Source: Lutibacter sp.
GTDB taxonomy: Bacteria > Bacteroidota > Bacteroidia > Flavobacteriales > Flavobacteriaceae
DNA length: 64,000 nucleotides
NCBI RefSeq assembly: GCF_016342705.1
Contig: NZ_JAEINV010000006.1
Span: forward strand, 103,344 to 167,343
Reading direction: 5' to 3'
Numbering within the stretch: the first letter of the stretch is position 1; the number at the start of each line of letters is the position of its first letter. Below the pieces are notes generated by a model. The model worked only from the letters and a program-made list of their open reading frames with translations. It was not told where the DNA came from and ran no database searches. A program made the translations under genes and the position numbers. Shown here in pieces: positions 1-64,000 of this stretch.

Positions 1-105
1 GAAAATTCGTTGTTTGTGGCGTATAATTAAAATCTCTAAAGATTTTTCATTGCCGTTAATATAATCGCATACTAAAACGCTATCACTTATAAGAGTACTT
101 TCCAT
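1..105 (-). CDS. ECF-type RNA polymerase sigma factor, 5' part only (runs off window start)
   Basis: Manual translation MESTLISDSVLVCDYINGNEKSLEILIIRHKQRIF resembles the N-terminus of Bacteroidota ECF sigma-70 factors; not in ORF track because truncated. Confidence 0.7.
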   Translation of the reverse strand, partial: MESTLISDSVLVCDYINGNEKSLEILIIRHKQRIF

Positions 106-374
106 AGTTTAAATACATTTATGGGGTTAATATTATTGTATTTATATAAATTTATAAAAAGTAAAAGTGTTGTATAGGCGTTGTATATTTTTAATTACGT
201 TGTAAATATGGCTTTTATTTTTATAAATAACAAATTATATGGCTAACTTTTTAAATTTTAACGTCATAAATTATTATTTAACTTTTTTATGGGCTACCTA
301 CTTAAAATAGTAGATACTGTAATTAATTCTATAAATTTGTACCTATTTTAGCAACGTTTACTTATTAAGAAAAA

Positions 375-3164
375 ATGACTCAAAATATCTCTGAACTTAA
401 TCCTAAAGAAAATATACTTATAAAAGGTGCAAGTCTTCATAATTTAAAAAATATTGATGTTGCAATACCAAGAAATAAGCTAGTTGTAATTACTGGACTT
501 TCTGGTTCTGGAAAATCTACTTTAGCTTTTGATACGCTTTTTGCTGAAGGGCAAAGAAGATATGTTGAAAGTTTATCGTCCTATGCGCGTCAGTTTTTAG
601 GAAGGCTAAATAAACCAAAAGTAGATTATATTAAAGGAATTGCGCCAGCAATAGCCATTGAACAAAAAGTAAATTCAACAAATCCACGTTCAACAGTAGG
701 CACTTCAACAGAAATTTATGATTATTTAAAACTATTATTCGCCAGAATTGGTAGTACCTACTCTCCTATTTCTAATACAGAAGTAAAAAAACATACGGTA
801 ACAGATGTTATTAATTTTCTAAAAAGTATTGCTTTAGACACTAAATTACTGTTATTAGCTCCGGTTCATATTCCTGAAGACAGAAATGTACTGCAAACCT
901 TAAAAATATTAGCACAGCAAGGGTATTCCAGAATAAAATATAAAAATGATATTGTTAGAATTGAAGATATTACGGAAGAAATTGAACACAATTTTTTATT
1001 AGTAATTGATAGAATTATTGTAAAAAATGATGAAGATTTTTACAATCGTTTAGCCGATGCTGTTCAAACTGCTTTTTTTGAAGGAAAAGGCGAATGTATT
1101 ATTGAAAATATTAAAACATCCGAACAAACACTTTTTAATAATAAATTTGAATTAGATGGTATTCAATTTTTAGAACCAAACACCCATTTATTTAGTTTTA
1201 ATAATCCGTATGGTGCTTGCCCAAGTTGTGAAGGTTATGGCAATGTAATTGGTGTAGATGAAGATTTGGTTATTCCAAACACCTCTCTTTCAATTTTTGA
1301 AGATGCCATTTTACCTTGGAAATCTGATTCTTTTTCAGAATATAAAACCAATTTAATAAACAACGCCTATAAATTTAATATTCCCATTCATAAACCTTGG
1401 TTTGAATTATCCGATGAACAAAAACAATTAATTTGGAACGGAAATTCAGCTTTTAGTGGCTTGCAAAGTTTTTTTAAATTTTTAGAAGAGAACAGTTATA
1501 AAATTCAATACAGAGTGATGCTTTCTCGTTATAGAGGAAAAACAAAGTGTACAGAATGCAACGGAAAAAGGCTCCGAAAAGAAGCGAATAATGTGAAAAT
1601 TAATAACAAAAATATTAGCGATTTAGTTGATTTACCAATTAATGAACTGATTGAATTCTTTAAAAACATACAGTTAAAAGAGTTTGAGCAAAAAATTGCG
1701 AAACGTTTGTTGCTAGAAATCAATAACCGATTACAATTTTTACACAACGTAGGCTTAAGCTATTTAACGTTAAACAGAACTTCTAATAGCTTATCTGGTG
1801 GTGAAAGTCAGCGTATTAACTTAGCCACTTCATTGGGTAGCAGTTTGGTGGGTTCAATGTATATTTTAGATGAACCAAGCATAGGCTTGCATCCAAAAGA
1901 TACGGAACGATTGATTGAGGTGTTAAAAAATTTACGAGATTTAGGAAATACCGTAATTGTTGTTGAACACGATGAGGATATTATGAAAGCTGCCGATATG
2001 ATTATTGATATTGGTCCTGAAGCTGGTACTTTTGGAGGCGAAATTGTTGCTGAAGGCACGTATGAAGAAATCTTAACATCCAATTCATTAACGGCTCAAT
2101 ATTTAAATAATACCCAACAAATTGAAGTTCCTGCAAGTCGCAGACCTATAAAATACTCCGTTGAAGTTATTGGAGCGCGTGAAAATAACTTAAAAAACAT
2201 TAATGTAACCTTTCCTTTAAATAGCTTAACAGTAGTTACTGGAGTTTCTGGAAGCGGAAAAAGTACATTGGTAAGTAAAATATTATACCCTGCCATTCAA
2301 AAGAAAATTGGTGGCTATGGCGAAAAAGTTGGTCAGTTTAGTGAGCTTAAAGGCGCTATCAATACTATTGAACATATAGAGTTTATCAACCAAAATCCAA
2401 TTGGTAGATCCAGTAGGTCAAACCCAGTTACGTATATAAAAGCGTATGATGATATTAGAACGTTATTTGCTTCAGAAAAACTTTCTAAAATTAGAAATTA
2501 CCAACCAAAACATTTCTCTTTTAATGTGGAAGGCGGACGTTGTGAGGTTTGCAAAGGAGAAGGTGAAGTAACCATAGAAATGCAATTTATGGCCGATGTT
2601 CATTTAGAATGTGAAGCTTGCAAAGGAGAACGTTTTAAAAAGGAAATATTAGCTGTTAAATTTCAAGGAAAATCTATTAACGACATTTTAAATAGCACCA
2701 TTGATGATGCTATTTCATTTTTTGCAATGCACAAAGAAACTAAAATTGTAAAAAAATTAAAACCATTACAAGATGTTGGTTTGGGATATGTTACGTTAGG
2801 ACAATCTTCTTCTACACTTTCCGGTGGTGAAGCACAGCGTATTAAATTGGCTTCATTTTTAGTAAAAGGAAGTAGACAAAGTAAATCCCTTTTTATTTTT
2901 GATGAACCAACAACCGGACTTCATTTTCATGACATAAAAAAATTACTGAAATCTTTTAATGCTTTAATTAATAATGGACATTCAATAATTGTAATTGAAC
3001 ATAATATTGATTTAATAAAATGTGCAGATTATATTATTGATTTAGGTAAAGAAGGCGGTAAAAATGGTGGGCATTTACTATTTCAAGGAACTCCAGAAGA
3101 ATTAGTGAAATGTAAAGATTCCTATACTGCGCCCTTTTTAGCTGAAAAATTAACCAATATTTAA
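375..3164 (+). CDS. uvrA: Excinuclease ABC subunit A (UvrA family)
   Basis: Two ABC ATPase modules ([16 protein letters not shown], two LSGGE signatures) with CxxC zinc fingers. Confidence 0.95.
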
Positions 3165-3187
3165 AATAAAATTGAAAGAAATTAAAG

Positions 3188-3195
3188 TAAGTTTG
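3188..3195 (+). promoter_or_regulatory. Bacteroidota -7 promoter box
   Basis: TAAGTTTG matches TAnnTTTG just before the GTG start at 3201. Confidence 0.55.
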
Positions 3196-3200
3196 CACCT

Positions 3201-4208
3201 GTGAAAATAGCCATTGTAATTCTTAACTGGAACGGTAAAACTTTGTTGGAAAAATTCCTGCCAAGTATTGTAAATTATAGCAGTCAAAAAAATGTTGAGA
3301 TTTATGTTGCTGACAATGCTTCTACAGATGCTTCTGTACATTTTATAAAAGAACATTTTCCAACGGTTAAAATTGTCCAAAATGCTACTAATGGAGGTTT
3401 TGCAAAAGGTTATAATGAAGCGTTAACACATATTAATGCAGATATTTATGGACTTGTAAATTCTGATATTGAAGTAACTGAAAATTGGTTACAACCAATT
3501 ATGGCAACCTTTGAAAACCAACCAAATACTGCTATTATTCAGCCAAAAATATTAGACTATAAAAACAAAACTTCTTTTGAATATGCTGGAGCAGCTGGTG
3601 GATTTATTGATAAATTTGGATATCCTTTTTGCAGAGGACGCATTTTTGGGGAATTAGAGAAAGATAACGCACAATTTAACGATGAAGTTGACATATTTTG
3701 GGCGTCAGGTGCTTGCTTTTTTATTAAATCGGAAGTATTTAATACGTTACATGGTTTTGATGAAGATTACTTTGCGCACCAAGAAGAAATTGATTTATGT
3801 TGGCGAGCTCAAAATTTAGGAAAAACTATAAAATATGTTGGCGCATCAACAGTATATCACGTAGGTGGTGCAACTTTAAAAGAAGAAAGTCCGAGAAAAT
3901 CTTTTTTAAACTTTAGAAACAGCTTATTTTCATTGGTTAAAAACTTACCTAAACGTAAATTATTACCCATACTATTTGTTAGAATGGTATTAGATGGTGT
4001 TGCTGGAATTAAATTTTTGATGGAACTTCGCCCAGTGCATACCTTAGCTATTTTAAGAGCGCACATAAGTTTTTATTATTACTTCCCTAAAATGTTTAAG
4101 AAGCGTAAATTAAGTATACAAAATAACACCTATTTTTTAGTAGACAGTATTGTTTGGCAACACTTTATAAAAAAAGTAAGCACTTTTAAAGCGCTAAAAA
4201 ATTATTAA
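3201..4208 (+). CDS. GT2 family glycosyltransferase
   Basis: IVILNWNG, ADNASTD, NGGFAKGYN, LVNSD, EEIDLCWR motifs. Confidence 0.9.
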   Translation: MKIAIVILNWNGKTLLEKFLPSIVNYSSQKNVEIYVADNASTDASVHFIKEHFPTVKIVQNATNGGFAKGYNEALTHINADIYGLVNSDIEVTENWLQPIMATFENQPNTAIIQPKILDYKNKTSFEYAGAAGGFIDKFGYPFCRGRIFGELEKDNAQFNDEVDIFWASGACFFIKSEVFNTLHGFDEDYFAHQEEIDLCWRAQNLGKTIKYVGASTVYHVGGATLKEESPRKSFLNFRNSLFSLVKNLPKRKLLPILFVRMVLDGVAGIKFLMELRPVHTLAILRAHISFYYYFPKMFKKRKLSIQNNTYFLVDSIVWQHFIKKVSTFKALKNY

Positions 4209-4825
4209 AAATCTTCAGTACTTCCTTTCCCTTCGCGTAAAATTGTAATTTCTCCGTCAGATAAATCTACAACCGTAGATGGTATATTACCTCCATAACC
4301 ACCATCAATTACAATATCTACTAAATTGCCCCATTTCTCATAAATTAACTCAGGATCTGTTGTATATTCAATTAAATCATCTTCATCATAAATAGATGTT
4401 GAAACAATTGGGTTTCCAAGTTTTTTAACAATATCTCTTACAATATTGTTATTGGGTATTCTTATACCAACGGTATTTTTGTTTTTAAAAGTCTTTGGTA
4501 AGTTTGTATTCCCTGGTAAAACAAATGTGTAAGGACCCGGTAAATATCGTTTTAATATTTTATAGGTGGGCGTATCAATTTGTTTTACATAGTCAGATAG
4601 GTTACTTAAATCATAACAAATAAATGAAAAGTTTGCTTTATTTAGCTTTACGCCCTTAATTTGAGCTACTCTTTCCATGGCTTTATTATTGGTAATATCA
4701 CAACCAATTCCATATACGGTATCTGTAGGATAAATAATTAAACCACCTTGTCTTAGTACTTTAACTACTTTATCAACTTCCTTTTCATTCGGGTTTTCTT
4801 CAAATATTTTTATAAACTGAGCCAT
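4205..4825 (-). CDS. Sua5/YrdC/YwlC family threonylcarbamoyl-AMP synthase
   Basis: YPTDTVYGIGC, PGPYT, GIRIP, IVSTS motifs. Confidence 0.9.
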   Translation of the reverse strand: MAQFIKIFEENPNEKEVDKVVKVLRQGGLIIYPTDTVYGIGCDITNNKAMERVAQIKGVKLNKANFSFICYDLSNLSDYVKQIDTPTYKILKRYLPGPYTFVLPGNTNLPKTFKNKNTVGIRIPNNNIVRDIVKKLGNPIVSTSIYDEDDLIEYTTDPELIYEKWGNLVDIVIDGGYGGNIPSTVVDLSDGEITILREGKGSTEDF

Positions 4826-4866
4826 CGTAAATTATTATGAATAACAAATGTAGTTTATTTTATAAC

Positions 4867-4892
4867 AAAAAAAAACCTGCAATAAGCAGGTT
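4867..4892 (-). terminator. Intrinsic terminator after response regulator
   Basis: A9-CCTGC/GCAGGTT hairpin. Confidence 0.65.
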
Positions 4893-4899
4893 CATTTTG

Positions 4900-5595
4900 T
4901 TATTTTTCTAAAAGTCTAAATCCTTCTCCGTGGATATTTAAAATCTCAACATTTTCATCGGCTTTTAAATATTTTCTAAGTTTGGCAATGTATACATCCA
5001 TACTTCTAGAGGTAAAATAATTATCATCTCTCCAAATTTTTGTAAGCGCTAATTCTCTCGGCATTAAATCGTTTTTATGTGTCGCTAACATTTTTAACAA
5101 CTTACTTTCTTTTGGTGATAGTTTTTGATTTTCACCACCATCATATGATAAGTGACGTAATTTTGAATTAAACTCAAATTTACCAATTTTAAATTCAAAA
5201 GATTCATCTTCCACACTTTGTTCTGTTTCTTTACGTTGTAAAATTGCTTTAATTTTATACAACAATACTTCAGAATCAAAAGGTTTATTTAAATAATCAT
5301 CTGCTCCAACTTGGTATCCTTTCAACACATCTTCTTTCATTGTTTTTGCAGTTAAAAAGATAATTGGAATTTCAGAATTTGTAGCTCTTACATCTTTTGC
5401 TAATGAAAAACCATCTTTTCTCGGCATCATTACATCAAAAATACATAAGTCAAAATCGTCATTTTTAAACATAATTAACCCTTCTAAACCATCTTTAGCT
5501 AAGGTTACATTATAATCATTTAATGATAAATAATCTTTTAAGACTGTTCCAAAGTTTGGATCGTCTTCTACCAACAAAATTCTATTGTTTTCCAT
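4900..5595 (-). CDS. rprY: OmpR-family response regulator (RprY-like)
   Basis: Receiver (LLVEDD, DVMMP, KPF) plus winged helix (RSMDVYIAKLRK). Confidence 0.85.
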   Translation of the reverse strand: MENNRILLVEDDPNFGTVLKDYLSLNDYNVTLAKDGLEGLIMFKNDDFDLCIFDVMMPRKDGFSLAKDVRATNSEIPIIFLTAKTMKEDVLKGYQVGADDYLNKPFDSEVLLYKIKAILQRKETEQSVEDESFEFKIGKFEFNSKLRHLSYDGGENQKLSPKESKLLKMLATHKNDLMPRELALTKIWRDDNYFTSRSMDVYIAKLRKYLKADENVEILNIHGEGFRLLEK

Positions 5596-5607
5596 AATTA
5601 CTATTTT

Positions 5608-7179
5608 TTAAATTAAAGGTAATTTTATGGTAAAAGTGCTTCCTTCGCCTTTTTCACTTTCAACATAAACGTCTCCTTGATGAATTTCTATTATTTTTTT
5701 AACGTATGCAAGTCCCAATCCGTGACCTTTTACGTTATGAATATTTCCTCTTTCTTCTCTATAAAACTTTTTAAAGATATTTTTTTGTACACTTTTGGTC
5801 ATTCCAATTCCGTGGTCAGACACTTTAATAATAATGTTTTTTGATGTATTATCTGTAGATAATTCAACTTTTGGAGCTCCTTCAGAATATTTTATAGCAT
5901 TGTCTAAAACATTTACAAACACATTAGTTAAATGAAAATGATTTCCTAATATCTCATTTCTTTTAGCGTTAAAATTTGTTCTAATATATCCTCCTTTATC
6001 ATTTATAATTAAATCTACGTGTGTTATTGCTTCCTCAATTATTTCTTTTAAATCAATTTTTTCTTTAGGAACATCTAACTGATTTTTTTCTAATTTAGAA
6101 ATTCGTAATACATTTTCTACTTGCCCGTGCATTCTTTTATTTTCATCACGGATCATTTGAACATAACGCAACACTTTTTCTTTATCATCAATAATTTTAG
6201 GGTTCTTTATGGCATCTAATGCTAAATTTATGGTTGCAATAGGTGTTTTAAACTCATGCGTCATATTATTAATGAAATCTGTTTTAATTTCAGAAATTTG
6301 TTTTTGCTTTATTAATTGGTACAAGGCTGTTACAAACGCCAAAATTATTATAAATATAAAGAAAACTGAGAGAACTAGTATTTTTGAAATAGAAGAAAGT
6401 ATAAAATTCTTTTTTTCAGGGAAGGTTACAAATAATTGAAAATTACTGTTTCCTTCTGAATCTGTAAACATAGGAACCATATAACTCTTACCTGTTTCTT
6501 TTCTAAAATAGCCAGATTTAACTTGTGTTGCCAAGCCATTACTATAAATTCCATACTTAAAATTTGTAGTAATTCCTTTGCTTTGTAATTCTCTATCTAA
6601 CCGTATTGAAAGCTCTTTATTACTAATTCTTTTATGAATAGGTAATTTTGTTCTTGAAATATCAAAAACACGTTCAAGTTGCGATTTTTCAGCGCCTTCA
6701 AACCTTCCAATTTTAACGTAACGTTCTTCGGGTGGATTAATATCACTTCCTTTATTATCTAAAGATTGATCTTTTACAATTACAATTTCTTCTTTTCTAA
6801 AAATTTCTTTAAAATCTATAGAATCATTTTCAAAGAACTCAGTTGGTACTTTATAATTTTCTTCAATTATACTTTGAGAATAGGTATAACGTTCATTGTT
6901 AGTAGTATCAATTTTTTCATAAATGTATTTGCGTACATCCGAATATTTTAATTTACTACCTTCATCTCTAAATCGTTCTACAATATCTAGATAAAAATCA
7001 TTAAATTCCTTTTCTTTTATATCTTCAGATACTTTTGCCAATGCAAATCGCACATTGGAAGTAAATTGTTCTTCTGTAATTTGAATGGTATTTTTAATCC
7101 AAAAAACTTGAACTGATATAATACCTATTAATGCAACACTCATTAATACAATAATAAGTACAAAAATTCTCTTCCCCAT
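5608..7179 (-). CDS. rprX: Sensor histidine kinase (RprX-like)
   Basis: Two TM segments, H-box NMTHEFKTP, N-box NVLDNAIKY, DHGIG, GHGLGLAY. Confidence 0.85.
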   Translation of the reverse strand: MGKRIFVLIIVLMSVALIGIISVQVFWIKNTIQITEEQFTSNVRFALAKVSEDIKEKEFNDFYLDIVERFRDEGSKLKYSDVRKYIYEKIDTTNNERYTYSQSIIEENYKVPTEFFENDSIDFKEIFRKEEIVIVKDQSLDNKGSDINPPEERYVKIGRFEGAEKSQLERVFDISRTKLPIHKRISNKELSIRLDRELQSKGITTNFKYGIYSNGLATQVKSGYFRKETGKSYMVPMFTDSEGNSNFQLFVTFPEKKNFILSSISKILVLSVFFIFIIILAFVTALYQLIKQKQISEIKTDFINNMTHEFKTPIATINLALDAIKNPKIIDDKEKVLRYVQMIRDENKRMHGQVENVLRISKLEKNQLDVPKEKIDLKEIIEEAITHVDLIINDKGGYIRTNFNAKRNEILGNHFHLTNVFVNVLDNAIKYSEGAPKVELSTDNTSKNIIIKVSDHGIGMTKSVQKNIFKKFYREERGNIHNVKGHGLGLAYVKKIIEIHQGDVYVESEKGEGSTFTIKLPLI

Positions 7180-7274
7180 TCTACAAAATTAAACTTTTAT
7201 CAGCAAATCTATGTTTTATTAACTTTCGTTAACTAAATATATAATTTTTTAACAAATTCTTATGACATTTGATA

Positions 7275-7859
7275 TTATTTTTTCAACTCCTGTAACAAAC
7301 TAAAAATAGTTTTTACTTGTGCTTTTGTACTATTTAAATTATTGTTATCAATTACAAAATTGGCTTTCAATACTTTATAATCATCATTTAATTGATGTTG
7401 CATTCTATTTAAAATATCTTGCTTTGTAACTCCATCTCTTTTTATAACACGCTTAATACGTTCATTAACCTCAGCCGTAACAGTAATTATATAATCGCAT
7501 AATTTATCGCTACCGCTTTCAAATAAAATGGCCGCTTCATAAATTATAAGATCTAAATTATGTATTTCCTTAAATTTCAAAAAATGATGACGAACCATAG
7601 GATGTACCAAAGCATTTAATTCGGCAAGTTTTTCCGCATTATTAAACACTTTTGAAGCTATGTATTTTTTATTTAATTGCTGATTGACGTAAGCTTCTTT
7701 ACCAAATAAGTTAGTGATTTCAATAATTAACTCTGGGCTATTGTTCATGAGTTTTTTAGCTTCTAAATCGGCTATAAATACTTTTGCTCCTAATTTTTCA
7801 AACAACTGTAAAACTGTTGTTTTTCCGCTGCCTATTCCTCCTGTTAAACCAACTATCAT
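7275..7859 (-). CDS. coaE: Dephospho-CoA kinase
   Basis: GLTGGIGSGKT P-loop, LNALVHP, YEAAILFE. Confidence 0.95.
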   Translation of the reverse strand: MIVGLTGGIGSGKTTVLQLFEKLGAKVFIADLEAKKLMNNSPELIIEITNLFGKEAYVNQQLNKKYIASKVFNNAEKLAELNALVHPMVRHHFLKFKEIHNLDLIIYEAAILFESGSDKLCDYIITVTAEVNERIKRVIKRDGVTKQDILNRMQHQLNDDYKVLKANFVIDNNNLNSTKAQVKTIFSLLQELKK

Positions 7860-8824
7860 TATTTTTGAATTAAAAATTCTATTTGACTTGGATTGATTTT
7901 TAATGTAGAAATCAAATCGCTTTTTTGCTCAATTACTGGAGACAGATATTGCACTAAAGTATCATTTTTATATTGCATATAATCAAACACTACAGAAAAA
8001 CTACTTTTACTAATTTTATTAAAGTTAGACAATCCTGCTTGGAAAACAACTTCAATTTCTTTTGGAAAAGGTGTTATTTTTATGTCTTTTGGAATATTAA
8101 TAACATTTACCGGTACTAAAAATCTTCCCTCGGTAAATTTATCAACTTCGCCTGTTATTGTAACTGTATTTATTGGCACGGTCACGTTTTTCCATTTTGG
8201 TGCCTTTAATTGCAACTGAACATCTATATTTTCATATATTTCATTTAATACTAAGCTATTTGTAATAATTTCAGAAATGCTATCTAAACTTCTTTTAGAA
8301 CCTGAAATAATTATGGAGTCTGGCTTAATTTTTAGTGCTTCAATAAAATTATATCCTAATTTAAAATTGACTTTTAACTTTGGGCTTATAGGAACTTTTT
8401 TAGAAATATTAGTGCCAAGATTTACAAAAATTGTATCGTTTAAGAAATGAATAATTTTTGAACTCTTTTCTAGCTTTTGTTTTAATTGCGTTATTTGATT
8501 GTTTGGTAGTAAATAATACTTTGATCCTTTATGTTTACTTTCAATTAAACTTAAGGTTATTTTTGGTTGCTTAATTTTATATTTTATTAAGTTAAATCCT
8601 GTGGCTTGCACCAAAACCTCCATTTCATTTAAAGGTTTATTTAACAATAACTTATTTGGAGGTAAATTTATATAAGCAATTTTTATTTTTGTAGTTGCCG
8701 TATATGATTTTGACAAGGCTACTATAAACCAAATTACGGCTGTTAAAAATAGGAAAAACAGAAATATTCTAATTTTTCTATTATATTTTAACGAAATTCC
8801 TGAAGCTTTGGTACGTGAATTCAT
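7859..8824 (-). CDS. YbbR-like domain membrane protein
   Basis: N-terminal TM helix then beta-rich repeats; usual position between yajC and coaE. Confidence 0.7.
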   Translation of the reverse strand: MNSRTKASGISLKYNRKIRIFLFFLFLTAVIWFIVALSKSYTATTKIKIAYINLPPNKLLLNKPLNEMEVLVQATGFNLIKYKIKQPKITLSLIESKHKGSKYYLLPNNQITQLKQKLEKSSKIIHFLNDTIFVNLGTNISKKVPISPKLKVNFKLGYNFIEALKIKPDSIIISGSKRSLDSISEIITNSLVLNEIYENIDVQLQLKAPKWKNVTVPINTVTITGEVDKFTEGRFLVPVNVINIPKDIKITPFPKEIEVVFQAGLSNFNKISKSSFSVVFDYMQYKNDTLVQYLSPVIEQKSDLISTLKINPSQIEFLIQK

Positions 8825-8847
8825 TTTATTTTAAATACTAAATATAC

Positions 8848-8879
8848 AAAAAAAGTGAGCTGTTGAGCTCACTTTTTTT
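8848..8879. terminator. Intrinsic terminator after yajC
   Basis: A7-GTGAGCT/AGCTCAC-T7 hairpin. Confidence 0.7.
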
Positions 8880-8895
8880 GATGTTTATTTCAATA

Positions 8896-9216
8896 CTATT
8901 TACTTTCAATAGAAGTTTCGTATTTTTTACTTAACTCCATGGATATTGCTGAACGTTCAAATTTAATTTTTCCTGCGCTTGTTTCTACAATTACAGTATT
9001 ATCACTATCAATAATATCAACAATTTTACCGTGAATACCACTTGATGTTACTATTTTATTTCCTTTTGCTATAGAGCTTTGAAATTTCTTTTCGTTTTTT
9101 GCACGTTTCATTTGTGGTCTAATCATAAAAAAGTAGATAACCACAAACATTAATAAGAATGGTAACATACTAGCTAAAGATCCACCACTTGTTTGTAAAA
9201 AAATTGTTGTATACAT
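8896..9216 (-). CDS. yajC: Preprotein translocase subunit YajC
   Basis: YFFMIRPQ, VTSSGIHGKI, KFERSAI. Confidence 0.95.
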   Translation of the reverse strand: MYTTIFLQTSGGSLASMLPFLLMFVVIYFFMIRPQMKRAKNEKKFQSSIAKGNKIVTSSGIHGKIVDIIDSDNTVIVETSAGKIKFERSAISMELSKKYETSIESK

Positions 9217-9243
9217 TGTTTATTTATTTTTATTCTGTTTTTA

Positions 9244-9696
9244 TTAACTTTTTGCTGTTACTGTTCCTGTTAAACGGATAGTTTCTTTTACTTTTTCAGC
9301 ATTCGATGTAATTGTAATTGATTTGTGTTGTTTACCTACACGACCATTAGAGTTAAATGAGAATTTTATTTCACCTTTTTCTCCTGGTTTAATAGGATCT
9401 TTTGTCCAATCTGGTGTAGTACAACCACAAGAAGGCTGAACGGCAGTTATTACCAAATCAACTTTTCCTTTATTGGTTACATTAAAAACACCATCCACTA
9501 TTTCACCTTCTACTATGGTTCCAAAATCATATTCCATGGTATCAAATTCCATAATAGGCGAACCTAAACTAATAATTTCATCTCTTTCTTTAGCAGATTC
9601 CAAATTAGCCGCATCTATTTTAGCAGTAGCGCTATCTTTACATGAAAGTAATGTTAAACAAATAATTACTGCACTTAAAATTGTTATTTTTTTCAT
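9244..9696 (-). CDS. DUF1573 domain lipoprotein
   Basis: Lipobox LLSC; PSCGCTTP and PIKPGE motifs. Confidence 0.85.
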   Translation of the reverse strand: MKKITILSAVIICLTLLSCKDSATAKIDAANLESAKERDEIISLGSPIMEFDTMEYDFGTIVEGEIVDGVFNVTNKGKVDLVITAVQPSCGCTTPDWTKDPIKPGEKGEIKFSFNSNGRVGKQHKSITITSNAEKVKETIRLTGTVTAKS

Positions 9697-9725
9697 ACTA
9701 TTAATGTTTTTGTAAATTTAAAAAA

Positions 9726-10664
9726 TTATAATAATCCTCTACCTATTTTATTTAATCTTTTTGTGGTTGTAAAATCCTTTAATATTTTATCTAAAACTCC
9801 ATTTATAAAAAAACTACTTTTATTCGTAGAGTAATCTTTAGATATTTCAATATATTCATTTATTGTTACTCTTGTTGGAATTGAAGGGAATTTTAAAAAT
9901 TCGCAAATAGCCATTTTAATTAAAATCATATCAATTTCTGCAATTCTCTCGGCATCCCAATTCGGTGTTTTGTCAATGACATCTTTTTCTAATTCTGTAT
10001 GATTTAAAACTACTTTTCTAAATAAATCTAACACAAATTGCTTGTCTTCCTCATCTTTATACAACTTACCTAATTTAAATACCCCATTTGGCTTTATCTG
10101 ACTTAAAGATTTTACAATCCAAGTATTTACAAAAGGTATATCATCTACCCAACTTATATTTTTATCTTCAAAATACTCCGCTAACTTTTCATTAGGCGCA
10201 ATAATTTCTTTAAAAATAGCATCAATAAAAATTAAATCTTCTTTAAAACTAGAACCTTCAGTTTTCATATAGGAAGCATAAATAGCGCTTTCTTTAATCA
10301 ACTTCAAAATTTCATGAATATATTCAGAATCTAGTTTCCAATAATTTAAATTATGATCTACTAAATACTCATTTAATGAAACACTCTCATCTAAAAGCTT
10401 AAATACCTGATTGTCAATAAATTTTGTGTTTGGTTTTAATTCTTGCGGAGTTGCTAAAAACTTCTTTTTAGATATTTGCATATGGTTGCGTTCCATATCT
10501 TTAACTTCAACAAGTAAACATAAAATTAAAACGTATAAATCATACATTTTATCAATACTTGCATACAAAAATTTCTCTTCTTTGTTTAAGTTATCACTTT
10601 TAGATTGCAGCAACGCATAAACCGATTGCATTACTTTTACCCTAATATGTCTTCTGTTTATCAT
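9726..10664 (-). CDS. nusB: Transcription antitermination factor NusB (long Bacteroidota form)
   Basis: RRHIRVKVMQ; C-terminal WDAERIA..D..INEYIEISK..S..FINGVLD. Confidence 0.92.
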   Translation of the reverse strand: MINRRHIRVKVMQSVYALLQSKSDNLNKEEKFLYASIDKMYDLYVLILCLLVEVKDMERNHMQISKKKFLATPQELKPNTKFIDNQVFKLLDESVSLNEYLVDHNLNYWKLDSEYIHEILKLIKESAIYASYMKTEGSSFKEDLIFIDAIFKEIIAPNEKLAEYFEDKNISWVDDIPFVNTWIVKSLSQIKPNGVFKLGKLYKDEEDKQFVLDLFRKVVLNHTELEKDVIDKTPNWDAERIAEIDMILIKMAICEFLKFPSIPTRVTINEYIEISKDYSTNKSSFFINGVLDKILKDFTTTKRLNKIGRGLL

Positions 10665-10840
10665 GTTAAAGAACTTTGACTATTTGTTTTTAGATGCGCA
10701 AAAATACTATATTTTTTTTGAAATGAAATTTTGAAACCGCTTTTTTATTGAAAGTTAAATCTATCTTAATTATTGTAGCAGTAAAATATTATTGCTGTAT
10801 ATTCGTGTTTTGAAAATTTTGATGTTTGGCAGCTACTTTT

Positions 10841-12595
10841 ATGAAAGAATTAAAATACTTAAATAAATACTTTTTAAAATATAAATACAGACTTTTAGTT
10901 GGAATTGTAATCACGGTATTTTCCAATATTTTAGCATTACAAGTCCCGCAATTTATTAAAGAATCTTTAGATATTGCTGAAGATTATAGAAATGGAATTG
11001 TCACCGATTTATCACTTGTAAAAGCCGATTTGTTAAACAACATTTTATTAATTATTGGGGCAGCACTTTTATCTGGATTTTTTACTTTTTTAATGCGGCA
11101 AATGATTATTGTGACATCAAGACTAATTGAATTTGATTTGAAAAATGAAATTTATGCACAATACCAACGCCTTTCTTTAAACTTTTACAAGAAAAATAGA
11201 ACAGGTGATTTAATGAACCGAATTAGTGAAGATGTAACCAAAGTGCGTATGTATTTTGGCCCAGCAATTATGTACTTTATGAATATGCTAGTACTTTTTA
11301 TAGTTGCTATCCTTAAAATGTATGATATAGATCCGGTTCTAACAAAATACACACTTTTACCATTGCCAATATTATCGGTTTCAATTTATATTTTAAGCAG
11401 TATTATTCATAAAAGAAGCACCATTGTTCAGCAATTTTTATCAAAATTAACTGCCAATGCGCAAGAAATATTTTCAGGAATTAGCATTGTAAAATCTTAT
11501 AGTATTGAAAACAAAGTAATTGAAGATTTCACTACATTAAGTGATGAAGCAAAAGATAAAAACATAGAATTTTATAAAGCGCAAGCATTATTTTTCCCAT
11601 TAATGGTGCTGTTAATTGGTATTAGTAATGTTTTAGTAATTTACATTGGTGGTTTACGCTATATTGAAGGAACTATAACTCTAGGAGTTATTGCCGAATT
11701 TATAATGTACGTGAATATGTTAACGTGGCCAGTTGCAGTAGTTGGTTGGGTAACCTCTATTGTGCAAGAAGCCGAAGCATCACAAAAACGTATTAATGAG
11801 TTTTTAAAACATCAGCCAGAAATTGTTAATACAAATTTAAATTCTTCTGAAATTTTTGGAGCTATTGAATTTAAAAATGTTTCTTTCACGTATGATGACA
11901 CCAATATAGTGGCTTTAAAAAATGTAAGCTTTAAAATACCACAAGGAGAAACATTGGCCATTTTAGGAAATACAGGTTCTGGAAAATCAACTATCATAAA
12001 TTTAATTGCTCGCTTATATGATGTTGATAATGGCGAAATACTAATTGATAATAAAAATATTAAAGATTTAAATTTAGATAATTTGCGCCAAAACATTGGT
12101 TTTGTTCCACAAGAAGCCTTTTTATTTTCAGACACCATTAAAAATAATATAAAATTTGGTGATGAAAATGCTTCAGATGAAAAAATTGAAAAAGCAGCAA
12201 AAGATGCTTATATCCATCATAATATTATAGAATTCAATCAAGGATATAGCACTTTTATTGGTGAACGTGGCGTTACTTTATCGGGTGGACAAAAACAACG
12301 GATTTCAATTGCCAGAGCCATTATTAAAGAACCTAAAATTTTAATTTTTGACGATTGTTTATCTGCCGTTGATACTGAAACAGAAGAAATTATTTTAAAT
12401 AATTTATATAAGGTAAGCAAAGGAAAAACCACTATAATTGTTAGTCATAGAATTTCATCAATTAAAAATGCCGACAAAATTTTAGTAATAGATAATGGTG
12501 CAATTATACAACAAGGCACACACAATGAGCTGGTTAATATAAAAGGCTACTATAAAGAGTTATTTGAGCAACAACTTTTAGAAAAAGAATTATAA
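10841..12595 (+). CDS. ABC exporter, fused permease/ATPase
   Basis: TMD plus NBD (GNTGSGKS, LSGGQKQR, DDCLSAVD); ATG 10841 preferred over TTG 10826. Confidence 0.9.
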   Translation: MKELKYLNKYFLKYKYRLLVGIVITVFSNILALQVPQFIKESLDIAEDYRNGIVTDLSLVKADLLNNILLIIGAALLSGFFTFLMRQMIIVTSRLIEFDLKNEIYAQYQRLSLNFYKKNRTGDLMNRISEDVTKVRMYFGPAIMYFMNMLVLFIVAILKMYDIDPVLTKYTLLPLPILSVSIYILSSIIHKRSTIVQQFLSKLTANAQEIFSGISIVKSYSIENKVIEDFTTLSDEAKDKNIEFYKAQALFFPLMVLLIGISNVLVIYIGGLRYIEGTITLGVIAEFIMYVNMLTWPVAVVGWVTSIVQEAEASQKRINEFLKHQPEIVNTNLNSSEIFGAIEFKNVSFTYDDTNIVALKNVSFKIPQGETLAILGNTGSGKSTIINLIARLYDVDNGEILIDNKNIKDLNLDNLRQNIGFVPQEAFLFSDTIKNNIKFGDENASDEKIEKAAKDAYIHHNIIEFNQGYSTFIGERGVTLSGGQKQRISIARAIIKEPKILIFDDCLSAVDTETEEIILNNLYKVSKGKTTIIVSHRISSIKNADKILVIDNGAIIQQGTHNELVNIKGYYKELFEQQLLEKEL

Positions 12596-12676
12596 AAAAG
12601 TTAAAATAACCCAAATATTTTTATAGATTTGTGAATGAATCTAAATAAATACGATTAATTAAATAGAAAGTTTATT

Positions 12677-13048
12677 ATGAGTGAAAACGAACATTTAGAA
12701 CAAGAAGAGATATTCTCACAGGTTCTGAGAGCGGGAAGAAGAACTTACTTTTTTGATGTAAGAGCTACAAAAGCAGAAGATTATTACTTAACTATTACAG
12801 AAAGTAAAAAATTTACACACGACGATGGATCATTCCATTACAAAAAACACAAAATTTATTTATATAAAGAAGATTTTGAAGAATTTAATGAGATGCTAAA
12901 AGCTGCAACTGATTATATTTTAGATGAAAAAGGTGAAGAAGTAATTTCTGAGCGTCATCAAAAAGATTTTAAAAGACCTTCAGATGATGAAAGCGATGAT
13001 ACTGTAAGCACTGAAAGTTTTACAGACGTAAATTTTGAAGATATTTAA
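12677..13048 (+). CDS. PUR-family DNA/RNA-binding protein (DUF3276)
   Basis: RAGRRTYFFDV, YLTITESKK, KHKIYLYKEDF. Confidence 0.85.
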   Translation: MSENEHLEQEEIFSQVLRAGRRTYFFDVRATKAEDYYLTITESKKFTHDDGSFHYKKHKIYLYKEDFEEFNEMLKAATDYILDEKGEEVISERHQKDFKRPSDDESDDTVSTESFTDVNFEDI

Positions 13049-13066
13049 TAAGAATTCAAACAGCAT

Positions 13067-13098
13067 AAAAAACCCAACTTAATAAGTTGGGTTTTTTT
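13067..13098. terminator. Bidirectional intrinsic terminator
   Basis: AAAAAACCCAACTT-AAT-AAGTTGGGTTTTTTT between convergent genes. Confidence 0.75.
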
Positions 13099-13132
13099 AT
13101 GAGTAAAAAAGCTATTTAAATAAAATCAAAAC

Positions 13133-13260
13133 CGGCATTCTGAACTTGATTCAGAATCTCATCATACTGATCTTCATAATTTTGAGAACCTGAAATGAAT
13201 ATTCACAATTTCTTTAATAAAAAATAATAAAGGAATGAGTAATCAAGTTCAAGTTGACGA
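13133..13260. repeat. Degenerate REP/MITE-like palindromic element
   Basis: CATTCTGAACTTGATTCAGAATC hairpin; TGAACTTGATT (13141) is the inverse of AATCAAGTTCA (13241). Confidence 0.5.
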
Positions 13261-13304
13261 AAACTATACTTTTTAGATAACCTCTCTTTTGTTATTTTTA
13301 TACT

Positions 13305-14501
13305 TTAATTAGCAAGTACTTGTTGTACTTTATCTGCAGCTTCTTGAAATTCAGTAGCTGAAATTACATCCAATCCACTTTCGTCAATTAATTGTTTAGC
13401 TTCCACAGCATTGGTTCCTTGTAAACGCACAATAATTGGAACTTTAATAGCATCGCCCATATTTTTATATGCATCAATTACACCTTGCGCAACTCTGTCG
13501 CAACGTACAATTCCACCAAAAATATTTACTAAAATAGCTTTTACATTATCATCTTTTAGGATAATTCTAAAAGCAGTTTCAACACGTTTTGCATCTGCAG
13601 TTCCACCAACGTCTAAAAAGTTTGCAGGTTCACCTCCAGATTGTTTAATTAAATCCATAGTACTCATAGCTAAACCAGCACCATTTACCATACAACCAAC
13701 ATTTCCGTCTAAATCTACATAATTTAAACCTGCTGCGTGTGCTTCAACCTCAATATCATTTTCTTCACGTAAATCACGTAAAGCAGCTAAATTTTTATGA
13801 CGGTATAATGCATTATCATCAATAACAACTTTAGAATCTACTGCTAGTATTTTATCATCTGAAGTTTTTAACACTGGGTTAATTTCAAATAATGATGCAT
13901 CAGAATTTACAAATGCTGTATAAAGCGATGTTACAAACTTTATCATTTCTTTTAAAGCATTACCAGACAATCCTAAATTAAAAGCAATTTTACGCGCTTG
14001 AAATGCTTGAATACCTAACAATGGATCAATATCTTCTGTAAAAATTAAATGTGGTGTTTTTTCAGCAACTGCTTCAATATCCATACCTCCTTCTGTAGAA
14101 TACATAATCATATTTCTACCTGTTCCTCTATTTAACAGCACAGACATATAATATTCTTCCGGTTCATTATCTCCTGGATAATAAACATCTTCTGCAATTA
14201 AAACCTGATGTACTTTTTTTCCTTGTGGAGGTGTTTGAGGTGTTTTTAACATCATTCCAATAATGCTTTCAGAAATAGATGCTACTTCTTCTAAACTTTT
14301 TGCTAGTTTAACTCCTCCTCCTTTTCCTCTTCCACCTGCGTGAATTTGAGCTTTAACTACCCACCAACCAGTTCCAGTTTCTGTAGCTAATTGCTTTGCT
14401 GCTTCAACCGCTTTTTTATGATTATCTGCAACAATTCCACGTTGAATTCTAACGCCAAAACTGTTTAACAATTCTTTTCCTTGATATTCGTGTAAATTCA
14501 T
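13305..14501 (-). CDS. sucC: Succinyl-CoA ligase beta subunit
   Basis: MNLHEYQGK, KAQIHAGGRGKGGGV, GCMVNGAGLAM, NFLDVGG. Confidence 0.97.
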   Translation of the reverse strand: MNLHEYQGKELLNSFGVRIQRGIVADNHKKAVEAAKQLATETGTGWWVVKAQIHAGGRGKGGGVKLAKSLEEVASISESIIGMMLKTPQTPPQGKKVHQVLIAEDVYYPGDNEPEEYYMSVLLNRGTGRNMIMYSTEGGMDIEAVAEKTPHLIFTEDIDPLLGIQAFQARKIAFNLGLSGNALKEMIKFVTSLYTAFVNSDASLFEINPVLKTSDDKILAVDSKVVIDDNALYRHKNLAALRDLREENDIEVEAHAAGLNYVDLDGNVGCMVNGAGLAMSTMDLIKQSGGEPANFLDVGGTADAKRVETAFRIILKDDNVKAILVNIFGGIVRCDRVAQGVIDAYKNMGDAIKVPIIVRLQGTNAVEAKQLIDESGLDVISATEFQEAADKVQQVLAN

Positions 14502-14663
14502 TAGAAATTAGGTTTATTTTTAATAAGTATTCGCAAATGTAATAAATCAAAACTGAACTATTATACTGATTTTTCAAAAGTTTACAATTTTGCAAGCTTT
14601 TTCAATAATCTTGTAGCCTATAATTTCAAACGATTTCATTAAAAAATATAGGAATCAACAACT

Positions 14664-15359
14664 CTAACCTAAAACACTTATTTGTTCTAATTTTTTGAAG
14701 TCTAAAATTTCAATTTTTCGATCATTTACATTTAAAATTCCTTCTTTATTAAATTTAGACAAGGTATTAATTACACTTTCTTTAGAATACCCTAAGATTT
14801 CAGCCAATTCCTTTCTAACAACAGGTACCGTAAAATTTGGCGATTTATAAATTGCTGCAAAATCTAACAATAAAATAGATAAAGCTCCATCAATGTTTTT
14901 TTGAGAAAGTCTGGTCATACTATGAAAGAGTCCATTTGCAATACCAGACATGTGTTTAATTAACGCTAAGGAGAATGATCCATTGGTTTTTATAAATTTT
15001 TCAAACACATCAATTTCAATAAAACTAACTTTTGTGTTTTCCAGCGCAACAGCCGTAAAGTCGAAGTTTTTAAAAGCAAAACAACATATTAATCCAACAA
15101 AACTATGAGATTGAACCAAGCCTAAGGTTGATACTTTATGATCATTCAAAACCTCTAACTTTACCAATCCTTCTGTTACATATAATAAGTTAGTTATTAC
15201 CGCTCCTCTTTTAATTATTATTTCACCTGCATTAAATTCTAAATCTGTTTTATGTTGTACCAAAAGTTCTTTTTCTTCTTCTGATAACATATTTAAACAT
15301 TCTTTTGCATTTAAAAAATTACATTCTAATGGTGGTTTTTCTTTTAAAAAATCAGGCAT
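14664..15359 (-). CDS. Crp/Fnr family transcriptional regulator
   Basis: cNMP-binding domain plus C-terminal HTH (RKELAEILGYSKESV). Confidence 0.85.
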   Translation of the reverse strand: MPDFLKEKPPLECNFLNAKECLNMLSEEEKELLVQHKTDLEFNAGEIIIKRGAVITNLLYVTEGLVKLEVLNDHKVSTLGLVQSHSFVGLICCFAFKNFDFTAVALENTKVSFIEIDVFEKFIKTNGSFSLALIKHMSGIANGLFHSMTRLSQKNIDGALSILLLDFAAIYKSPNFTVPVVRKELAEILGYSKESVINTLSKFNKEGILNVNDRKIEILDFKKLEQISVLG

Positions 15360-15518
15360 CTTTTTTCATTTACATTCTTAGCAATGTAAAATTACATCAT
15401 ATATCATAAATAAATACATAAAACCTCATAAAATTTACTGACCACAAATTCAAGGCAAGAGCCCTATTTCATTGTAATTTTACAGTACTATTTATAAGTA
15501 TTTTTAATTCAAAAAAAA

Positions 15519-15752
15519 ATGAAAAAATTAGCCTTAAAATCAGCACTATTAATACCTACTTTTATATTTTCCACTTTTTTAATTATGACAATTGTAGGCT
15601 GTACATCTTGTCTATTTGGACTTGATCACAACTATTTTAGTTGTGCATATTGCAATATATTTAAAGTAATTACCCTAATATCCATTGTAGCGTACTTAAC
15701 CATTTTATATTTAGATATAAAATTGGTATATAAAAATTCATTTAAAAAATAA
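15519..15752 (+). CDS. Small two-TM membrane protein with CxxC motifs
   Basis: 77 aa, two hydrophobic helices, CTSC and CAYC. Confidence 0.6.
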   Translation: MKKLALKSALLIPTFIFSTFLIMTIVGCTSCLFGLDHNYFSCAYCNIFKVITLISIVAYLTILYLDIKLVYKNSFKK

Positions 15753-15798
15753 ATGAAGTTATGTAAGGTAGTTTTTCAAATATTAAATAACTTTTAAA

Positions 15799-15933
15799 AT
15801 GAAAAATTTAATTTTAAAAATAGCAATTTTAACTCCTCTAATACCAATAGCACTCTTTATTATAGGCATTTTTATACTTTCTTATGTTGAGTATGTAATT
15901 ATGATTTTTAAATTGTATTCACAAGTTTTATAA
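15799..15933 (+). CDS. Small hydrophobic ORF (44 aa) with N-terminus similar to 15519 ORF
   Basis: Manual translation MKNLILKIAILTPLIPIALFIIGIFILSYVEYVIMIFKLYSQVL. Confidence 0.45.
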   Translation: MKNLILKIAILTPLIPIALFIIGIFILSYVEYVIMIFKLYSQVL

Positions 15934-16083
15934 AATACTTAATTTTATAAATTACAATTAGCTATTATTTTACAAAATTGTAGGTTAATAATTTACAATA
16001 AATGTTTTTATTAACATTTATTTAAGATGAATTCAGTGATATGTTAAATATTTTAGCACTCTGTATTCATACCAAAATCTACA

Positions 16084-18498
16084 ATGAAGAAATTCATCAT
16101 CCTTTTTTATATACTTTTTCAAGTAAACGCTAGTGCTCAAATAAATGTAAACCCAAAATCTATAAATGCTTTAAGAATTTCATCCCAGCCAACCATAGAT
16201 GGTGTTTTAGATGAAACTTTCTGGAAAAATGCAGATACTGCTAAAGATTTTATAATGTTTAGGCCAGGAATTGGAACTATTGAACCCAGCGGTAAAAAAA
16301 CCGAAGTAAAAGTAATTTATGATGATGAAGCAATTTATTTTGGCGCATTATTATATGATGATGACATAAAAAATATTCCTTTAGAATCTGCAACTAGAGA
16401 TAATTTTGCCCAAACAGATTGGTTTGGAATTATGCTAAACCCTTTAAATGACGGGCAAAACGATACTGAATTTTTTATTCAAGCTACAGGAAATCAAGGA
16501 GATGCAAAAGCATCTATTAACGATGAAGATTTTTCTTGGAGCGCCGTTTGGGAAAGCGCTGTTAAAATTGACCACGAAAAATGGGTTATTGAAGTAAAAA
16601 TACCTTATTCAGCTTTGCGTTTTTCAAATCAAAATGTTCAAACTTGGGGATTAAATTTTCACCGAAGAATGCAAAGCACTAAAGAGCAATATACTTGGAA
16701 TCCAATAGATAAAACAAAAGGAAACATTCAACAATATGCAGGTATTTTAAATGGTATTGAAAATATATCTCCTCCTATCCGATTAAGTTTTTTCCCGTAC
16801 ACATCCTCATCATATTCTATGTATAACGGTGAAAATAGTTTTGATACAAATTTTGGTATGGATGTAAAATATGGAATCAGTGAAAGTTTTACATTAGATG
16901 CTACATTAATTCCTGATTTTGGCCAAACCGCATTTGATGATGTTACGTTAAACTTAGGACCTTTTGAACAACAATATTCTGAAAAAAGAGCCTTTTTTAC
17001 AGAAGGAACAGAATTATTTAGTAAAGGTAATTTGTTTTATTCCAGAAGAGTTGGAAACAGGCCTTCCACCCAAATTGATGAAACTGATTTAGGTTCTAGT
17101 GAGGAAATTTTAGAAGAACCGGCTGACGTGAAAATGCTAAATGCCTTAAAAATTTCTGGGCGTACTAAAGGAGGTTTAGGAGTTGGCTTTTTTAATGCCA
17201 TAACAGAGAAAGCTGAGGCTAAAATAAAAAATAATGACACTGAAGAAATAAGAAAAGTTGTGCTTGAACCATTTGCTAATTACAATGTATTAGTTATTGA
17301 TCAACAATTCAATAAAAATTCATCCGTGAGTTTTGTAAATACAAGTGTTATGAGAGAAGGATCTTATAGAGATGCGAATGTTTCTGCATTACTTTTTGAT
17401 TTAACCAACAAAGCAGATAAATTTAAAATTGAAGGTGGCGGTGGAATGAGCTATTTAAATGAATTTGATGAAACTACCAAAGGTTTTTTTACAGATATTG
17501 CAATAAGAAAAATTAGCGGAAACTGGCAATATGGTCTTGAACATCATTTACAAGATGATAAATTCAATAAAAATGATTTAGGCTTCCAGCGAAGAAATAA
17601 TTTTAGCAATTTTGAGTCTTACCTTAGCTATCAAACATTTGAACCAACAGAAAAATTTGACAGTTATAATATGTCATTTTGGGTAGATGTAGATTATTTA
17701 TACAAACCAAATACCTATACAAGTAATGAAATAGGAATGCGTTACGTTTTTCAAACTAGAAAATCTAAACTTGCATTTGGTGGAATGGCAGAAACTTCTA
17801 TTGGTAACCAATTTGATTATTATGAACCAAGAGTTGCGGGTAGATTTTATAAGAAACCAGGAAGAATAGCAGGAAATCAATGGATTTCTACAGATTACAG
17901 AAAGAAATTTGCCTTTGATGCCAACTTTTTTATAGCATCTAGATTTAACGATGATAATTATTATATTGAAACTAGTTTCTCTCCACGCTATAGAGTAAAC
18001 GACAGACTTTCTTTTATTTACAACTTAAATTTTTCAACAGACACTAACGACAAAGGTTTTGTAGATCTTTTAGATGATGATTCCATTATTTTTGGAAAAA
18101 GAGATTCAAAGTCATTTACCAATGCCATTTCTGGGAAATATAATTTTAGCACAAAATCTTCTTTAAACCTTACATTTCGTCATTATTGGTCGCCTGTTGA
18201 ATATGATAATCAATACTATTTGTTAAATAATGAAGGATTACTTATTAAAAACCCGTATTCAGCAAATCATGACATCAACTACAATATTTGGAATTTTGAT
18301 TTAAGCTACTCTTGGGAGTTTGCGCCTGGAAGCCAACTAATTGCCTTGTATAGAAATTCAATTTTCAACGAAGATCAATTGGCTGATTTAAATTTCAAAG
18401 AAAATTTAGACAACTTATTTGATGAATCTATGTTTCATAATTTCTCCTTGCGCTTAGTATATTATATTGATTATAATAAAGCTAAAAATTGGTTGTAA
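16084..18498 (+). CDS. DUF5916 / CBM9-like outer-membrane protein
   Basis: Signal peptide, PTIDGVLDE, EVKIPYSALRF, LDATLIPDFGQ, YSEKRAFFTEG. Confidence 0.8.
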   Translation: MKKFIILFYILFQVNASAQINVNPKSINALRISSQPTIDGVLDETFWKNADTAKDFIMFRPGIGTIEPSGKKTEVKVIYDDEAIYFGALLYDDDIKNIPLESATRDNFAQTDWFGIMLNPLNDGQNDTEFFIQATGNQGDAKASINDEDFSWSAVWESAVKIDHEKWVIEVKIPYSALRFSNQNVQTWGLNFHRRMQSTKEQYTWNPIDKTKGNIQQYAGILNGIENISPPIRLSFFPYTSSSYSMYNGENSFDTNFGMDVKYGISESFTLDATLIPDFGQTAFDDVTLNLGPFEQQYSEKRAFFTEGTELFSKGNLFYSRRVGNRPSTQIDETDLGSSEEILEEPADVKMLNALKISGRTKGGLGVGFFNAITEKAEAKIKNNDTEEIRKVVLEPFANYNVLVIDQQFNKNSSVSFVNTSVMREGSYRDANVSALLFDLTNKADKFKIEGGGGMSYLNEFDETTKGFFTDIAIRKISGNWQYGLEHHLQDDKFNKNDLGFQRRNNFSNFESYLSYQTFEPTEKFDSYNMSFWVDVDYLYKPNTYTSNEIGMRYVFQTRKSKLAFGGMAETSIGNQFDYYEPRVAGRFYKKPGRIAGNQWISTDYRKKFAFDANFFIASRFNDDNYYIETSFSPRYRVNDRLSFIYNLNFSTDTNDKGFVDLLDDDSIIFGKRDSKSFTNAISGKYNFSTKSSLNLTFRHYWSPVEYDNQYYLLNNEGLLIKNPYSANHDINYNIWNFDLSYSWEFAPGSQLIALYRNSIFNEDQLADLNFKENLDNLFDESMFHNFSLRLVYYIDYNKAKNWL

Positions 18499-18536
18499 TA
18501 AAATATAAATTGTATTTTCACCTTTTATTTTAAAGC

Positions 18537-19199
18537 ATGATTGAAGCAAAGGAAATCCATAAATTTTATGGTGAATTAGAGGTTTTAAAAGGTGTTAAAT
18601 TAACCATTAAAAAAGGTGAAGTAGTTGCTATAGTTGGCCCATCTGGAGCTGGCAAAACAACGCTTTTGCAAATCTTAGGAACATTAGATCAGCCAACCAA
18701 AGTTAAAAACGCCGAATTAAGCATAAACAACACCAATTTATTAGAATTAAAAGACAAAACATTGTCTAAATTCAGAAATAAACATATTGGTTTTATTTTT
18801 CAATTCCACCAATTATTACCAGAATTTACAGCTTTAGAAAATGTTTGTATTCCAGCATATATTGCTAATATTTCTAAAAAGGAAGCTGAAATAAAAGCCA
18901 TTGAATTACTTACTTTTTTAGGCCTTTCAGACAGAGTGCATCACAAACCAAATGAACTTTCTGGTGGTGAGCAACAACGCGTGGCTGTTGCAAGGGCTTT
19001 AATTAATAATCCTGACGTTATTTTTGCTGATGAACCGAGTGGAAATCTTGACTCTGCATCCGCTAAAAATTTGCACGAACTCTTCTTTACTTTGCGCGAT
19101 AAATTTAATCAAACCTTTGTGATTGTAACGCACAATCAAGAGTTAGCAAATATGGCCGACCGCAAATTAGAAATGAAAGACGGTAAAATAATTAACTAA
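18537..19199 (+). CDS. lolD: LolD-like ABC ATP-binding protein
   Basis: [32 protein letters not shown]. Confidence 0.8.
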
Positions 19200-19209
19200 A
19201 AACATAAAA

Positions 19210-19944
19210 ATGGTTGCAATTATTAGTGCAATGCAAGAAGAAATTCAAGCATTACTGCATAAATTACAAAACGTTTCTACCATAGAAAAAGGAATGCGAA
19301 CGTATTATACCGGAACGCTTTTTAACAAAAAAGTAGTGTTGGTATTTTCGCGCTGGGGAAAAGTTGCTTCCGCAGCAACCACAACACAACTTATTAACGA
19401 TTTTGATTTAGAAGAAATTATTTTTACAGGTGTTGCTGGTGCCATTCACCCTAATTTAAATATTGGTGATGTAGTTGTTGGTAAAAACCTATTTCAACAC
19501 GATTTAAATGCAAGTCCGTTTTATAAAAGATTTGAAATTCCAATTATTAAAAAATTGTTTTTAGAAACAAAAAATCCAACAAAATTAATAGAAGCTACTT
19601 CAACATTTTTAGAAAATTACAACAAGTATATTTTAATAGAAGACGCTAAATTATTTGAAATAACAGCACCAAAATTAGTATTGGGAGATATTGCCAGTGG
19701 CGATCAATTTATATCAAGCATAAAAAAAATAGCCAAGTTAAATAAACAAATTCCTTCTGCCATTTGTGTGGAAATGGAAGGCGCTGCTGTAGCGCAAATT
19801 TGCTATGAATACGCTATGCCTTTTTCCATTATTAGAATTATTTCCGATAAGGCCAATGATAATGCAACCATCGATTTTTCAAAATTTTCAAACTCAATTG
19901 CCAGCAATTATGCTTTAGGAATTTTAGAAAACTATTTTGCATAA
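19210..19944 (+). CDS. mtnN: MTA/SAH nucleosidase
   Basis: ISAMQEE, GKVASA, ASGDQFI, VEMEGAA, RIISD. Confidence 0.9.
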   Translation: MVAIISAMQEEIQALLHKLQNVSTIEKGMRTYYTGTLFNKKVVLVFSRWGKVASAATTTQLINDFDLEEIIFTGVAGAIHPNLNIGDVVVGKNLFQHDLNASPFYKRFEIPIIKKLFLETKNPTKLIEATSTFLENYNKYILIEDAKLFEITAPKLVLGDIASGDQFISSIKKIAKLNKQIPSAICVEMEGAAVAQICYEYAMPFSIIRIISDKANDNATIDFSKFSNSIASNYALGILENYFA

Positions 19945-19986
19945 GTTAAAATTGAATTTTATATCTTTGAAAAATCCTTTTAAAAA

Positions 19987-21936
19987 ATGCAGTTTAAACA
20001 TCCTGAAATTTTATATGCATTAGCACTACTTATCATCCCGATATTAGTCCATTTATTTCAGCTACAACGTTTCGAAAAAATACCATTTACAAACGTTCAT
20101 TTTTTAAAAAATATCATTCAACAAACTCGCAAAAGTTCTAAGCTCAAAAAGTTCCTAATTTTACTTACCAGAATGGCAGCTTTTACTTGCTTAATTTTTG
20201 CTTTTGCACAGCCTTATTTTTCGGATAATTCATTACAACAAAATTTCAGTACAACTATTTTTTTAGATAATTCTTTTAGTATGCAGGCTAAAGGAGAAAG
20301 TGGAGAATTATTAAAAACTTTAGCACAACAAATTATTGAAAATACCAATTCAAAAAACAGTAAATTCTCCTTAATAACCAATGACCACGAATTTATAAAT
20401 ATTGACGAGAAAACGCTAAAAAACGAGTTAATAAGTTGTGAATATTCTACAAATAGATTAGATTTAAATACCATTTTATTAAAGTTAAATAGTTTAAATT
20501 CAAAATTAACTAACACTTTAAATAAAAACATCATATTATCTGATTTTCAATTTTTTAAAACGGATGACAAACTCAATTTTACAAATGTAAACAGCGCTGT
20601 AAACTTAGTAAAAGCAGTACCAAAAAAATTTACAAACATTTTTATTGATAGCATTTATACTTCTAATGAAAACACCTCTGAAATTGTACTTTCAATTGTT
20701 GTGAAAAGTACTAAAAATAGTGAACGCTCCTACCCAATTTCTTTATTGAATGGTTCAAAATTAATTGGTAAATCAACAGCTAAATTTAACAATTCTAATA
20801 GTACAATTGTTCAGTTTACTATACCAAATACGTCAAATTTTAAGGGTACAATTTTGTTAGTTAATGATGATTTAGAGTTTGATAACTCTTTCTATTTCAC
20901 TATTTCAAAACCGGAAAAAATCAATGTATTTTGCATTGGTGAAAACGCTCCTTTTTTAAATAAAATTTATACTAAAAATGAGTTTAATTTCACTTCAAAT
21001 CAGCTTCAAAATTTAAACTATAATATATTAAAATCGCAACATTTAATTATCATAAATGAGCTTGAAAATATTCCTATAGAATTGTCTAAATCGCTGAATG
21101 AATTTTCAAAAAATGGAGGAACTATTGTTGTAATTCCTTCAAATAATTCAAACATAAATTCATACAATAGTTTTTTTAATGAATTTAATATTGGGAAAAT
21201 TTCAACCAAAATTGAAGAAGATCATAAAGTTACTTCTATTGTTTACGAGCATCCTTTATTAAAAAACGTTTTTGAAAACAAAGTGACAAACTTTCAATAT
21301 CCAAACACATCTACCTATTACAAATCGCAATTTAAAAACCATGCTCCTATTTTAAAATTAGATAGTAACGAGCCTTTTATTACTTCAATTAACGGCTCTT
21401 TATATTGGATTGCTTCACCGTTGAATAAAGAAACTTCTAACTTTACACAATCTTCTTTAATAGTTCCTATATTTTATAATTTCGCTAAAAATAGTTTAAG
21501 AAGTGCTGAGCTGTATTACACTATTCAAACAGAAAATACAATTGAAATACTTACAACTATTGAGAAAGATAATGTCCTTAAAATTGCATCAGAAACATCC
21601 GAATTTATTCCGCTTCAAGAAATTTCACAAAATAAAGTTACTTTAAAAATGGATTCGGCTAATTTAAAAAGTGGATTTTACACTGTTAAAACAAACACAA
21701 ATACTATAAAAACAATTGCTTTTAATTACAATAGAGAAGAAAGTAATTTAAATTATTTAGAGCTAGAACCTTTGATTAAAAATGCTGAAAACGTTTCAAT
21801 TTCATCAAACCTTGACAATTTTTTTGATGAAATTTATAATGATCAGAAAATCAATTGGCTTTTTAAATGGTTTTTAGCTTTTTCTGTGCTATTTTTGTTA
21901 ATTGAAATGCTGTTATTAAAATATTTCAAAATATGA
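19987..21936 (+). CDS. BatA N-terminal domain membrane protein
   Basis: MQFKHPEILY..PILVHLF..AFAQP; C-terminal TM. Confidence 0.8.
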   Translation: MQFKHPEILYALALLIIPILVHLFQLQRFEKIPFTNVHFLKNIIQQTRKSSKLKKFLILLTRMAAFTCLIFAFAQPYFSDNSLQQNFSTTIFLDNSFSMQAKGESGELLKTLAQQIIENTNSKNSKFSLITNDHEFINIDEKTLKNELISCEYSTNRLDLNTILLKLNSLNSKLTNTLNKNIILSDFQFFKTDDKLNFTNVNSAVNLVKAVPKKFTNIFIDSIYTSNENTSEIVLSIVVKSTKNSERSYPISLLNGSKLIGKSTAKFNNSNSTIVQFTIPNTSNFKGTILLVNDDLEFDNSFYFTISKPEKINVFCIGENAPFLNKIYTKNEFNFTSNQLQNLNYNILKSQHLIIINELENIPIELSKSLNEFSKNGGTIVVIPSNNSNINSYNSFFNEFNIGKISTKIEEDHKVTSIVYEHPLLKNVFENKVTNFQYPNTSTYYKSQFKNHAPILKLDSNEPFITSINGSLYWIASPLNKETSNFTQSSLIVPIFYNFAKNSLRSAELYYTIQTENTIEILTTIEKDNVLKIASETSEFIPLQEISQNKVTLKMDSANLKSGFYTVKTNTNTIKTIAFNYNREESNLNYLELEPLIKNAENVSISSNLDNFFDEIYNDQKINWLFKWFLAFSVLFLLIEMLLLKYFKI

Positions 21937-23186
21937 ATATACTCATAAAATCTGCTATCATTTTTGACTCATCTAGTCCTTTTCATCAACAAAAAAATGA
22001 TATTTTAATTGAAAAAGGAACCATTACTAAAATTGCTAAATCCATCAACAACCCGAACAATTATCAAGAAATTAAACTTGATAATTTACATGTTTCTCAA
22101 GGTTGGTTTGACTCTAGCGTTTGTTTTGGAGAACCAGGATTAGAAGAAAGAGAAACCATTGCAAACGGTTTATTTACTGCTGCCAAAAGTGGTTTTACTG
22201 CTGTTGCCGTGAACCCGAATACAAATCCGGTAGCCGATAATAAATCTACCATAGAATTTATTAAGCATAAAGCTAGTGGTTTTGCAAGCAAATTATTTCC
22301 TATTGGAAATTTTACCAAAGGAGCTCAAAGTGCTGATCTGGCGGAATTATATGATATGCAAAACTCTGGAGCTATAGCTTTTGGAGATTATAACAAATCT
22401 ATTTGCAATGCTAATTTGTTAAAAATAGGATTGCAATATGCTCAAAATTTTGATGGATTAATTTTAAGTTTTCCACAAGATAATTCAATTGCAACGGAAG
22501 GTTTAGTAAATGAAGAAGTTAACAGTACTAAATTAGGATTAAAAGGAATTCCTGGTTTGGCTGAAGAACTTCAAATTGCGCGCGATTTATTTATTTTAGA
22601 ATATACCGGAGGAAAATTACATATTCCAACAATTTCAACAGAAAAAGCTGTAAAATTAATTAAAGACGCTAAAAAGAAAGGCTTAAATGTAACGTGCAGC
22701 GTTGCAGTACATCATTTAGTTTTAACAGATGATGAATTAAAAAGCTTCAATTCAAACACAAAAGTATTACCTCCTTTAAGAACACCAAAAGACACCAAAG
22801 CACTTATAAAAGCATTAAAAGAAGGTGTCATTGATATGGTTACAAGTGATCATAATCCCATTGATATTGAGCATAAAAAGGTGGAATATTACAATGCTAA
22901 ATTTGGAACTATTGGGTTAGAAAGTTTATTTGGAGCATTAAACAGCGTACTAGATTTAGATACACTTATTAATAGCTTAACAACGAAGTCAAAAACTATT
23001 TTTAAGATAGAAACTACCACTATAGCAGAAGGACAAAAAGCAGATTTAACCTTATTCAATCCAGCCTTTGAATATGAATTTAAAGAATCTGATATTTTAT
23101 CAACTTCTAAAAATTCACTTTTTATTGATAAAAAAATGAATGGAAAAGTGTACGGAATTATTGCAAACAACAATGTTGTTTTATAA
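21933..23186 (+). CDS. pyrC: Dihydroorotase-like amidohydrolase
   Basis: GEPGLEERET, SGFTAV..PNTNP, KVLPPLRT, VTSDHNP. Confidence 0.8.
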   Translation: MNILIKSAIIFDSSSPFHQQKNDILIEKGTITKIAKSINNPNNYQEIKLDNLHVSQGWFDSSVCFGEPGLEERETIANGLFTAAKSGFTAVAVNPNTNPVADNKSTIEFIKHKASGFASKLFPIGNFTKGAQSADLAELYDMQNSGAIAFGDYNKSICNANLLKIGLQYAQNFDGLILSFPQDNSIATEGLVNEEVNSTKLGLKGIPGLAEELQIARDLFILEYTGGKLHIPTISTEKAVKLIKDAKKKGLNVTCSVAVHHLVLTDDELKSFNSNTKVLPPLRTPKDTKALIKALKEGVIDMVTSDHNPIDIEHKKVEYYNAKFGTIGLESLFGALNSVLDLDTLINSLTTKSKTIFKIETTTIAEGQKADLTLFNPAFEYEFKESDILSTSKNSLFIDKKMNGKVYGIIANNNVVL

Positions 23187-23202
23187 CATTAAAAACTTAA
23201 AC

Positions 23203-23532
23203 ATGGATAATTATACTATAAAAGAAGGAAAAACAATTGCTATTATTAGTTACATTACTTGGATAGGTACATTAATTGCCTTTTTTATGCATAATGAAAA
23301 AAGAAATCCGTTTGCAGCTTTCCATATTCGTCAATCAATAGGAATTTCTTTGTTTTCAATGGTAAATAGTGTATTTTTAATACGTTATATTGGTGTTTGG
23401 ACTGCTGGACTTATAGGATTTGGTTTGTTGGTTTTATTGATTATAGGCTTAGTAGGTGCTATACAAGGTGAAGAAAAGAAAATACCATTATTTGGCGATA
23501 TTTTTCAAGATTGGTTTAAAGGAATTGCATAA
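23203..23532 (+). CDS. DUF4870-like small membrane protein
   Basis: IAIISYIT, FHIRQS, IPLFG; ATG 23203 preferred over 23140. Confidence 0.7.
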   Translation: MDNYTIKEGKTIAIISYITWIGTLIAFFMHNEKRNPFAAFHIRQSIGISLFSMVNSVFLIRYIGVWTAGLIGFGLLVLLIIGLVGAIQGEEKKIPLFGDIFQDWFKGIA

Positions 23533-23592
23533 AACTATATTAAAACTTACTTTTGAAGTCGTGCCAAACAGCACGGCTTTTATTTTACATTT

Positions 23593-24246
23593 ATGAAACA
23601 ATTATCATTACAATACATTTCTAGAGAGCCTAATGCTATTTCAGAAAAAACATCGCTTTTAATACTTTTACATGGCTATGGAAGCAATGAAGAAGACTTA
23701 TTTTCATTTGCAACAGAACTACCAGAAGATTTAATAATTATTAGTGCAAGAGCACCACAAACATTAGGGTTTGGTGGCTACGCTTGGTATACAATTAATT
23801 TCACCAGCTCGGCAGAAAAGTTTTCGGATATTCCAGAAGCAATTGCTTCAAGAGATTTAATTGCTAAATTTATTACTGAAATTCAAGAACATTACAATAT
23901 TTCGCCAAATAAAACCTTTCTATTAGGATTTAGTCAAGGAACAATTTTAAGTTATGCAGTAGCTTTAAATTACCCTGAAAAAGTTCAAAAAGTTATTGCA
24001 TTAAGCGGTTATATAAATCCAGATTTGTTACCTAAAGACTTAGATGCTTCTAACTACACTAATTTAGATTTCTTTATATCACACGGAAACGTAGATCAGG
24101 TAATTCCTGTTGATTGGGCAAATAAAGCGCCACAATTTTTAAATGAATTACATATAAAAAATTGTTATCAGGAATACCCTGTAGGACATGGTGTTGCACC
24201 AAAAAACTTCTTCGATTTTAAAAAATGGATTGAAGAAAGAATGTAA
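23593..24246 (+). CDS. Phospholipase/carboxylesterase (alpha/beta hydrolase)
   Basis: LLHGYGS, GFSQG nucleophile, HGNVDQVIP, GHG. Confidence 0.9.
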   Translation: MKQLSLQYISREPNAISEKTSLLILLHGYGSNEEDLFSFATELPEDLIIISARAPQTLGFGGYAWYTINFTSSAEKFSDIPEAIASRDLIAKFITEIQEHYNISPNKTFLLGFSQGTILSYAVALNYPEKVQKVIALSGYINPDLLPKDLDASNYTNLDFFISHGNVDQVIPVDWANKAPQFLNELHIKNCYQEYPVGHGVAPKNFFDFKKWIEERM

Positions 24247-24263
24247 CTATTTATTAAATAATT

Positions 24264-24311
24264 AAAAAAAACGAGCACTTAAATACAACAAATTAAGTGC
24301 TCGTTTTTTTT
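24264..24311. terminator. Bidirectional intrinsic terminator
   Basis: AAAAAAAACGAGCACTTAA / TTAAGTGCTCGTTTTTTTT inverted repeat. Confidence 0.75.
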
Positions 24312-24708
24312 AATCTAACACATGCTTTTCTAACGAAAAACAAACAAATTCACCTTCAAAAACCAAAGTATCTTTTTTATTGAATACAGAAACAGAAACA
24401 ACCGATTTTACATTGCTTATTTTTTCTTTAAAAATGGCCGTTGCAGTTAAAATATCTCCAACAATTGTAGGCTTCACAAATTTCACTTCTGCCTTACCTA
24501 AAACAACATTTGGCTCATTAATTAAAACCATTGCTGCATAATCCGCCAATCCAAAAGTAAAACCACCATGCGAAAGCCCGAATGTATCTACAATCATTTC
24601 TTCTGTTATGGTTAATTGCACCACAGCTTTACTTTCTTCAATAGAAATAACGTTTCCTACTAACTTTTTTGAAGTTTTTAAATGTGTATTTTGAGAAGTT
24701 GTCTTCAT
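24310..24708 (-). CDS. PaaI-like hotdog thioesterase
   Basis: HGGFTFGLADYAAM motif. Confidence 0.8.
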   Translation of the reverse strand: MKTTSQNTHLKTSKKLVGNVISIEESKAVVQLTITEEMIVDTFGLSHGGFTFGLADYAAMVLINEPNVVLGKAEVKFVKPTIVGDILTATAIFKEKISNVKSVVSVSVFNKKDTLVFEGEFVCFSLEKHVLD

Positions 24709-24949
24709 ATTTCTTTATTTATTAGCAAAAATAAGTTGTTTTTATTTTAGAAACATTCTAATTAAGTATTTACAATTCAACTTAAACAATAAAGCAAAAT
24801 TAAAATAGTAGGAATCAAAATGTTGTGAAGATAATTTGAATTTCAATTTAATTTCAAAATTTAAAAGGATTATTTTTTTAAACAATTTATAGCTTCTATA
24901 ATTCTACATTTGATATTTTTTAATAAATTGTAACCTTTAAATAAAACAT

Positions 24950-25681
24950 ATGGTAATTTTAGGAATAGACGTTGGAGGAACAGGAATTAAAGGCGCATTA
25001 GTTAATACAGTAACTGGTGAACTTATTTCAAAAAGGAGAAGAATAGCAACACCTCAACCTGCAACACCAGAAGCTGTTGCGGAAACTATTCAAAAAATAA
25101 TTCACCATTTTAAGTGGAAAGGACCTGTTGGTTGTGGATTTCCAACACCACTAAAAAATGGTAAATGTATAACTGCTGGCAATTTGCATAAAGATTGGAA
25201 AAATTTAAAGGTTGATGATTTTTTTAAAAATAAAACGGGTAATAGTTTTTCTGTATTAAATGATGCTGATGCAGCAGGACTTGCAGAAATTACCTTTGGA
25301 GCAGGAAAAGATGTGAAAGGAACGGTTATCATGATCACTTTAGGAACCGGAATTGGTTCTGCCTTATTTTTAGATGGAAAATTAATACCAAATACTGAAT
25401 TTGGTCATGTACTTCATAAAAGTGGATGTATTTTTGAAAAATATGCTGCAGATTCTGTGCGAATTGAAGAAAATTTAAGTAGAAAACAATGGGGAAAACG
25501 CTTACACAAATACTTTAAACATATTAACTTATTATTATCTCCAGATTTGATTATTATTGGCGGTGGTTCTAGTAAAAAGTTTAGCAAATTTGAAGCCCAA
25601 ATAAATATAGATACTAAAATTATTCCTGCAAAATCGGAAAACGAAGCTGGTATTATTGGTGCTGCTTTGGCTGCTATATAG
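24950..25681 (+). CDS. ppgK: Polyphosphate glucokinase (ROK family)
   Basis: GIDVGGTGIKGA, NDADAAG, TLGTGIGSALF, PNTEFGH. Confidence 0.88.
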   Translation: MVILGIDVGGTGIKGALVNTVTGELISKRRRIATPQPATPEAVAETIQKIIHHFKWKGPVGCGFPTPLKNGKCITAGNLHKDWKNLKVDDFFKNKTGNSFSVLNDADAAGLAEITFGAGKDVKGTVIMITLGTGIGSALFLDGKLIPNTEFGHVLHKSGCIFEKYAADSVRIEENLSRKQWGKRLHKYFKHINLLLSPDLIIIGGGSSKKFSKFEAQINIDTKIIPAKSENEAGIIGAALAAI

Positions 25682-25721
25682 GAAAGAATATTTAAACTTG
25701 AAAAAAGGAGAATTACTATAA

Positions 25722-26033
25722 TTAATGCTGAACGTCTTCGTAACCCCAATTATCTAAACTTCTTAAAATATGTTCTAGAGATTTTCCTCTAGCGCTTAAA
25801 TTGTACTCAACTTTAGGAGGAACTACAGGATAAACTTTTCTAAAAATAAGTCCATCTTTCTCTAATTCTCTCACTGTTTGTGTAAACATTTTATTAGAAA
25901 TTCCATGGATTTTCTTTTGTAATATTCCTGAACGCATAGCGCCATCTAATAAATGAAATAAAATGAGAGGTTTCCATTTAGTTCCAATTAAATTCATGGT
26001 ATAATTTAATGGACAATCAATTTTTTTATTCAA
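25722..26033 (-). CDS. HxlR-family transcriptional regulator
   Basis: CP..IGTKWKPLIL..RELEKDGL..PPKVEY. Confidence 0.9.
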   Translation of the reverse strand: MNKKIDCPLNYTMNLIGTKWKPLILFHLLDGAMRSGILQKKIHGISNKMFTQTVRELEKDGLIFRKVYPVVPPKVEYNLSARGKSLEHILRSLDNWGYEDVQH

Positions 26034-26155
26034 AATAAAAATTTTAAGTAACTGATAATAAATATTTTACTCTTTTAAGTCCCTATAGTACTTTTTAGTA
26101 AGTTAATGTTATAAAGGCAAATATAACTTAATTTTGCAATCAAAATATATAAAAT

Positions 26156-26668
26156 ATGAAAACTACTAATAATTATCCAAAATCTTTTTCACATATTGGA
26201 CTTACAGTTCCAAATATTAAAGAAGCTGTAAAGTTCTATTCTGAAGTAATGGGATGGTATGTAATTATGGAACCTTCAACTGTAAAAAAAGAACGAGATA
26301 CCGCAATTGGATTGATGTGTATTGATGTATTTGGTGAAGATTGGGAAGAATTTGAAATTGCTCATCTTTCAACTTCTGATGGTATTGGAATTGAATTATT
26401 TTCATTTCCAAATGGTGTAAAAAAAGCTCCGGAATTTAATCCTTTCAATACAGGTTTATTTCACTTTTGCATTCAAGACCCCAATATTGAAGATTTAGTT
26501 GCTAAAATTGTATCTTACGGAGGAAAACAAAGAATGCCAATTAGAGAATATTATCCAAAAGATAAGCCTTATAAAATGTGTTATGTTGAAGATCCATTTG
26601 GAATTGTATTTGAAGTTTACACACATAGCTATGAACTTACCTATTCTTCAGGTGCTTACTCAAAATAA
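26156..26668 (+). CDS. VOC/glyoxalase family protein
   Basis: SHIGL, GIELF, FHFC, EDPFG; divergent from hxlR. Confidence 0.85.
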   Translation: MKTTNNYPKSFSHIGLTVPNIKEAVKFYSEVMGWYVIMEPSTVKKERDTAIGLMCIDVFGEDWEEFEIAHLSTSDGIGIELFSFPNGVKKAPEFNPFNTGLFHFCIQDPNIEDLVAKIVSYGGKQRMPIREYYPKDKPYKMCYVEDPFGIVFEVYTHSYELTYSSGAYSK

Positions 26669-26715
26669 AAATTTAAACTAAAAAGCTCATTTTAAATGGG
26701 CTTTTTAATTTCTTA

Positions 26716-28047
26716 TTAGATAAATCCTTTCGCTTTAAATTCTAGGTATTTATTAATCACATTCACCGTTAAATGTTGTGGTTTTGTAAGTATGCCATAA
26801 ATGCCTTTGCTTTCTAATTCTTTTACAATCAAGCGTTTTTCGTAGGCAAATTTTTCGGCTATGGTTTTATGATAAATGGTTTGTAAATCTTCCGCATCTT
26901 CATTAATTAAACTATCAAGCTCTGTATTTTCAAAAAATACAACTACCAATAAATGGAATTTAGAAATAGCTTGTAAAAAGGGCAATTGTCTTTTTAATGC
27001 AGAAATATGTTCAAAATTTGTATATAAAATTAATAAGCTTCTTTGTGTTACTTTTCGTTTTATAAGCGCATATAAATAACCAAAATCAGAATCGGTATAT
27101 TGTGTATTTATATTGTACAGCGCTTCATTAATAGTGTTTAAATGCGTTTTTTTATTACTTGCAGCAACTATAGTATCAACTTTTTTTGCGAAAGTTAACA
27201 AACCTGCTTTGTCGTTTTTCTTAAGTGCAATATTTGAAAAAGCCAAGGTTGAATTAATAGCATAATCTAATAATTTAAGTTCTTCAAAAGGCATTTTCAT
27301 AACTCTACCTAAATCTATAATAGAATAAATTGGTTGCGACTTTTCATCTTGGTACTGATTCACCATTAACTGATTTCGTTTTGCAGTTGCTTTCCAGTTA
27401 ATAGTTCTCACATCATCACCGGCAATGTAATTTTTAATTTGTTCAAACTCTAGCGTATGTCCAATTCTTCTAATTTTCTTCAACCCGAATTCCGTTAACC
27501 GATTGCTCATGGCTAAAAATTCGTATTTTTTCATTTGAATGTAGGAAGGATACACTGCAACCATTTCATTTTCCTGAAATTTAAAGCGTCTGGCAACAAT
27601 TCTTAAAGGTGTTGATACAAATACATTTAAGTTTCCAAAATGATATTCTCCGCGTTCAACAGGTTTTACTGAATATTCAAAATTATAATTTTCAGTACTT
27701 TTTAATTGAATAACTTTTTCAAAATCTCTTTTTTGAAATTGCACTGGCAATTCATCAATTAATTTTGCTTCAATAGTAAATTTATAATTATTTTTTACGG
27801 TGATTGGAATTGGATTTTCATCGGAATTGGAGAACTTTTCAGTTAAAATTCTTCTAGCAGAAACTCCTTTTTTTGCATTAAAAAGCATATAAATATCACC
27901 AAAAAATAACACCGCTAAAATGGTCACTAAAAACCAAGCAGCACTGTACAAAATTGGAATCCAAAAGGAGATCAAAAATGTGGCAGCTATTATGCTTATA
28001 TAAACAAAAAAGCGTTGGTGAATGTATAAGTTTCTAATTATATTCAT
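26716..28047 (-). CDS. DUF58 (vWA-like) protein
   Basis: EFEQIKNYIAGDDVRTINWKATA, IDLGRVM. Confidence 0.9.
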   Translation of the reverse strand: MNIIRNLYIHQRFFVYISIIAATFLISFWIPILYSAAWFLVTILAVLFFGDIYMLFNAKKGVSARRILTEKFSNSDENPIPITVKNNYKFTIEAKLIDELPVQFQKRDFEKVIQLKSTENYNFEYSVKPVERGEYHFGNLNVFVSTPLRIVARRFKFQENEMVAVYPSYIQMKKYEFLAMSNRLTEFGLKKIRRIGHTLEFEQIKNYIAGDDVRTINWKATAKRNQLMVNQYQDEKSQPIYSIIDLGRVMKMPFEELKLLDYAINSTLAFSNIALKKNDKAGLLTFAKKVDTIVAASNKKTHLNTINEALYNINTQYTDSDFGYLYALIKRKVTQRSLLILYTNFEHISALKRQLPFLQAISKFHLLVVVFFENTELDSLINEDAEDLQTIYHKTIAEKFAYEKRLIVKELESKGIYGILTKPQHLTVNVINKYLEFKAKGFI

Positions 28048-28049
28048 AA

Positions 28050-29036
28050 TTAACGTGGCACTTCCACAGATTGCACAATCATTTCTATTACTTTATCTGC
28101 TGTCATCCCTTCCATTTCACGTTCTGGCGTTAAAATAATTCTATGACGCAACACTGGTGAAATTACTTTTTTAATATCTTCAGGAATTACAAAATCGCGT
28201 CCATTAATAGCCGCATATGCTTTTGATGAATTTAAAACGGCAATACTTGCTCTTGGTGAACCTCCTAAATATAAATGAGGATGATTTCTTGTTTTGGTAA
28301 TAATTTGTGCGATGTAAGTCATTAATTTTTCATCAACTAAAATATCGAAAATTTTGTTTTTATACTCTAATAAATCAGCTTCAGACAGTAATGGTGAAAT
28401 TAATGTTTGTGGCAACACTCCTTTTCTATCATGATGCGTTTTTAAAATTAAAATTTCTTCTTCTAAATTTGGATATCCAACATCTATTTTAAACAAAAAT
28501 CGATCAAGTTGTGCTTCTGGTAAAGCATATGTTCCCTCCTGTTCAATTGGATTTTGTGTTGCCAACACCATAAAAGGTGGCTTCATTTTAAACGTATGTC
28601 CATCAATAGAAATCTGGCGTTCTTCCATTACTTCAAATAAGGCGGCTTGTGTTTTTGCCGGAGCTCTGTTAATTTCATCAATTAACACTAAGTTGGAAAA
28701 AATAGGACCATTTCTAAATTCAAATTCAGAAGTTTTCATATTTAAAATAGAAGTTCCCAAGACATCGCTCGGCATTAAATCTGGCGTAAATTGAATTCTA
28801 CTAAAACCCGTATCAATAGTTTTTGAAAGTAATTTTGCCGTAATGGTTTTTGCAACACCTGGAACACCTTCAATTAATACGTGGCCATCTGCTAATAACG
28901 CAACAATTAGCAAGTCCATAAAATGTTCTTGACCCACTATTATTTTACCTAATTCAGCTTTAATTTGAATGACAGCATCTTTTAGTTTTTCTAAATCAAC
29001 TCTATTATTAAAATTCAAATCGTTATTTTCTTCCAT
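28050..29036 (-). CDS. MoxR family AAA+ ATPase
   Basis: GVPGVAKT, RIQFTPDLMPSD, DEINRAPAKTQ, ATQNP; ATG 29036 preferred. Confidence 0.93.
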   Translation of the reverse strand: MEENNDLNFNNRVDLEKLKDAVIQIKAELGKIIVGQEHFMDLLIVALLADGHVLIEGVPGVAKTITAKLLSKTIDTGFSRIQFTPDLMPSDVLGTSILNMKTSEFEFRNGPIFSNLVLIDEINRAPAKTQAALFEVMEERQISIDGHTFKMKPPFMVLATQNPIEQEGTYALPEAQLDRFLFKIDVGYPNLEEEILILKTHHDRKGVLPQTLISPLLSEADLLEYKNKIFDILVDEKLMTYIAQIITKTRNHPHLYLGGSPRASIAVLNSSKAYAAINGRDFVIPEDIKKVISPVLRHRIILTPEREMEGMTADKVIEMIVQSVEVPR

Positions 29037-30231
29037 ATTGAATTGTGTTTTTAAATTTTTCAATCATTTTATTTAATTTGATGAGTTCATCCATAGAAAT
29101 TTGATTCTTTAAATGAATTTCATCACAAAATTTGAAGAGTTCTTCTACTTCTTCAAAATTATTTCCACTTCGTAAAGCAACATATTTATAAAAAGTTTCA
29201 TCAATAGTTGTAGTTGGAATGTGTAGTTTAGTTCTTATAAACTCTAGTAAATAACTTATTTTAAATTCCGATAAATTTTTATGATCTTGATGCTCAAAAT
29301 ACATATTGGCAATAGTGCGAGTAAATGCCAATGTTTGGTTTTTTAAGGGTGTAAGCACTGGAATACTACGTTGCTTTCTTTTTCCTTCAAAAATTACAAA
29401 AAACAACACACCAATTAACGCCATATAATACGCCCATTTTAAATATTTTGAACTCAACAAATAATGCATTGGCGATGAAACTCCGCTTTTCCCAGTTTTA
29501 TAATACGAATCCCATAATAGTGGTTTATTTGGATTTAAATACGACAACACATTTGCAGTATGCTGCTCATATTCTGGCTTTAAAATGTTATAATTTGTAA
29601 AAACTTCTGGAAATGTATGGAAATAAAAATGCCCTTTTCCATAATTAAATTTTACAAAATTAACACCTTCTTCTGTACGTTCATTTGTTGCGTTTACATA
29701 ACCTGTAATACCTAAAACTGTAGTGTTTAAAGTATCTATTTTAGTAAAAACCTGATTTGTAAAAGCTCTGTCAAACGTAAATTCTTTTCCTTTAAAAGCT
29801 TTATTATAAAACTTAAAAAACACTTTTTCATCCAAATTATTACTTACCAAACGCTTGGTTTTAAATTTAAGCGTATCAATTTGAATTCCGTGCGTTGAGA
29901 TAAAAACATCATTTCCTCTTTTTACAAATTGCATTAATCTATGAAACTCTGCATCTCCAAAGTTTAACGTTTCGTCTGCAAAAAAGTAAGTTCCGGTTCT
30001 TGTGGAATCTTCTAAATAAATATACGGTGAAATTTTAATTTCTTCAATAGGAGCTCCAGGCAAAAAAGTTTTTAACTCATTTCTTAAAACATACGTTCCA
30101 AGAGGAATTTTATGACTTTCTAAATAACTAGGAAACCAATTAATTGGTTGTTTTTTAGTGCTTTCAAGATATAAATATCCTAAAATTAGTACTAAAAAAA
30201 CCGCAACATATATTTTAAGTGATTTATCCAA
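29023..30231 (-). CDS. DUF4350-like membrane protein
   Basis: HKIPLGTY, KRKQRSIP; position in MoxR module. Confidence 0.7.
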   Translation of the reverse strand: MDKSLKIYVAVFLVLILGYLYLESTKKQPINWFPSYLESHKIPLGTYVLRNELKTFLPGAPIEEIKISPYIYLEDSTRTGTYFFADETLNFGDAEFHRLMQFVKRGNDVFISTHGIQIDTLKFKTKRLVSNNLDEKVFFKFYNKAFKGKEFTFDRAFTNQVFTKIDTLNTTVLGITGYVNATNERTEEGVNFVKFNYGKGHFYFHTFPEVFTNYNILKPEYEQHTANVLSYLNPNKPLLWDSYYKTGKSGVSSPMHYLLSSKYLKWAYYMALIGVLFFVIFEGKRKQRSIPVLTPLKNQTLAFTRTIANMYFEHQDHKNLSEFKISYLLEFIRTKLHIPTTTIDETFYKYVALRSGNNFEEVEELFKFCDEIHLKNQISMDELIKLNKMIEKFKNTIQYGRK

Positions 30232-30972
30232 CTATTTTTTATTCAATTGTTTAATTATACTTTCAAAATCTGATGAAACTTTACCAAATTCAAATTCATT
30301 AATATCAAAACTTCCATACCAAATAAAATCATACAACTTCGTTAATTTTTTAAACGTTGTTTTTAAATTGGCTTCATGAATTTCTGAAGAGTAATCTTCG
30401 TTTGTTTTTTGTAACTCCCAAACAATTAATTCTTTTTCTTCTAATTGCTTTAATAATTGCAAATAATAATAACGCACTGCTAATCGGTAATTTTTATTTT
30501 CAATAGCTTGTAAAATTAACTTAGAGAGATCTTTATTTTTAATCAATTCCTCTTCTTCTGTAATTGTTACTACAGATTTATTGGTAGCGTTGGAAATAAT
30601 AGCATTTGAATTTACTCTTAAAAAGAATTTAAACAATAAAAATAATACCAATCCTGCAACAATATATGGTAGCGCCATTAATATTGTTTTAAAAATTCCC
30701 TGCGCATTTTTAGCTCCAAAAATCCATTCTAAAAAGCGCACTATTTGCCTACCAAACCAATTTAAAATCCGATCAAACATAGTAGGTTCTTTCACTTCTA
30801 TGTTTTCTGTATAATCAAAATCTTTATCAGCTTTATAGGAATCTAACTTACTTTTATCGAATTTTTTTTGAGTTAATAGTTCCTGATCTTTTTGTACAGT
30901 AAGTGAATCTGATTGTGCAAAAACAGCCAATGAGATAAGTAAAAACCATAAAAAAAGAATTATTTTTTTCAT
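30232..30972 (-). CDS. DUF4129 domain protein
   Basis: YRLAVRYYYL, KTNEDY, YDFIWYG. Confidence 0.75.
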   Translation of the reverse strand: MKKIILFLWFLLISLAVFAQSDSLTVQKDQELLTQKKFDKSKLDSYKADKDFDYTENIEVKEPTMFDRILNWFGRQIVRFLEWIFGAKNAQGIFKTILMALPYIVAGLVLFLLFKFFLRVNSNAIISNATNKSVVTITEEEELIKNKDLSKLILQAIENKNYRLAVRYYYLQLLKQLEEKELIVWELQKTNEDYSSEIHEANLKTTFKKLTKLYDFIWYGSFDINEFEFGKVSSDFESIIKQLNKK

Positions 30973-30976
30973 AAAA

Positions 30977-31864
30977 TTAAAAGCTTGAATCGCTTCCTAT
31001 GCTATCAATTTTCTCAAAAGTTCCAGTTTGATTTTTTTGTTCATTTAAATCGTAATACACAAAAACTGTTGAAATTAATGGAATTGAATACAATACAAAT
31101 TGAAAAACATACGATAAGATATTCAATGCCAAATAAATAGGATCTTTAAAAATTGAAAATACAGCTGTAGGATCTTCACTGCCAACCATGGTTCCCATTT
31201 TTATCATTTGATAAATAAATGCTGGTATTGAAAACGCTTGCCCTAAAATTACCAACAACATCCAAACAACAATTAGCACTCCAAAAGTATTCCACCATTC
31301 TCCTTTAATAAGTGTAAACGCATGTGAAAAAGTATCCCCAATACTTTTTTCTTCAAAAACCATAATTGAAGTTGCCAAAGATAAAACCGTTCCTAAGTAA
31401 ATACCCGGAATGTAACAAAAAACCATTCCAACAATAGTAACTAGTGTAATTAAAAAGCCTAAACCAATAAATTTCCATATATTTTGTAAAATATTGGTTT
31501 TAATTTCAGAAAAAACTGCTTTACCATTATTAGTTATATACGATTTAATAAAGTATAAAGAAGCCATTGATAGTAATGTGTACAACAAAATATACACAAA
31601 AATTAATCCGAATACCCATGAAAATAACGTACCTAAAAATGTTCCTGGATTATTTTGAATTCCACCTATATCTGTAAACAAATCGGACATTGAAAACATA
31701 TAAAAAACCAACACGGTAAGTGCAACCAATAATACGGGTCCAACAATTTTTAAAACTGTTAAAAAATACTCTTTCCAGTTTTCTCTAATAAATTTAAAAG
31801 TGTCTGTAATAATCGCACCTAAATCGCGCTCTTTTTTAAATTCAATAAAATTTTTAATTTCCAT
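30977..31864 (-). CDS. Multi-pass membrane protein
   Basis: About six hydrophobic helices; co-oriented in module. Confidence 0.7.
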   Translation of the reverse strand: MEIKNFIEFKKERDLGAIITDTFKFIRENWKEYFLTVLKIVGPVLLVALTVLVFYMFSMSDLFTDIGGIQNNPGTFLGTLFSWVFGLIFVYILLYTLLSMASLYFIKSYITNNGKAVFSEIKTNILQNIWKFIGLGFLITLVTIVGMVFCYIPGIYLGTVLSLATSIMVFEEKSIGDTFSHAFTLIKGEWWNTFGVLIVVWMLLVILGQAFSIPAFIYQMIKMGTMVGSEDPTAVFSIFKDPIYLALNILSYVFQFVLYSIPLISTVFVYYDLNEQKNQTGTFEKIDSIGSDSSF

Positions 31865-32822
31865 CTACAATTTGATTTTTTGATAATTTAATTGGGTATA
31901 TAACATAATAGTACACAATAGCACTAAATGAAGTTAGTATGATAAAAAGTGCCAACCAATCTGGCATTTCGGTATGTCTAGTTACAAAACCTTCTAAAAA
32001 ACCTGCTACAATAAAAAACGGAATGGTACTTACCATAATTTTCATTCCAGCCTTAAAACTTCTTTTAAAAGATTCTAACCTTGTAAATGTTGCGGGAAAT
32101 AATAAGCCATTTCCCAAAACCAAGCCTGCACAACCAGCAATAATAATTACCGAAATCTCTATAGTTCCATGAATCCAAATAGTTCTTGAAGATTCCCAAA
32201 GCAATCCTTTATCGTAAAAAAAGTATAGAAATGAACCTAACATTATACCATTTTGTAGCATTACATACAGGGTTCCTACGGAAAGAAATATTCCAAAAAC
32301 AAAAGCTGTCATAGCAACCTTAATATTGTTTAATGTAATTGCTATAAACATACTTGTTTCATCCATTTTTTTGTAAACCGCCATAGGATCGCCTTTTTCA
32401 ATATTTTCAAGCGTAGTATTTACATAACTATCACTTAAAATTAAACGAACAAAATCACCATCTGTAGCTGCAGAATATGCTCCAATTATTCCAAAAAATA
32501 CAAATGTTGAGAATGCAATGAGCAATTGTTTATGATATTTTACAAATTCTAAAGGGAATTCTGTTTTAAAAAAGGTAACTAATCTGTTTTTACTTTCCTT
32601 CTTAGTTTTGTAGATGCTTTGGTGCGCTCTAGAGGCAATTGAATTCAAATACAACGCGGTATTACTCTGAGGATAAAAGGTTTTAGCATAACTTAAATCA
32701 TCTGTAATTTCAATGTATAAGTCCGATAATTTATTGGGGGAAACCTGTTCTTTTTTGTCGAGAACATTTTCAAACAATAACCACTTCTTTTTATTTGCTT
32801 TTACAAAGGATGCTTCGCGCAT
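31854..32822 (-). CDS. SpoIIM-like membrane protein
   Basis: MREASFV, NNIKVA, IHGTIE, AGFLEGFVT. Confidence 0.85.
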   Translation of the reverse strand: MREASFVKANKKKWLLFENVLDKKEQVSPNKLSDLYIEITDDLSYAKTFYPQSNTALYLNSIASRAHQSIYKTKKESKNRLVTFFKTEFPLEFVKYHKQLLIAFSTFVFFGIIGAYSAATDGDFVRLILSDSYVNTTLENIEKGDPMAVYKKMDETSMFIAITLNNIKVAMTAFVFGIFLSVGTLYVMLQNGIMLGSFLYFFYDKGLLWESSRTIWIHGTIEISVIIIAGCAGLVLGNGLLFPATFTRLESFKRSFKAGMKIMVSTIPFFIVAGFLEGFVTRHTEMPDWLALFIILTSFSAIVYYYVIYPIKLSKNQIVDGN

Positions 32823-32928
32823 TTTTATTATTTTTGTCGTTTCAATATAACAATTTACATTATTGAAGATTCAAGTTAACGAAAGTAGATAATCAAATTG
32901 TATCAGCCAAAAAGTTCAACAATAAATA

Positions 32929-33648
32929 ATGGATAATTTTCACATTGAAACTGCCCAAAATGTAACAATTCAACAAAATGTAGCCAATTTAAGTACACGT
33001 ATTGGTGCTTTTTTTATTGATGCCTTTATTATAGGTGGTTATTACCTACTTATTTACTTAATTTTAGACAGTTTAAATTTAAATTCAGGAGGCGATTTAT
33101 ATTTAATTTATGGTTTATTAAGTTTACCCGTAGTTTTTTATAGTTTACTATTTGAAACCTTAATGAACGGACAAAGTCCTGGTAAATATTTAAATAAAAT
33201 TAGAGTCACAAAATTAGACGGATCCAAACCAACATTTTCAAATTTTTTAATTAGATGGATGCTTAGAGTGGTTGATATATCCATGGCTTCTGGCTCTGTA
33301 GCTTTGTTAACCATTTTATTAAATGGAAAAGGTCAACGTTTAGGTGATTTGGCTGCTGGAACAACTGTTATTTCAGAAAAAAAGATTTTTTCTATTAATG
33401 ATACTATTGTAGTTGAAATTCCAGAAGAATATACTCCTACATTTCCACAGGTTACTGTACTTACAGATAAAGATATTCAAACTATTAAAGAGTTGTACTT
33501 AAAAGCGAGACGAAAAGGAAATCACAAAATTATTGTAAAAATTCATCAAAAAATTGTGGATTTAACAGGTATTCAAACTGAAATGAAACCTATTGATTTT
33601 GTGGATATTGTGATTAAAGACTACAACTATTTTACCCAACAAATGTAA
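32929..33648 (+). CDS. RDD family protein
   Basis: RIGAFFID, GQSPGK, QRLGDLAAGT. Confidence 0.88.
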   Translation: MDNFHIETAQNVTIQQNVANLSTRIGAFFIDAFIIGGYYLLIYLILDSLNLNSGGDLYLIYGLLSLPVVFYSLLFETLMNGQSPGKYLNKIRVTKLDGSKPTFSNFLIRWMLRVVDISMASGSVALLTILLNGKGQRLGDLAAGTTVISEKKIFSINDTIVVEIPEEYTPTFPQVTVLTDKDIQTIKELYLKARRKGNHKIIVKIHQKIVDLTGIQTEMKPIDFVDIVIKDYNYFTQQM

Positions 33649-34259
33649 TGACGCTTTTTAACGTATTAGATATTTTAGGAATTATTTCCTTCGCAATTTC
33701 CGGATCATTAGTTGCAATGCGCAAAAGATTAGATCCTTTTGGAGTTTTTATCATTGCATTTGCAACATCCGTTGGTGGAGGAACCTTACGTGATGTTTTA
33801 ATTGGAGCGCAACCCGTATTTTGGATGAAAAATACCGACATCATATTTATAATTATGGGCTCGTATTTTTTTGCAGTTTTCTTCAGAAAAAAATTGAAGT
33901 ATTTAAATAAATCTTTATTTTTATTTGATACTATTGGGCTTGGGTTATACACTATTATGGGAACAGAAATTGGATTAAAACATGGTTTTCATCCAGTTAT
34001 AGTAATTTCAATTGCTACCATGTCGGCTTCATTTGGAGGGGTTATTAGAGATATTTTGTGTAATGAAGTTCCTGTAATTTTTAGAAAAGAAATTTATGCA
34101 ACCGCCAGTGTTTTTGGGTCTATTACATACCTTGCTTTACATAATTTAGAGTTTAACGAAAACATTATTTATATTGCAACTTCTGCAATTGTAATATCTA
34201 TTAGATTAATTGCTGTGTTATTTCATTTATCACTTCCAACATTTTACGCAAAAAAATAA
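33648..34259 (+). CDS. TRIC/UPF0126 family membrane protein
   Basis: FAISG, GGGTLRDVL, GGVIRDIL repeats. Confidence 0.88.
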   Translation: MTLFNVLDILGIISFAISGSLVAMRKRLDPFGVFIIAFATSVGGGTLRDVLIGAQPVFWMKNTDIIFIIMGSYFFAVFFRKKLKYLNKSLFLFDTIGLGLYTIMGTEIGLKHGFHPVIVISIATMSASFGGVIRDILCNEVPVIFRKEIYATASVFGSITYLALHNLEFNENIIYIATSAIVISIRLIAVLFHLSLPTFYAKK

Positions 34260-34892
34260 ATGGATTTTACGTATTTTAAAAATAATTTAAATCGCATAAA
34301 TTCCTTTGAACTTGGAGGAACAGATGCACAATTTAAATTAGCCCCTAAAATAAGAACTAAATTTACCGAAGAAATTATTCATTCTAAAAATCCAAAAAAA
34401 GCGGCGGTATTGGTATTATTTTACCCTGACAGCAATAATAAAACCACTTTCTTATTAACACAAAGAGCAGATTATAATGGCACGCATGCTTCACAAATAA
34501 GTTTTCCCGGCGGAAAATATGAATCAAAAGATTTTTCATTAGAAAATACCGCATTACGTGAAACACATGAAGAAGTTGGTGTACTTATGCAGCACGTTTC
34601 AATTTTTAAACAAATGACAGATGTGTATATTCCACCAAGTAATTTTATTGTAACCCCATTTTTAAGCACCATTAATTTTAAACCTAATTTTATAAAAAAT
34701 CACGAAGTAGCAGAGCTTATTCATGTTTCTATGGCAGATTTTTTAAATGAAAATAACGTTTCCTCCCAAGTTTTATCAACCTCCTATGCAAAAAACATAA
34801 ATGTACCTTGCTTTAAATTAAACAATTATGTAGTTTGGGGAGCCACTGCAATGATGTTAAGCGAAATGAAAGAATTAATTAAAAAATTGTAA
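34260..34892 (+). CDS. Nudix hydrolase (CoA pyrophosphatase-like)
   Basis: QISFPGG..TALRETHEEVG, VWGATA. Confidence 0.88.
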   Translation: MDFTYFKNNLNRINSFELGGTDAQFKLAPKIRTKFTEEIIHSKNPKKAAVLVLFYPDSNNKTTFLLTQRADYNGTHASQISFPGGKYESKDFSLENTALRETHEEVGVLMQHVSIFKQMTDVYIPPSNFIVTPFLSTINFKPNFIKNHEVAELIHVSMADFLNENNVSSQVLSTSYAKNINVPCFKLNNYVVWGATAMMLSEMKELIKKL

Positions 34893-34933
34893 ACATTTTT
34901 TTTACTAAATTTGTTTTAACCAAATCCAACTAA

Positions 34934-35740
34934 ATGCCAATTTTTAAAACAAATCCGTTTGGGCACATCCTATTTATAAAAAGGTGGCTTATTCGTATTT
35001 TCGGTGTAGTTTCTCACGGAAGATATCGTCGTTTCAATAAACTTGAAATTGAAGGTTCTGAAGTTATTAGACAATTGCCCGAAACAAACGTACTTTTCAT
35101 TTCCAATCACCAAACCTATTTTGCAGATGTTGCAGCCATGTTTCATGTATTTAATGCAGCATTAAAAGGGAGAGAAAATAGTATTAAAAATATAGGATAC
35201 ATTTGGAACCCAAAATTAAACATTTACTATATAGCAGCTTCAGAAACCATGAAGGCAGGCTTATTACCTAAGATATTTGCATATGTTGGATCTATATCTA
35301 TTGAACGCACATGGAGAAGTCAAGGAAAAGATGTAAATAGGCAAGTAAAAATGTCTGACATTAGTAATATTAAAAAAGCTTTAAGTGATGGTTGGGTAAT
35401 TACATTTCCGCAAGGAACCACTACACCTTTTAAACCTATTAGAAGAGGAACTGCACATATTATTAAAACATATAAACCTGTAGTTGTACCTATTGTAATA
35501 GACGGATTTAGAAGAGCTTATGACAAAAAGGGGTTAATGATTAAGAAAAGAAATGTATTACAATCAATGGTTATTAAACCTCCTATGGAAATTGATTATG
35601 AAAATGAAACTATTGAACAAATTATTGAAAGAATTCAATTTGAAATAGAACAACATCCTTCACATTTAAAAGTAATTTCTCCGGAAGAGTTTAAAAAACA
35701 AGAGGATGAATTAAATAAACAACGAAAATTTTGGAGTTAA
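34934..35740 (+). CDS. Lysophospholipid acyltransferase (PlsC family)
   Basis: NHQTYFAD, FPQGT. Confidence 0.85.
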   Translation: MPIFKTNPFGHILFIKRWLIRIFGVVSHGRYRRFNKLEIEGSEVIRQLPETNVLFISNHQTYFADVAAMFHVFNAALKGRENSIKNIGYIWNPKLNIYYIAASETMKAGLLPKIFAYVGSISIERTWRSQGKDVNRQVKMSDISNIKKALSDGWVITFPQGTTTPFKPIRRGTAHIIKTYKPVVVPIVIDGFRRAYDKKGLMIKKRNVLQSMVIKPPMEIDYENETIEQIIERIQFEIEQHPSHLKVISPEEFKKQEDELNKQRKFWS

Positions 35741-35744
35741 AAAC

Positions 35745-35774
35745 AAAAAAAGGGAAGTTAAACTTCCCTTTTTT
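35745..35774. terminator. Bidirectional intrinsic terminator
   Basis: AAAAAAAGGGAAGTT-AA-AACTTCCCTTTTTT. Confidence 0.75.
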
Positions 35775-35795
35775 GTTTTATTAAATTAACCTTTT

Positions 35796-36266
35796 TTAAT
35801 TTAACCAAGAATTTAACATCCATATTGTTTTTTCTTGTTCAGCAATAAAATCGCTCATCATAGAATTTGTTCCTTCATCATTTGCTTCACCAGATTCTTC
35901 TAAAATAATTCTTTCAATTTTTATTAATTCTGCTAAAGAATTTACTACTAATTGAACTGCTTCAGTATCTTTTGATATATTTTTTCCAACTGGTACTTTT
36001 GCCATTTTGGTATAATCTTCAAAAGTATGCAATGGATGACCACCTAAAGTAAGAATTCTTTCAGCAATCATATCAATTTTTTCTTGAGAATCTGTATAAA
36101 ATTCTTCAAACTTCACATGTAATTCAAAAAAAGATTTCCCTTTTATATTCCAATGTAACCCTCTTAAACTCTGATAATATACTTGAAAATTTGCTAGTAA
36201 ATCATTTAAGCTAATTACTAACTTATCTGCTTTTTGTTTGTTTAAACCAATAATTGTTGTGTTCAT
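35796..36266 (-). CDS. dps: Dps ferritin-like protein
   Basis: LHWNIKG..FFELH..FEE, D.IAERI. Confidence 0.93.
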   Translation of the reverse strand: MNTTIIGLNKQKADKLVISLNDLLANFQVYYQSLRGLHWNIKGKSFFELHVKFEEFYTDSQEKIDMIAERILTLGGHPLHTFEDYTKMAKVPVGKNISKDTEAVQLVVNSLAELIKIERIILEESGEANDEGTNSMMSDFIAEQEKTIWMLNSWLN

Positions 36267-36370
36267 ATTTTTTATTTTTAATTTCTATATCAAATATCGT
36301 TAATAATATCTGTTATTTATTATAAGTAATATTGATTCTTTTAATATCTTTATCAAAAAAATTTATACCA

Positions 36371-37318
36371 ATGACAATTACACAACTTAAATACGTTTTA
36401 GCGGTTGCTGAATACCAAAATTTCACTGTTGCCTCAGAACACTGCTTTGTTACCCAACCAACATTAAGTATGCAAATTCAAAAATTGGAAGAAGAATTAG
36501 ATACTCAAATTTTTAACAGAAATAAAAAACCAATTCAATTAACTGAAGTTGGTGCAAAAATTGTTGAACAAGCAAAAATAATTGTTGATGAAAGCAATAG
36601 AATTACAGATATAGTTGAGCAACAAAAAGGCTTTATTGGTGGTGATTTTAAATTAGGTATTATTCCTACTATTATGCCAACACTTCTTCCTTTATTTTTA
36701 AAAACTTTTATAAAGAAATATCCGAAAGTTAATTTAAAAATTGAAGAATTAACTACAGAAGAAATAGTAAAAAAATTAAGTGATGGACATATAGATGTTG
36801 CTATAGCTGCGACACCTTTAGAAAATGAGTCAATTAAAGAACGTGTTTTATATTACGAACCTTTTGTTGCATTTGTACCTACAGAACATAGACTTTTTGT
36901 CAATAAAACCATTGATGTTGCTGATTTAAACATTGACGATATTTTATTATTAGAAGATGGCCATTGCTTTAAAGAGAATATTATTAATTTATGTAGTGCT
37001 TTGGGAAATAAAAATTCTCGTTTTCAATTACACAGTGGAAGTTTTGACACACTTATAAAACTATCTAAAGAAGGTTTAGGGATGACTTTACTACCTTACT
37101 TGCAAACCTTAGAAATTAATGAAAAAGATAAAATGTATTTAAAAGAATTTAAAGATCCTATACCTGCAAGAGAGGTCAGTTTAATTTATCATAAATCTCA
37201 ATTAAAAATACATATGATAGATTCCTTAAAAAATGTTATAGATAGTGTTATTAGAGGCGTAATTGCCTTTAGTGATGTTAAAATAATTAGCCCTATACAA
37301 CAAAAAAAAGGAGCTTAA
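36371..37318 (+). CDS. oxyR: OxyR-type LysR regulator
   Basis: MTITQL..CFVTQPTLS, LEDGHCFK..C redox motif; divergent from dps; ATG 36371 preferred. Confidence 0.88.
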   Translation: MTITQLKYVLAVAEYQNFTVASEHCFVTQPTLSMQIQKLEEELDTQIFNRNKKPIQLTEVGAKIVEQAKIIVDESNRITDIVEQQKGFIGGDFKLGIIPTIMPTLLPLFLKTFIKKYPKVNLKIEELTTEEIVKKLSDGHIDVAIAATPLENESIKERVLYYEPFVAFVPTEHRLFVNKTIDVADLNIDDILLLEDGHCFKENIINLCSALGNKNSRFQLHSGSFDTLIKLSKEGLGMTLLPYLQTLEINEKDKMYLKEFKDPIPAREVSLIYHKSQLKIHMIDSLKNVIDSVIRGVIAFSDVKIISPIQQKKGA

Positions 37319-37527
37319 GAGCTCCTTTTTGTATTTTCAATTAATGCTAAACAACTATACAATTCTGGTTTATTTAATGTAAAATCCTTTAGCCAATAAA
37401 ATAATTCTTTTATTTCATAGGGTAATAATCTGTTAACTGCTTTTTCTAATTCCTTTTTAAACAAATCTGCGTTAAAGCTAACTTTTTCAAGAATCGCTTT
37501 TGTGTACTCAAACATTGCTCTTGCCAT
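37315..37527 (-). CDS. Small hypothetical protein
   Basis: 70 aa, ATG start, protein-like (LEKVSF..LFKKEL). Confidence 0.65.
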   Translation of the reverse strand: MARAMFEYTKAILEKVSFNADLFKKELEKAVNRLLPYEIKELFYWLKDFTLNKPELYSCLALIENTKRSS

Positions 37528-37645
37528 AAATTATAATAATTTTAAGGGTTATATAAAGAACGTACTAATGGGTTTATTATTGTATAAATTTAACTAAAAT
37601 TAATAATAAATCAAACTAAAAAAAGCTTAAATAAATCCTAAAGTA

Positions 37646-37912
37646 TTATAAAGAATTAATTTTTGCTAACAAAGCATTTGCAGTTTCTTCAAATTCTGAA
37701 TTTATTGCTTTAAAGTGCGCTTTACTATCTGCTACCTTTTTTGCGTTTACTTTTTCAATTAAAGAATCAAAAGAACTAATGGCTTCATCAATAATTGCCT
37801 CAGCATTTTTTTTATCAGCTTTTGGGTTTAATAATTCCCACACATAACACTCTTCAATAATATCACCTAAAACGTAATTTATATCTTTCTTTAAATTTTT
37901 AACACTTGCCAT
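37646..37912 (-). CDS. Small helical hypothetical protein
   Basis: 88 aa, MASVKNLKKDINYVLGDII. Confidence 0.7.
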   Translation of the reverse strand: MASVKNLKKDINYVLGDIIEECYVWELLNPKADKKNAEAIIDEAISSFDSLIEKVNAKKVADSKAHFKAINSEFEETANALLAKINSL

Positions 37913-37986
37913 AATAATAATATATTTATATTTTCAGGCAAATTTACAAGAATTTGATTCATTAATTAAATATTTTTAAAATAATG

Positions 37987-38016
37987 TTTGATTATTAAAA
38001 AAATATTTTATTTTTG
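37987..38016 (+). promoter_or_regulatory. Bacteroidota promoter (-33/-7)
   Basis: TTTG (37987-37990), 18-nt spacer, TATTTTTG (38009-38016). Confidence 0.6.
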
Positions 38017-38025
38017 AAACTATAT

Positions 38026-38172
38026 ATGAAAGCAGTTTTAAACATATCAGCACCTATTATGGCAACAATAGTCGATTTTAAATCGTCATATTCTGCGGCA
38101 TGTAATATAGCTGTTAATATGTTTAAACAACAGCTAGTATGCAAGCATAAAGGCACTTTCTATGATTATTAA
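38026..38172 (+). CDS. 48-aa small ORF / candidate leader peptide
   Basis: Manual translation MKAVLNISAPIMATIVDFKSSYSAACNIAVNMFKQQLVCKHKGTFYDY; between promoter and terminator. Confidence 0.5.
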   Translation: MKAVLNISAPIMATIVDFKSSYSAACNIAVNMFKQQLVCKHKGTFYDY

Positions 38173-38199
38173 TGATACCAAACTATTATAAATATATTT

Positions 38200-38235
38200 A
38201 AAAGGTGCTTTTTCTAAAAAGCACCTTTTTTTTTT
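38200..38235 (+). terminator. Intrinsic terminator / possible attenuator
   Basis: AAAAGGTGCTTTTT-CT-AAAAAGCACCTTTT plus T run. Confidence 0.75.
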
Positions 38236-38388
38236 CAATAATTATTAATTAAAAACAACTATTATGAAACAATCACAATGTATCCAACAGGTCTATTTTA
38301 ACATTACAATGCTTTGTAATCAATTATTTACAAACAAAAACAGACACATTCCCATTCCCTTATTAATTCATCATTAAAAAAATTAAAA

Positions 38389-38754
38389 ATGAAAACTTTA
38401 GAAAACACCTATACCAGTCCAGAAAGACACTTCACAGTAACCGAAAAAGATACCAATACTCAAAACGCTCTTTTAACCCATGTTTTATTTAATGAAATGG
38501 AAGATTTTGTTAAAAGCATCATAGAAAAACATGCATATATGGCGTTTCCGCTTCCTGAATTATATAAATTGCAACTTTTAAAAAATGCTTTTTTAAATGA
38601 TAAATTGCTTATAAAATCTCAAATAATTAAGTACGATGCTTCTGAATTACATTTATTAGCCACAGTTCAAAACCAAGCATCAGATTTAAATGATACTATT
38701 TGTAAAGCTGTTTTTAAATTCCCTTTAAATACAACTATTTCAAAAGCTTCTTAA
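38389..38754 (+). CDS. Hypothetical protein, possible degenerate hotdog fold
   Basis: 121 aa; helix followed by beta pattern ending KAVFKF; family assignment uncertain. Confidence 0.5.
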   Translation: MKTLENTYTSPERHFTVTEKDTNTQNALLTHVLFNEMEDFVKSIIEKHAYMAFPLPELYKLQLLKNAFLNDKLLIKSQIIKYDASELHLLATVQNQASDLNDTICKAVFKFPLNTTISKAS

Positions 38755-38790
38755 CATCATATATAGCTATAAGGCTATTTTTATATAGTC

Positions 38791-39318
38791 TTATAGTTCT
38801 TTTAATTTTTCCAAAGCATTTTCAATATGCTTTTCAGCACCAAATTGGCTATTAAAAATATACCTAACAATACCCTTTTTATCAATTACATAAGTAACCC
38901 TTCCTGGTAAAAACAGCATGCTTTTTGGCACACCAAATAGTGCTCTCACCTTATTATCTATATCTGCTAATAAAGTAAATGGTAAGTTGTATTTTTCTTT
39001 AAACTTTTTATGAGAAGCTACGCTATCCGCACTTATTCCAATAACTAACGCGCCTAAATCATTAAAACTTTCAAAATCATCTCTAAATTTACAAGCTTCT
39101 TTTGTACAACCTGGAGTATCATCTTTAGGATAAAAGTAAATAACCATTCTTTTACCAATTTCATTTTCAATATTAAAAGAATTCCCGTTTTGATCTTTTA
39201 AACTAAAACTGGGTACTTTATCGCCTATTTCAATTATTTTCATTTCTTCATTTTTATTAAAAAATAACAACATAAGTAAACCAATTGTTGCAGAAATTGC
39301 TATTATTATTTTCTTCAT
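38791..39318 (-). CDS. bcp: BCP-type peroxiredoxin
   Basis: YFYPKDDTPGCTKEAC, GRVTYVID. Confidence 0.9.
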   Translation of the reverse strand: MKKIIIAISATIGLLMLLFFNKNEEMKIIEIGDKVPSFSLKDQNGNSFNIENEIGKRMVIYFYPKDDTPGCTKEACKFRDDFESFNDLGALVIGISADSVASHKKFKEKYNLPFTLLADIDNKVRALFGVPKSMLFLPGRVTYVIDKKGIVRYIFNSQFGAEKHIENALEKLKEL

Positions 39319-39438
39319 TTATTTATTTTTAACAAATATGCTATAAAAATATTGTTTTATGTAGATTTGTATGCTAAAATTAGCTATGTTATTAGTAATT
39401 AATTTATAAAACTATAGCTGAACAATTTAAATTTAAGA

Positions 39439-40443
39439 ATGAAATTATTTATTGAAAATTTACCCAAAGCAGAATTGCATTTACATATTGAAGGTACTTT
39501 AGAACCTCATTTATTATTTAATATAGCCCAAAGAAACAATATTGAAATCCCGTATAATTCTGTTGAAGAATTAGCTAAAGCATATAATTTTAATTGCTTA
39601 CAAGATTTTTTAGACATTTATTATCAAGGAGCAAATGTTTTAATATATGAACAAGATTTTTACGATTTAACCTACAGTTATTTAGAAAAATGTGCCGAAC
39701 AAAATGTGAAACATACAGAAATTATGTTCGACCCTCAAACGCATACCACAAGAGGTATTTCTTTTGAAACAGTAATTACAGGAATATCGAATGCTTGTGA
39801 AGATGCCAAGTTGAACTTAGGAGTATCTTCATTATTAATAATGAGTTATTTAAGACATTTAAGTGAAGAAGACGCTTTTAAAACATTACAAGAGTCGCTA
39901 CCTTTTAAAGATAAAATTACCGCTGTTGGATTGGATTCTTCCGAAGCAGGAAATCCACCTTCAAAATTTATAAAAGTTTTTGAAGCCTCTGTAAATGAAG
40001 GTTATATTCCGTTAGCGCATGCCGGTGAAGAAGGTGATGCCGATTATGTTTGGGAAGCTATTGATTTATTAGGAATTCATAGAATTGACCACGGTAATAA
40101 TTGTTTGCAAGATGAAAATTTAATAGCGGACATTATTGACAGAGATTTAGCTTTAACCATTTGCCCGTTATCTAACACGGCTTTAAAAGTTGTTGATGAC
40201 TTAAATAATCATCCGCTGAAAAAAATGATGGATTTAGGTTTAAAAGTAACTATTAATTCAGATGATCCAGCTTATTTTGGCGGGCACGTAAATGATAATT
40301 ATGTAGCCATTCAAGAAGCATTAAACCTTAGCAAAGAGGAAGTATATCAAATTGCTAAAAATTCGTTTCAATATTCATTATTACATTTTTCAAAAAAACA
40401 AGAATATTTAGTTGAATTAGATGCTTATTTTAATACTAAGTAA
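39439..40443 (+). CDS. add: Adenosine/adenine deaminase
   Basis: KAELHLHIEG, AHAGEEG, RIDHG, INSDDPAYF. Confidence 0.88.
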   Translation: MKLFIENLPKAELHLHIEGTLEPHLLFNIAQRNNIEIPYNSVEELAKAYNFNCLQDFLDIYYQGANVLIYEQDFYDLTYSYLEKCAEQNVKHTEIMFDPQTHTTRGISFETVITGISNACEDAKLNLGVSSLLIMSYLRHLSEEDAFKTLQESLPFKDKITAVGLDSSEAGNPPSKFIKVFEASVNEGYIPLAHAGEEGDADYVWEAIDLLGIHRIDHGNNCLQDENLIADIIDRDLALTICPLSNTALKVVDDLNNHPLKKMMDLGLKVTINSDDPAYFGGHVNDNYVAIQEALNLSKEEVYQIAKNSFQYSLLHFSKKQEYLVELDAYFNTK

Positions 40444-40479
40444 CAATTCCATTCGTTAAAAATACAAATAAACTTAACC

Positions 40480-41073
40480 ATGTTTAAACAAACATTAATT
40501 TTACTAACTTTCATTTTTTCTACTGCATTTTCTTACGGCCAATCTCCTCAAAAATTTATTGATAGCGGTTCTGTAAAAAATCAATTTGATTACTTAATAA
40601 ATCAATCCACAAATTATTTTCAAGAGCAAAAAGTGGTAAAAAACCAATGGCTTTTAAAACTAAAAGCAAATGTAAATGATACTATTTCAAAAAATAAAAA
40701 CACTATTTCTATTCATAAAAGCAACATTCTTAATCAGCAAAAAGAAATTGACAGCTTAAAAAATGAACTTTCTGAAATTGAACTATTAAATGAAAAATTA
40801 ACTACTGAAGAGCAACAAATTTCATTTATAGGAATTCCAATGAATAAAGCATTTTATAAAACTTTAACCTATACTCTTATTTTAATTTTTATGGGTTTAT
40901 TTGCCATCTATTTTATAAAATTTAGACAAAGCAATACCTTTACAAAAGAGGCTAAATTAACTATAAAAGAACTTGAAGAGGAATTTGAAGAGCACCGAAC
41001 AAAAGCTTTAGAGCGCGAACAAAAAGTAATGCGTAAACTGCAAGACGAACTTAATAAACAGAAAAAAGATTAA
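40480..41073 (+). CDS. Exported coiled-coil membrane protein
   Basis: Signal peptide, coiled coil, TM, charged tail. Confidence 0.7.
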   Translation: MFKQTLILLTFIFSTAFSYGQSPQKFIDSGSVKNQFDYLINQSTNYFQEQKVVKNQWLLKLKANVNDTISKNKNTISIHKSNILNQQKEIDSLKNELSEIELLNEKLTTEEQQISFIGIPMNKAFYKTLTYTLILIFMGLFAIYFIKFRQSNTFTKEAKLTIKELEEEFEEHRTKALEREQKVMRKLQDELNKQKKD

Positions 41074-41125
41074 TTACATTTCTTTTTTGTACTTTTATTT
41101 AATTAACCTTTAAACACACACAACT

Positions 41126-41329
41126 ATGAAAGCAAATATGGGTACAGCCGACAAATTTATTAGAGTTCTATTAGGAATTTTAGTTGCAGTATTATATTAT
41201 TTAAATGTAATTAGTGGAACAACTGCTATTATAGTTTTAGCTTTTGGAATTATCCTTTTAATTACAAGTTTAGTTAGTTTTTGTCCTCTTTACACCTTAT
41301 TTGGCATAAATACTTGTAAAAGAAAATAA
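41126..41329 (+). CDS. DUF2892 (YgaP-like) membrane protein
   Basis: NMG..D...R..G ... FCPLY..FGINTC. Confidence 0.88.
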   Translation: MKANMGTADKFIRVLLGILVAVLYYLNVISGTTAIIVLAFGIILLITSLVSFCPLYTLFGINTCKRK

Positions 41330-41340
41330 TATTTTAAAAT

Positions 41341-41426
41341 AAAGAGGCTGTTTAAAAAGTGATATTTTCGTCAACCTGAATTTATTTAAGGTTGACGGTT
41401 TTCAAAACTTTTTAAACAGCTTCTTT
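41341..41426. repeat. Nested palindrome / REP-like element, probable bidirectional terminator
   Basis: 20-nt outer inverted repeat (19/20) enclosing CGTCAACCT..AGGTTGACG. Confidence 0.65.
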
Positions 41427-41430
41427 ATTA

Positions 41431-41844
41431 TTATTCTTCACCTGAGTAGGTTACAAAATTTCTTGGTGTTTCGTATAAGGTAATAGAAAGTTCTAATTTA
41501 TTATCAATTTCTGCTCGTAATTTATTCCAAATTACAACTACTATATTTTCAGCTGTTGGATTTAAAGTTTTAAACTCTGCAACTTCTTCATTTAAATTTT
41601 TATGATCAAATTGTTCTTCTACTTCCTTCTCAATCAAATATTTTAATATTTTCATATCCATTACAAATCCAGTTTCAGGATGTACTTCTCCTTTCACAGA
41701 AACTATTAATTCATAATTGTGGCCGTGATAATTTGGGTTGGAACACTTTCCAAAAACAGTGGCATTTCTGGCATCTGTCCACTCAGAATTATACAATCTG
41801 TGCGCTGCATTAAAATGAGCCTTTCTGCTAACTGTTACTTTCAT
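41431..41844 (-). CDS. queD: 6-carboxytetrahydropterin synthase
   Basis: HFNAAHRL, KCSNPNYHGHNY, FDHKNLN, TAENI, LYET. Confidence 0.9.
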   Translation of the reverse strand: MKVTVSRKAHFNAAHRLYNSEWTDARNATVFGKCSNPNYHGHNYELIVSVKGEVHPETGFVMDMKILKYLIEKEVEEQFDHKNLNEEVAEFKTLNPTAENIVVVIWNKLRAEIDNKLELSITLYETPRNFVTYSGEE

Positions 41845-42124
41845 CTTCTTTTTTCTTTTTTAAAATATAATATCGTTTTTCATTAAATTTCCAAATAAAT
41901 TGCCAGAATAGCACAATTCCAACCAAAATAAAAAGTGCTAAATAATTTAAAAACGACTTTGAAAAATAGACTTCTTCAAAAGAATGAACAGATAATTCAA
42001 ATACTTTTGTTAAAAAAGCAGTAAAAATACTCCATAAAACACCAGTTCTAAGTGCATATCTATTTCTCCCGTTCTTTCTTACAAGTTCCCAACTTTCAAT
42101 AAAATTTTCTTCTATTTTTCGCAT
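41828..42124 (-). CDS. Small membrane protein
   Basis: 98 aa, two TM helices, in idi-queD operon. Confidence 0.65.
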   Translation of the reverse strand: MRKIEENFIESWELVRKNGRNRYALRTGVLWSIFTAFLTKVFELSVHSFEEVYFSKSFLNYLALFILVGIVLFWQFIWKFNEKRYYILKKKKEDESNS

Positions 42125-42130
42125 TTCACT

Positions 42131-42649
42131 CTACTTATTAATAAAACTGTAATAATTTTTGAAAATTATTTTAAACCATTCCGTATACATTAACGGATGC
42201 TGTTCAATATCATTTTTTACAGCTTCTAAAGGCATCCATTTATAACTTTCTACTTCATCACTATTAATTTTTGGTTCCTTATTATAATAGCCTATTAATA
42301 TATGATCAAGCTCATGTTCGGTTAAGCCATTATCAAAAGGCGCTTTGTAAATAAATGAGGTAACCTCCTCTATATCACATACAAAACCCATTTCCTCCTG
42401 CAACCTTCTTGTGCCAGCTTCTATATTTGTTTCACCGTTTCTTTGATGACTGCAACACGTATTTGTCCATAATAAAGGAGAATGGTATTTATGTGCTGCG
42501 CGTTGTTGCAACATTAATTCATTTTTATCATTAAATACAAAAACTGAAAATGCTCTATGCAACACAGCTTTTTCATGCGCTTCCATTTTTGGCATTAAAC
42601 CTATTTGTTCGTCTTTTTCGTTTACTAATATTACTTGTTCTTCTCTCAT
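42131..42649 (-). CDS. idi: Isopentenyl-diphosphate delta-isomerase type 1
   Basis: LHRAFSVF, WTNTCCSHQ, EHELDH. Confidence 0.95.
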   Translation of the reverse strand: MREEQVILVNEKDEQIGLMPKMEAHEKAVLHRAFSVFVFNDKNELMLQQRAAHKYHSPLLWTNTCCSHQRNGETNIEAGTRRLQEEMGFVCDIEEVTSFIYKAPFDNGLTEHELDHILIGYYNKEPKINSDEVESYKWMPLEAVKNDIEQHPLMYTEWFKIIFKNYYSFINK

Positions 42650-42748
42650 TTTTTTTCAATAATTACAAACTTACAAAATAGAAACGTTAAAAAAGTACTA
42701 AACTACTTTTCAACTTTTAATCTTTTTCAACATTCAAACTTTATACCC

Positions 42749-42756
42749 TATATTTG
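42749..42756 (+). promoter_or_regulatory. -7 promoter box of prfC
   Basis: TATATTTG 18 nt before ATG. Confidence 0.6.
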
Positions 42757-42774
42757 CACCTCTAAATTTGACAG

Positions 42775-44361
42775 ATGAGTTTTTTAAAAGAAATACAACG
42801 CAGAAGAACCTTTGGTATTATTTCGCATCCCGATGCTGGTAAAACTACACTAACAGAAAAATTATTATTATTTGGTGGTGCTATACAAGAAGCAGGAGCC
42901 GTAAAAAGTAATAAAATTAAAAAAGGTGCCACTTCCGATTTTATGGAAATTGAGCGTCAACGTGGTATTTCTGTAGCTACATCTGTATTAGCTTTTATTT
43001 ATAAAGATAAAAAAATAAATATTTTAGATACGCCTGGGCATAAAGATTTTGCTGAAGATACTTTTAGAACATTAACAGCTGTTGATAGTGTAATTGTTGT
43101 AATTGACGTTGCAAAAGGTGTGGAAGAACAAACTGAAAAGTTGGTAGAAGTTTGTAGAATGCGAAAAATTCCAATTATTGTTTTTATCAATAAAATGGAC
43201 CGTGAAGGTAAAGATGCTTTTGATTTAATGGATGAAGTTGAACAAAAACTTGGTTTAACTGTAACGCCTTTAAGTTTCCCTATTGGTATGGGTTACGATT
43301 TTAAAGGAATTTATAATATTTACGAAAAGAAAATAAATTTATACTCTGGCGATAACAAACAAACGGTTTCAAAAGGTGTTGAATTTACTGATATTACAAC
43401 TCCTGAACTAGATAAAATTATTGGCGCTAAAGCTGCTGAAACATTACGAGAAGAATTAGAAATTATTCATGAAGTATATCCTGACTTTGATAAAGAAGAA
43501 TATTTAAAAGGTAATTTACAACCAGTATTTTTTGGTTCGGCCTTAAATAACTTTGGAGTAAAGGAATTGTTAGATTGTTTTATTGAAATTGCACCATCAC
43601 CTCAACCAAAAATGTCTGAGGAACGTTTGGTAGATTCTAAAGAAGAAACTTTAACAGGTTTTGTGTTTAAGATTCACGCAAATATGGATCCTAACCATAG
43701 AAACAGAATTGCCTTTGTTAAAATTGTTTCAGGAATGTTTAAAAGAAACGTTCCTTATTTACATGTTCGCCAAGGTAAAAAGTTGAAATTCTCTAGTCCA
43801 AATGCGTTTTTTGCTGAAAAGAAAGAAATTGTGGATGAATCATACCCTGGAGATATTGTTGGGTTGCCAGATACTGGACATTTTAAAATTGGAGACACAC
43901 TTACCGAAGGAGAACAACTCAACTTTAAAGGTATTCCAAGTTTTTCACCAGAACATTTCCGATATGTTAATAATGCCGATCCTTTAAAAGCTAAACAATT
44001 ATTTAAAGGTTTAGACCAATTAATGGATGAAGGTGTTGCTCAATTATTTACCTTAGATATTAATGGTAGAAAAGTTGTTGGAACTGTTGGAGCCTTACAA
44101 TTTGAAGTTATTCAATACCGTTTAGAACATGAATACAACGCTAAATGTAGTTATGAAAACCTTTCTGTTCATAAAGCATGTTGGGTTCAACCAGAAAATC
44201 CAAAAAGTGAAGAGTTTAAAGAATTTAAACGCGTAAAACAACGTTATTTAGCAACTGATAAACAAGGCCAATTAGTGTTTTTGGCAGATTCTGCTTTTTC
44301 AATTCAAATGACTCAGCAAAAATACCCAACAGTAAAGTTGCATTTTACCAGCGAATTTTAA
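42775..44361 (+). CDS. prfC: Peptide chain release factor 3
   Basis: RRTFGIISHPDAGKTT, DTPGHKDF, GALQFEV. Confidence 0.97.
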   Translation: MSFLKEIQRRRTFGIISHPDAGKTTLTEKLLLFGGAIQEAGAVKSNKIKKGATSDFMEIERQRGISVATSVLAFIYKDKKINILDTPGHKDFAEDTFRTLTAVDSVIVVIDVAKGVEEQTEKLVEVCRMRKIPIIVFINKMDREGKDAFDLMDEVEQKLGLTVTPLSFPIGMGYDFKGIYNIYEKKINLYSGDNKQTVSKGVEFTDITTPELDKIIGAKAAETLREELEIIHEVYPDFDKEEYLKGNLQPVFFGSALNNFGVKELLDCFIEIAPSPQPKMSEERLVDSKEETLTGFVFKIHANMDPNHRNRIAFVKIVSGMFKRNVPYLHVRQGKKLKFSSPNAFFAEKKEIVDESYPGDIVGLPDTGHFKIGDTLTEGEQLNFKGIPSFSPEHFRYVNNADPLKAKQLFKGLDQLMDEGVAQLFTLDINGRKVVGTVGALQFEVIQYRLEHEYNAKCSYENLSVHKACWVQPENPKSEEFKEFKRVKQRYLATDKQGQLVFLADSAFSIQMTQQKYPTVKLHFTSEF

Positions 44362-44497
44362 TAAATATTGTTTTTTATAAAATAATTACTATCTTTATAA
44401 TTACCTTATTATCAGTAATATAAATTACTGTTTTCAATTTTAAGAAATTTGTACATTATTTTATTGAAACTTTTTACTAATTATTAAAATTACTTTT

Positions 44498-44716
44498 ATG
44501 AAAAACAAGTTGCTTTATTTCGGTTTGATTATTGGAATTAGTGTTGGAGCTTTTTTACTTTCTGCTGACAAAGTAGACGTATGTCATGTGCCTCCAGGAA
44601 ATCCTGAAAACGCTCATACAATTAATATTGCTCGTGTAGCTGCATATGTCCACATTGCATTACATGAAGGAGATACAATGGGTGCTTGTGGATCTAATGA
44701 AGGTCCTGAAAGATAA
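44498..44716 (+). CDS. Small exported protein with CHxPPGN..H..HxGD..GxC motif
   Basis: 72 aa; signal/TM then KVDVCHVPPGNPENAHTINI..H..HEGDTMGAC. Confidence 0.65.
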   Translation: MKNKLLYFGLIIGISVGAFLLSADKVDVCHVPPGNPENAHTINIARVAAYVHIALHEGDTMGACGSNEGPER

Positions 44717-44926
44717 TTTTTTTGTAAAACTTTATTTAGATTACTTTGCTTATTAATAATAAGCTAAGAATTATTGTGTCAAAATTTAATAGAATAATAT
44801 ATCCGATGCTTTAATAAATTGGTAATTTATGAACCTAATAAATTACAAAATTTAAAGTAATTAACTCTATTTTTTAATGCATAATAGTTAAACCTATTAA
44901 ATTTTCAAAAATTCTGTCATAAAATA

Positions 44927-45790
44927 TCATTCTTTAGCGCCATGGCTTTTTGCAATTTCTATCCAATGTTCAGAAATGCCTTTTGTATCAGCTCCTAATC
45001 CTCTAGATAAATGCAATGCTACTCCAATCATTAAAACAGATGCATTATGAAGTTCTTGAAGTGTTTGTACGTTTCCAAATTCTTCCTGCGCTTTTAACAG
45101 TAGTAATTCATTGTGTTTTTGCGCAAAAGTAATAGGGTTCTCATTTTCTTGTATTGCAGGTATCATTAAAGAGTCTATCCAATCTTGGCCTATTCTTTCT
45201 ACTAATAACTCTGGAGGTTCATTTCCTATTTCTCTCCATACTTTTAGTGTTTTTGTATCTCCAGATTCTGCTAATCCTGAGTCTAAAAGTAACTCAAAAC
45301 CTATATCCGCTATGTTTTGCATTACTAATAAATATTCATCTTGAGCTTTTTCAAATTGCACTGCTTCCTGTCCTTTTATATACTCGCCTACACTCAATTT
45401 AGGTAATTCTAACACTTCCGAGCAATCATTTAAACAAGGAAATTGATCTCCTTGATACATATAATGCGCTTTATTAAATTGTATGTAACGCCCTAATGGA
45501 TACAATCGACATGCTAATGGGCGACCTAAGTGAACGCTACAACCCACGTTTTCAATATATTGACTACATGCTAATTGTCCTTTTTTATCTGGCTTTCCGT
45601 TAAAGCGCAATCGGATCCCTCCAAATTCACAATAAAGATCCCGAAAATCCCTAGGAGTCATTTTTTTTTCACTACTAAATTTTAACAACTCCCATGGGTT
45701 TAGCATTACGGCTTTACCAAAACAGCATGTGCCAGATCGGGAGCATGTAAGCGTCAATATACTTTGAGCACTGAGTTTAGTTCTTTGCAT
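44927..45790 (-). CDS. YkgJ-family cysteine-cluster protein (long form)
   Basis: CSRSGTCC ... C..Y...GC.VH..RP.ACRLYP. Confidence 0.8.
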   Translation of the reverse strand: MQRTKLSAQSILTLTCSRSGTCCFGKAVMLNPWELLKFSSEKKMTPRDFRDLYCEFGGIRLRFNGKPDKKGQLACSQYIENVGCSVHLGRPLACRLYPLGRYIQFNKAHYMYQGDQFPCLNDCSEVLELPKLSVGEYIKGQEAVQFEKAQDEYLLVMQNIADIGFELLLDSGLAESGDTKTLKVWREIGNEPPELLVERIGQDWIDSLMIPAIQENENPITFAQKHNELLLLKAQEEFGNVQTLQELHNASVLMIGVALHLSRGLGADTKGISEHWIEIAKSHGAKE

Positions 45791-45936
45791 TTCTATATAA
45801 TACTTTGTGCCTTACATCAATTTAATGATAAAATTACTGGAGTTTTTAACATAAATTAATTTTTGAAAAATAATTAAATATAACATCATACAATTGCATA
45901 CGGTTTAACTGTAAATCAATTACAATTTAAACGGAA

Positions 45937-46704
45937 CTACATATTGTATACGCCTCCATTTATGTCTAGTGTAGCACCTGTTATAAAACCGTCGTATTCA
46001 GATGCCAAAAATAAAACTGCACGCGCTACATCATCTGCATTACCTGCGCGTTGAATTGGAATACCAGCTGTTGTTGCAGCGGCTGATTCTTCTGTTGTAT
46101 GCGTATTATGAAATGAAGTTCCTAAGATAAGACCTGGAGCAACCGCATTAACTCTTATGCCTTGAGGTCCTAATTCTGCAGAAAGAGCTCTTGTAAGGGT
46201 TAGGATTGCTCCTTTACTTGTAGAATAAGCTAAAGACCCTGGATGACCTCCTTTGCGTCCAGCCAGCGATGCTAAATTTACAATACTGCTATTGTCATTT
46301 TTTGCAAGATATGAAGATGCTGCCCTAGTTACAAGCATCATAGATGTAAGATTAATGTCCATCACCTTATGCCAGAAATCAGACTCCATTTCGCTTAGCA
46401 TTTTACGCGCAACAAGTGAACCTGCATTGTTAATTAATATATCTAAACTACCTAATACTTCTACTGTTTTTACTACCAATGCATTCGCATCGGCTTCTTT
46501 TGTTAAGTCACCACTTATAGCAACCGCTTTTTGTCCTTTGCTAATTGCATATTTTGTTAATTCGTTTGCGGTATCTGCACTGGAAAAATAATGAATCGCA
46601 ACATTGGCTCCGCTATCAATAAAGTGTTTGGTGATTGATTCTCCAATTCCTTGAGCGCCAGCAGTTATAAGAACGTTTTTTCCAGTTAATTTAATGTTTT
46701 TCAT
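45937..46704 (-). CDS. SDR family oxidoreductase
   Basis: TAGAQGIG, NNAG, YSTSK, NAVAPG, DINGG. Confidence 0.9.
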   Translation of the reverse strand: MKNIKLTGKNVLITAGAQGIGESITKHFIDSGANVAIHYFSSADTANELTKYAISKGQKAVAISGDLTKEADANALVVKTVEVLGSLDILINNAGSLVARKMLSEMESDFWHKVMDINLTSMMLVTRAASSYLAKNDNSSIVNLASLAGRKGGHPGSLAYSTSKGAILTLTRALSAELGPQGIRVNAVAPGLILGTSFHNTHTTEESAAATTAGIPIQRAGNADDVARAVLFLASEYDGFITGATLDINGGVYNM

Positions 46705-46954
46705 GCTTTTTTATATAAATAGAGTTGATAATTGTATTGAAAACACTACTTATGGTTATCTACAATGCAATATTTCTACAAATATAATAAAACAATACAC
46801 TTATTGTTACCTATGTTATTTTATAAAATTAGCAATTTTTCAGATTTTCCAATGAAGTGAATTATTTTTAATACTGCAATTCGTTTTATTTTAGAAGCAC
46901 GACAATTTGTTAAATAACGCAACTTAATTATTATTTTAATATACATTCATGAAT

Positions 46955-48364
46955 TTACATACCCATAACTTTCTGAATTGTTTTAGGTAAATCTGTGTTG
47001 TCGAAGTATTTTGAGAATTCTTCTTGGCCTGTTCCTATAACTCTAACTGGAACTGGCATACCAGAATGATCACTTGACCCCCAACTTATTCCCGCCTTTT
47101 GATTCAATATATAAGCTGCTGTTTCGGCAATTGATTTCACTACATTTATACTTAAATAATCTGCATCTGCGTTAACTTTCTTATTTTCTTTAAACTGATG
47201 TTCATAGGCAACTTTTAATAAATCTAACTCCTTAGCATCTAACGCCAATCCTATTTCACTATTACCTAAGCCAAAATCTGTCTGTATTAAATCTAAAAGC
47301 GTCTCAAATGAAACTTCTGGATCCGTATTTTTAAGTTCTGTCATTTTTCTTTTAAATTCCTGAACCGAAATTTTCTGGTATTTCAACATTTCAGGGTGTA
47401 TCGCATAGTTTATTCCTGTAAACATAGATCCAGTTTCGTGGTCAGCCGTAACTATTATTAATGTTTCATTAGGTTGTTTTTTATAAAACTCATAAGCAAC
47501 TTTAATAGCGTCGTTAAAAGCAAGTACTTCATGAACCATAGCTACGCCATCATTTCCATGACAAGCCCAATCAATTTTACCGCCTTCTATCATCATAAAA
47601 AAGCCCTTATCATTATCCATCACCTCAATGCCTTTTTTTGTAAAATCAGCAAGAGCAAGAGCACCTTCTTTTTTATCAATAGCCCAATAAAACTCACCTA
47701 AAGGATACCTTTCAGGGTTGATTGCTATTATTTTTTCATCTCCATTTTTTAATTTATTAATTTCCTCTTGAGAATCTGCAATTGTATAGCCTTTATTTAT
47801 TGCATTTTCATACGAATCTGGTTGGTCTCCTTTTTCCCCTTTTGGATAATGGAAACCTCCGCCCCCAAAATAATCAATATTATAATTGGGTAACTCCATG
47901 CTAATTTCATAATACATATTACGAGAGTTTTGATGTGCATAAAATGCTGCTGGAGTAGCGTGATCTATCATTACACTAGATAGAATCCCAACTTTAAAAC
48001 CGGCTTTTTTTGCTTTTTCAGATATGTTTTCATACGCTATTTTCTCGTCGGGTGATTTTCCTATGATTCCATTGTTAGTTTTAAACCCTGTAGACATTGC
48101 AGTTGCCGCTGCACACGAAGCAGTAACAAAAGAATTGGCAGAAAAAGTGGTCATATTTGAGCTTACCGGAAAACTGTTCATTAAAAGTCTATCCACTTTA
48201 ATTTCGTCTGCCTTTGCATTTAAATACATTTCGGTAGTATAAATTTGATTGACCCCCATACCATCTCCAATAAACAGAAATACATATTTTGCATTGGGTG
48301 TATTTTGGCTATATACCATAGCCCCAAAAAAGGCCATTGTTATTACTATAATTTTTTTAAACAT
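46955..48364 (-). CDS. Alkaline phosphatase
   Basis: FIGDGMG, VTASCAAATA, HATPA, MIEGGKIDWACH, TADHETG, DH. Confidence 0.9.
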   Translation of the reverse strand: MFKKIIVITMAFFGAMVYSQNTPNAKYVFLFIGDGMGVNQIYTTEMYLNAKADEIKVDRLLMNSFPVSSNMTTFSANSFVTASCAAATAMSTGFKTNNGIIGKSPDEKIAYENISEKAKKAGFKVGILSSVMIDHATPAAFYAHQNSRNMYYEISMELPNYNIDYFGGGGFHYPKGEKGDQPDSYENAINKGYTIADSQEEINKLKNGDEKIIAINPERYPLGEFYWAIDKKEGALALADFTKKGIEVMDNDKGFFMMIEGGKIDWACHGNDGVAMVHEVLAFNDAIKVAYEFYKKQPNETLIIVTADHETGSMFTGINYAIHPEMLKYQKISVQEFKRKMTELKNTDPEVSFETLLDLIQTDFGLGNSEIGLALDAKELDLLKVAYEHQFKENKKVNADADYLSINVVKSIAETAAYILNQKAGISWGSSDHSGMPVPVRVIGTGQEEFSKYFDNTDLPKTIQKVMGM

Positions 48365-48639
48365 ACTTATTTATTTTTATATTCATTTTTTGTTAAAAAA
48401 TAGGTCTTTCTGTGAGGTCCTGCTCCTTATTTGTTTTGTTTTTTTGAATACATATTTTAGGTAAATTTACAATTAATTGAAAAATTTGAATGACACTAAA
48501 TAAGCTTATTTATGTTTCATTTGTTGCAGTAGTAAATTTTAATAGGTTTTTAAAAAGTATTCTGAAGATTTTTAGTTGAGAACAAATTGATAGTTATATG
48601 TCTGTTGAATATTTATCATTTAATCCATTTAACGCTTAG

Positions 48640-49287
48640 TTATAGAATCTGAATTAAATCTACAGGATTACTTAATAAATATTTAGCTCCATTTGAAATC
48701 AATTCTTCTTTTGGTCTAAAACCCCATAATACGCCTACTGCAAACATATTTGCATTATTTGCAGTTTGCATATCAATACCAGTATCTCCTATGTAAATTA
48801 TTTCTTCAGGTTTTATTGCTAAGGTTTTACTTATTTCTACTGCTACAAATGGATTTGGTTTTTTAAGTTTTTCATTACTCAAACCAACTACTGGATTAAA
48901 ATAGTTAGGAAATAAAGCATGTGTAATTTTCTTAGTAAACTCATCAGACTTATTTGATAATACACTTAGTTTAATATTGCGAGAAATTAAGTTGTCAAGT
49001 AATTCTATAATTCCATCATATGGTTTTGTTTTACGAGTACAATTATCGCGATATACTTCAATCATAGCATGGAAACAACAATCAATTTGTTTTTCATTAT
49101 TATGTGCTAATGGTAGGGATTTACTTACAAGACTTCTAATTCCACTACCAATAAAACTTTGATGTTCTTCATAGCTATGAGTAGGGTAACCATAGCTTTG
49201 AAGCACCATATTCATTGAATCTGCAATATCTTGAAGTGAATTAACTAGTGTTCCGTCTAAATCAAAAATAACTCCTTTAACCTTCAT
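48640..49287 (-). CDS. HAD family hydrolase
   Basis: FDLDGTL, LSNK, KKPNP, YIGDTGID. Confidence 0.9.
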   Translation of the reverse strand: MKVKGVIFDLDGTLVNSLQDIADSMNMVLQSYGYPTHSYEEHQSFIGSGIRSLVSKSLPLAHNNEKQIDCCFHAMIEVYRDNCTRKTKPYDGIIELLDNLISRNIKLSVLSNKSDEFTKKITHALFPNYFNPVVGLSNEKLKKPNPFVAVEISKTLAIKPEEIIYIGDTGIDMQTANNANMFAVGVLWGFRPKEELISNGAKYLLSNPVDLIQIL

Positions 49288-49345
49288 TTTTCAATTTTTT
49301 ATATTCATTGAATATTATAAACTTTCATATTATCCTTTTGGTATA

Positions 49346-49472
49346 TTTCCCAATAAGATTTGTGCATTTGGAAAATCGGAGATTTTTCTGCCGTAGCAAA
49401 TCGTTAGTTGAATGTTTGTCGTTAATGTTAGTTCGAATGTAAGCATAAATTATATGAGTTGTTGTGCGTAGG
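49346..49472. repeat. attC-like element E1 (left end carries a 10-nt deletion)
   Basis: 102/108 nt identical to E2; TTTCCCAATAAGATTTGTGC equals the E3 left end minus CGTGATTTTA. Confidence 0.75.
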
Positions 49473-49479
49473 TTTTATT

Positions 49480-49893
49480 CTAAATTTTTGTTTTTAATTC
49501 ATTAATTCCCTCTTTCAGCTCTCTTATAAATTTATCAATATCATCATCTGGATAAACATAATATAAAGTGCAATTATTTTCTTCACATAATTGTTTTTTC
49601 CTTTCGTCTCTTTCTTGTCCTTTTTTGAATGCGGTTTCACCTCCGAAATATTCAATTGGTTTTTGATGCTGTGTGCCTTGATATTCAATTGCAATATTTA
49701 ATTCGGGAATGAATATATCAAAATGTTGCAAACCAAGCCATTTAGGTCTTCCGTGGTGAACTACAATATAATCTTTTAGAGTCTTTTTTATTTTATAATA
49801 TAATAGAGTTTCTGATATCCAACCTTCTCCAATTTTAGGTAATTCTCTTTCTTCTCTAATTTCATCTTCGATACTTCTAATCTTAAATTTCAC
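49480..49893 (-). CDS. PD-(D/E)XK / Vsr-like nuclease domain (probably C-terminal part of a frameshifted gene)
   Basis: HFDIFIPELNIAIEYQGTQH..RDERKK..C motif; its frame stays open 22 codons upstream of the GTG. Confidence 0.6.
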   Translation of the reverse strand: MKFKIRSIEDEIREERELPKIGEGWISETLLYYKIKKTLKDYIVVHHGRPKWLGLQHFDIFIPELNIAIEYQGTQHQKPIEYFGGETAFKKGQERDERKKQLCEENNCTLYYVYPDDDIDKFIRELKEGINELKTKI

Positions 49894-50678
49894 AATTTTG
49901 AAAAGAGGCGTGTGAGTTTCAGGTAAATCAATTTTATAATATTCAAAATTTTTTTGCCTATTTTACTAGGATAAAAACAAGGCAAATCATAACTATTGTA
50001 AGTTACTGCATTATGAGTATTGTTTCTATCCACTGTGGTCATATGATGACTGTCATCACCATAAAATTCCAATTTAGAATCTGTAACTCGCCAAAGATTT
50101 TTTTTATTTTTATAATCAATCGCAACTATTTTAGGAAATAGGTCTAACAAATAGTTTAGGAATTCTTTTCTCTTAAATTCTTCAAAAGTAAATTTCTCAA
50201 TGTTTGGGAAAAATTTATAATAATATTCATAATAAATACTAAACCCAGGAAATTGAGTAGACTCAAAGTGCTTTTCTAATTTATCATAGATATTTGTACT
50301 TATGTCTTTTTTAGAGAATTTATTATACCAAGGAATTATCGAGCTAATATTTAGAGTATATAAGACTTCATTATTAATTACATTTTTATTATATTTTCTT
50401 TCGTACCAATGATAAAACAACAGATTATTAGTTTCTTGAAACTGACGGTTTAATAAAGTGTTTTCTAATATAATTTCAAAAGTGTCTTTTGTTTTAGAAT
50501 GAAGCTGATTTATTAATTTATGCTCATCTAATAGACCAAAATATTTTAATTGTGCTTTATCGATTTTTTCAATAAAATCTTCCTCTGAAATAGCTAATCT
50601 TTTAGATGAATATTTAGGATAGTAAAATCCTTCCTTTAATTTAATTTCATCAGATATTTTTTGGTAATTAGTTGTCAA
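49890..50678 (-). pseudogene. N-terminal part of probable ~400-aa frameshifted cassette gene
   Basis: One extra A in the A7 tract (T7 at 49949-49955) fuses it in frame to 49480-49893. Confidence 0.5.
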
Positions 50679-50706
50679 TTTTATTTCATTTGAGTTTTTT
50701 TAACTT

Positions 50707-50840
50707 ACGCACAACGTGATTTTATATGATTTGTGCGACTGGAAAATCGGAGATTTTTCTGCCGTAGCAAATCGCTTGTTGAATGTTTGTCGTTAATGTT
50801 AGTTCGAATGTAAGCATAAATTATATAAGTTGTTGGCAGC
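50707..50840. repeat. attC-like element E2 (intact)
   Basis: CAAC..TTATATGATTTGTGC / GCATAAATTATATAA..GTTG imperfect inverted repeat, 134 bp, 2 nt from a stop codon. Confidence 0.8.
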
Positions 50841-50842
50841 TT

Positions 50843-51712
50843 TTAATTTTCTTCTAGTTCTTTTAATGGAGTTCCATTTTCTGTAATCCATTCGGTATAT
50901 CCGTTCGAATTTCTTCCTAAAATCATATTCGATGCGGCACTTGCGCTTGAAAAAATTGTATCCTCGACAAATTCGTAAAACTCTCCGTTGTCTCTTAAAA
51001 TCTTTGTGTCTAGCAATTTTTGTCTTAAAGTTCTATAAGTTATTGTACAAGATTTTGATAAATTTTTCTTTGCTTGAGATCCTTGAGTTACAATGAAACC
51101 TTGATTGGCAATGTACATATTTGCATTTATCTTACTGCTATTTATTTTTAATAGAATTTTCTTTTGTTCTTTAGTTGGCTCTTTTTCGGTTTGTTTTACA
51201 ATTGAAGATATTAAAAATCTAAAACCCATTACAGGCAAAATCAGTTTCAATTGGTCAAGAAAATATTCCATATCTGAAATATCTGCCTCGTGTAAAGTTG
51301 GTAGTGAAGGAGTTGTGTTATTTTCGATTTCGGCTGTTCTTGAATCAATCGCTAATTGAACTAATCTTGATTCTAAATATTTGATTTGAGTTTTTGTAAG
51401 TAAATCATCTTTGCTAATAAAGAAAATTAATTCTACGAAATCTTTCTTAGAATTCTGTAAATGTTGTTTAATTCTCGTTTTAACATTTTCAGCTTCTCCG
51501 ATATATATTTTTTCTTGAAATGAATCTGAATCCGAATTACTTTTTAAACAATAAATTCCAGGATTGTCGAATTCAGGTCTGTCAATAACTTGTGAAATCA
51601 TTGTTCTCGGAGAATAGAAAGCTTTTCCTACCCAATTTCCGATTTCTGCAATTCTCGGACCATATTCAGTTCCATCTAACATAAAAATCGTTAATTTCTT
51701 TCCTCTAGCCAT
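50843..51712 (-). CDS. GIY-YIG nuclease with C-terminal DUF4357
   Basis: PGIYCL..YIGEAE..RIKQH, YLESRL; F.S.SAAS..ILGRNSNG..EW. Confidence 0.8.
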   Translation of the reverse strand: MARGKKLTIFMLDGTEYGPRIAEIGNWVGKAFYSPRTMISQVIDRPEFDNPGIYCLKSNSDSDSFQEKIYIGEAENVKTRIKQHLQNSKKDFVELIFFISKDDLLTKTQIKYLESRLVQLAIDSRTAEIENNTTPSLPTLHEADISDMEYFLDQLKLILPVMGFRFLISSIVKQTEKEPTKEQKKILLKINSSKINANMYIANQGFIVTQGSQAKKNLSKSCTITYRTLRQKLLDTKILRDNGEFYEFVEDTIFSSASAASNMILGRNSNGYTEWITENGTPLKELEEN

Positions 51713-51756
51713 TTTTTTGTTTTTGAATTTATCTTTAAAGTTACACAGTTTTTATT

Positions 51757-51891
51757 ACTCCCAACGTGATTTTATAAGATTTGTGCGACATAAAAATCGT
51801 AGATTTTTCCGCCGTAACAATATTTTTATTGAATGTTTGCTAGTTTCTGCTAGTTCCAATTTAAGCAAAAAATTTATGCGGTATTAGTAAC
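51757..51891. repeat. attC-like element E3
   Basis: CAACGTGATTTTATAAGATTTGTGCGAC..AAAATC..AGATTTT as in E2; 135 bp; right core ATTAG. Confidence 0.7.
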
Positions 51892-52082
51892 GTTATCTTT
51901 TATTCAGACTCGTAGTTTTCAATTGTTTTTAAAAGTCTATATATTTCAACAATGACCTCAATTGACTGTTTAATTTCTTTTTTATGCGCATCAAATAGAC
52001 TTATATATTACAAACATTGAATTTATGTAATGTTATATTTATAAAATTTAAGTTTATTTATTCGCAATAAATTTTTTATCAG

Positions 52083-52196
52083 TTAGAACATATCTGTTTG
52101 AAATATACTCATATTAACAAACACTGTAATAAGTACTACCCAAATTATAGTAGCTAATAAAAAACCTACTATAAAACTAATCCTATTTGATTTCAT
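52083..52196 (-). CDS. 37-aa hydrophobic ORF in cassette C
   Basis: Manual translation MKSNRISFIVGFLLATIIWVVLITVFVNMSIFQTDMF; ATG 39 nt after element core. Confidence 0.35.
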   Translation of the reverse strand: MKSNRISFIVGFLLATIIWVVLITVFVNMSIFQTDMF

Positions 52197-52226
52197 TTTG
52201 TGTTTTTTTTATTTATTTTCAAAATT

Positions 52227-52362
52227 ACTTACAACATTTTTTATATGATTGGTGCTACTGGAAAATCAGAGATTTATTGGACGTAGCAAATTGTTTCTTC
52301 CAATTTTCTCAGTTCGTTATTTATATTAAATGTGAGCATAAATTTTAGTAGGTTTTGGCAAT
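52227..52362. repeat. attC-like element E4
   Basis: CAAC..TTATATGATTGGTGC..CTGGAAAATC.GAGATT..CGTAGCAAAT..GCATAAATT; 136 bp; right core TTTGG. Confidence 0.7.
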
Positions 52363-52367
52363 AGTTT

Positions 52368-52904
52368 TTACCAATCTTTCTCTTTATTAGTTGTTTTTCC
52401 AGAGACATAATTATAAAACGAAAGGGATAATTCATTCATAGTTTGTTCTAAACTTGGAACAGCATCCACATACGATTTTCGTATTACACCGTCTTTTTTA
52501 TAAAAAGTCCTGTAATCGTAAAGTACTTTTTGTCCACCGGCTATAAAAAACTGACCAACGATATATTCAAATCGATATCGACCGTCCTTAAAAGAAATTT
52601 CAATGGAATATTCCATATTATAGGAATTTTGAATTCCCATTGATTTGTACCACCAAGCATTAGAAGCAAAACCATCAATTCGAATTTTTTCGTTTTCAAT
52701 ATTTGCCTTTAAAACTTTGTTCGGATTTTTATAGGTTTCTTGAACCCAGTTGAGTGCTTTATTATAAAGTTCAGCAGTACTTATATCGTCAACTTCAATT
52801 ACAATTGGTTCGACACCGTTTGGTGTTAATTTCAATTGAGGGATTTCTTGTCCAAATGACAAGTTTGATAAAATTATTGTTACTGTTAAAAGTAAATTTT
52901 TCAT
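52368..52904 (-). CDS. DUF4468-like exported protein
   Basis: Signal peptide, ELYNKALNWV..Y.NP..V, I.I.FKDGRYR. Confidence 0.7.
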   Translation of the reverse strand: MKNLLLTVTIILSNLSFGQEIPQLKLTPNGVEPIVIEVDDISTAELYNKALNWVQETYKNPNKVLKANIENEKIRIDGFASNAWWYKSMGIQNSYNMEYSIEISFKDGRYRFEYIVGQFFIAGGQKVLYDYRTFYKKDGVIRKSYVDAVPSLEQTMNELSLSFYNYVSGKTTNKEKDW

Positions 52905-52914
52905 TTTTGTTTAT

Positions 52915-53040
52915 TTAGATTGTCATTGAACCATTTCGATAAAGGTTACTATTTTTTTTCTTTTTCCCTTCATTCAACTGGACTCTTTGTTGTTTTGTTG
53001 TTTTAGGAATCACCAATTTTGGATTTTCACTTATGCTCAT
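52915..53040 (-). CDS. 41-aa small ORF
   Basis: Manual translation MSISENPKLVIPKTTKQQRVQLNEGKKKNSNLYRNGSMTI fills the gap between two co-oriented genes. Confidence 0.3.
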   Translation of the reverse strand: MSISENPKLVIPKTTKQQRVQLNEGKKKKNSNLYRNGSMTI

Positions 53041-53078
53041 TTTATCTTTTTGTCAATTTTTATAGAGATTCAAATTGT

Positions 53079-53516
53079 TTATGGTTTTTCCCAAATTCCA
53101 TTTTCTCTTATATGGCTTTCTAAGTTTTCTGATAAAATTAATAAATCATCGTTATTCAATGATTTTACAAAACTTGATTGTGTATAAGGTCTAAAACCAA
53201 TTATTTTTTTATAATCTTCATTTTTATAAATCTCAAATACTTTTAATATATCTTCCTTCTTTATATTTGATGGGCTTATTCCTTTTAATTGAATTGTATT
53301 AGTTAAAATTAACCATACGTCATAGGCAAAAACATCTGTAAGCTTATTTGGTAAAGGTGTACTATTTTTCAATCTGTAATCATAAGTTTCAATTATACTA
53401 TTGTCAGAATTAGCAGAAGCTTTAAAATTTTCTATTTTTAATAAAATATTTTTATTAGAACAATTAATAAATAATAAACTCATCAATATTAATAGTATTA
53501 TATTTGATTTTTTCAT
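53079..53516 (-). CDS. Hypothetical lipoprotein
   Basis: MKK..hydrophobic..INC lipobox. Confidence 0.65.
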   Translation of the reverse strand: MKKSNIILLILMSLLFINCSNKNILLKIENFKASANSDNSIIETYDYRLKNSTPLPNKLTDVFAYDVWLILTNTIQLKGISPSNIKKEDILKVFEIYKNEDYKKIIGFRPYTQSSFVKSLNNDDLLILSENLESHIRENGIWEKP

Positions 53517-53560
53517 CGCATTTTATTTTAGAAAGTTTAAATTATAGTTTTTAATTTTTC

Positions 53561-53690
53561 ACATTGTTAGCAACTTCTACTAACCAAACAAAAATAACAG
53601 TTTACATATTTATAACTTTACGGTTATCCGTATTGTATACCTATTTATTCATTTTTATTTTTTTAAAACAAAACGTATGAATACGTATAA
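53561..53690 (-). promoter_or_regulatory. Putative attI/Pc-like head of the array
   Basis: Lone GTTG core at 53574-53571, TATTTTTG -7 box (53596-53589), palindromes at 53619-53632 and 53673-53686. Confidence 0.45.
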
Positions 53691-54124
53691 TTAGTAAAAA
53701 AAGAAATACACCAAAATAGTAGTGGTAAAAATTAAAGTGCAGGGTGAACCTTCTTTATGTTTTGAATGTTCATAATTTTAACGGAAAATAACATGGTACC
53801 TCAGTAAAATTTAGTACTTTTTACCTTATAAAGTTTATTTTAAAAATCTACTCCTAAAATAGTCACTTTATAAATTATCTACTATTTTTTTAAATTAGTT
53901 GTACATTTATTTTAAAGTAAATGTACATATATTTTAATAATAATTGTACAATTATTATTTACAATCACAGGTGCTTTTACAAGAAAGTACGGGTGCTTTT
54001 ATAAAAAAGACGAAGTGTTTTTGTAAAGTTTTATAAAGGCCTTTATATATTTTGCTAAAAAAGTTTCCTTATTAAACAGCAAAGCACCTAAATAACGTAT
54101 TCATAATGAGATAATAAGCTGTAT

Positions 54125-55360
54125 TTATTCAAACTTAATTGCTTTTACTGGGCTTATTTTAGATATAATAATTGTTGGAATTATAAGCATTAATAAACAT
54201 AAAATTAAAGTACCAAAATTTAAGAGGATTATATACCCAAAGTTTAAATAAATTGGTGCTTCACTTACATAATACGTTTCAGGGTTTAAGGTTATTACAC
54301 CAAAATATTTTTGAATGAATAAAATTGATAAACCTATTAAATTTCCCCAAAACAATCCTTTTACAATTAAATAAGCGGCATTGTACAAAAACACCTTTCT
54401 TATACTTACATTGCTCCCTCCTAGCGCTTTAAGAATCCCAATCATTTGGGTTCTTTCCAAAATCAGCACTAATAAGGCTGTAATCATATTAATGCCTGCA
54501 ACTAAAATCATAATTACAATTATTAAATACACATTATTATCAAAAAGGCTAATCCATTCAAAAATAGCAGGATATTTTTCAACAATACTTTCACTATTTA
54601 ATGTAGAGCCCGTTTGCATATAAATTTCGTGACTTTTAGGTATAATTTCATCAAAATCAGTAATTAACACTTCAAAACCTCCCACTTCATCATCATTCCA
54701 TCTATTCATTTTTTGAATATGTCTAATGTCACCTATTACAAAACTTTCATCAAACTCCTGAAAACCGGAATTATAAATCCCCACAATTTTTACCACACGA
54801 ATCCACGGTGCTTTTGTTGGATCATTTTTTACAAACAGAATGTTAAATTCATCTCCTAATTTCAATGCCATTCTATCAGAAATTACTTTTGATATTAACA
54901 CATCATTAGAAACTTCACTGTCATAATTGGGTAATTTTCCTTCCACTAAGTACTCTTCAAAAAAGCTCCAATCGTACTCGTTGGCCACACCTTTTAAAAT
55001 AATGCCTTCAAAATCAGTGGCAGTTCTAATAATTCCCGCTTTTGTAGCAAAAACCTGCACATTTTTAATGTTTGAAACTGTTTGAAAGGTTGGATAAAAA
55101 TCTTGTTTTTTTGAAACCGGAATTAAGGTAATTTCAGAATTATTATTATCAAAATTAGTAATTTGAACATGTCCGTTAAAACCTGCTAATTTTTCACGTA
55201 TTTTTTGTTGTAAGCCAATTCCTGTTGCAATGGCAATCATCATAATAATCATTCCTAAGGCAATTGCTATAATGGCAATTTTTATTATTGGAGATGATAT
55301 GCTACTTTTATACTTTTTAGCAGCAATAATACGTTTTGCAATAAATAATTCGTAATTCAA
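54125..55360 (-). CDS. LolC/E (FtsX-like) ABC permease
   Basis: MNYELFIAKR, ILERTQMIGILKALG, four-TM architecture. Confidence 0.88.
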   Translation of the reverse strand: MNYELFIAKRIIAAKKYKSSISSPIIKIAIIAIALGMIIMMIAIATGIGLQQKIREKLAGFNGHVQITNFDNNNSEITLIPVSKKQDFYPTFQTVSNIKNVQVFATKAGIIRTATDFEGIILKGVANEYDWSFFEEYLVEGKLPNYDSEVSNDVLISKVISDRMALKLGDEFNILFVKNDPTKAPWIRVVKIVGIYNSGFQEFDESFVIGDIRHIQKMNRWNDDEVGGFEVLITDFDEIIPKSHEIYMQTGSTLNSESIVEKYPAIFEWISLFDNNVYLIIVIMILVAGINMITALLVLILERTQMIGILKALGGSNVSIRKVFLYNAAYLIVKGLFWGNLIGLSILFIQKYFGVITLNPETYYVSEAPIYLNFGYIILLNFGTLILCLLMLIIPTIIISKISPVKAIKFE

Positions 55361-55368
55361 TTTTATAT

Positions 55369-56616
55369 ATGATTTCTAAACCGTTCAAAAATACATATTT
55401 CTTCTTGTTTTCTTTCGTGTTTTTTATGTTGTTTTCTTGTAAACCAGCAAAACCAATAAATTCGGATGCCGAAATGGAAAAAAATGCTGTAGAAAATGAT
55501 TTAAAAGGAAAAAAAGTAATTGTAACGGGTGCACAACAAACCTTTGTTTATTTGCCTACACTACTTTCTAAAAACGTTGCTATTGTTGCTAACCAAACCT
55601 CTGTTATTTTTAAAGGTGGAACTCAACATTACACGCATTTGGTAGATTCTTTACTTTCATTAAATATTGCTATTAAAAAAGTATTTTCACCTGAACACGG
55701 GTTTAGAGGAACTGCAGATGCCAGTGAATTTATAAAAGATGGTGTGGATACCAAAACGGGCGTTCCTATTGTTTCTTTATATGGAAACAATAAAAAACCT
55801 ACGCAAGAACAGCTACAAGGAATTGATGTCGTAATTTTTGATATTCAAGATGTTGGCGTTCGGTTTTACACCTACATTTCTACCTTACATTATGTAATGG
55901 AAGCGTGTGCTGAAGCCGGAATTCCTGTACTTGTGCTAGATAGGCCAAATCCAAACGGACATTATATTGATGGGCCAACCTTAGAAATGGAGCATAAAAG
56001 TTTTGTTGGAATGCATCCTGTTCCGTTAGTGTATGGAATGACTATTGGAGAATATGCAAGGATGATTAATGGCGAAAATTGGTTGAATACGCCCCAGAAA
56101 TGTAACCTAACTGTTATTCCTTTAAAAAATTATACCCACAAAAGCTTGTACCGTTTACCTATTAGACCTTCGCCAAATTTACCAAATGATGTGGCTATAA
56201 ATTTATATCCAAGTTTAGGTTTTTTTGAAGGAACTACTATAAATGCTGGTCGTGGAACTGAATTTCAATTTCAAAGATATGGTGCGCCATTTTTCCCTGA
56301 AAATGATTTTAGCTATACGCCACAACCCAATTTTGGTTCTAAACATCCAAAACATGAAGGAAAGTTATGCTACGGTGTAGATTTAGCAGACACCGATAGA
56401 TTAAGCAAAGTAAATATAAACTGGTTGATAGATGCCTATAAAAAAACACTTGCTTCCGAAACATTTTTTGGTGCTTCATTTACTATTCACGCAGGAAATA
56501 CCAACCTTGAACAACAATTAAAAGACCAAATTTCTGCGAAAAAAATACGTGAATCATGGCAACACGACATACATTCTTTTAAAAAAATAAGAGAAAAATA
56601 TCTGCTGTACGATTAA
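55369..56616 (+). CDS. DUF1343 / NamZ-like exo-beta-N-acetylmuramidase lipoprotein
   Basis: FSPEHGFRG, DIQDVGVRFYTY, LDRPNP, PSPNLP. Confidence 0.88.
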   Translation: MISKPFKNTYFFLFSFVFFMLFSCKPAKPINSDAEMEKNAVENDLKGKKVIVTGAQQTFVYLPTLLSKNVAIVANQTSVIFKGGTQHYTHLVDSLLSLNIAIKKVFSPEHGFRGTADASEFIKDGVDTKTGVPIVSLYGNNKKPTQEQLQGIDVVIFDIQDVGVRFYTYISTLHYVMEACAEAGIPVLVLDRPNPNGHYIDGPTLEMEHKSFVGMHPVPLVYGMTIGEYARMINGENWLNTPQKCNLTVIPLKNYTHKSLYRLPIRPSPNLPNDVAINLYPSLGFFEGTTINAGRGTEFQFQRYGAPFFPENDFSYTPQPNFGSKHPKHEGKLCYGVDLADTDRLSKVNINWLIDAYKKTLASETFFGASFTIHAGNTNLEQQLKDQISAKKIRESWQHDIHSFKKIREKYLLYD

Positions 56617-57058
56617 ATAAAACGCATTATACATTGAAAGAGATCCAAAACTTGTATATATTCAACAAAATTCCGTTCATTTAAGAAATCTACAGAATCA
56701 TATAACGTAATTTATTACTCCATTACCTACCAAATACTTCTTTTTCTAGCCATTGGATTTTTTTTCTGAAATTCAATTAAATAGGTTACCTATTATTTAT
56801 AGTGTTTTTTTATTTATATCTAACGCTTAAAAACTTTATGTAATTACAATGCTCAAAATTATGTAAGTAACTACACACCTCTTTTATTTCTTTTTAGAAA
56901 ATTTATAGTGGTAAAAATCAATGAGAAAAATATTAATTCTTCTTATTTATAATATCCTACATTCTTATTAAAGGCTTTTAACCCTAATTTAAAAAAATAA
57001 ACAAAAATATTTTAATTTTAAACACCTTGTAAATCAACTGTTTGGATTGTTTTTATAA

Positions 57059-57128
57059 ACAAATGGTAAGTTTTTTATAACAAATGGTAGATTTTTCTTG
57101 TTTTGTATTATTTTATTTTTTACATTTG
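57059..57128 (+). promoter_or_regulatory. Direct-repeat operator plus -7 box (copy 1)
   Basis: ACAAATGGTA at 57059 and 57080; TACATTTG at 57121. Confidence 0.6.
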
Positions 57129-57261
57129 AATATCAATAATTAAATAAAAACCCAATAATTTAACCCCAAACACAAATAAATCAACCCTAATTATTTAAAC
57201 CCCAAAACCCCAAAGACAAATAAATCAACCCTAAATTTCTAAACCCCAAAACCCCTCAAAA

Positions 57262-57765
57262 ATGAAAACTTCATTCCTTAACCTCCTAGCCCTATTCGCT
57301 GTTTCTACCATTTTATTTTCTTGTTCTCCAGCAGATGATGGTATTTATTTTGAAAATAGTGAAGTTGTTAATACTACTAATGTCACTTATACTACTATGG
57401 AAAATGACATTTTAGCTTTAGTAAATGCCCACAGAACTAGTTTAGGATTAACTTCTTTAGCACCGTTAGATATCATTTCTGGCGTAGCTGATGGACATAC
57501 AGAATACATGATTGAAGTAGGTAGTGTTAATCATGATAACTTTAGCCAAAGAGCTCAAAATTTAATGGATAATGCTGGTGCAAAAACAGTTGGTGAAAAT
57601 GTAGCTTACGGATTCAGCACCGCTGAAGGTGTTGTAAATGGTTGGTTAAATAGCCCGGAACACAAAAGCATTATTGAAAACCCAAATTATACACATTTTG
57701 GAATTTCTACAGAAACTAATAAAGAGAACAGAAACTATTTTACTCAGATTTTTATTAAAAAATAA
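57262..57765 (+). CDS. CAP/SCP domain lipoprotein, copy 1
   Basis: Lipobox FSC; NAHR, H..YM, GENVAYG, WLNSPEH, YTHFGIS, YFTQIF. Confidence 0.9.
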   Translation: MKTSFLNLLALFAVSTILFSCSPADDGIYFENSEVVNTTNVTYTTMENDILALVNAHRTSLGLTSLAPLDIISGVADGHTEYMIEVGSVNHDNFSQRAQNLMDNAGAKTVGENVAYGFSTAEGVVNGWLNSPEHKSIIENPNYTHFGISTETNKENRNYFTQIFIKK

Positions 57766-57816
57766 AACAAATTCAATTTTTAAAAGCATTTATCTCTAAC
57801 CCCAAATATTCATATT

Positions 57817-58008
57817 ATGAAAACAACCTCAACAAAAGCAACCATATTAAAATCTCATTTAACACTCATTAAAAGTGATTTTATAAGTAAAATAACAAAA
57901 ATAGATAACACTACTAAAAGGATATACATAAATACATTAATGCCAGGTTTTAATTATACAAACCACTTAGGTGAATTAATTACTCCTAAAAAATGCATTT
58001 TATTATAG
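57817..58008 (+). CDS. Small hypothetical protein, copy 1
   Basis: 63 aa; C-terminal 29 aa identical to copy 2 despite synonymous changes. Confidence 0.7.
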   Translation: MKTTSTKATILKSHLTLIKSDFISKITKIDNTTKRIYINTLMPGFNYTNHLGELITPKKCILL

Positions 58009-58214
58009 GTTGAGTTCTAAAGTTGTCCCCACAAAAGCAGTAATTAACTGGTGTCGTTCCCACAACGGTAGTTCTAAAATAATAGAGTTTCGTTCCCACA
58101 ACGGTAGTTCTAAAAAAAAATAAAAACAAAAAAATCAAATACATCTAAAAACAACATAAGAGGAAAATTTAAGTTTAATTTTCCTCTTATTTAAAATATT
58201 TTTCTGGGTTAATT

Positions 58215-58273
58215 AGGGAAGTCTATAATTTTGTAAGGGGTTACAAAATTCATAAATGACTTCCCTTTTTTTT
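58215..58273 (+). terminator. Nested hairpin with U-tract, copy 1
   Basis: AGGGAAGTC/GACTTCCCT plus T run; inner 10-bp stem with GGGG loop. Confidence 0.65.
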
Positions 58274-58301
58274 AATTATTTAAGCTCCCCTTTTTATAAA
58301 C

Positions 58302-58382
58302 CTATTGCAGTAATTTCATCTTTAAATCTTCCACAATATAATAAGTTGCCATACAAATTTCTATGTTTTTAGTGGTTAAGCT
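58302..58382 (-). pseudogene. 3' remnant of a ykgJ-family gene
   Basis: SLTTKNIEICMATYYIVEDLKMKLLQ* vs NLTVKNTEICPAAYHIVEALKLKLPQ* of 62701-63198 (17/26 identical). Confidence 0.75.
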
Positions 58383-58407
58383 AAAAAACTATTCAATTAA
58401 AATTGTT

Positions 58408-59793
58408 TTAATCCTTTATTTCAACAACGGTAACTTCCCCATATTTTTCAGCAATAGTTTTAATTTCGGTTGCTTTTCCAACTAAAACAAATTGTAAATT
58501 TTCTGTTGGAAAATAAGTAGCAATTATTTCATTGGCTTTCACCAAGTTTAAACCATTAACATTGTTTTCAAAATTATTAATAAATGAAGCATCAAAATTA
58601 TACCAAAACATTTCTGTAAGCAGTCTTGCTAATTGATCGGTAGTTTCATAATCTGGAGGGAATTGTCCTTTCACATAATTTTTAGCAGAAGTCAATGCTT
58701 TTTCATCAATTCCATTTTGGTGTAAGGCTTTTAAAACTTCCAATGCTTTATCTATGGCTTCTTGCGTAGTTTCTTTCGCTGTAAAAGTGCTTATATAAAA
58801 AGTTCCTGCATTTTTTAAGGTACTAAATCTGCTACTTGCGCCGTATGTTAATCCACTATTTACACGTAATTCATCGTTTAACATAGAGGTGAATCTTCCT
58901 CCAAACAATGTGTTTACAACACTAATAGCAACATAATCTGGGTTATTTCTACTAATTCCTGTTGAACCTATATAAAAGGTAGTTTCGTTAGCATCGTCTT
59001 TATTAACTAATATCACCTTGCTTTTAGAAGGCTTTTTAACAGTTTCTACAAAAACATTTTCTCTAACACTATTGGTTTTCTTCCATTTTGAAAACAGTCT
59101 TGTTAGTATAGTTTTCATTTCTTTTTCTGAAAAATCTCCAACAATACTAATAGCACTTTCATTTGGAAAGTAATTGTTATTATAAAAATCTTTTACATCA
59201 TTCACTGTTAAATTACCAACACTTGCAATTGTACCACTTATGGAATTTCCATACACGTGATTGCCATAAATTAACTTTTCAAAATACGTTCCAATAACAG
59301 CTCTAGGACTTTCCTTTTTCTGCTCTAATTCTACTAACAATCTACTTTTCTCTTTTTCAAATTCTTCGGCATTAAATGTAGGATTTAACATAATTTCTTT
59401 CAGGATAGTTAAAACTTTTTCTGAATCCTTTGCTGCAAATTTTGCTGATACGCCTGCAAATTCTTTGGATGCGTAGGTATTTATATTTGCACCAATAAAA
59501 TCTATTTGTTCATCAATATTTGCTTTTGAAAAATTTTGAGTTCCGTGTTTTAAAGCCGTAGCTGTGAGTGAAGCCAATCCTGCTTTATCCGCATCATAAA
59601 TTGCTCCAGCTGGAATAATTGCCGATATACTAATTACAGGAACATCGTGTTGTTCCATTAAATTAAAAGTTAAACCATTAGGCAATTTAAAGGATGTATA
59701 TTTTGGTAATTTGTAATTCTGCGCAACTAAAGAAATATTTGTACTTACCAACAAACAAAATAGTGCTACTGTTTTTATATTTAAATATTTCAT
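58408..59793 (-). CDS. M16 peptidase, non-catalytic subunit
   Basis: LPNGL, M16 architecture without HxxEH, RVNSGLTYG. Confidence 0.85.
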   Translation of the reverse strand: MKYLNIKTVALFCLLVSTNISLVAQNYKLPKYTSFKLPNGLTFNLMEQHDVPVISISAIIPAGAIYDADKAGLASLTATALKHGTQNFSKANIDEQIDFIGANINTYASKEFAGVSAKFAAKDSEKVLTILKEIMLNPTFNAEEFEKEKSRLLVELEQKKESPRAVIGTYFEKLIYGNHVYGNSISGTIASVGNLTVNDVKDFYNNNYFPNESAISIVGDFSEKEMKTILTRLFSKWKKTNSVRENVFVETVKKPSKSKVILVNKDDANETTFYIGSTGISRNNPDYVAISVVNTLFGGRFTSMLNDELRVNSGLTYGASSRFSTLKNAGTFYISTFTAKETTQEAIDKALEVLKALHQNGIDEKALTSAKNYVKGQFPPDYETTDQLARLLTEMFWYNFDASFINNFENNVNGLNLVKANEIIATYFPTENLQFVLVGKATEIKTIAEKYGEVTVVEIKD

Positions 59794-59795
59794 AA

Positions 59796-61109
59796 CTATT
59801 CTTCTACATTTGTTTTTAATACACCAACTGTTCTATTACTTTTTGAAAAATATTTTTTTGCAACATTTTGCACATCTGCTATGGTAACTTTATTAAAATT
59901 TTCTGGAGCGTTAAACATTTTTTTATAATCGCCAAAAAACACTTCATACGTTCCAATATTGTTAGATTTTCCATCAATGGTTTCAATTTGATTATAAAAC
60001 TCCATTAATTTTTGATTTTTTACTTTTTGAAGTTCAGCCTCACTAACTCCCTCATTTTTTATCTTTTCAATTTCAACATAAAATGCATTTTCAATAGCAT
60101 CAGATGAAACATTATTATTAGCTACCGCATATATATTAAATAAATTAGGATCAAAACTATTTCCATAATCTGTGAAAACAACAGTTGCCAATTGCTGACG
60201 ATCCACTAAAGAAGCATACAACCGTGAAGATTTCCCATTTGAAAGAATGGCACTTAAAATTTTTAAAGCATAATAATCTTGGTGTTTAGATTCTGGTGTT
60301 TTATAACCAATCATTATATACGGATTTGTTACTTCCCGTTGCACTGTAATTCTTCGTTCACCGGTTTGTTTTGGTTCTACAATATGTACTTTAGGTGGTG
60401 CTGGCTGTGCTGAAATTGGTTGTAAATACTGCTCCGCCAACCTTTTAACTTCTTCAAATTTTAATGCACCAGATACTACAACAACGCAGTTATTAGGAGC
60501 ATAGTAGGTTTTAAAATAGCGTTCTAAATCTTGTTGTGTCCAATTTTTCATATCATCTTCATAGCCAATTACTGGCCAATGATATGGGTGCTCTTGAAAT
60601 GCTGTAGCTTGAAGTGATTCCGATAACAATCTCCAAGGAGAATTTTCTAAACCTGTACTTCTTTCACTTAACACCACGCCTCTTTCGCTTTCAACCATTT
60701 CAGGATCAATACTTAAACTAGCAATTCTATCACTTTCTAAATCAAAAATAACTTCTGTTGCGGATGCTGGAAACCAATTGGTGTACACCGTAACATTTTC
60801 TGTAGTATAGGCATTATTTGCACCACCGTTGTATTCCATGGTCTGATCAAAAAGTTTTGGACCATATTTTTTAGCGCCATTAAACATCATATGTTCAAAA
60901 AAATGAGAAAGTCCAGTAATTCCCTGATATTCATTTCTACTACCAACTTTATAAAATAAATACATATTGGCATTAGGAATGGAAAAATCTTCCACTACTA
61001 AAAATTTCATTCCGTTTGTTAATGTAAATGTTTTTACATCATCTGCTTTCATTTGAGCTTGGCTGGTATAGACAGCCAAAAACAATATAAAAATTACTAT
61101 TTTTTTCAT
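59796..61109 (-). CDS. M16 zinc peptidase, catalytic subunit
   Basis: YKVGSRNE..GLSHFFEHMMF (HxxEH), NAYT, ERGVVLSE; ATG 61109 preferred. Confidence 0.9.
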   Translation of the reverse strand: MKKIVIFILFLAVYTSQAQMKADDVKTFTLTNGMKFLVVEDFSIPNANMYLFYKVGSRNEYQGITGLSHFFEHMMFNGAKKYGPKLFDQTMEYNGGANNAYTTENVTVYTNWFPASATEVIFDLESDRIASLSIDPEMVESERGVVLSERSTGLENSPWRLLSESLQATAFQEHPYHWPVIGYEDDMKNWTQQDLERYFKTYYAPNNCVVVVSGALKFEEVKRLAEQYLQPISAQPAPPKVHIVEPKQTGERRITVQREVTNPYIMIGYKTPESKHQDYYALKILSAILSNGKSSRLYASLVDRQQLATVVFTDYGNSFDPNLFNIYAVANNNVSSDAIENAFYVEIEKIKNEGVSEAELQKVKNQKLMEFYNQIETIDGKSNNIGTYEVFFGDYKKMFNAPENFNKVTIADVQNVAKKYFSKSNRTVGVLKTNVEE

Positions 61110-61405
61110 AAAAAGTTTAATTACCATAAAACATTTAACGAAGTAACGAAATAATTTCTTTTTATTAGATAATTTTTCTAAATGAGTCAGCAATTTTATT
61201 CTAAATAATAATGCAGTCTCAATTAAATTTTACGCCATTTTATTAAATATGGAGCACTACTGACAAAAGAAAAAGGTATTATTTAGTTGTATTTATGATA
61301 TAAAAACTCTTTTTAAAGACTATTTAACCCTTATTTTAATAAAATAAAGAAAAATATTTTAATTTCAAAAGCCTTGTAGATCAACTGTTCTGACGTTTTT
61401 TATAA

Positions 61406-61475
61406 ACAAATGGTATGTTTTTTACAACAAATGGTAAGTTTTTCTTGTTTTATGTTATTTTATTTTTTACATTTG
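61406..61475 (+). promoter_or_regulatory. Direct-repeat operator plus -7 box (copy 2)
   Basis: ACAAATGGTA at 61406 and 61427; TACATTTG at 61468. Confidence 0.6.
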
Positions 61476-61660
61476 AGTATGAAAATTTAAATAAAAACCC
61501 AAATTAATTAACCCCCAAAACCCCGAAAGAAATAAATCAACCCTAATTACTTAAACCTAAAACCCCAAAGGCAAATAAATCAACCCTAAATTTCTTAACC
61601 CCAAAACCCCAAAGACAAATAAATCAACCCTAAATTTCTCAACCCCAAAACCCCTCAAAA

Positions 61661-62164
61661 ATGAAAACTTCATTCCTTAACCTCCTAGCCCTATTCGCTG
61701 TTTCTACCATTTTATTTTCTTGTTCTCCAGCAGATGATGGTATTTATTTTGAAAATAGTGAAGTTGTTAATACTACTAATGTCACTTATACTACTATGGA
61801 AAATGACATTTTAGCTTTAGTAAATGCCCACAGAACTAGTTTAGGATTAACTTCTTTAGCACCGTTAGATATCATTTCTGGCGTAGCTGATGGACATACA
61901 GAATACATGATTGAAGTAGGTAGTGTTAATCATGATAACTTTAGCCAAAGAGCTCAAAATTTAATGGATAATGCTGGTGCAAAAACAGTTGGTGAAAATG
62001 TAGCTTACGGATTCAGCACCGCTGAAGGTGTTGTTAATGGCTGGTTAAATAGTCCTGAACACAAAAGCATTATTGAGAATCCAAACTATACACATTTTGG
62101 AATATCTACAGAAACAAATAAAGAAAATAGAAACTATTTTACACAAATTTTCATTAAAAAATAA
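61661..62164 (+). CDS. CAP/SCP domain lipoprotein, copy 2
   Basis: Protein identical to copy 1. Confidence 0.9.
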   Translation: MKTSFLNLLALFAVSTILFSCSPADDGIYFENSEVVNTTNVTYTTMENDILALVNAHRTSLGLTSLAPLDIISGVADGHTEYMIEVGSVNHDNFSQRAQNLMDNAGAKTVGENVAYGFSTAEGVVNGWLNSPEHKSIIENPNYTHFGISTETNKENRNYFTQIFIKK

Positions 62165-62216
62165 TACAAATTCATTTTTAAAAAGTATTCAATAATTAAC
62201 CCCTAACATTAATATT

Positions 62217-62405
62217 ATGAAAACAACCTCAGAAAATGCAACGATTTTAAAATCTCATTTAACCCTAATTAAAAGTGATTTTGTACAAAAAAAAACAAAA
62301 ACAGATAACATTGACAGAATATATATAAATACATTAATGCCAGGTTTTAATTATACAAACCACTTAGGTGAATTAATTACACCAAAAAAATGTATTTTAT
62401 TATAG
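62217..62405 (+). CDS. Small hypothetical protein, copy 2
   Basis: 62 aa paralog of 57817-58008. Confidence 0.7.
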   Translation: MKTTSENATILKSHLTLIKSDFVQKKTKTDNIDRIYINTLMPGFNYTNHLGELITPKKCILL

Positions 62406-62608
62406 GTTAATTTTATAAGTTGTCCCCACAACGGTAATATTTAACCATCCACGTTCCCATAACGGTAGTTCATAAAACAAAACGTTTCGTTCCCACAACG
62501 GTAGTTTATAAAAAAAGTTACCATTAAATCAAACGTATCTAAAAACAATATAAGAGGAAAATTAAACCTAAATTTTCCTCTTATTTAAAATATTTTTTTG
62601 GGTTAATT

Positions 62609-62670
62609 AGGGAAGTCTATATGCAAATGTAAGGGGTTACACCATTGCTAAATGACTTCCCTCTTTTTTT
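62609..62670 (+). terminator. Nested hairpin with U-tract, copy 2
   Basis: Same outer stem as copy 1; inner stem changed in sequence but still pairs. Confidence 0.65.
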
Positions 62671-62700
62671 AAATTTATTTAAGCTCACCTTTTAATAAAC

Positions 62701-63198
62701 CTATTGTGGTAATTTCAACTTTAAAGCTTCCACAATATGATAGGCAGCCGGACAAATTTCAGTATTTTTAACGGTTAAATTAGCAATCTGAATAAATTTA
62801 CGTCTATCCGTATGTGGGTATTCACTGCACGCTTTTGGGCGAACATCATAAATGGTACACATATTATCTTCCAAATCTAAAAAAGAACAAGGCGCTGTTT
62901 TTAACACGTAAAAATCATCTTCATCTCTTTTTAAATATTCATTTGTAAAATCTAACACTTTCATTCTAAAATGTTTAGAAATACGTTCAATATCTTTAAT
63001 TGTAAAAATTGGACTTGTAGTTTTACAGCAATTCCCACACGTTAAGCAATCTGTTTTTTCAAACTCCTTATCATGCAAATCCTGCATTATTAAGTCTAAA
63101 TTTTTAGGCGTACGCTTTTTTAACTTTTGAAAGTATTTTTTGCTTTCTTGCTCTTTCTCTTTTGCTAATTTTGGCAATTCGTTTAAAAAATTTTCCAT
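62701..63198 (-). CDS. YkgJ-family cysteine-cluster protein
   Basis: DCLTCGNCCK, PCSFL..CTIYDVRPKACSEYPH. Confidence 0.88.
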   Translation of the reverse strand: MENFLNELPKLAKEKEQESKKYFQKLKKRTPKNLDLIMQDLHDKEFEKTDCLTCGNCCKTTSPIFTIKDIERISKHFRMKVLDFTNEYLKRDEDDFYVLKTAPCSFLDLEDNMCTIYDVRPKACSEYPHTDRRKFIQIANLTVKNTEICPAAYHIVEALKLKLPQ

Positions 63199-63275
63199 AG
63201 TGCAAATATATAAATGTTATTTGTTTGTGATACCTTTATAATTAAGTATTAAATTCGTTTTTTAAATCCATTTTT

Positions 63276-64000
63276 ATGAAGTTTTTCAAATTCTTTTTAT
63301 TTGTTTCTTTTATAAGTATCTCCGTTTTTTCACAAACAAAAGAACAAATTAACCATTTAGATGCCTATTTTCAAAAATCATTAAATGAATGGCAAGTTCC
63401 CGGTATGGCAATTGCCATTGTAAATGCCGATTCCATTGTTTTTAGTAAAGGTTACGGATTTTCGAACATTAAAAAAAACACAAAAGTTGATGGAAATACC
63501 TTGTTTGCCGTAGCATCTAATTCAAAAGCTTTTACGGCAAGTGCTATTGCAATTTTAGTAGAAGAAGGAAAACTACATTGGACAGATAAAGTAATTGATT
63601 ACTTACCCTATTTTAAAATGTATGATGATTATACCACACAAAATTTTACTATTGAAGATTTATTGTGCCATAGAAGTGGTTTAGTAACTTTTAGTGGAGA
63701 TTTATTATGGTACGGCACAACTTTAACTGCTGAAGAAATTATTGAAGCACAGCAATATTTAATTCCAAAATACGATTTTAGAACCACGTATGGCTATTCC
63801 AATATTGCATTTTTAGCCGCTGGAAAAATTGTTGAAAAAGTAAGTGGAAACACTTGGCAAAAATTTGTAGAACAACATTTTTTGAGTCCGTTGCAAATGA
63901 ATAGAACACTAACATCCACTAACCAACTGCAAAAAACCACCAATGTTGCAACGCCTTATTATCTTGAAAATGGGACAAATAACGAAGTTAATTGGGTAAA
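63276..64000 (+). CDS. Serine hydrolase (beta-lactamase/PBP-like), partial, runs off window end
   Basis: Manual translation: signal peptide, WQVPGMAIAIV, FAVASNSKAF (SxxK), DLLCHRSG, YGYSN. Confidence 0.85.
   Translation, partial: MKFFKFFLFVSFISISVFSQTKEQINHLDAYFQKSLNEWQVPGMAIAIVNADSIVFSKGYGFSNIKKNTKVDGNTLFAVASNSKAFTASAIAILVEEGKLHWTDKVIDYLPYFKMYDDYTTQNFTIEDLLCHRSGLVTFSGDLLWYGTTLTAEEIIEAQQYLIPKYDFRTTYGYSNIAFLAAGKIVEKVSGNTWQKFVEQHFLSPLQMNRTLTSTNQLQKTTNVATPYYLENGTNNEVNWV

Follow-up and report, generated by a model that had tools for sequence, protein, structure and literature searches.

A cassette array between two housekeeping genes

The window, a stretch of 64,000 nucleotides from a Lutibacter genome, contains a small array of genes and repeated elements (49.35–53.58 kb) flanked by two minus-strand housekeeping genes that lie outside it: on the left a gene for a HAD-family phosphatase (48640..49287; Pfam HAD_2, 1.8e-38; phosphoglycolate-phosphatase-like in NCBIfam), and on the right a gene for a LolC/E-family lipoprotein-release permease (54125..55360; Pfam and NCBIfam), found at 70–84% identity in at least 35 of the 40 other genomes of the genus searched. 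An earlier note on this DNA had described four related elements here, each just past the end of a minus-strand gene, with co-oriented cargo and no integrase. These observations stand: all four elements (E1–E4) are present, each overlaps the stop codon of a minus-strand ORF or lies 2–7 nt past it, the whole of the array cargo is encoded on the minus strand, and no match to a tyrosine recombinase (PF00589) was found in the window or across its whole 229-kb contig.

The same note had assigned to every element a complete layout of CAAC core, paired arms and GTTG core, which holds in full for E2 and in part for the other three. E2 (50703..50844, plus strand) is intact: its left box (ACTTACGCACAAC, 50703-50715) ends in CAAC and is followed by the left arm (50720-50736), while the right arm (50814-50829) is followed by TT and by the GTTG (50832-50835) of a right box (50832-50844) that overlaps the stop codon of the next gene; the pairing of the arms includes G-T wobbles on the plus strand. 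E1 (49352..49473, plus strand), the final site of the array, is 94% identical to E2 over 112 nt and is truncated at its left end, with the left core missing and only a partial left arm (49352-49365) whose first bases are gone; its right arm (49443-49458) and right box (GTTGTGCGTAGGT, 49461-49473) are present. E3 (51754..51895, plus strand) and E4 (52223..52366, plus strand) each retain two arms and a left box ending in CAAC (51763-51766 and 52232-52235, respectively), and their right cores have decayed to ATTA (51883-51886) in E3 and TTTG (52354-52357) in E4. The left box of E2 is the reverse complement of the right box of E1 at 11 of the first 12 positions, a score that compares with a maximum of 9 among 407 non-adjacent pairs.

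Cassette 1 (49480..50678, minus strand) carries a pair of ORFs with a 4-nt overlap (137 aa, 49480-49893; 262 aa, 49890-50678), neither of which has a family match in Pfam, NCBIfam or PADLOC. Cassette 2 (50843..51712, minus strand) encodes a 289-aa GIY-YIG/DUF4357 protein (Pfam) that matches PADLOC PDC-S14 over its full length (1.2e-96), making it a candidate for this single-gene phage-defence system; the cassette recurs with other neighbours in two further Lutibacter genomes, G010 (86% identity) and G005 (81%). Cassette 3 (52083..52196, minus strand; coordinates by eye) holds a small ORF of ~37 aa with an apparent single membrane helix. The head-side cargo (52368..53516, minus strand) comprises a 178-aa DUF4468 protein (52368-52904), a 41-aa ORF (52915-53040) and a 145-aa protein (53079-53516) to which Pfam, PADLOC and NCBIfam assign no family; between these ORFs there is no recognisable site, and neither nhmmer nor a covariance model gave an element. 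A lone, armless left-type box (ATTGTTAGCAAC, 53563..53575, plus strand) lies 47 nt upstream of the start codon of the 145-aa ORF; its layout agrees with that of cassette starts elsewhere, and it may mark the junction between array and chromosome. Four sites within 3 kb and no integrase nearby correspond to a CALIN (at least two attC sites in a row without a nearby integrase), an assignment valid only if the sites are counted as attC-like. Judged from its sequence, the array is a small, partly decayed remnant of a cassette array without a neighbouring integrase, E1 being truncated and the GTT cores of E3 and E4 mutated.

A site family headed by a Xer-like recombinase

Within the Lutibacter genome, nhmmer detected 21 copies of the ~135-bp element family in co-oriented clusters, where they separate variable, co-oriented genes as the earlier note had anticipated; every copy adjoins a stop codon and runs antisense to the genes, and solitary copies are few (C3, C18, and C8 at 66 kb). 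The covariance-model search that had been proposed recovered the family from 23 of the 24 further genomes of the genus and gave no hit in the 16 genomes taken from other families; this distribution, together with the 21 clustered, co-oriented copies, is far above chance. On the strand opposite the genes, the site consensus opens with AAT-N6-YAAC and, after a short spacer, a 17-nt arm; ~80 nt further on come the complementary arm, 2 nt and GTTR-N6-GTT. Sites between cassettes measure 115–122 nt, and the orientation of the cores alternates along the arrays.

The earlier note had supposed that a recombinase was encoded elsewhere or had been lost; it is not lost, and lies on another contig, C35. 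The gene (15658-16836) is intact, encodes a tyrosine recombinase of 392 aa, and stands upstream of four elements whose cargo is co-directional with it. The 53905..54335 segment of the window (strand not assigned), which consists of the last ~210 nt of lolE and ~220 nt downstream, is duplicated at 85% identity on C35 (~15170-15600), immediately after the recombinase gene, a duplicate that connects the head of the window array with the array behind the recombinase. All orthologs share the catalytic residues R, K, H, R, H and Y. In a complete relative (G023), the ortholog heads ~40 family elements over ~100 kb; orthologs also head arrays in G005, G006 and G022 and at eight named Lutibacter loci; in every relative checked, the arrays begin beside a tyrosine recombinase. 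The arrays start 20–180 nt past the stop codon of the co-directional Xer-like gene (37 nt in G023), and no attI sequence conserved across species was found.

Across the family, 71 of the 300 Flavobacteriaceae genera sampled have an ortholog, each in a single copy. Arrays lie downstream in 11 of the 15 genomes of other genera examined, with site spacings mostly of 115–122 nt, and the same arrangement is seen in Winogradskyella. Full-length homologs with 35–45% identity were found in 133 of 400 other Bacteroidia genomes sampled, some of them followed by cassettes with identical GTTR-N6...N6-YAAC ends.

The C35 recombinase scores 197 bits against the integron integrase model TIGR02249 (cut-off 265), aligning in two stretches that skip model positions 179-238. 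Its alignment to VchIntIA (2a3v) is interrupted at chain residues 213-247, whereas it aligns end to end with XerA (5hxy). The ~45-aa insert specific to IntI, the additional domain by which an IntI is recognised, is absent from it; an extra domain of ~100 aa is found at its N-terminus. XerC- and XerD-like genes are encoded separately from the array recombinase in the Lutibacter genome. The IntI-specific insert is held essential for attC recombination. With a Xer-like recombinase that lacks this insert, the system would work like an integron, yet one of the defining marks of an integron is missing.

Cassette boundaries

We compiled 198 cassettes from ~27 arrays. The two ends of a single cassette are complementary over 13 nt, of which the N6 portion is cassette-specific: at least six of eight variable positions match in 37 of 76 adjacent pairs, as against 2.4% of 12,342 non-adjacent pairs (Mann-Whitney p = 2e-15), while the two ends of a site itself, and pairs taken in reverse order, show complementarity at background level. 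Restricted to the Lutibacter source genome, the same comparison is not significant (p = 0.16). Cassettes have a median length of 751 bp; the coding strand carries the longest ORF in 183 of 198, and this ORF takes up 92% of the cassette.

In G023, a duplicated cassette extends from a YAAC core through the site body and the gene to the next YAAC core, which indicates that an ORF moves together with its downstream site. This agrees with the cassette of an integron, one promoterless ORF plus a downstream site with the crossover in the GTT/AAC core, the bond itself being placed only approximately. Cassettes recur among differing neighbours, bearing out the earlier expectation of reshuffling with breakpoints at the cores. 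One cassette is shared by G053 and G023 at 97% identity, while the site bodies on both sides of it are only 83–84% identical, and site bodies are mosaic in general; this suggests that homologous exchange or gene conversion between sites also takes place, or that both cores recombine.

Strand signature of the sites

Thirty-six sites of unrelated sequence have a common length of ~117 nt and retain a 17-bp stem, which is preserved by compensatory changes. Across these stems, 468 pairs are Watson-Crick, 89 are G·T and 5 are A·C, and 50 positions are mismatched; two of the G·T pairs are spaced 5 nt from each other. The plus-strand wobbles claimed for the window elements thus recur across the family and in unrelated sites of equal architecture, and the 89:5 bias toward G·T on the strand opposite the genes argues that, as in attC, a single strand folds. 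Of the 198 cassettes, 179 have T·G at position 11 of the R box; position 13 shows covariation.

With DNA parameters, the plus strand folds more stably in 60 of 64 sites. Whole-element folding of the main AT-rich family is no better than that of shuffled sequence, RNAalifold found nothing on the elements, and the L stem is part of the minimum-free-energy structure for only 9 of the 28 main-family sites. No extrahelical L-box bases are bulged in the best ungapped stems; two fixed G·T wobbles and a spacer asymmetry of 2–3 nt stand in their place. The sites combine an imperfect inverted repeat, AAC/GTT triplets, and R and L boxes with a predicted single-strand fold, the set of features that describes attC.

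Comparison with known systems

Integrons consist of IntI, attI and arrays of attC-bounded cassettes, with integrase-less CALINs elsewhere, as exemplified by the Vibrio cholerae superintegron (PMC4889954, PMC9024848). The Lutibacter arrays resemble them in their co-oriented, mostly single-ORF cassettes ending in imperfect inverted repeats with AAC...GTT triplets, in their R and L stems and complementary, cassette-specific ends, in sites that are lineage-specific and highly similar within one host, in arrays that begin at a tyrosine recombinase gene and recur without one elsewhere in the chromosome, in their defence-type cargo, and in the strand opposite the ORFs being the one predicted to fold. 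In having a recombinase that points the same way as its cassettes, they also resemble the 'inverted integrase' integrons described in Treponema (PMC4889954). Unlike integrons, they have a recombinase with the ~100-aa N-terminal domain and without the IntI-specific one; no extrahelical bases are seen, their place being taken by an asymmetric internal loop and by G·T wobbles, two fixed ones in the L stem and one in the R stem; R-box pairing extends over 13 nt, where integrons have 7; and the core is YAAC/GTTR-N6 rather than RYYYAAC/GTTRRRY.

Recombinase-headed arrays reminiscent of integrons are not wholly undescribed. The recombinase-associated acquired interbacterial defence clusters (rAID-1) of gut Bacteroidales have repetitive intergenic sequences that were called 'reminiscent of integrons' (Ross et al. 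2019, preprint 10.1101/471110). In both systems, which belong to the class Bacteroidia, small, low-GC accessory genes stand in co-directional arrays behind a recombinase, and C35 and its relatives show the rAID-1 layout of at least two co-directional downstream genes with repetitive intergenic sequences; the window array has no recombinase. A rAID-1 cluster is further defined by a 5' XerD-like recombinase >44% identical to BF9343_RS08045 (10.1101/471110); the likeness drawn here is one of layout and of class-wide homologs at 35–45% identity to the Lutibacter enzyme. rAID-1 was defined in Bacteroidales, recombinase homologs with >50% identity are said to be restricted to that order, and the cargo described for it is immunity genes (T6SS and other); the description gives no site structure, crossover point or cassette boundaries (10.1101/471110).

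Proposed mechanism and alternative readings

We consider it likely that the window array belongs to an integron-like gene-capture system of the Flavobacteriaceae, and probably of all Bacteroidia, in which the sites bound cassettes and for which we propose recombination of a folded strand by a Xer-like enzyme. The cassette-system reading of the earlier note is in this way upheld and refined, the enzyme being Xer-like and without the IntI-specific insert. The strand opposite the genes would form a hairpin in which an asymmetric internal loop separates the R stem from the L stem, the latter bearing the two fixed G·T wobbles; the recombinase would cut this strand at AA|C (G|TT when read on the coding strand); and cassettes would leave as circles and insert beside the recombinase gene, as in integrons. 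The C35 enzyme could still act in trans on E2 and the E1–E2 cassette, E1, E3 and E4 being damaged.

An unlikely alternative is that YAAC and GTTR are duplex sites of alternating orientation, recombined as double-stranded DNA in the manner of the pdif modules of Acinetobacter. Sites of the pdif type are 28-bp duplexes, plasmid-borne and served by the housekeeping XerC/D. The Lutibacter arrays share with them Xer-type chemistry, modules between alternating-orientation sites, and varied contexts; the Xer-like recombinase without the IntI insert, the alternating cores, the mosaic site bodies, and the 97% cassette found in two genomes with neither flanking site body in common, as exchange at both cores would leave it, all agree with such a system. 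However, it leaves unaccounted for the cassette-specific N6 complementarity of cassette ends, the covariation of arms 80 nt apart and the one-strand G·T bias; no 11-6-11 dif-type site was seen, and, unlike pdif modules, the arrays are chromosomal, are headed by a dedicated third Xer-like enzyme, and have sites with signatures of single-strand folding.

It is far less probable that the elements act as RNA, whether as a terminator or 3'-UTR structure belonging to the gene before them or as an antisense small RNA from the plus strand. Their position immediately after stop codons, and wobbles that as G·U are typical of RNA helices, would suit such a role, but the wobbles fall on the gene-antisense strand, which would leave an mRNA with C·A mismatches, no terminator-like sites occur at the elements, Rfam gives no match, and neither cassette-specific end complementarity nor linkage to a recombinase is explained. 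A secondary transcriptional role of the elements is possible. Least probable of all is a REP- or MITE-like repeat spread by a transposase or a RAYT-type enzyme and unrelated to gene mobility: the element is short, intergenic and multicopy, with terminal inverted repeats and those few solitary copies, but this identity is largely refuted by the fixed antisense orientation of every copy against a stop codon, by clustering in arrays that begin at one recombinase gene, and by ends that are complementary across the gene but, within the element, no further than the 4-nt core (background level), and no target-site duplications were seen.

Folded-strand recombination by a Xer-like enzyme leads to a broader proposal, for and against which we see the case as evenly balanced: that Bacteroidia have a widespread second kind of integron, in which a Xer-like integrase without the IntI domain acts on folded single-stranded sites, reading the strand through fixed G·T wobbles and spacer asymmetry in place of extrahelical bases, and of which gut rAID-1 and the marine flavobacterial arrays are one system. 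This second kind may be the ancestral state that preceded IntI-type integrons, or an independent invention.

The window itself contributes only a decayed remnant. Surveys of integrons, for which the extra domain is the mark of the integrase, find the Bacteroidota, the phylum of Lutibacter, nearly empty of them (PMC9024848); here, arrays that reach 100 kb and have the cassette grammar of integrons are headed by an enzyme lacking the domain. If the proposed mechanism is true, the range of where and how gene capture operates is wider, the rule that the IntI domain is needed for folded sites is put in question, and the poorly understood rAID-1 arrays acquire a model of their sites that can be tested, with an R stem of 13 bp, G·T wobbles and a crossover at AA|C. 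A large marine pool of defence and accessory genes would also come within reach, and a new tool for structure-specific recombination might follow.

Elements and cargo of the window array

Consistent with the earlier note, which had reported four related elements here, we found a single element present in four copies at 49.3–52.4 kb (E1–E4), with E1 and E2 94% identical across 112 nt. E2 is intact, running from a left box ending in CAAC through a 17-nt left arm, ~80 nt and a complementary right arm to TT and GTTG; in E1 the left core is gone, and the right cores of E3 and E4 are mutated to ATTA and TTTG, respectively. The cargo is co-oriented as had been described: ORFs between elements lie on the minus strand without exception, and each element overlaps a stop codon or lies a few bases from one. 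The ends of the E1–E2 cassette match at 11 of 12 positions, and a lone left-type box at 53563–53575 may be the head of the array, which is flanked by housekeeping genes encoding a HAD phosphatase and a LolC/E permease.

The GIY-YIG/DUF4357 cassette (E2 to E3) recurs, amid other cassettes, in another Lutibacter genome, G010 (86% identity), and has a counterpart in a further one, G005 (81%); its protein is a full-length match to the candidate defence gene PDC-S14. The remaining cargo proteins matched no family, or DUF4468 alone. Among these, the two ORFs of the first cassette (137 and 262 aa; 49480–50678), neither with a family match, overlap by 4 nt, an arrangement that resembles coupled two-gene modules such as toxin–antitoxin pairs. 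Outside the array, the first reading of the sequence had also recorded an M16 peptidase pair with a direct repeat of 1.4 kb around it (56970–62781).

Cassette ends and boundaries

For flank comparison we gathered 131 elements, including those of relatives, and determined that an element's right flank is reverse-complementary to the left flank of its downstream neighbour. At least six of eight variable positions match in 37 of 76 adjacent pairs, versus 2.4% of non-adjacent pairs (p = 2e-15), while complementarity between an element's own two flanks, or in reverse-order pairs, is at background. Within this genome alone the effect is not significant (p = 0.16); it became decisive through the addition of elements from relatives.

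A search for such end pairs that made no use of the repeat family recovered ~50 cassettes from the complete Lutibacter genome G023, separated by gaps of 116–121 nt, many of which contain sites of equal length and unrelated sequence. These are mixed with the 135-bp family (for example at 696205–696321, 685999–686116 and 648516–648633), and a locus from another genus, L060, also has shorter sites of 79–108 nt. A permissive version of the search (one mismatch, degenerate cores) returned only noise and was discarded. The 198 cassettes compiled from ~27 arrays have a median length of 751 bp, and the longest ORF, which lies on the coding strand in 183 cassettes, fills 92% of the cassette.

Cross-genome pairs were ambiguous as to whether a site travels with its gene, as identity was either high on both sides or at background on both. 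Duplicated cassettes within G023, however, share sequence from one YAAC core via the site body and gene to the next YAAC(GG), after which they diverge; the ORF therefore travels with its downstream site, the same unit as in integrons, and the crossover falls in or just after the core. Furthermore, site bodies are mosaic, with blocks common to different copies (e.g., L028 7161 and L029 7263, both in G023), a pattern suggestive of gene conversion or of homologous exchange between repeats. One cassette is 97% identical in two species while both flanking site bodies are at background identity, indicating that homologous exchange between repeats also occurs.

Probable pairing on a single strand

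Across 36 divergent sites the 17-bp stem is maintained via compensatory changes, with 468 Watson–Crick pairs, 89 G·T, 5 A·C and 50 mismatches. The excess of G·T over A·C bears out the earlier assignment of the wobbles to the strand opposite the genes; two of the G·T pairs, at positions 12 and 17, are separated by 5 nt and keep a constant distance to the core. A second, 13-bp stem (R) is formed by pairing of a cassette's two ends; its position 11 holds a T·G pair in 179 of 198 cassettes, and at position 13 the two sides covary, giving A-T or T-A. Under DNA energy parameters, stability favours the strand opposite the genes in 60 of 64 sites, a one-strand asymmetry like that of integron attC bottom strands. 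Exchange of Xer type between duplex sites is unlikely, as a duplex site would not yield this asymmetry of wobbles and stability.

The compensatory changes are visible in divergent sites only. Whole-element folding as DNA gave z-scores of −1.2 to +0.2 over both strands, RNAalifold on 17 copies returned no meaningful consensus, and for covariation inside the main family the result was 15 of 500 shuffles, these sequences being too conserved to reveal much. That the elements act as RNA is very improbable: a permissive Rfam scan of 47–56 kb matched nothing and no terminator-like site was found at the elements, so that neither kind of feature coincides with them.

Distribution of the element family

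An iterated nhmmer search identified 21 copies in the 3.63-Mb genome, every one antisense to its neighbour genes. As the earlier note had anticipated, they form arrays between co-oriented genes: the copies cluster co-oriented on five contigs (C5, C6, C8, C35 and the window's own, C23), with three more solitary, and dispersal as REP- or MITE-type repeats can be set aside as a most remote prospect. On C6 (L003, ~36055–37101), two ORFs between two elements run opposite to all other cargo and may represent an inverted cassette. A covariance model had hits in 23 of the 24 other genomes searched within the genus, and in none of the 16 from other families. In the closest relative, G007, there is no element between lolE and its contig end, 900 nt on.

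The recombinase and its arrays

The proposal that the window array has no integrase of its own extends to the whole contig, on which we found no tyrosine recombinase. It had been supposed that the enzyme was encoded elsewhere or lost; the first holds and the second does not, since contig C35 carries an intact 392-aa recombinase (15658–16836), encoded in the same direction as the cargo and with four elements downstream of it. Among protein families it best matches archaeal XerA/'integron integrase', at 218 bits for a cut-off of 220; the IntI family follows at 197 bits (cut-off 265), its match split into two parts that leave out the IntI-specific region. XerA can be aligned over its full length, whereas alignment with V. 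cholerae IntI4 is interrupted across that region. A fold search again ranked XerA above IntI, using a structure model that is poor overall (pTM 0.33). Catalytic residues do not vary among orthologs. The protein also has an extra N-terminal domain of ~100 aa with good local prediction confidence, within which residues 10–77 are predicted to form a small beta/alpha domain (pLDDT ~87–90); the extension is absent from simple Xer and IntI enzymes. Public databases label the protein XerD or 'tyrosine-type recombinase', and XerC- and XerD-sized genes are present separately in the genome. A second tyrosine recombinase, a 394-aa open frame (C6:67468–67947, L005) 28 kb from the C6 array, matches the family weakly (PF00589, 3e-20).

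The expectation that some arrays would adjoin a tyrosine recombinase was borne out beyond C35. In G023, an ortholog 72% identical to the C35 enzyme (608003–609193) is followed on the opposite strand by ~40 family elements, from 610214 to ~709000. Adjacency and relative orientation are the same in G005, G006 and G022, as well as at each of the eight named Lutibacter loci having downstream sequence. The first G023 cassette begins G|TTGGGTGCAATA, 37 nt past the recombinase stop codon, and this start pairs with the right box of the first site. Alignment of 12 regions downstream of recombinase genes revealed no conserved attI, cross-species homology stopping at the stop codon.

A 430-bp segment of the window (53905–54335), comprising the lolE 3' end and downstream region, has a second copy, 85% identical, immediately after the C35 recombinase gene (L001, ~15170–15600). 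To judge from sequence, this duplication is a historical tie between the two arrays, and it suggests that the chromosomal lolE locus and the recombinase-headed array exchanged DNA long ago. The C35 array also contains an IS3-family transposase fragment (L001 10491–11189, 232 aa, 4e-63).

Spread and relation to known systems

Of 300 Flavobacteriaceae genera sampled, 71 have a single-copy ortholog of the recombinase (42–70% identity). In 11 of 15 ortholog-bearing genomes examined, cassettes lie downstream whose site spacings are for the most part 115–122 nt; Winogradskyella and an uncultured flavobacterium likewise have them. Among 400 sampled genomes of other Bacteroidia, 133 contain full-length homologs (35–45% identity), which in some cases are followed by cassettes of the same end grammar.

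No account of arrays in Lutibacter or Flavobacteriaceae turned up in the literature searched. For Bacteroidetes, the IntegronFinder 2.0 survey (PMC9024848) lists a single complete integron, from Salinibacter, and otherwise only In0 elements. Ross et al. 2019 (10.1101/471110) described rAID-1 in Bacteroidales, where a XerD-like recombinase lies 5' of co-directional low-GC gene arrays; its intergenic repeats were called 'reminiscent of integrons', and the paper contains no site model. Smyshlyaev et al. described the IntI insertion as 'not fully conserved' inside their integron-like subgroup.

Overall, both the observation in the earlier note and its integron-like interpretation stand. Canonical integrons have the IntI domain and extrahelical bases; the Lutibacter system fails the tests for both and is thus not a canonical integron. 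It nevertheless closely follows integron cassette logic, although beyond this anatomy the mechanistic steps are those we infer. The window array is a decayed, integrase-less remnant of this integron-like system.

Follow-up and report, generated by a model that had tools for sequence, protein, structure and literature searches.

Self-complementary cassette ends in a probable, decaying integron-like array of Lutibacter

A row of co-oriented genes on the minus strand of a Lutibacter sp. contig is punctuated by related intergenic elements, which raises the question of whether this row was built by recombination of gene cassettes or by dispersal of a repeat. We analyzed the window, that is, the whole 64,000-nt stretch of DNA, and the explanation set out below, in which we have considerable confidence as a whole, is that its 49.3–53.6 kb segment is a decaying gene-cassette array without a recombinase, belonging to an integron-like gene-capture system of Bacteroidota. 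Read in gene direction, the features are as follows.

53893..54298, minus strand: array head segment, the 3′ end of an FtsX-like permease gene plus intergenic sequence with TGTACA palindromes
53571..53588, minus strand: weak candidate for a relic attI-like site, TTTGGTTAGTAGAA/GTTG
52364..53570, minus strand: cassette D region, boundaries uncertain, with a 145-aa ORF (53079-53516) and a DUF4468 protein (52368-52904), both on the minus strand
52225..52363, minus strand: attC-like element E0, inverse core mutated to AAA (52356-52354), GTT intact (52235-52233)
51893..52224, minus strand: cassette C body, its sole ORF 37 codons long and hydrophobic, arms degenerate (1/7)
51755..51892, minus strand: element E1, inverse core mutated to AAT (51885-51883), GTT at 51765-51763
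51755..51765, minus strand: cassette B 5′ arm, GTTGGGAGTAA
50843..51712, minus strand: cassette B gene, a 289-aa GIY-YIG/DUF4357 protein
50832..50841, minus strand: cassette B 3′ arm, AGCTGCCAAC, which is the R″-like box of E2
50705..50841, minus strand: element E2, AAC at 50834-50832, GTT at 50715-50713
50702..50715, minus strand: cassette A 5′ arm, GTTGTGCGTAAGTT
49480..50678, minus strand: cassette A coding region, two ORFs (49890-50678 and 49480-49893)
49461..49474, minus strand: cassette A 3′ arm, AACCTACGCACAAC
49334..49470, minus strand: element E3, the last of the array, AAC at 49463-49461

In the layout that we propose, a cassette would run from the TT of one GTT core through the G of the next and would hold one or more genes followed by an attC-like site of ~124 nt. 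Within this site, an arm particular to the cassette would end in AAC and be followed by a 16-bp L helix enclosing a conserved interior, with a G at the end. The sequence that pairs with the arm would lie at the cassette's own 5′ start, and the two would become neighbors only once the cassette is joined end to end.

Since the cores of E0 and E1 are mutated, E3 lacks a GTT, an arm of cassette B is mutated and the gene of cassette A is apparently broken, the array in the window is largely fossil. E2 is its sole fully intact site, and in E3 the homology to the family ends near 49353, with the L′/R′ end and the GTT missing. The two ORFs of cassette A are probably one broken gene, whose C-terminal part weakly matches a methyl-directed restriction enzyme. 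The head segment has an 87%-identical duplicate just downstream of a recombinase gene on contig C35 of the same genome (15159-15563), and the relic attI-like site lies ~320 nt below the head segment, a spacing equal to that in C35; compared with the end of cassette D, its arm agrees at 4/7 positions only. A search for the start of cassette D as the complement of the E0 arm gave no exact match, the GTTG at 53574 agreeing at only 4/7. We found no recombinase in the window, and neither a recombinase nor a remnant of one in 52.9–55.4 kb. With four attC-like elements within 3 kb and no integrase nearby, the locus thus has the makeup of a CALIN, an integrase-less cluster of at least two attC sites close together (PMC4889954, PMC9024848).

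To see how the cassette ends relate, we compared the arms on the minus strand, read in gene direction. The end of cassette A is the exact reverse complement of its start, GTTGTGCGTA, with a match at 7/7 variable positions (P≤0.004). Compared over 14 positions, its start G(50715)TTGTGCGTAAGTT and its end AACCTACGCACAAC (49474-49461; reverse complement GTTGTGCGTAGGTT) agree at 13, all seven variable positions after GTT included, and the single difference, A versus G, amounts to a G·T wobble on the opposite strand; the complementarity that the initial annotation had reported for these ends is therefore real. Its 7/8 match for cassette B also holds as given, between the start G(51765)TTGGGAGTAAT and the end GCTGCCAAC (50840-50832; reverse complement GTTGGCAGC), though four of the matching bases are GTTG. 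Since GTTG/CAAC is invariant in the family, the agreement counts for only 4/7 variable positions and by itself is not significant (P about 0.25). In a metagenomic copy of cassette B, L179, the arms GTTGGCAGC and GCTGCCAAC match perfectly, which indicates that the copy in the window carries two point mutations; these set its 5′ arm GTTGGGAGTAA apart from the GTTGGCAGCAA of L179. The two ends of the single element E2 agree, as had been noted, only over GTTG (2/7 variable positions), and the poor fit and mutated cores described for cassettes C and D are borne out by the AAT at 51885-51883 and the AAA at 52356-52354. As a measure of chance, a 7/7 match occurs in 0.4% of all pairings of 192 × 190 distinct arms, a value that overstates chance because the true partners are among these pairings. 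Within the window, cassette A alone is individually significant.

The same comparison across a larger sample, which the initial annotation had put forward as a check, gave a clear excess of complementarity within cassettes. Among 119 de-duplicated Lutibacter cassettes from 117 loci, 65 match their own other end perfectly over 6 nt, against 4 of the 208 elements whose two ends were compared and 0.8% of unrelated, non-cognate arm pairs. Mean complementarity was 4.36/6 within a cassette and 2.20/6 within an element, and the observed within-cassette mean was reached in 0 of 10,000 permutations. About 40% of cassettes have imperfect arms, which counts against our explanation. These numbers bear directly on the possibility that the ~125-nt element is itself mobile in the manner of a MITE or REP, having inserted into hairpins such as terminators among ordinary chromosomal genes. 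The elements are conserved, lie dispersed between genes and have inverted-repeat character, as such a repeat would, but it should then be the flanks of one element that are complementary, and the complementarity is found across the cassette instead. Target-site duplications are also absent, arrays begin at an attI-like site beside a recombinase, and gene and downstream element travel together, so that we regard a mobile element of this kind as extremely improbable. Together with the breakpoints described next, the excess supports the earlier view that the array arose by recombination, not by repeat dispersal.

Three independent comparisons of differing contexts place the end of homology precisely at GTT: for cassette B in the window versus L179, for one cassette common to loci L045 and L110 whose contexts differ, and for two Bacteroidales strains that are identical through ...AAACAA/GTT and then diverge. 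The latter have an identical recombinase and carry different cassettes from GTT onward. None of the three placed a break in relatives away from this core, and the strand exchange at G/TT suggested by the initial annotation stands to that extent; its exact position stands less firmly, as the resolution is the invariant CGTT(R). A crossover precisely between G and TT would thus be one reading of data that bracket C-G-T-T-(G/A). Cassette B also occurs without cassette A in four metagenomes. Metagenome joints that skip ~1,247 nt were considered as excision products and rejected, since the contigs carry several (multi-copy) elements, and other pairs of shared cassettes were set aside as breakpoint evidence because all lie within the fragmented HS1-25 assembly, where they are ambiguous and possibly assembly duplicates.

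We then considered what kind of site these elements form. The family comprises 281 copies in 117 loci, mostly of Lutibacter, with about 20 co-oriented, clustered copies in this genome. AAC is conserved in 246 of 265 copies and GTT in 240 of 256, and the family has the attC architecture of an imperfect R″-L″...L′-R′ palindrome with conserved AAC and GTT. The 7-bp consensus GTTRRRY / RYYYAAC fits only 9% of R′ and 6% of R″ boxes, GTT(R) alone being conserved; the bases at positions 4–10 after GTT vary, arm position 11 is A in 97% versus C in 84%, and a subclass of arms carries a 1-nt bulge. The 16-bp L helix, which an asymmetric spacer of unpaired bases sets apart from the R box, has 11 Watson–Crick pairs and five positions that are A·C on the top strand and G·T below. 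In single elements a local hairpin (H2), a competitor of the L helix, has the lowest energy, which counts against our explanation; for that reason we rejected single-sequence folding as a source for the R/L stem and used covariation instead, with compensatory changes in L helix pairs 14-120 and 19-115.

Since all helix mismatches are A·C on top and G·T below, pairing in the ~124-nt sites is better on the bottom strand. Circularizing cassettes in silico at G/TT, a further check raised by the initial annotation, improved the bottom-strand energy from −13.6 to −16.5 kcal/mol, and the circularized sites fold better as the bottom than as the top strand (−16.5 versus −12.0 kcal/mol, p=4e-19). Sites from other families (55 sites from 18 loci) show a bias in the same direction, with −27.5 kcal/mol for the bottom and −23.7 for the top strand (p=8e-9). 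This bias weighs against the idea that the pairing acts in RNA, at the start and end of each cistron, for instance as processing or stabilizing stems, and that the units are not mobile. In its favor, each gene does lie between arms, and the genes of an array share one orientation and are probably transcribed together, but the wobble positions would be A·C mismatches in the sense transcript. Nor would a role in RNA place the same cassette in different contexts with breaks at GTT, or lead strains whose recombinases are identical to differ in their cassettes from GTT on. The elements match no Rfam family: across the whole window none reached its gathering score, and an E-value search of the array returned one chance-level match only. 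For these reasons we consider an RNA function very unlikely as the explanation.

Cassette recombination would require an enzyme and a point of entry, and both are found at array heads. Each genome has one array whose start is an attI-like .../GTT site, and a tyrosine recombinase in the same orientation lies upstream of this site. At four Lutibacter loci, the recombinase precedes a site at which GTT and the next 6–7 nt equal the end of the first cassette read as reverse complement, and the same adjacency, ...TATAAC(N)A/GTT and then the first cassette's arm, is seen in these four platform loci and in one Bacteroidales locus. The corresponding sites are TTTGGATATAACCA/GTTG in C35 and TTTGGTTATACTAAACC/GTTG in L179. 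The catalytic RKHRHY residues of the recombinase are conserved, and its core-binding and catalytic domains find their best sequence and structure matches in Xer recombinases (archaeal XerA, bacterial XerC/D). Aligned to VchIntIA (2A3V), the recombinase has no counterpart to approximately chain residues 213-247, and the match to TIGR02249 falls into two pieces, positions 9-178 and 239-313, scoring 196.7 against a cut-off of 265 bits. It likewise falls short of the Xer equivalog cut-offs (XerA 218.2 vs 220, XerD 182.7 vs 329.6, XerC 179.4 vs 335), and the genome has separate XerC/D-like housekeeping genes on C26 and C9. The recombinase has an additional ~95-aa domain at its N terminus, which gave weak fold matches in the PDB (SMARCAL1 HARP and the XPB N-terminal domain, E about 0.2) and better ones among AlphaFold DB clusters (HARP, ZRANB3, SMARCAL1; E 3e-4 to 2e-3). 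The enzyme thus appears XerA/IntI-like without the integron-specific insertion, and we take the HARP-like nature of its N-terminal domain as a lead.

The mechanism that we favor is that this dedicated tyrosine recombinase, with a core like that of Xer and IntI but without the IntI insertion, and with an additional, possibly HARP-like domain at its N terminus, would excise cassettes as circles by recombining two sites and insert them at the attI-like .../GTT site downstream of its gene, with strand exchange in or next to GTT. It would probably act on the folded bottom strand, like integron integrases. The IntI-specific insertion is held to allow recombination of folded attC hairpins; since the recombinase here lacks it, single-strand recombination is argued from analogy and from the strand bias. 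The same recombinase might instead carry out double-stranded, Xer-type recombination at ...NCNC-GTT-R, the arms being a by-product or serving another role and no strand being folded. Its closeness to XerA and the missing insertion would suit this, and invariant bases around GTT, taken as an overlap region, would also put the breakpoints there. A conserved second binding arm would be needed, however, and positions 4–10 after GTT are variable. Double-stranded exchange also leaves unexplained the complementarity of arms within cassettes, the G·T at every non-Watson–Crick position on one strand only, and the better folding of the bottom strand across the phylum. We therefore judge it unlikely and retain recombination of folded sites as the preferred mechanism.

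Chains of cassettes with ~124-nt sites follow homologues of the recombinase (38–63% identity) across Bacteroidota, with 17 consecutive cassettes in locus L169. In Bacteroidales MAGs, homologues 38–40% identical to the Lutibacter enzyme are followed by chains of GTT-arm...arm-AAC cassettes. A recombinase with at least two co-directional genes and repetitive intergenic sequences, the architecture of rAID-1, is found in the C35 array and in 18 of 20 loci phylum-wide. The cargo is of mixed kinds, with defence genes among them: in PADLOC, the cassette B protein matches PDC-S14, a candidate phage-defence family (E 1e-96), and most of the 112 Lutibacter cassette proteins are without a family, with thioredoxin-like, kinase, restriction and Abi types present and no immunity families among the top matches, which differs from the cargo that defines rAID-1. 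No arms flank the more distant homologues of cassette B (≤88% aa identity), indicating that this gene family also lives outside cassettes.

What is seen here is the signature of integron cassettes (pairing of a cassette's own ends, breaks at GTT, attI-like entry and bottom-strand bias) together with a recombinase that lacks the insertion, and it is seen in many Bacteroidota families. We lean, with some reserve, toward a phylum-wide Bacteroidota counterpart of the integron, in which an Xer-like recombinase with a structure-reading, HARP-like domain in place of the IntI insertion would use 124-nt sites whose G·T wobbles allow only the bottom strand to fold, and of which rAID-1 would be one branch. 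If this is true, gene capture of the integron type has evolved or diversified outside IntI too, and a large pool of cassettes, candidate phage-defence genes like that of cassette B among them, escapes the detection tools now in use. For the rAID-1 arrays of human gut Bacteroidales, whose biogenesis is an open question, it would also supply a mechanistic model from which testable sites and junctions are predicted.

Among published systems, integrons with CALINs and the Bacteroidales rAID-1 arrays come nearest to the one described here. Sedentary chromosomal integrons of Vibrio carry arrays with 123–126-nt VCR sites. Surveys with IntegronFinder found Bacteroidetes to be almost free of integrons (PMC9024848), and in integrons the crossover falls between G and TT of GTTRRRY on a folded bottom strand (PMC8876359). 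The Lutibacter system is, as judged from its sequences, integron-like and not a classical integron, since its recombinase lacks the IntI insertion and its cores depart from GTTRRRY beyond GTTR. It resembles integrons and CALINs in its co-oriented cassettes of one or a few genes ending in an imperfect palindrome with AAC...GTT cores, in post-GTT bases that belong to the next cassette, in site sequences that are uniform within the genus, in orphan arrays scattered in the genome, in cargo that is mostly of unknown function with some defence or toxin genes, and in the favored bottom strand; with integrons it also shares an attI-like insertion site beside a tyrosine recombinase. Unlike integrons, it has a recombinase that, besides the missing insertion, scores 197 versus 265 bits, carries the ~95-aa extra domain and is co-oriented with the cassettes, which in most integrons it is not. 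The cassette-specific arm is 9–10 bp, not 7 bp, GTTRRRY fits only 9%, the strand bias is encoded by G·T wobbles, and site length is fixed at ~124 nt.

The rAID-1 arrays are alike in having an XerD-like tyrosine recombinase at the 5′ end, then co-directional short genes, with repetitive intergenic sequences called ‘reminiscent of integrons’. They are defined by >44% identity to BF9343_RS08045 and by immunity-gene cargo, and are likened here by architecture; their cargo is dominated by immunity genes, whereas that of Lutibacter is mixed. In the literature on rAID and flavobacterial arrays we found no folded sites or complementary arms, and for rAID-1 only motifs, with no crossover point. Finally, XerA and the XerC/D that act at dif are, like the Lutibacter enzyme, simple tyrosine recombinases without a lambda-type arm-binding domain. 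In contrast to them, the Lutibacter enzyme lies below every equivalog cut-off, has the extra N-terminal domain, and heads arrays of cassettes where Xer acts at a single dif site.

The minus-strand genes at 49.3–53.6 kb of the window, which lies on contig C23 of a 3.6 Mb Lutibacter (Flavobacteriaceae) genome, are set apart by a ∼135-nt repeat present in four attC-like copies, E0 to E3. Read in gene direction, the element runs from a variable stretch through AAC … GTT to a second variable stretch. Each cassette (A–D) extends from one GTT to the next and carries a specific arm after its GTT and another before its closing AAC. Searching Rfam returned no family matching the window elements, which are as follows:

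52225–52363, minus strand: E0, AAA replaces AAC
51755–51892, minus strand: E1, AAT replaces AAC
50705–50841, minus strand: E2, the sole intact copy among the four
49334–49470, minus strand: E3, without GTT, family homology lost near 49353

The initial annotation had proposed that the ends of a cassette complement each other, as expected of excised circles, and the strings it quoted are present where it placed them. In cassette A, the start GTTGTGCGTAAGTT (50715–50702) and the reverse complement of the end (49474–49461), GTTGTGCGTAGGTT, agree at 7/7 variable positions, a match found in 0.4% of all pairings of distinct arms. The 7/8 agreement reported for cassette B is correctly counted, but it includes the invariant GTTG, and the 4/7 variable positions that match are not significant by themselves. 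The ends of E2, as described, match poorly, with 2/7 variable positions in common.

The first test proposed was a larger sample. A search with nhmmer found ∼20 element copies in the Lutibacter genome, in co-oriented clusters on contigs C5, C6, C8, C23 and C35, and an exact-core scan of GTDB genomes yielded 281 copies at 117 loci, mostly in Lutibacter with some in Polaribacter, Aureibaculum, Xanthomarina and Mariniflexile. Anchoring copies on the profile, taking consecutive pairs <6 kb apart and removing duplicates left 119 cassettes, in which the hexamer following the opening GTT was compared with the reverse-complemented hexamer preceding the closing AAC. As the initial annotation anticipated, complementarity is in excess within cassettes, where 65/119 arm pairs are perfect (mean 4.36 of 6), versus 4/208 across single elements (mean 2.20) and 0.8% of non-cognate pairs (mean 2.28); the within-cassette mean was reached in 0/10,000 permutations. 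The perfect run ends at position 11, where the GTT-bearing box R′ has A (97%) and the AAC-bearing box R′′ has C (84%), giving the top strand an A·C mismatch and the bottom strand a G·T wobble. Twenty-four cassettes in the whole set lack an ORF of at least 50 aa; in Lutibacter sp. HS1-25 (L027, NZ_RHLN01000148.1), 14 element copies lie within 5.4 kb, and since their spacing is just 200–400 nt, many of these cassettes have no ORF. One C35 cassette holds an IS3-family insertion sequence (HTH and rve transposase ORFs; L009:10491–11743, L009 being the C35 locus), and its arms no longer match.

The same strand asymmetry is seen in the site's predicted fold. Across 204 distinct copies, columns 13–28 pair with columns 106–121 in an L helix, in which 11 positions are Watson–Crick in 92–100% of copies and the other five are nearly always A·C or C·A on the top strand, that is, G·T on the bottom strand. 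Two-sided changes occur at pair 14–120 (T-A to G-C, 15 copies) and pair 19–115 (A-T to T-A, 44 copies). An asymmetric spacer offsets the R box (AAC/GTT plus arms) from this helix, and a local hairpin, H2, competes for the helix's 3′ arm. When sites were circularised in silico with their own cassette start, the bottom strand moved from −13.6 to −16.5 kcal/mol (p = 1.6e-11), and it is more stable than the top strand (−16.5 versus −12.0 kcal/mol, p = 4e-19).

Breakpoints in relatives map to GTT in three comparisons. Loci L045 and L110 share a cassette at 96% identity between different neighbours, with specific homology running from CGTT|GTACAAT to …GTTG|. Cassette B has a counterpart of 89% nucleotide identity on the metagenome contig L179, with perfect arms (GTTGGCAGC / GCTGCCAAC); the two sequences become homologous at the C|GTT junction (51766/51765), upstream of which L179 has an unrelated attI-like sequence, and the two part again beyond the GTT of the element downstream of cassette B. 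Three Bacteroidales metagenome contigs share a 375-aa recombinase and the gene order around it, and two of them, when aligned, are identical through …GCGTATATAAACAA|GTT and hold different cassettes thereafter, with PEGA and MNT/HepT genes in one and MpPF26, DUF2752 and others in the other. Four metagenomes contain cassette B at 20–36x word depth with cassette A absent.

No recombinase or remnant of one was found near the window array. Contig C35 carries the top integron-integrase-like gene of the genome, co-oriented with the C35 array and immediately upstream of it:

L009:15658–16836, minus strand: recombinase P0001, 392 aa

Its NCBIfam scores are 218 for XerA (cut-off 220), 197 for integron integrase (cut-off 265) and ∼180 for XerC and XerD; its alignment to VchIntIA is split in two, leaving out the integron-specific insertion, and XerA is its closest solved relative by sequence and fold. 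The catalytic residues R, K, H, R, H and Y do not vary among 32 homologues. Orthologues head arrays in L086, L055, L013 and L117, and in 4/4 complete heads a unique attI-like site lies downstream of the gene, its GTT plus 6–7 bases being the reverse complement of the first cassette's end, in a similar preceding context among heads (e.g. TTTGGATATAACCA|GTTG). Residues 10–77 are predicted to form a small beta-alpha domain (pLDDT ∼90; F28, S47 and W53 invariant) that matches N-terminal parts of other recombinases and, more weakly, the HARP domains of SMARCAL1, ZRANB3 and a bacterial HARP-domain protein (AlphaFold DB E 3e-4 to 2e-3; PDB E ∼0.2), a resemblance with weak to moderate support. HARP domains recognise forked DNA. 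As a lead, a HARP-like N-terminal domain might offer a Xer-like enzyme a way to read a folded site.

Window positions 53893–54298, a 406-nt segment comprising the last ∼175 nt of an FtsX-like gene together with intergenic sequence that contains several TGTACA palindromes, have an 87% identical counterpart at C35:15159–15563, just downstream of the recombinase. A …TTTGG.TA……|GTTG site follows ∼320 nt past the segment in both places, and for these two reasons the window array seems to keep a relic head. The segment also has repeats of the CTTTTACAAGAAAGTACGGGTGCTTTT type, is on C35 a gene fragment immediately after the recombinase stop, and may have a regulatory or accessory role in the array head. 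The flanking HAD gene is present in relatives that lack the array, one of which retains an element fragment. We read the window array as a fossil within an integron-like cassette system, one that has no recombinase. Elsewhere in the window, at 57162–57249 and 58051–58118, lie tandem repeats of 44 nt (AACCCCAAA…-rich) and 36 nt (GT(G/T)TCGTTCCCACAACGGTAGTTCTAAAA) that are unrelated to the cassette elements.

The system extends beyond Lutibacter. Full-length recombinase homologues (38–63% identity) occur in many Bacteroidota families, and 18/20 downstream regions examined hold cassette chains: a GTT-arm is answered by its reverse complement plus AAC, and the next GTT follows ∼118–121 nt on; flavobacterial locus L169 has 17 cassettes in a row, with an element sequence unrelated to the Lutibacter one. 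In recombinase-linked arrays (L159–L178, L259), the AAC-to-GTT site length is near constant at 122–126 nt despite unrelated element sequences between genera. The bottom strand is the stabler in 89% of 55 such sites (p = 8e-9), the A/G of position 11 recurs, and arms take two forms, 10 bp or, in a subclass, a 9-bp stem with a one-base bulge.

Most of the 112 Lutibacter cassette proteins have no family; the remainder include thioredoxin/AhpC-like proteins, histidine kinases, Mrr, AbiU, AIPR, KAP NTPase, AriA/OLD-like ATPases and Gp49. Cassette B (50843–51712, minus strand) encodes a GIY-YIG/DUF4357 protein matching the PADLOC candidate defence family PDC-S14 (E 1e-96). Metagenomes commonly carry homologues of this gene (35–88% aa identity) that do not sit in cassettes, so the gene either was taken up by a cassette or left one. 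The coding region of cassette A (49480–50678, minus strand) holds two ORFs of 262 and 137 aa, overlapping at 49890–49893, which are probably a single gene broken by a frameshift; its C-terminal part is faintly similar to a methyl-directed restriction enzyme.

In integrons, crossover falls between G and TT of GTTRRRY on a folded bottom strand (PMC8876359), and IntegronFinder 2.0 reported only In0 and one complete integron in Bacteroidetes (PMC9024848). The Bacteroidales rAID-1 arrays have an XerD-like recombinase, co-directional genes and intergenic repeats "reminiscent of integrons" (Ross et al., 10.1101/471110); our literature search on rAID and flavobacterial arrays found no description of complementary cassette arms, GTT crossover or strand-biased folded sites. 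On the tests that define a classical integron, the Lutibacter system falls outside on enzyme and on core consensus, with GTTRRRY fitted in only 9% of sites, yet it shares the sequence hallmarks of integron-type cassette recombination. The complementarity of the cassette ends is confirmed. The arm excess (65/119 versus 4/208) and the GTT breakpoints support the initial reading that the array arose by cassette recombination, and the sequence comparisons support placing it in an integron-like cassette system that stands apart from the classical integron.
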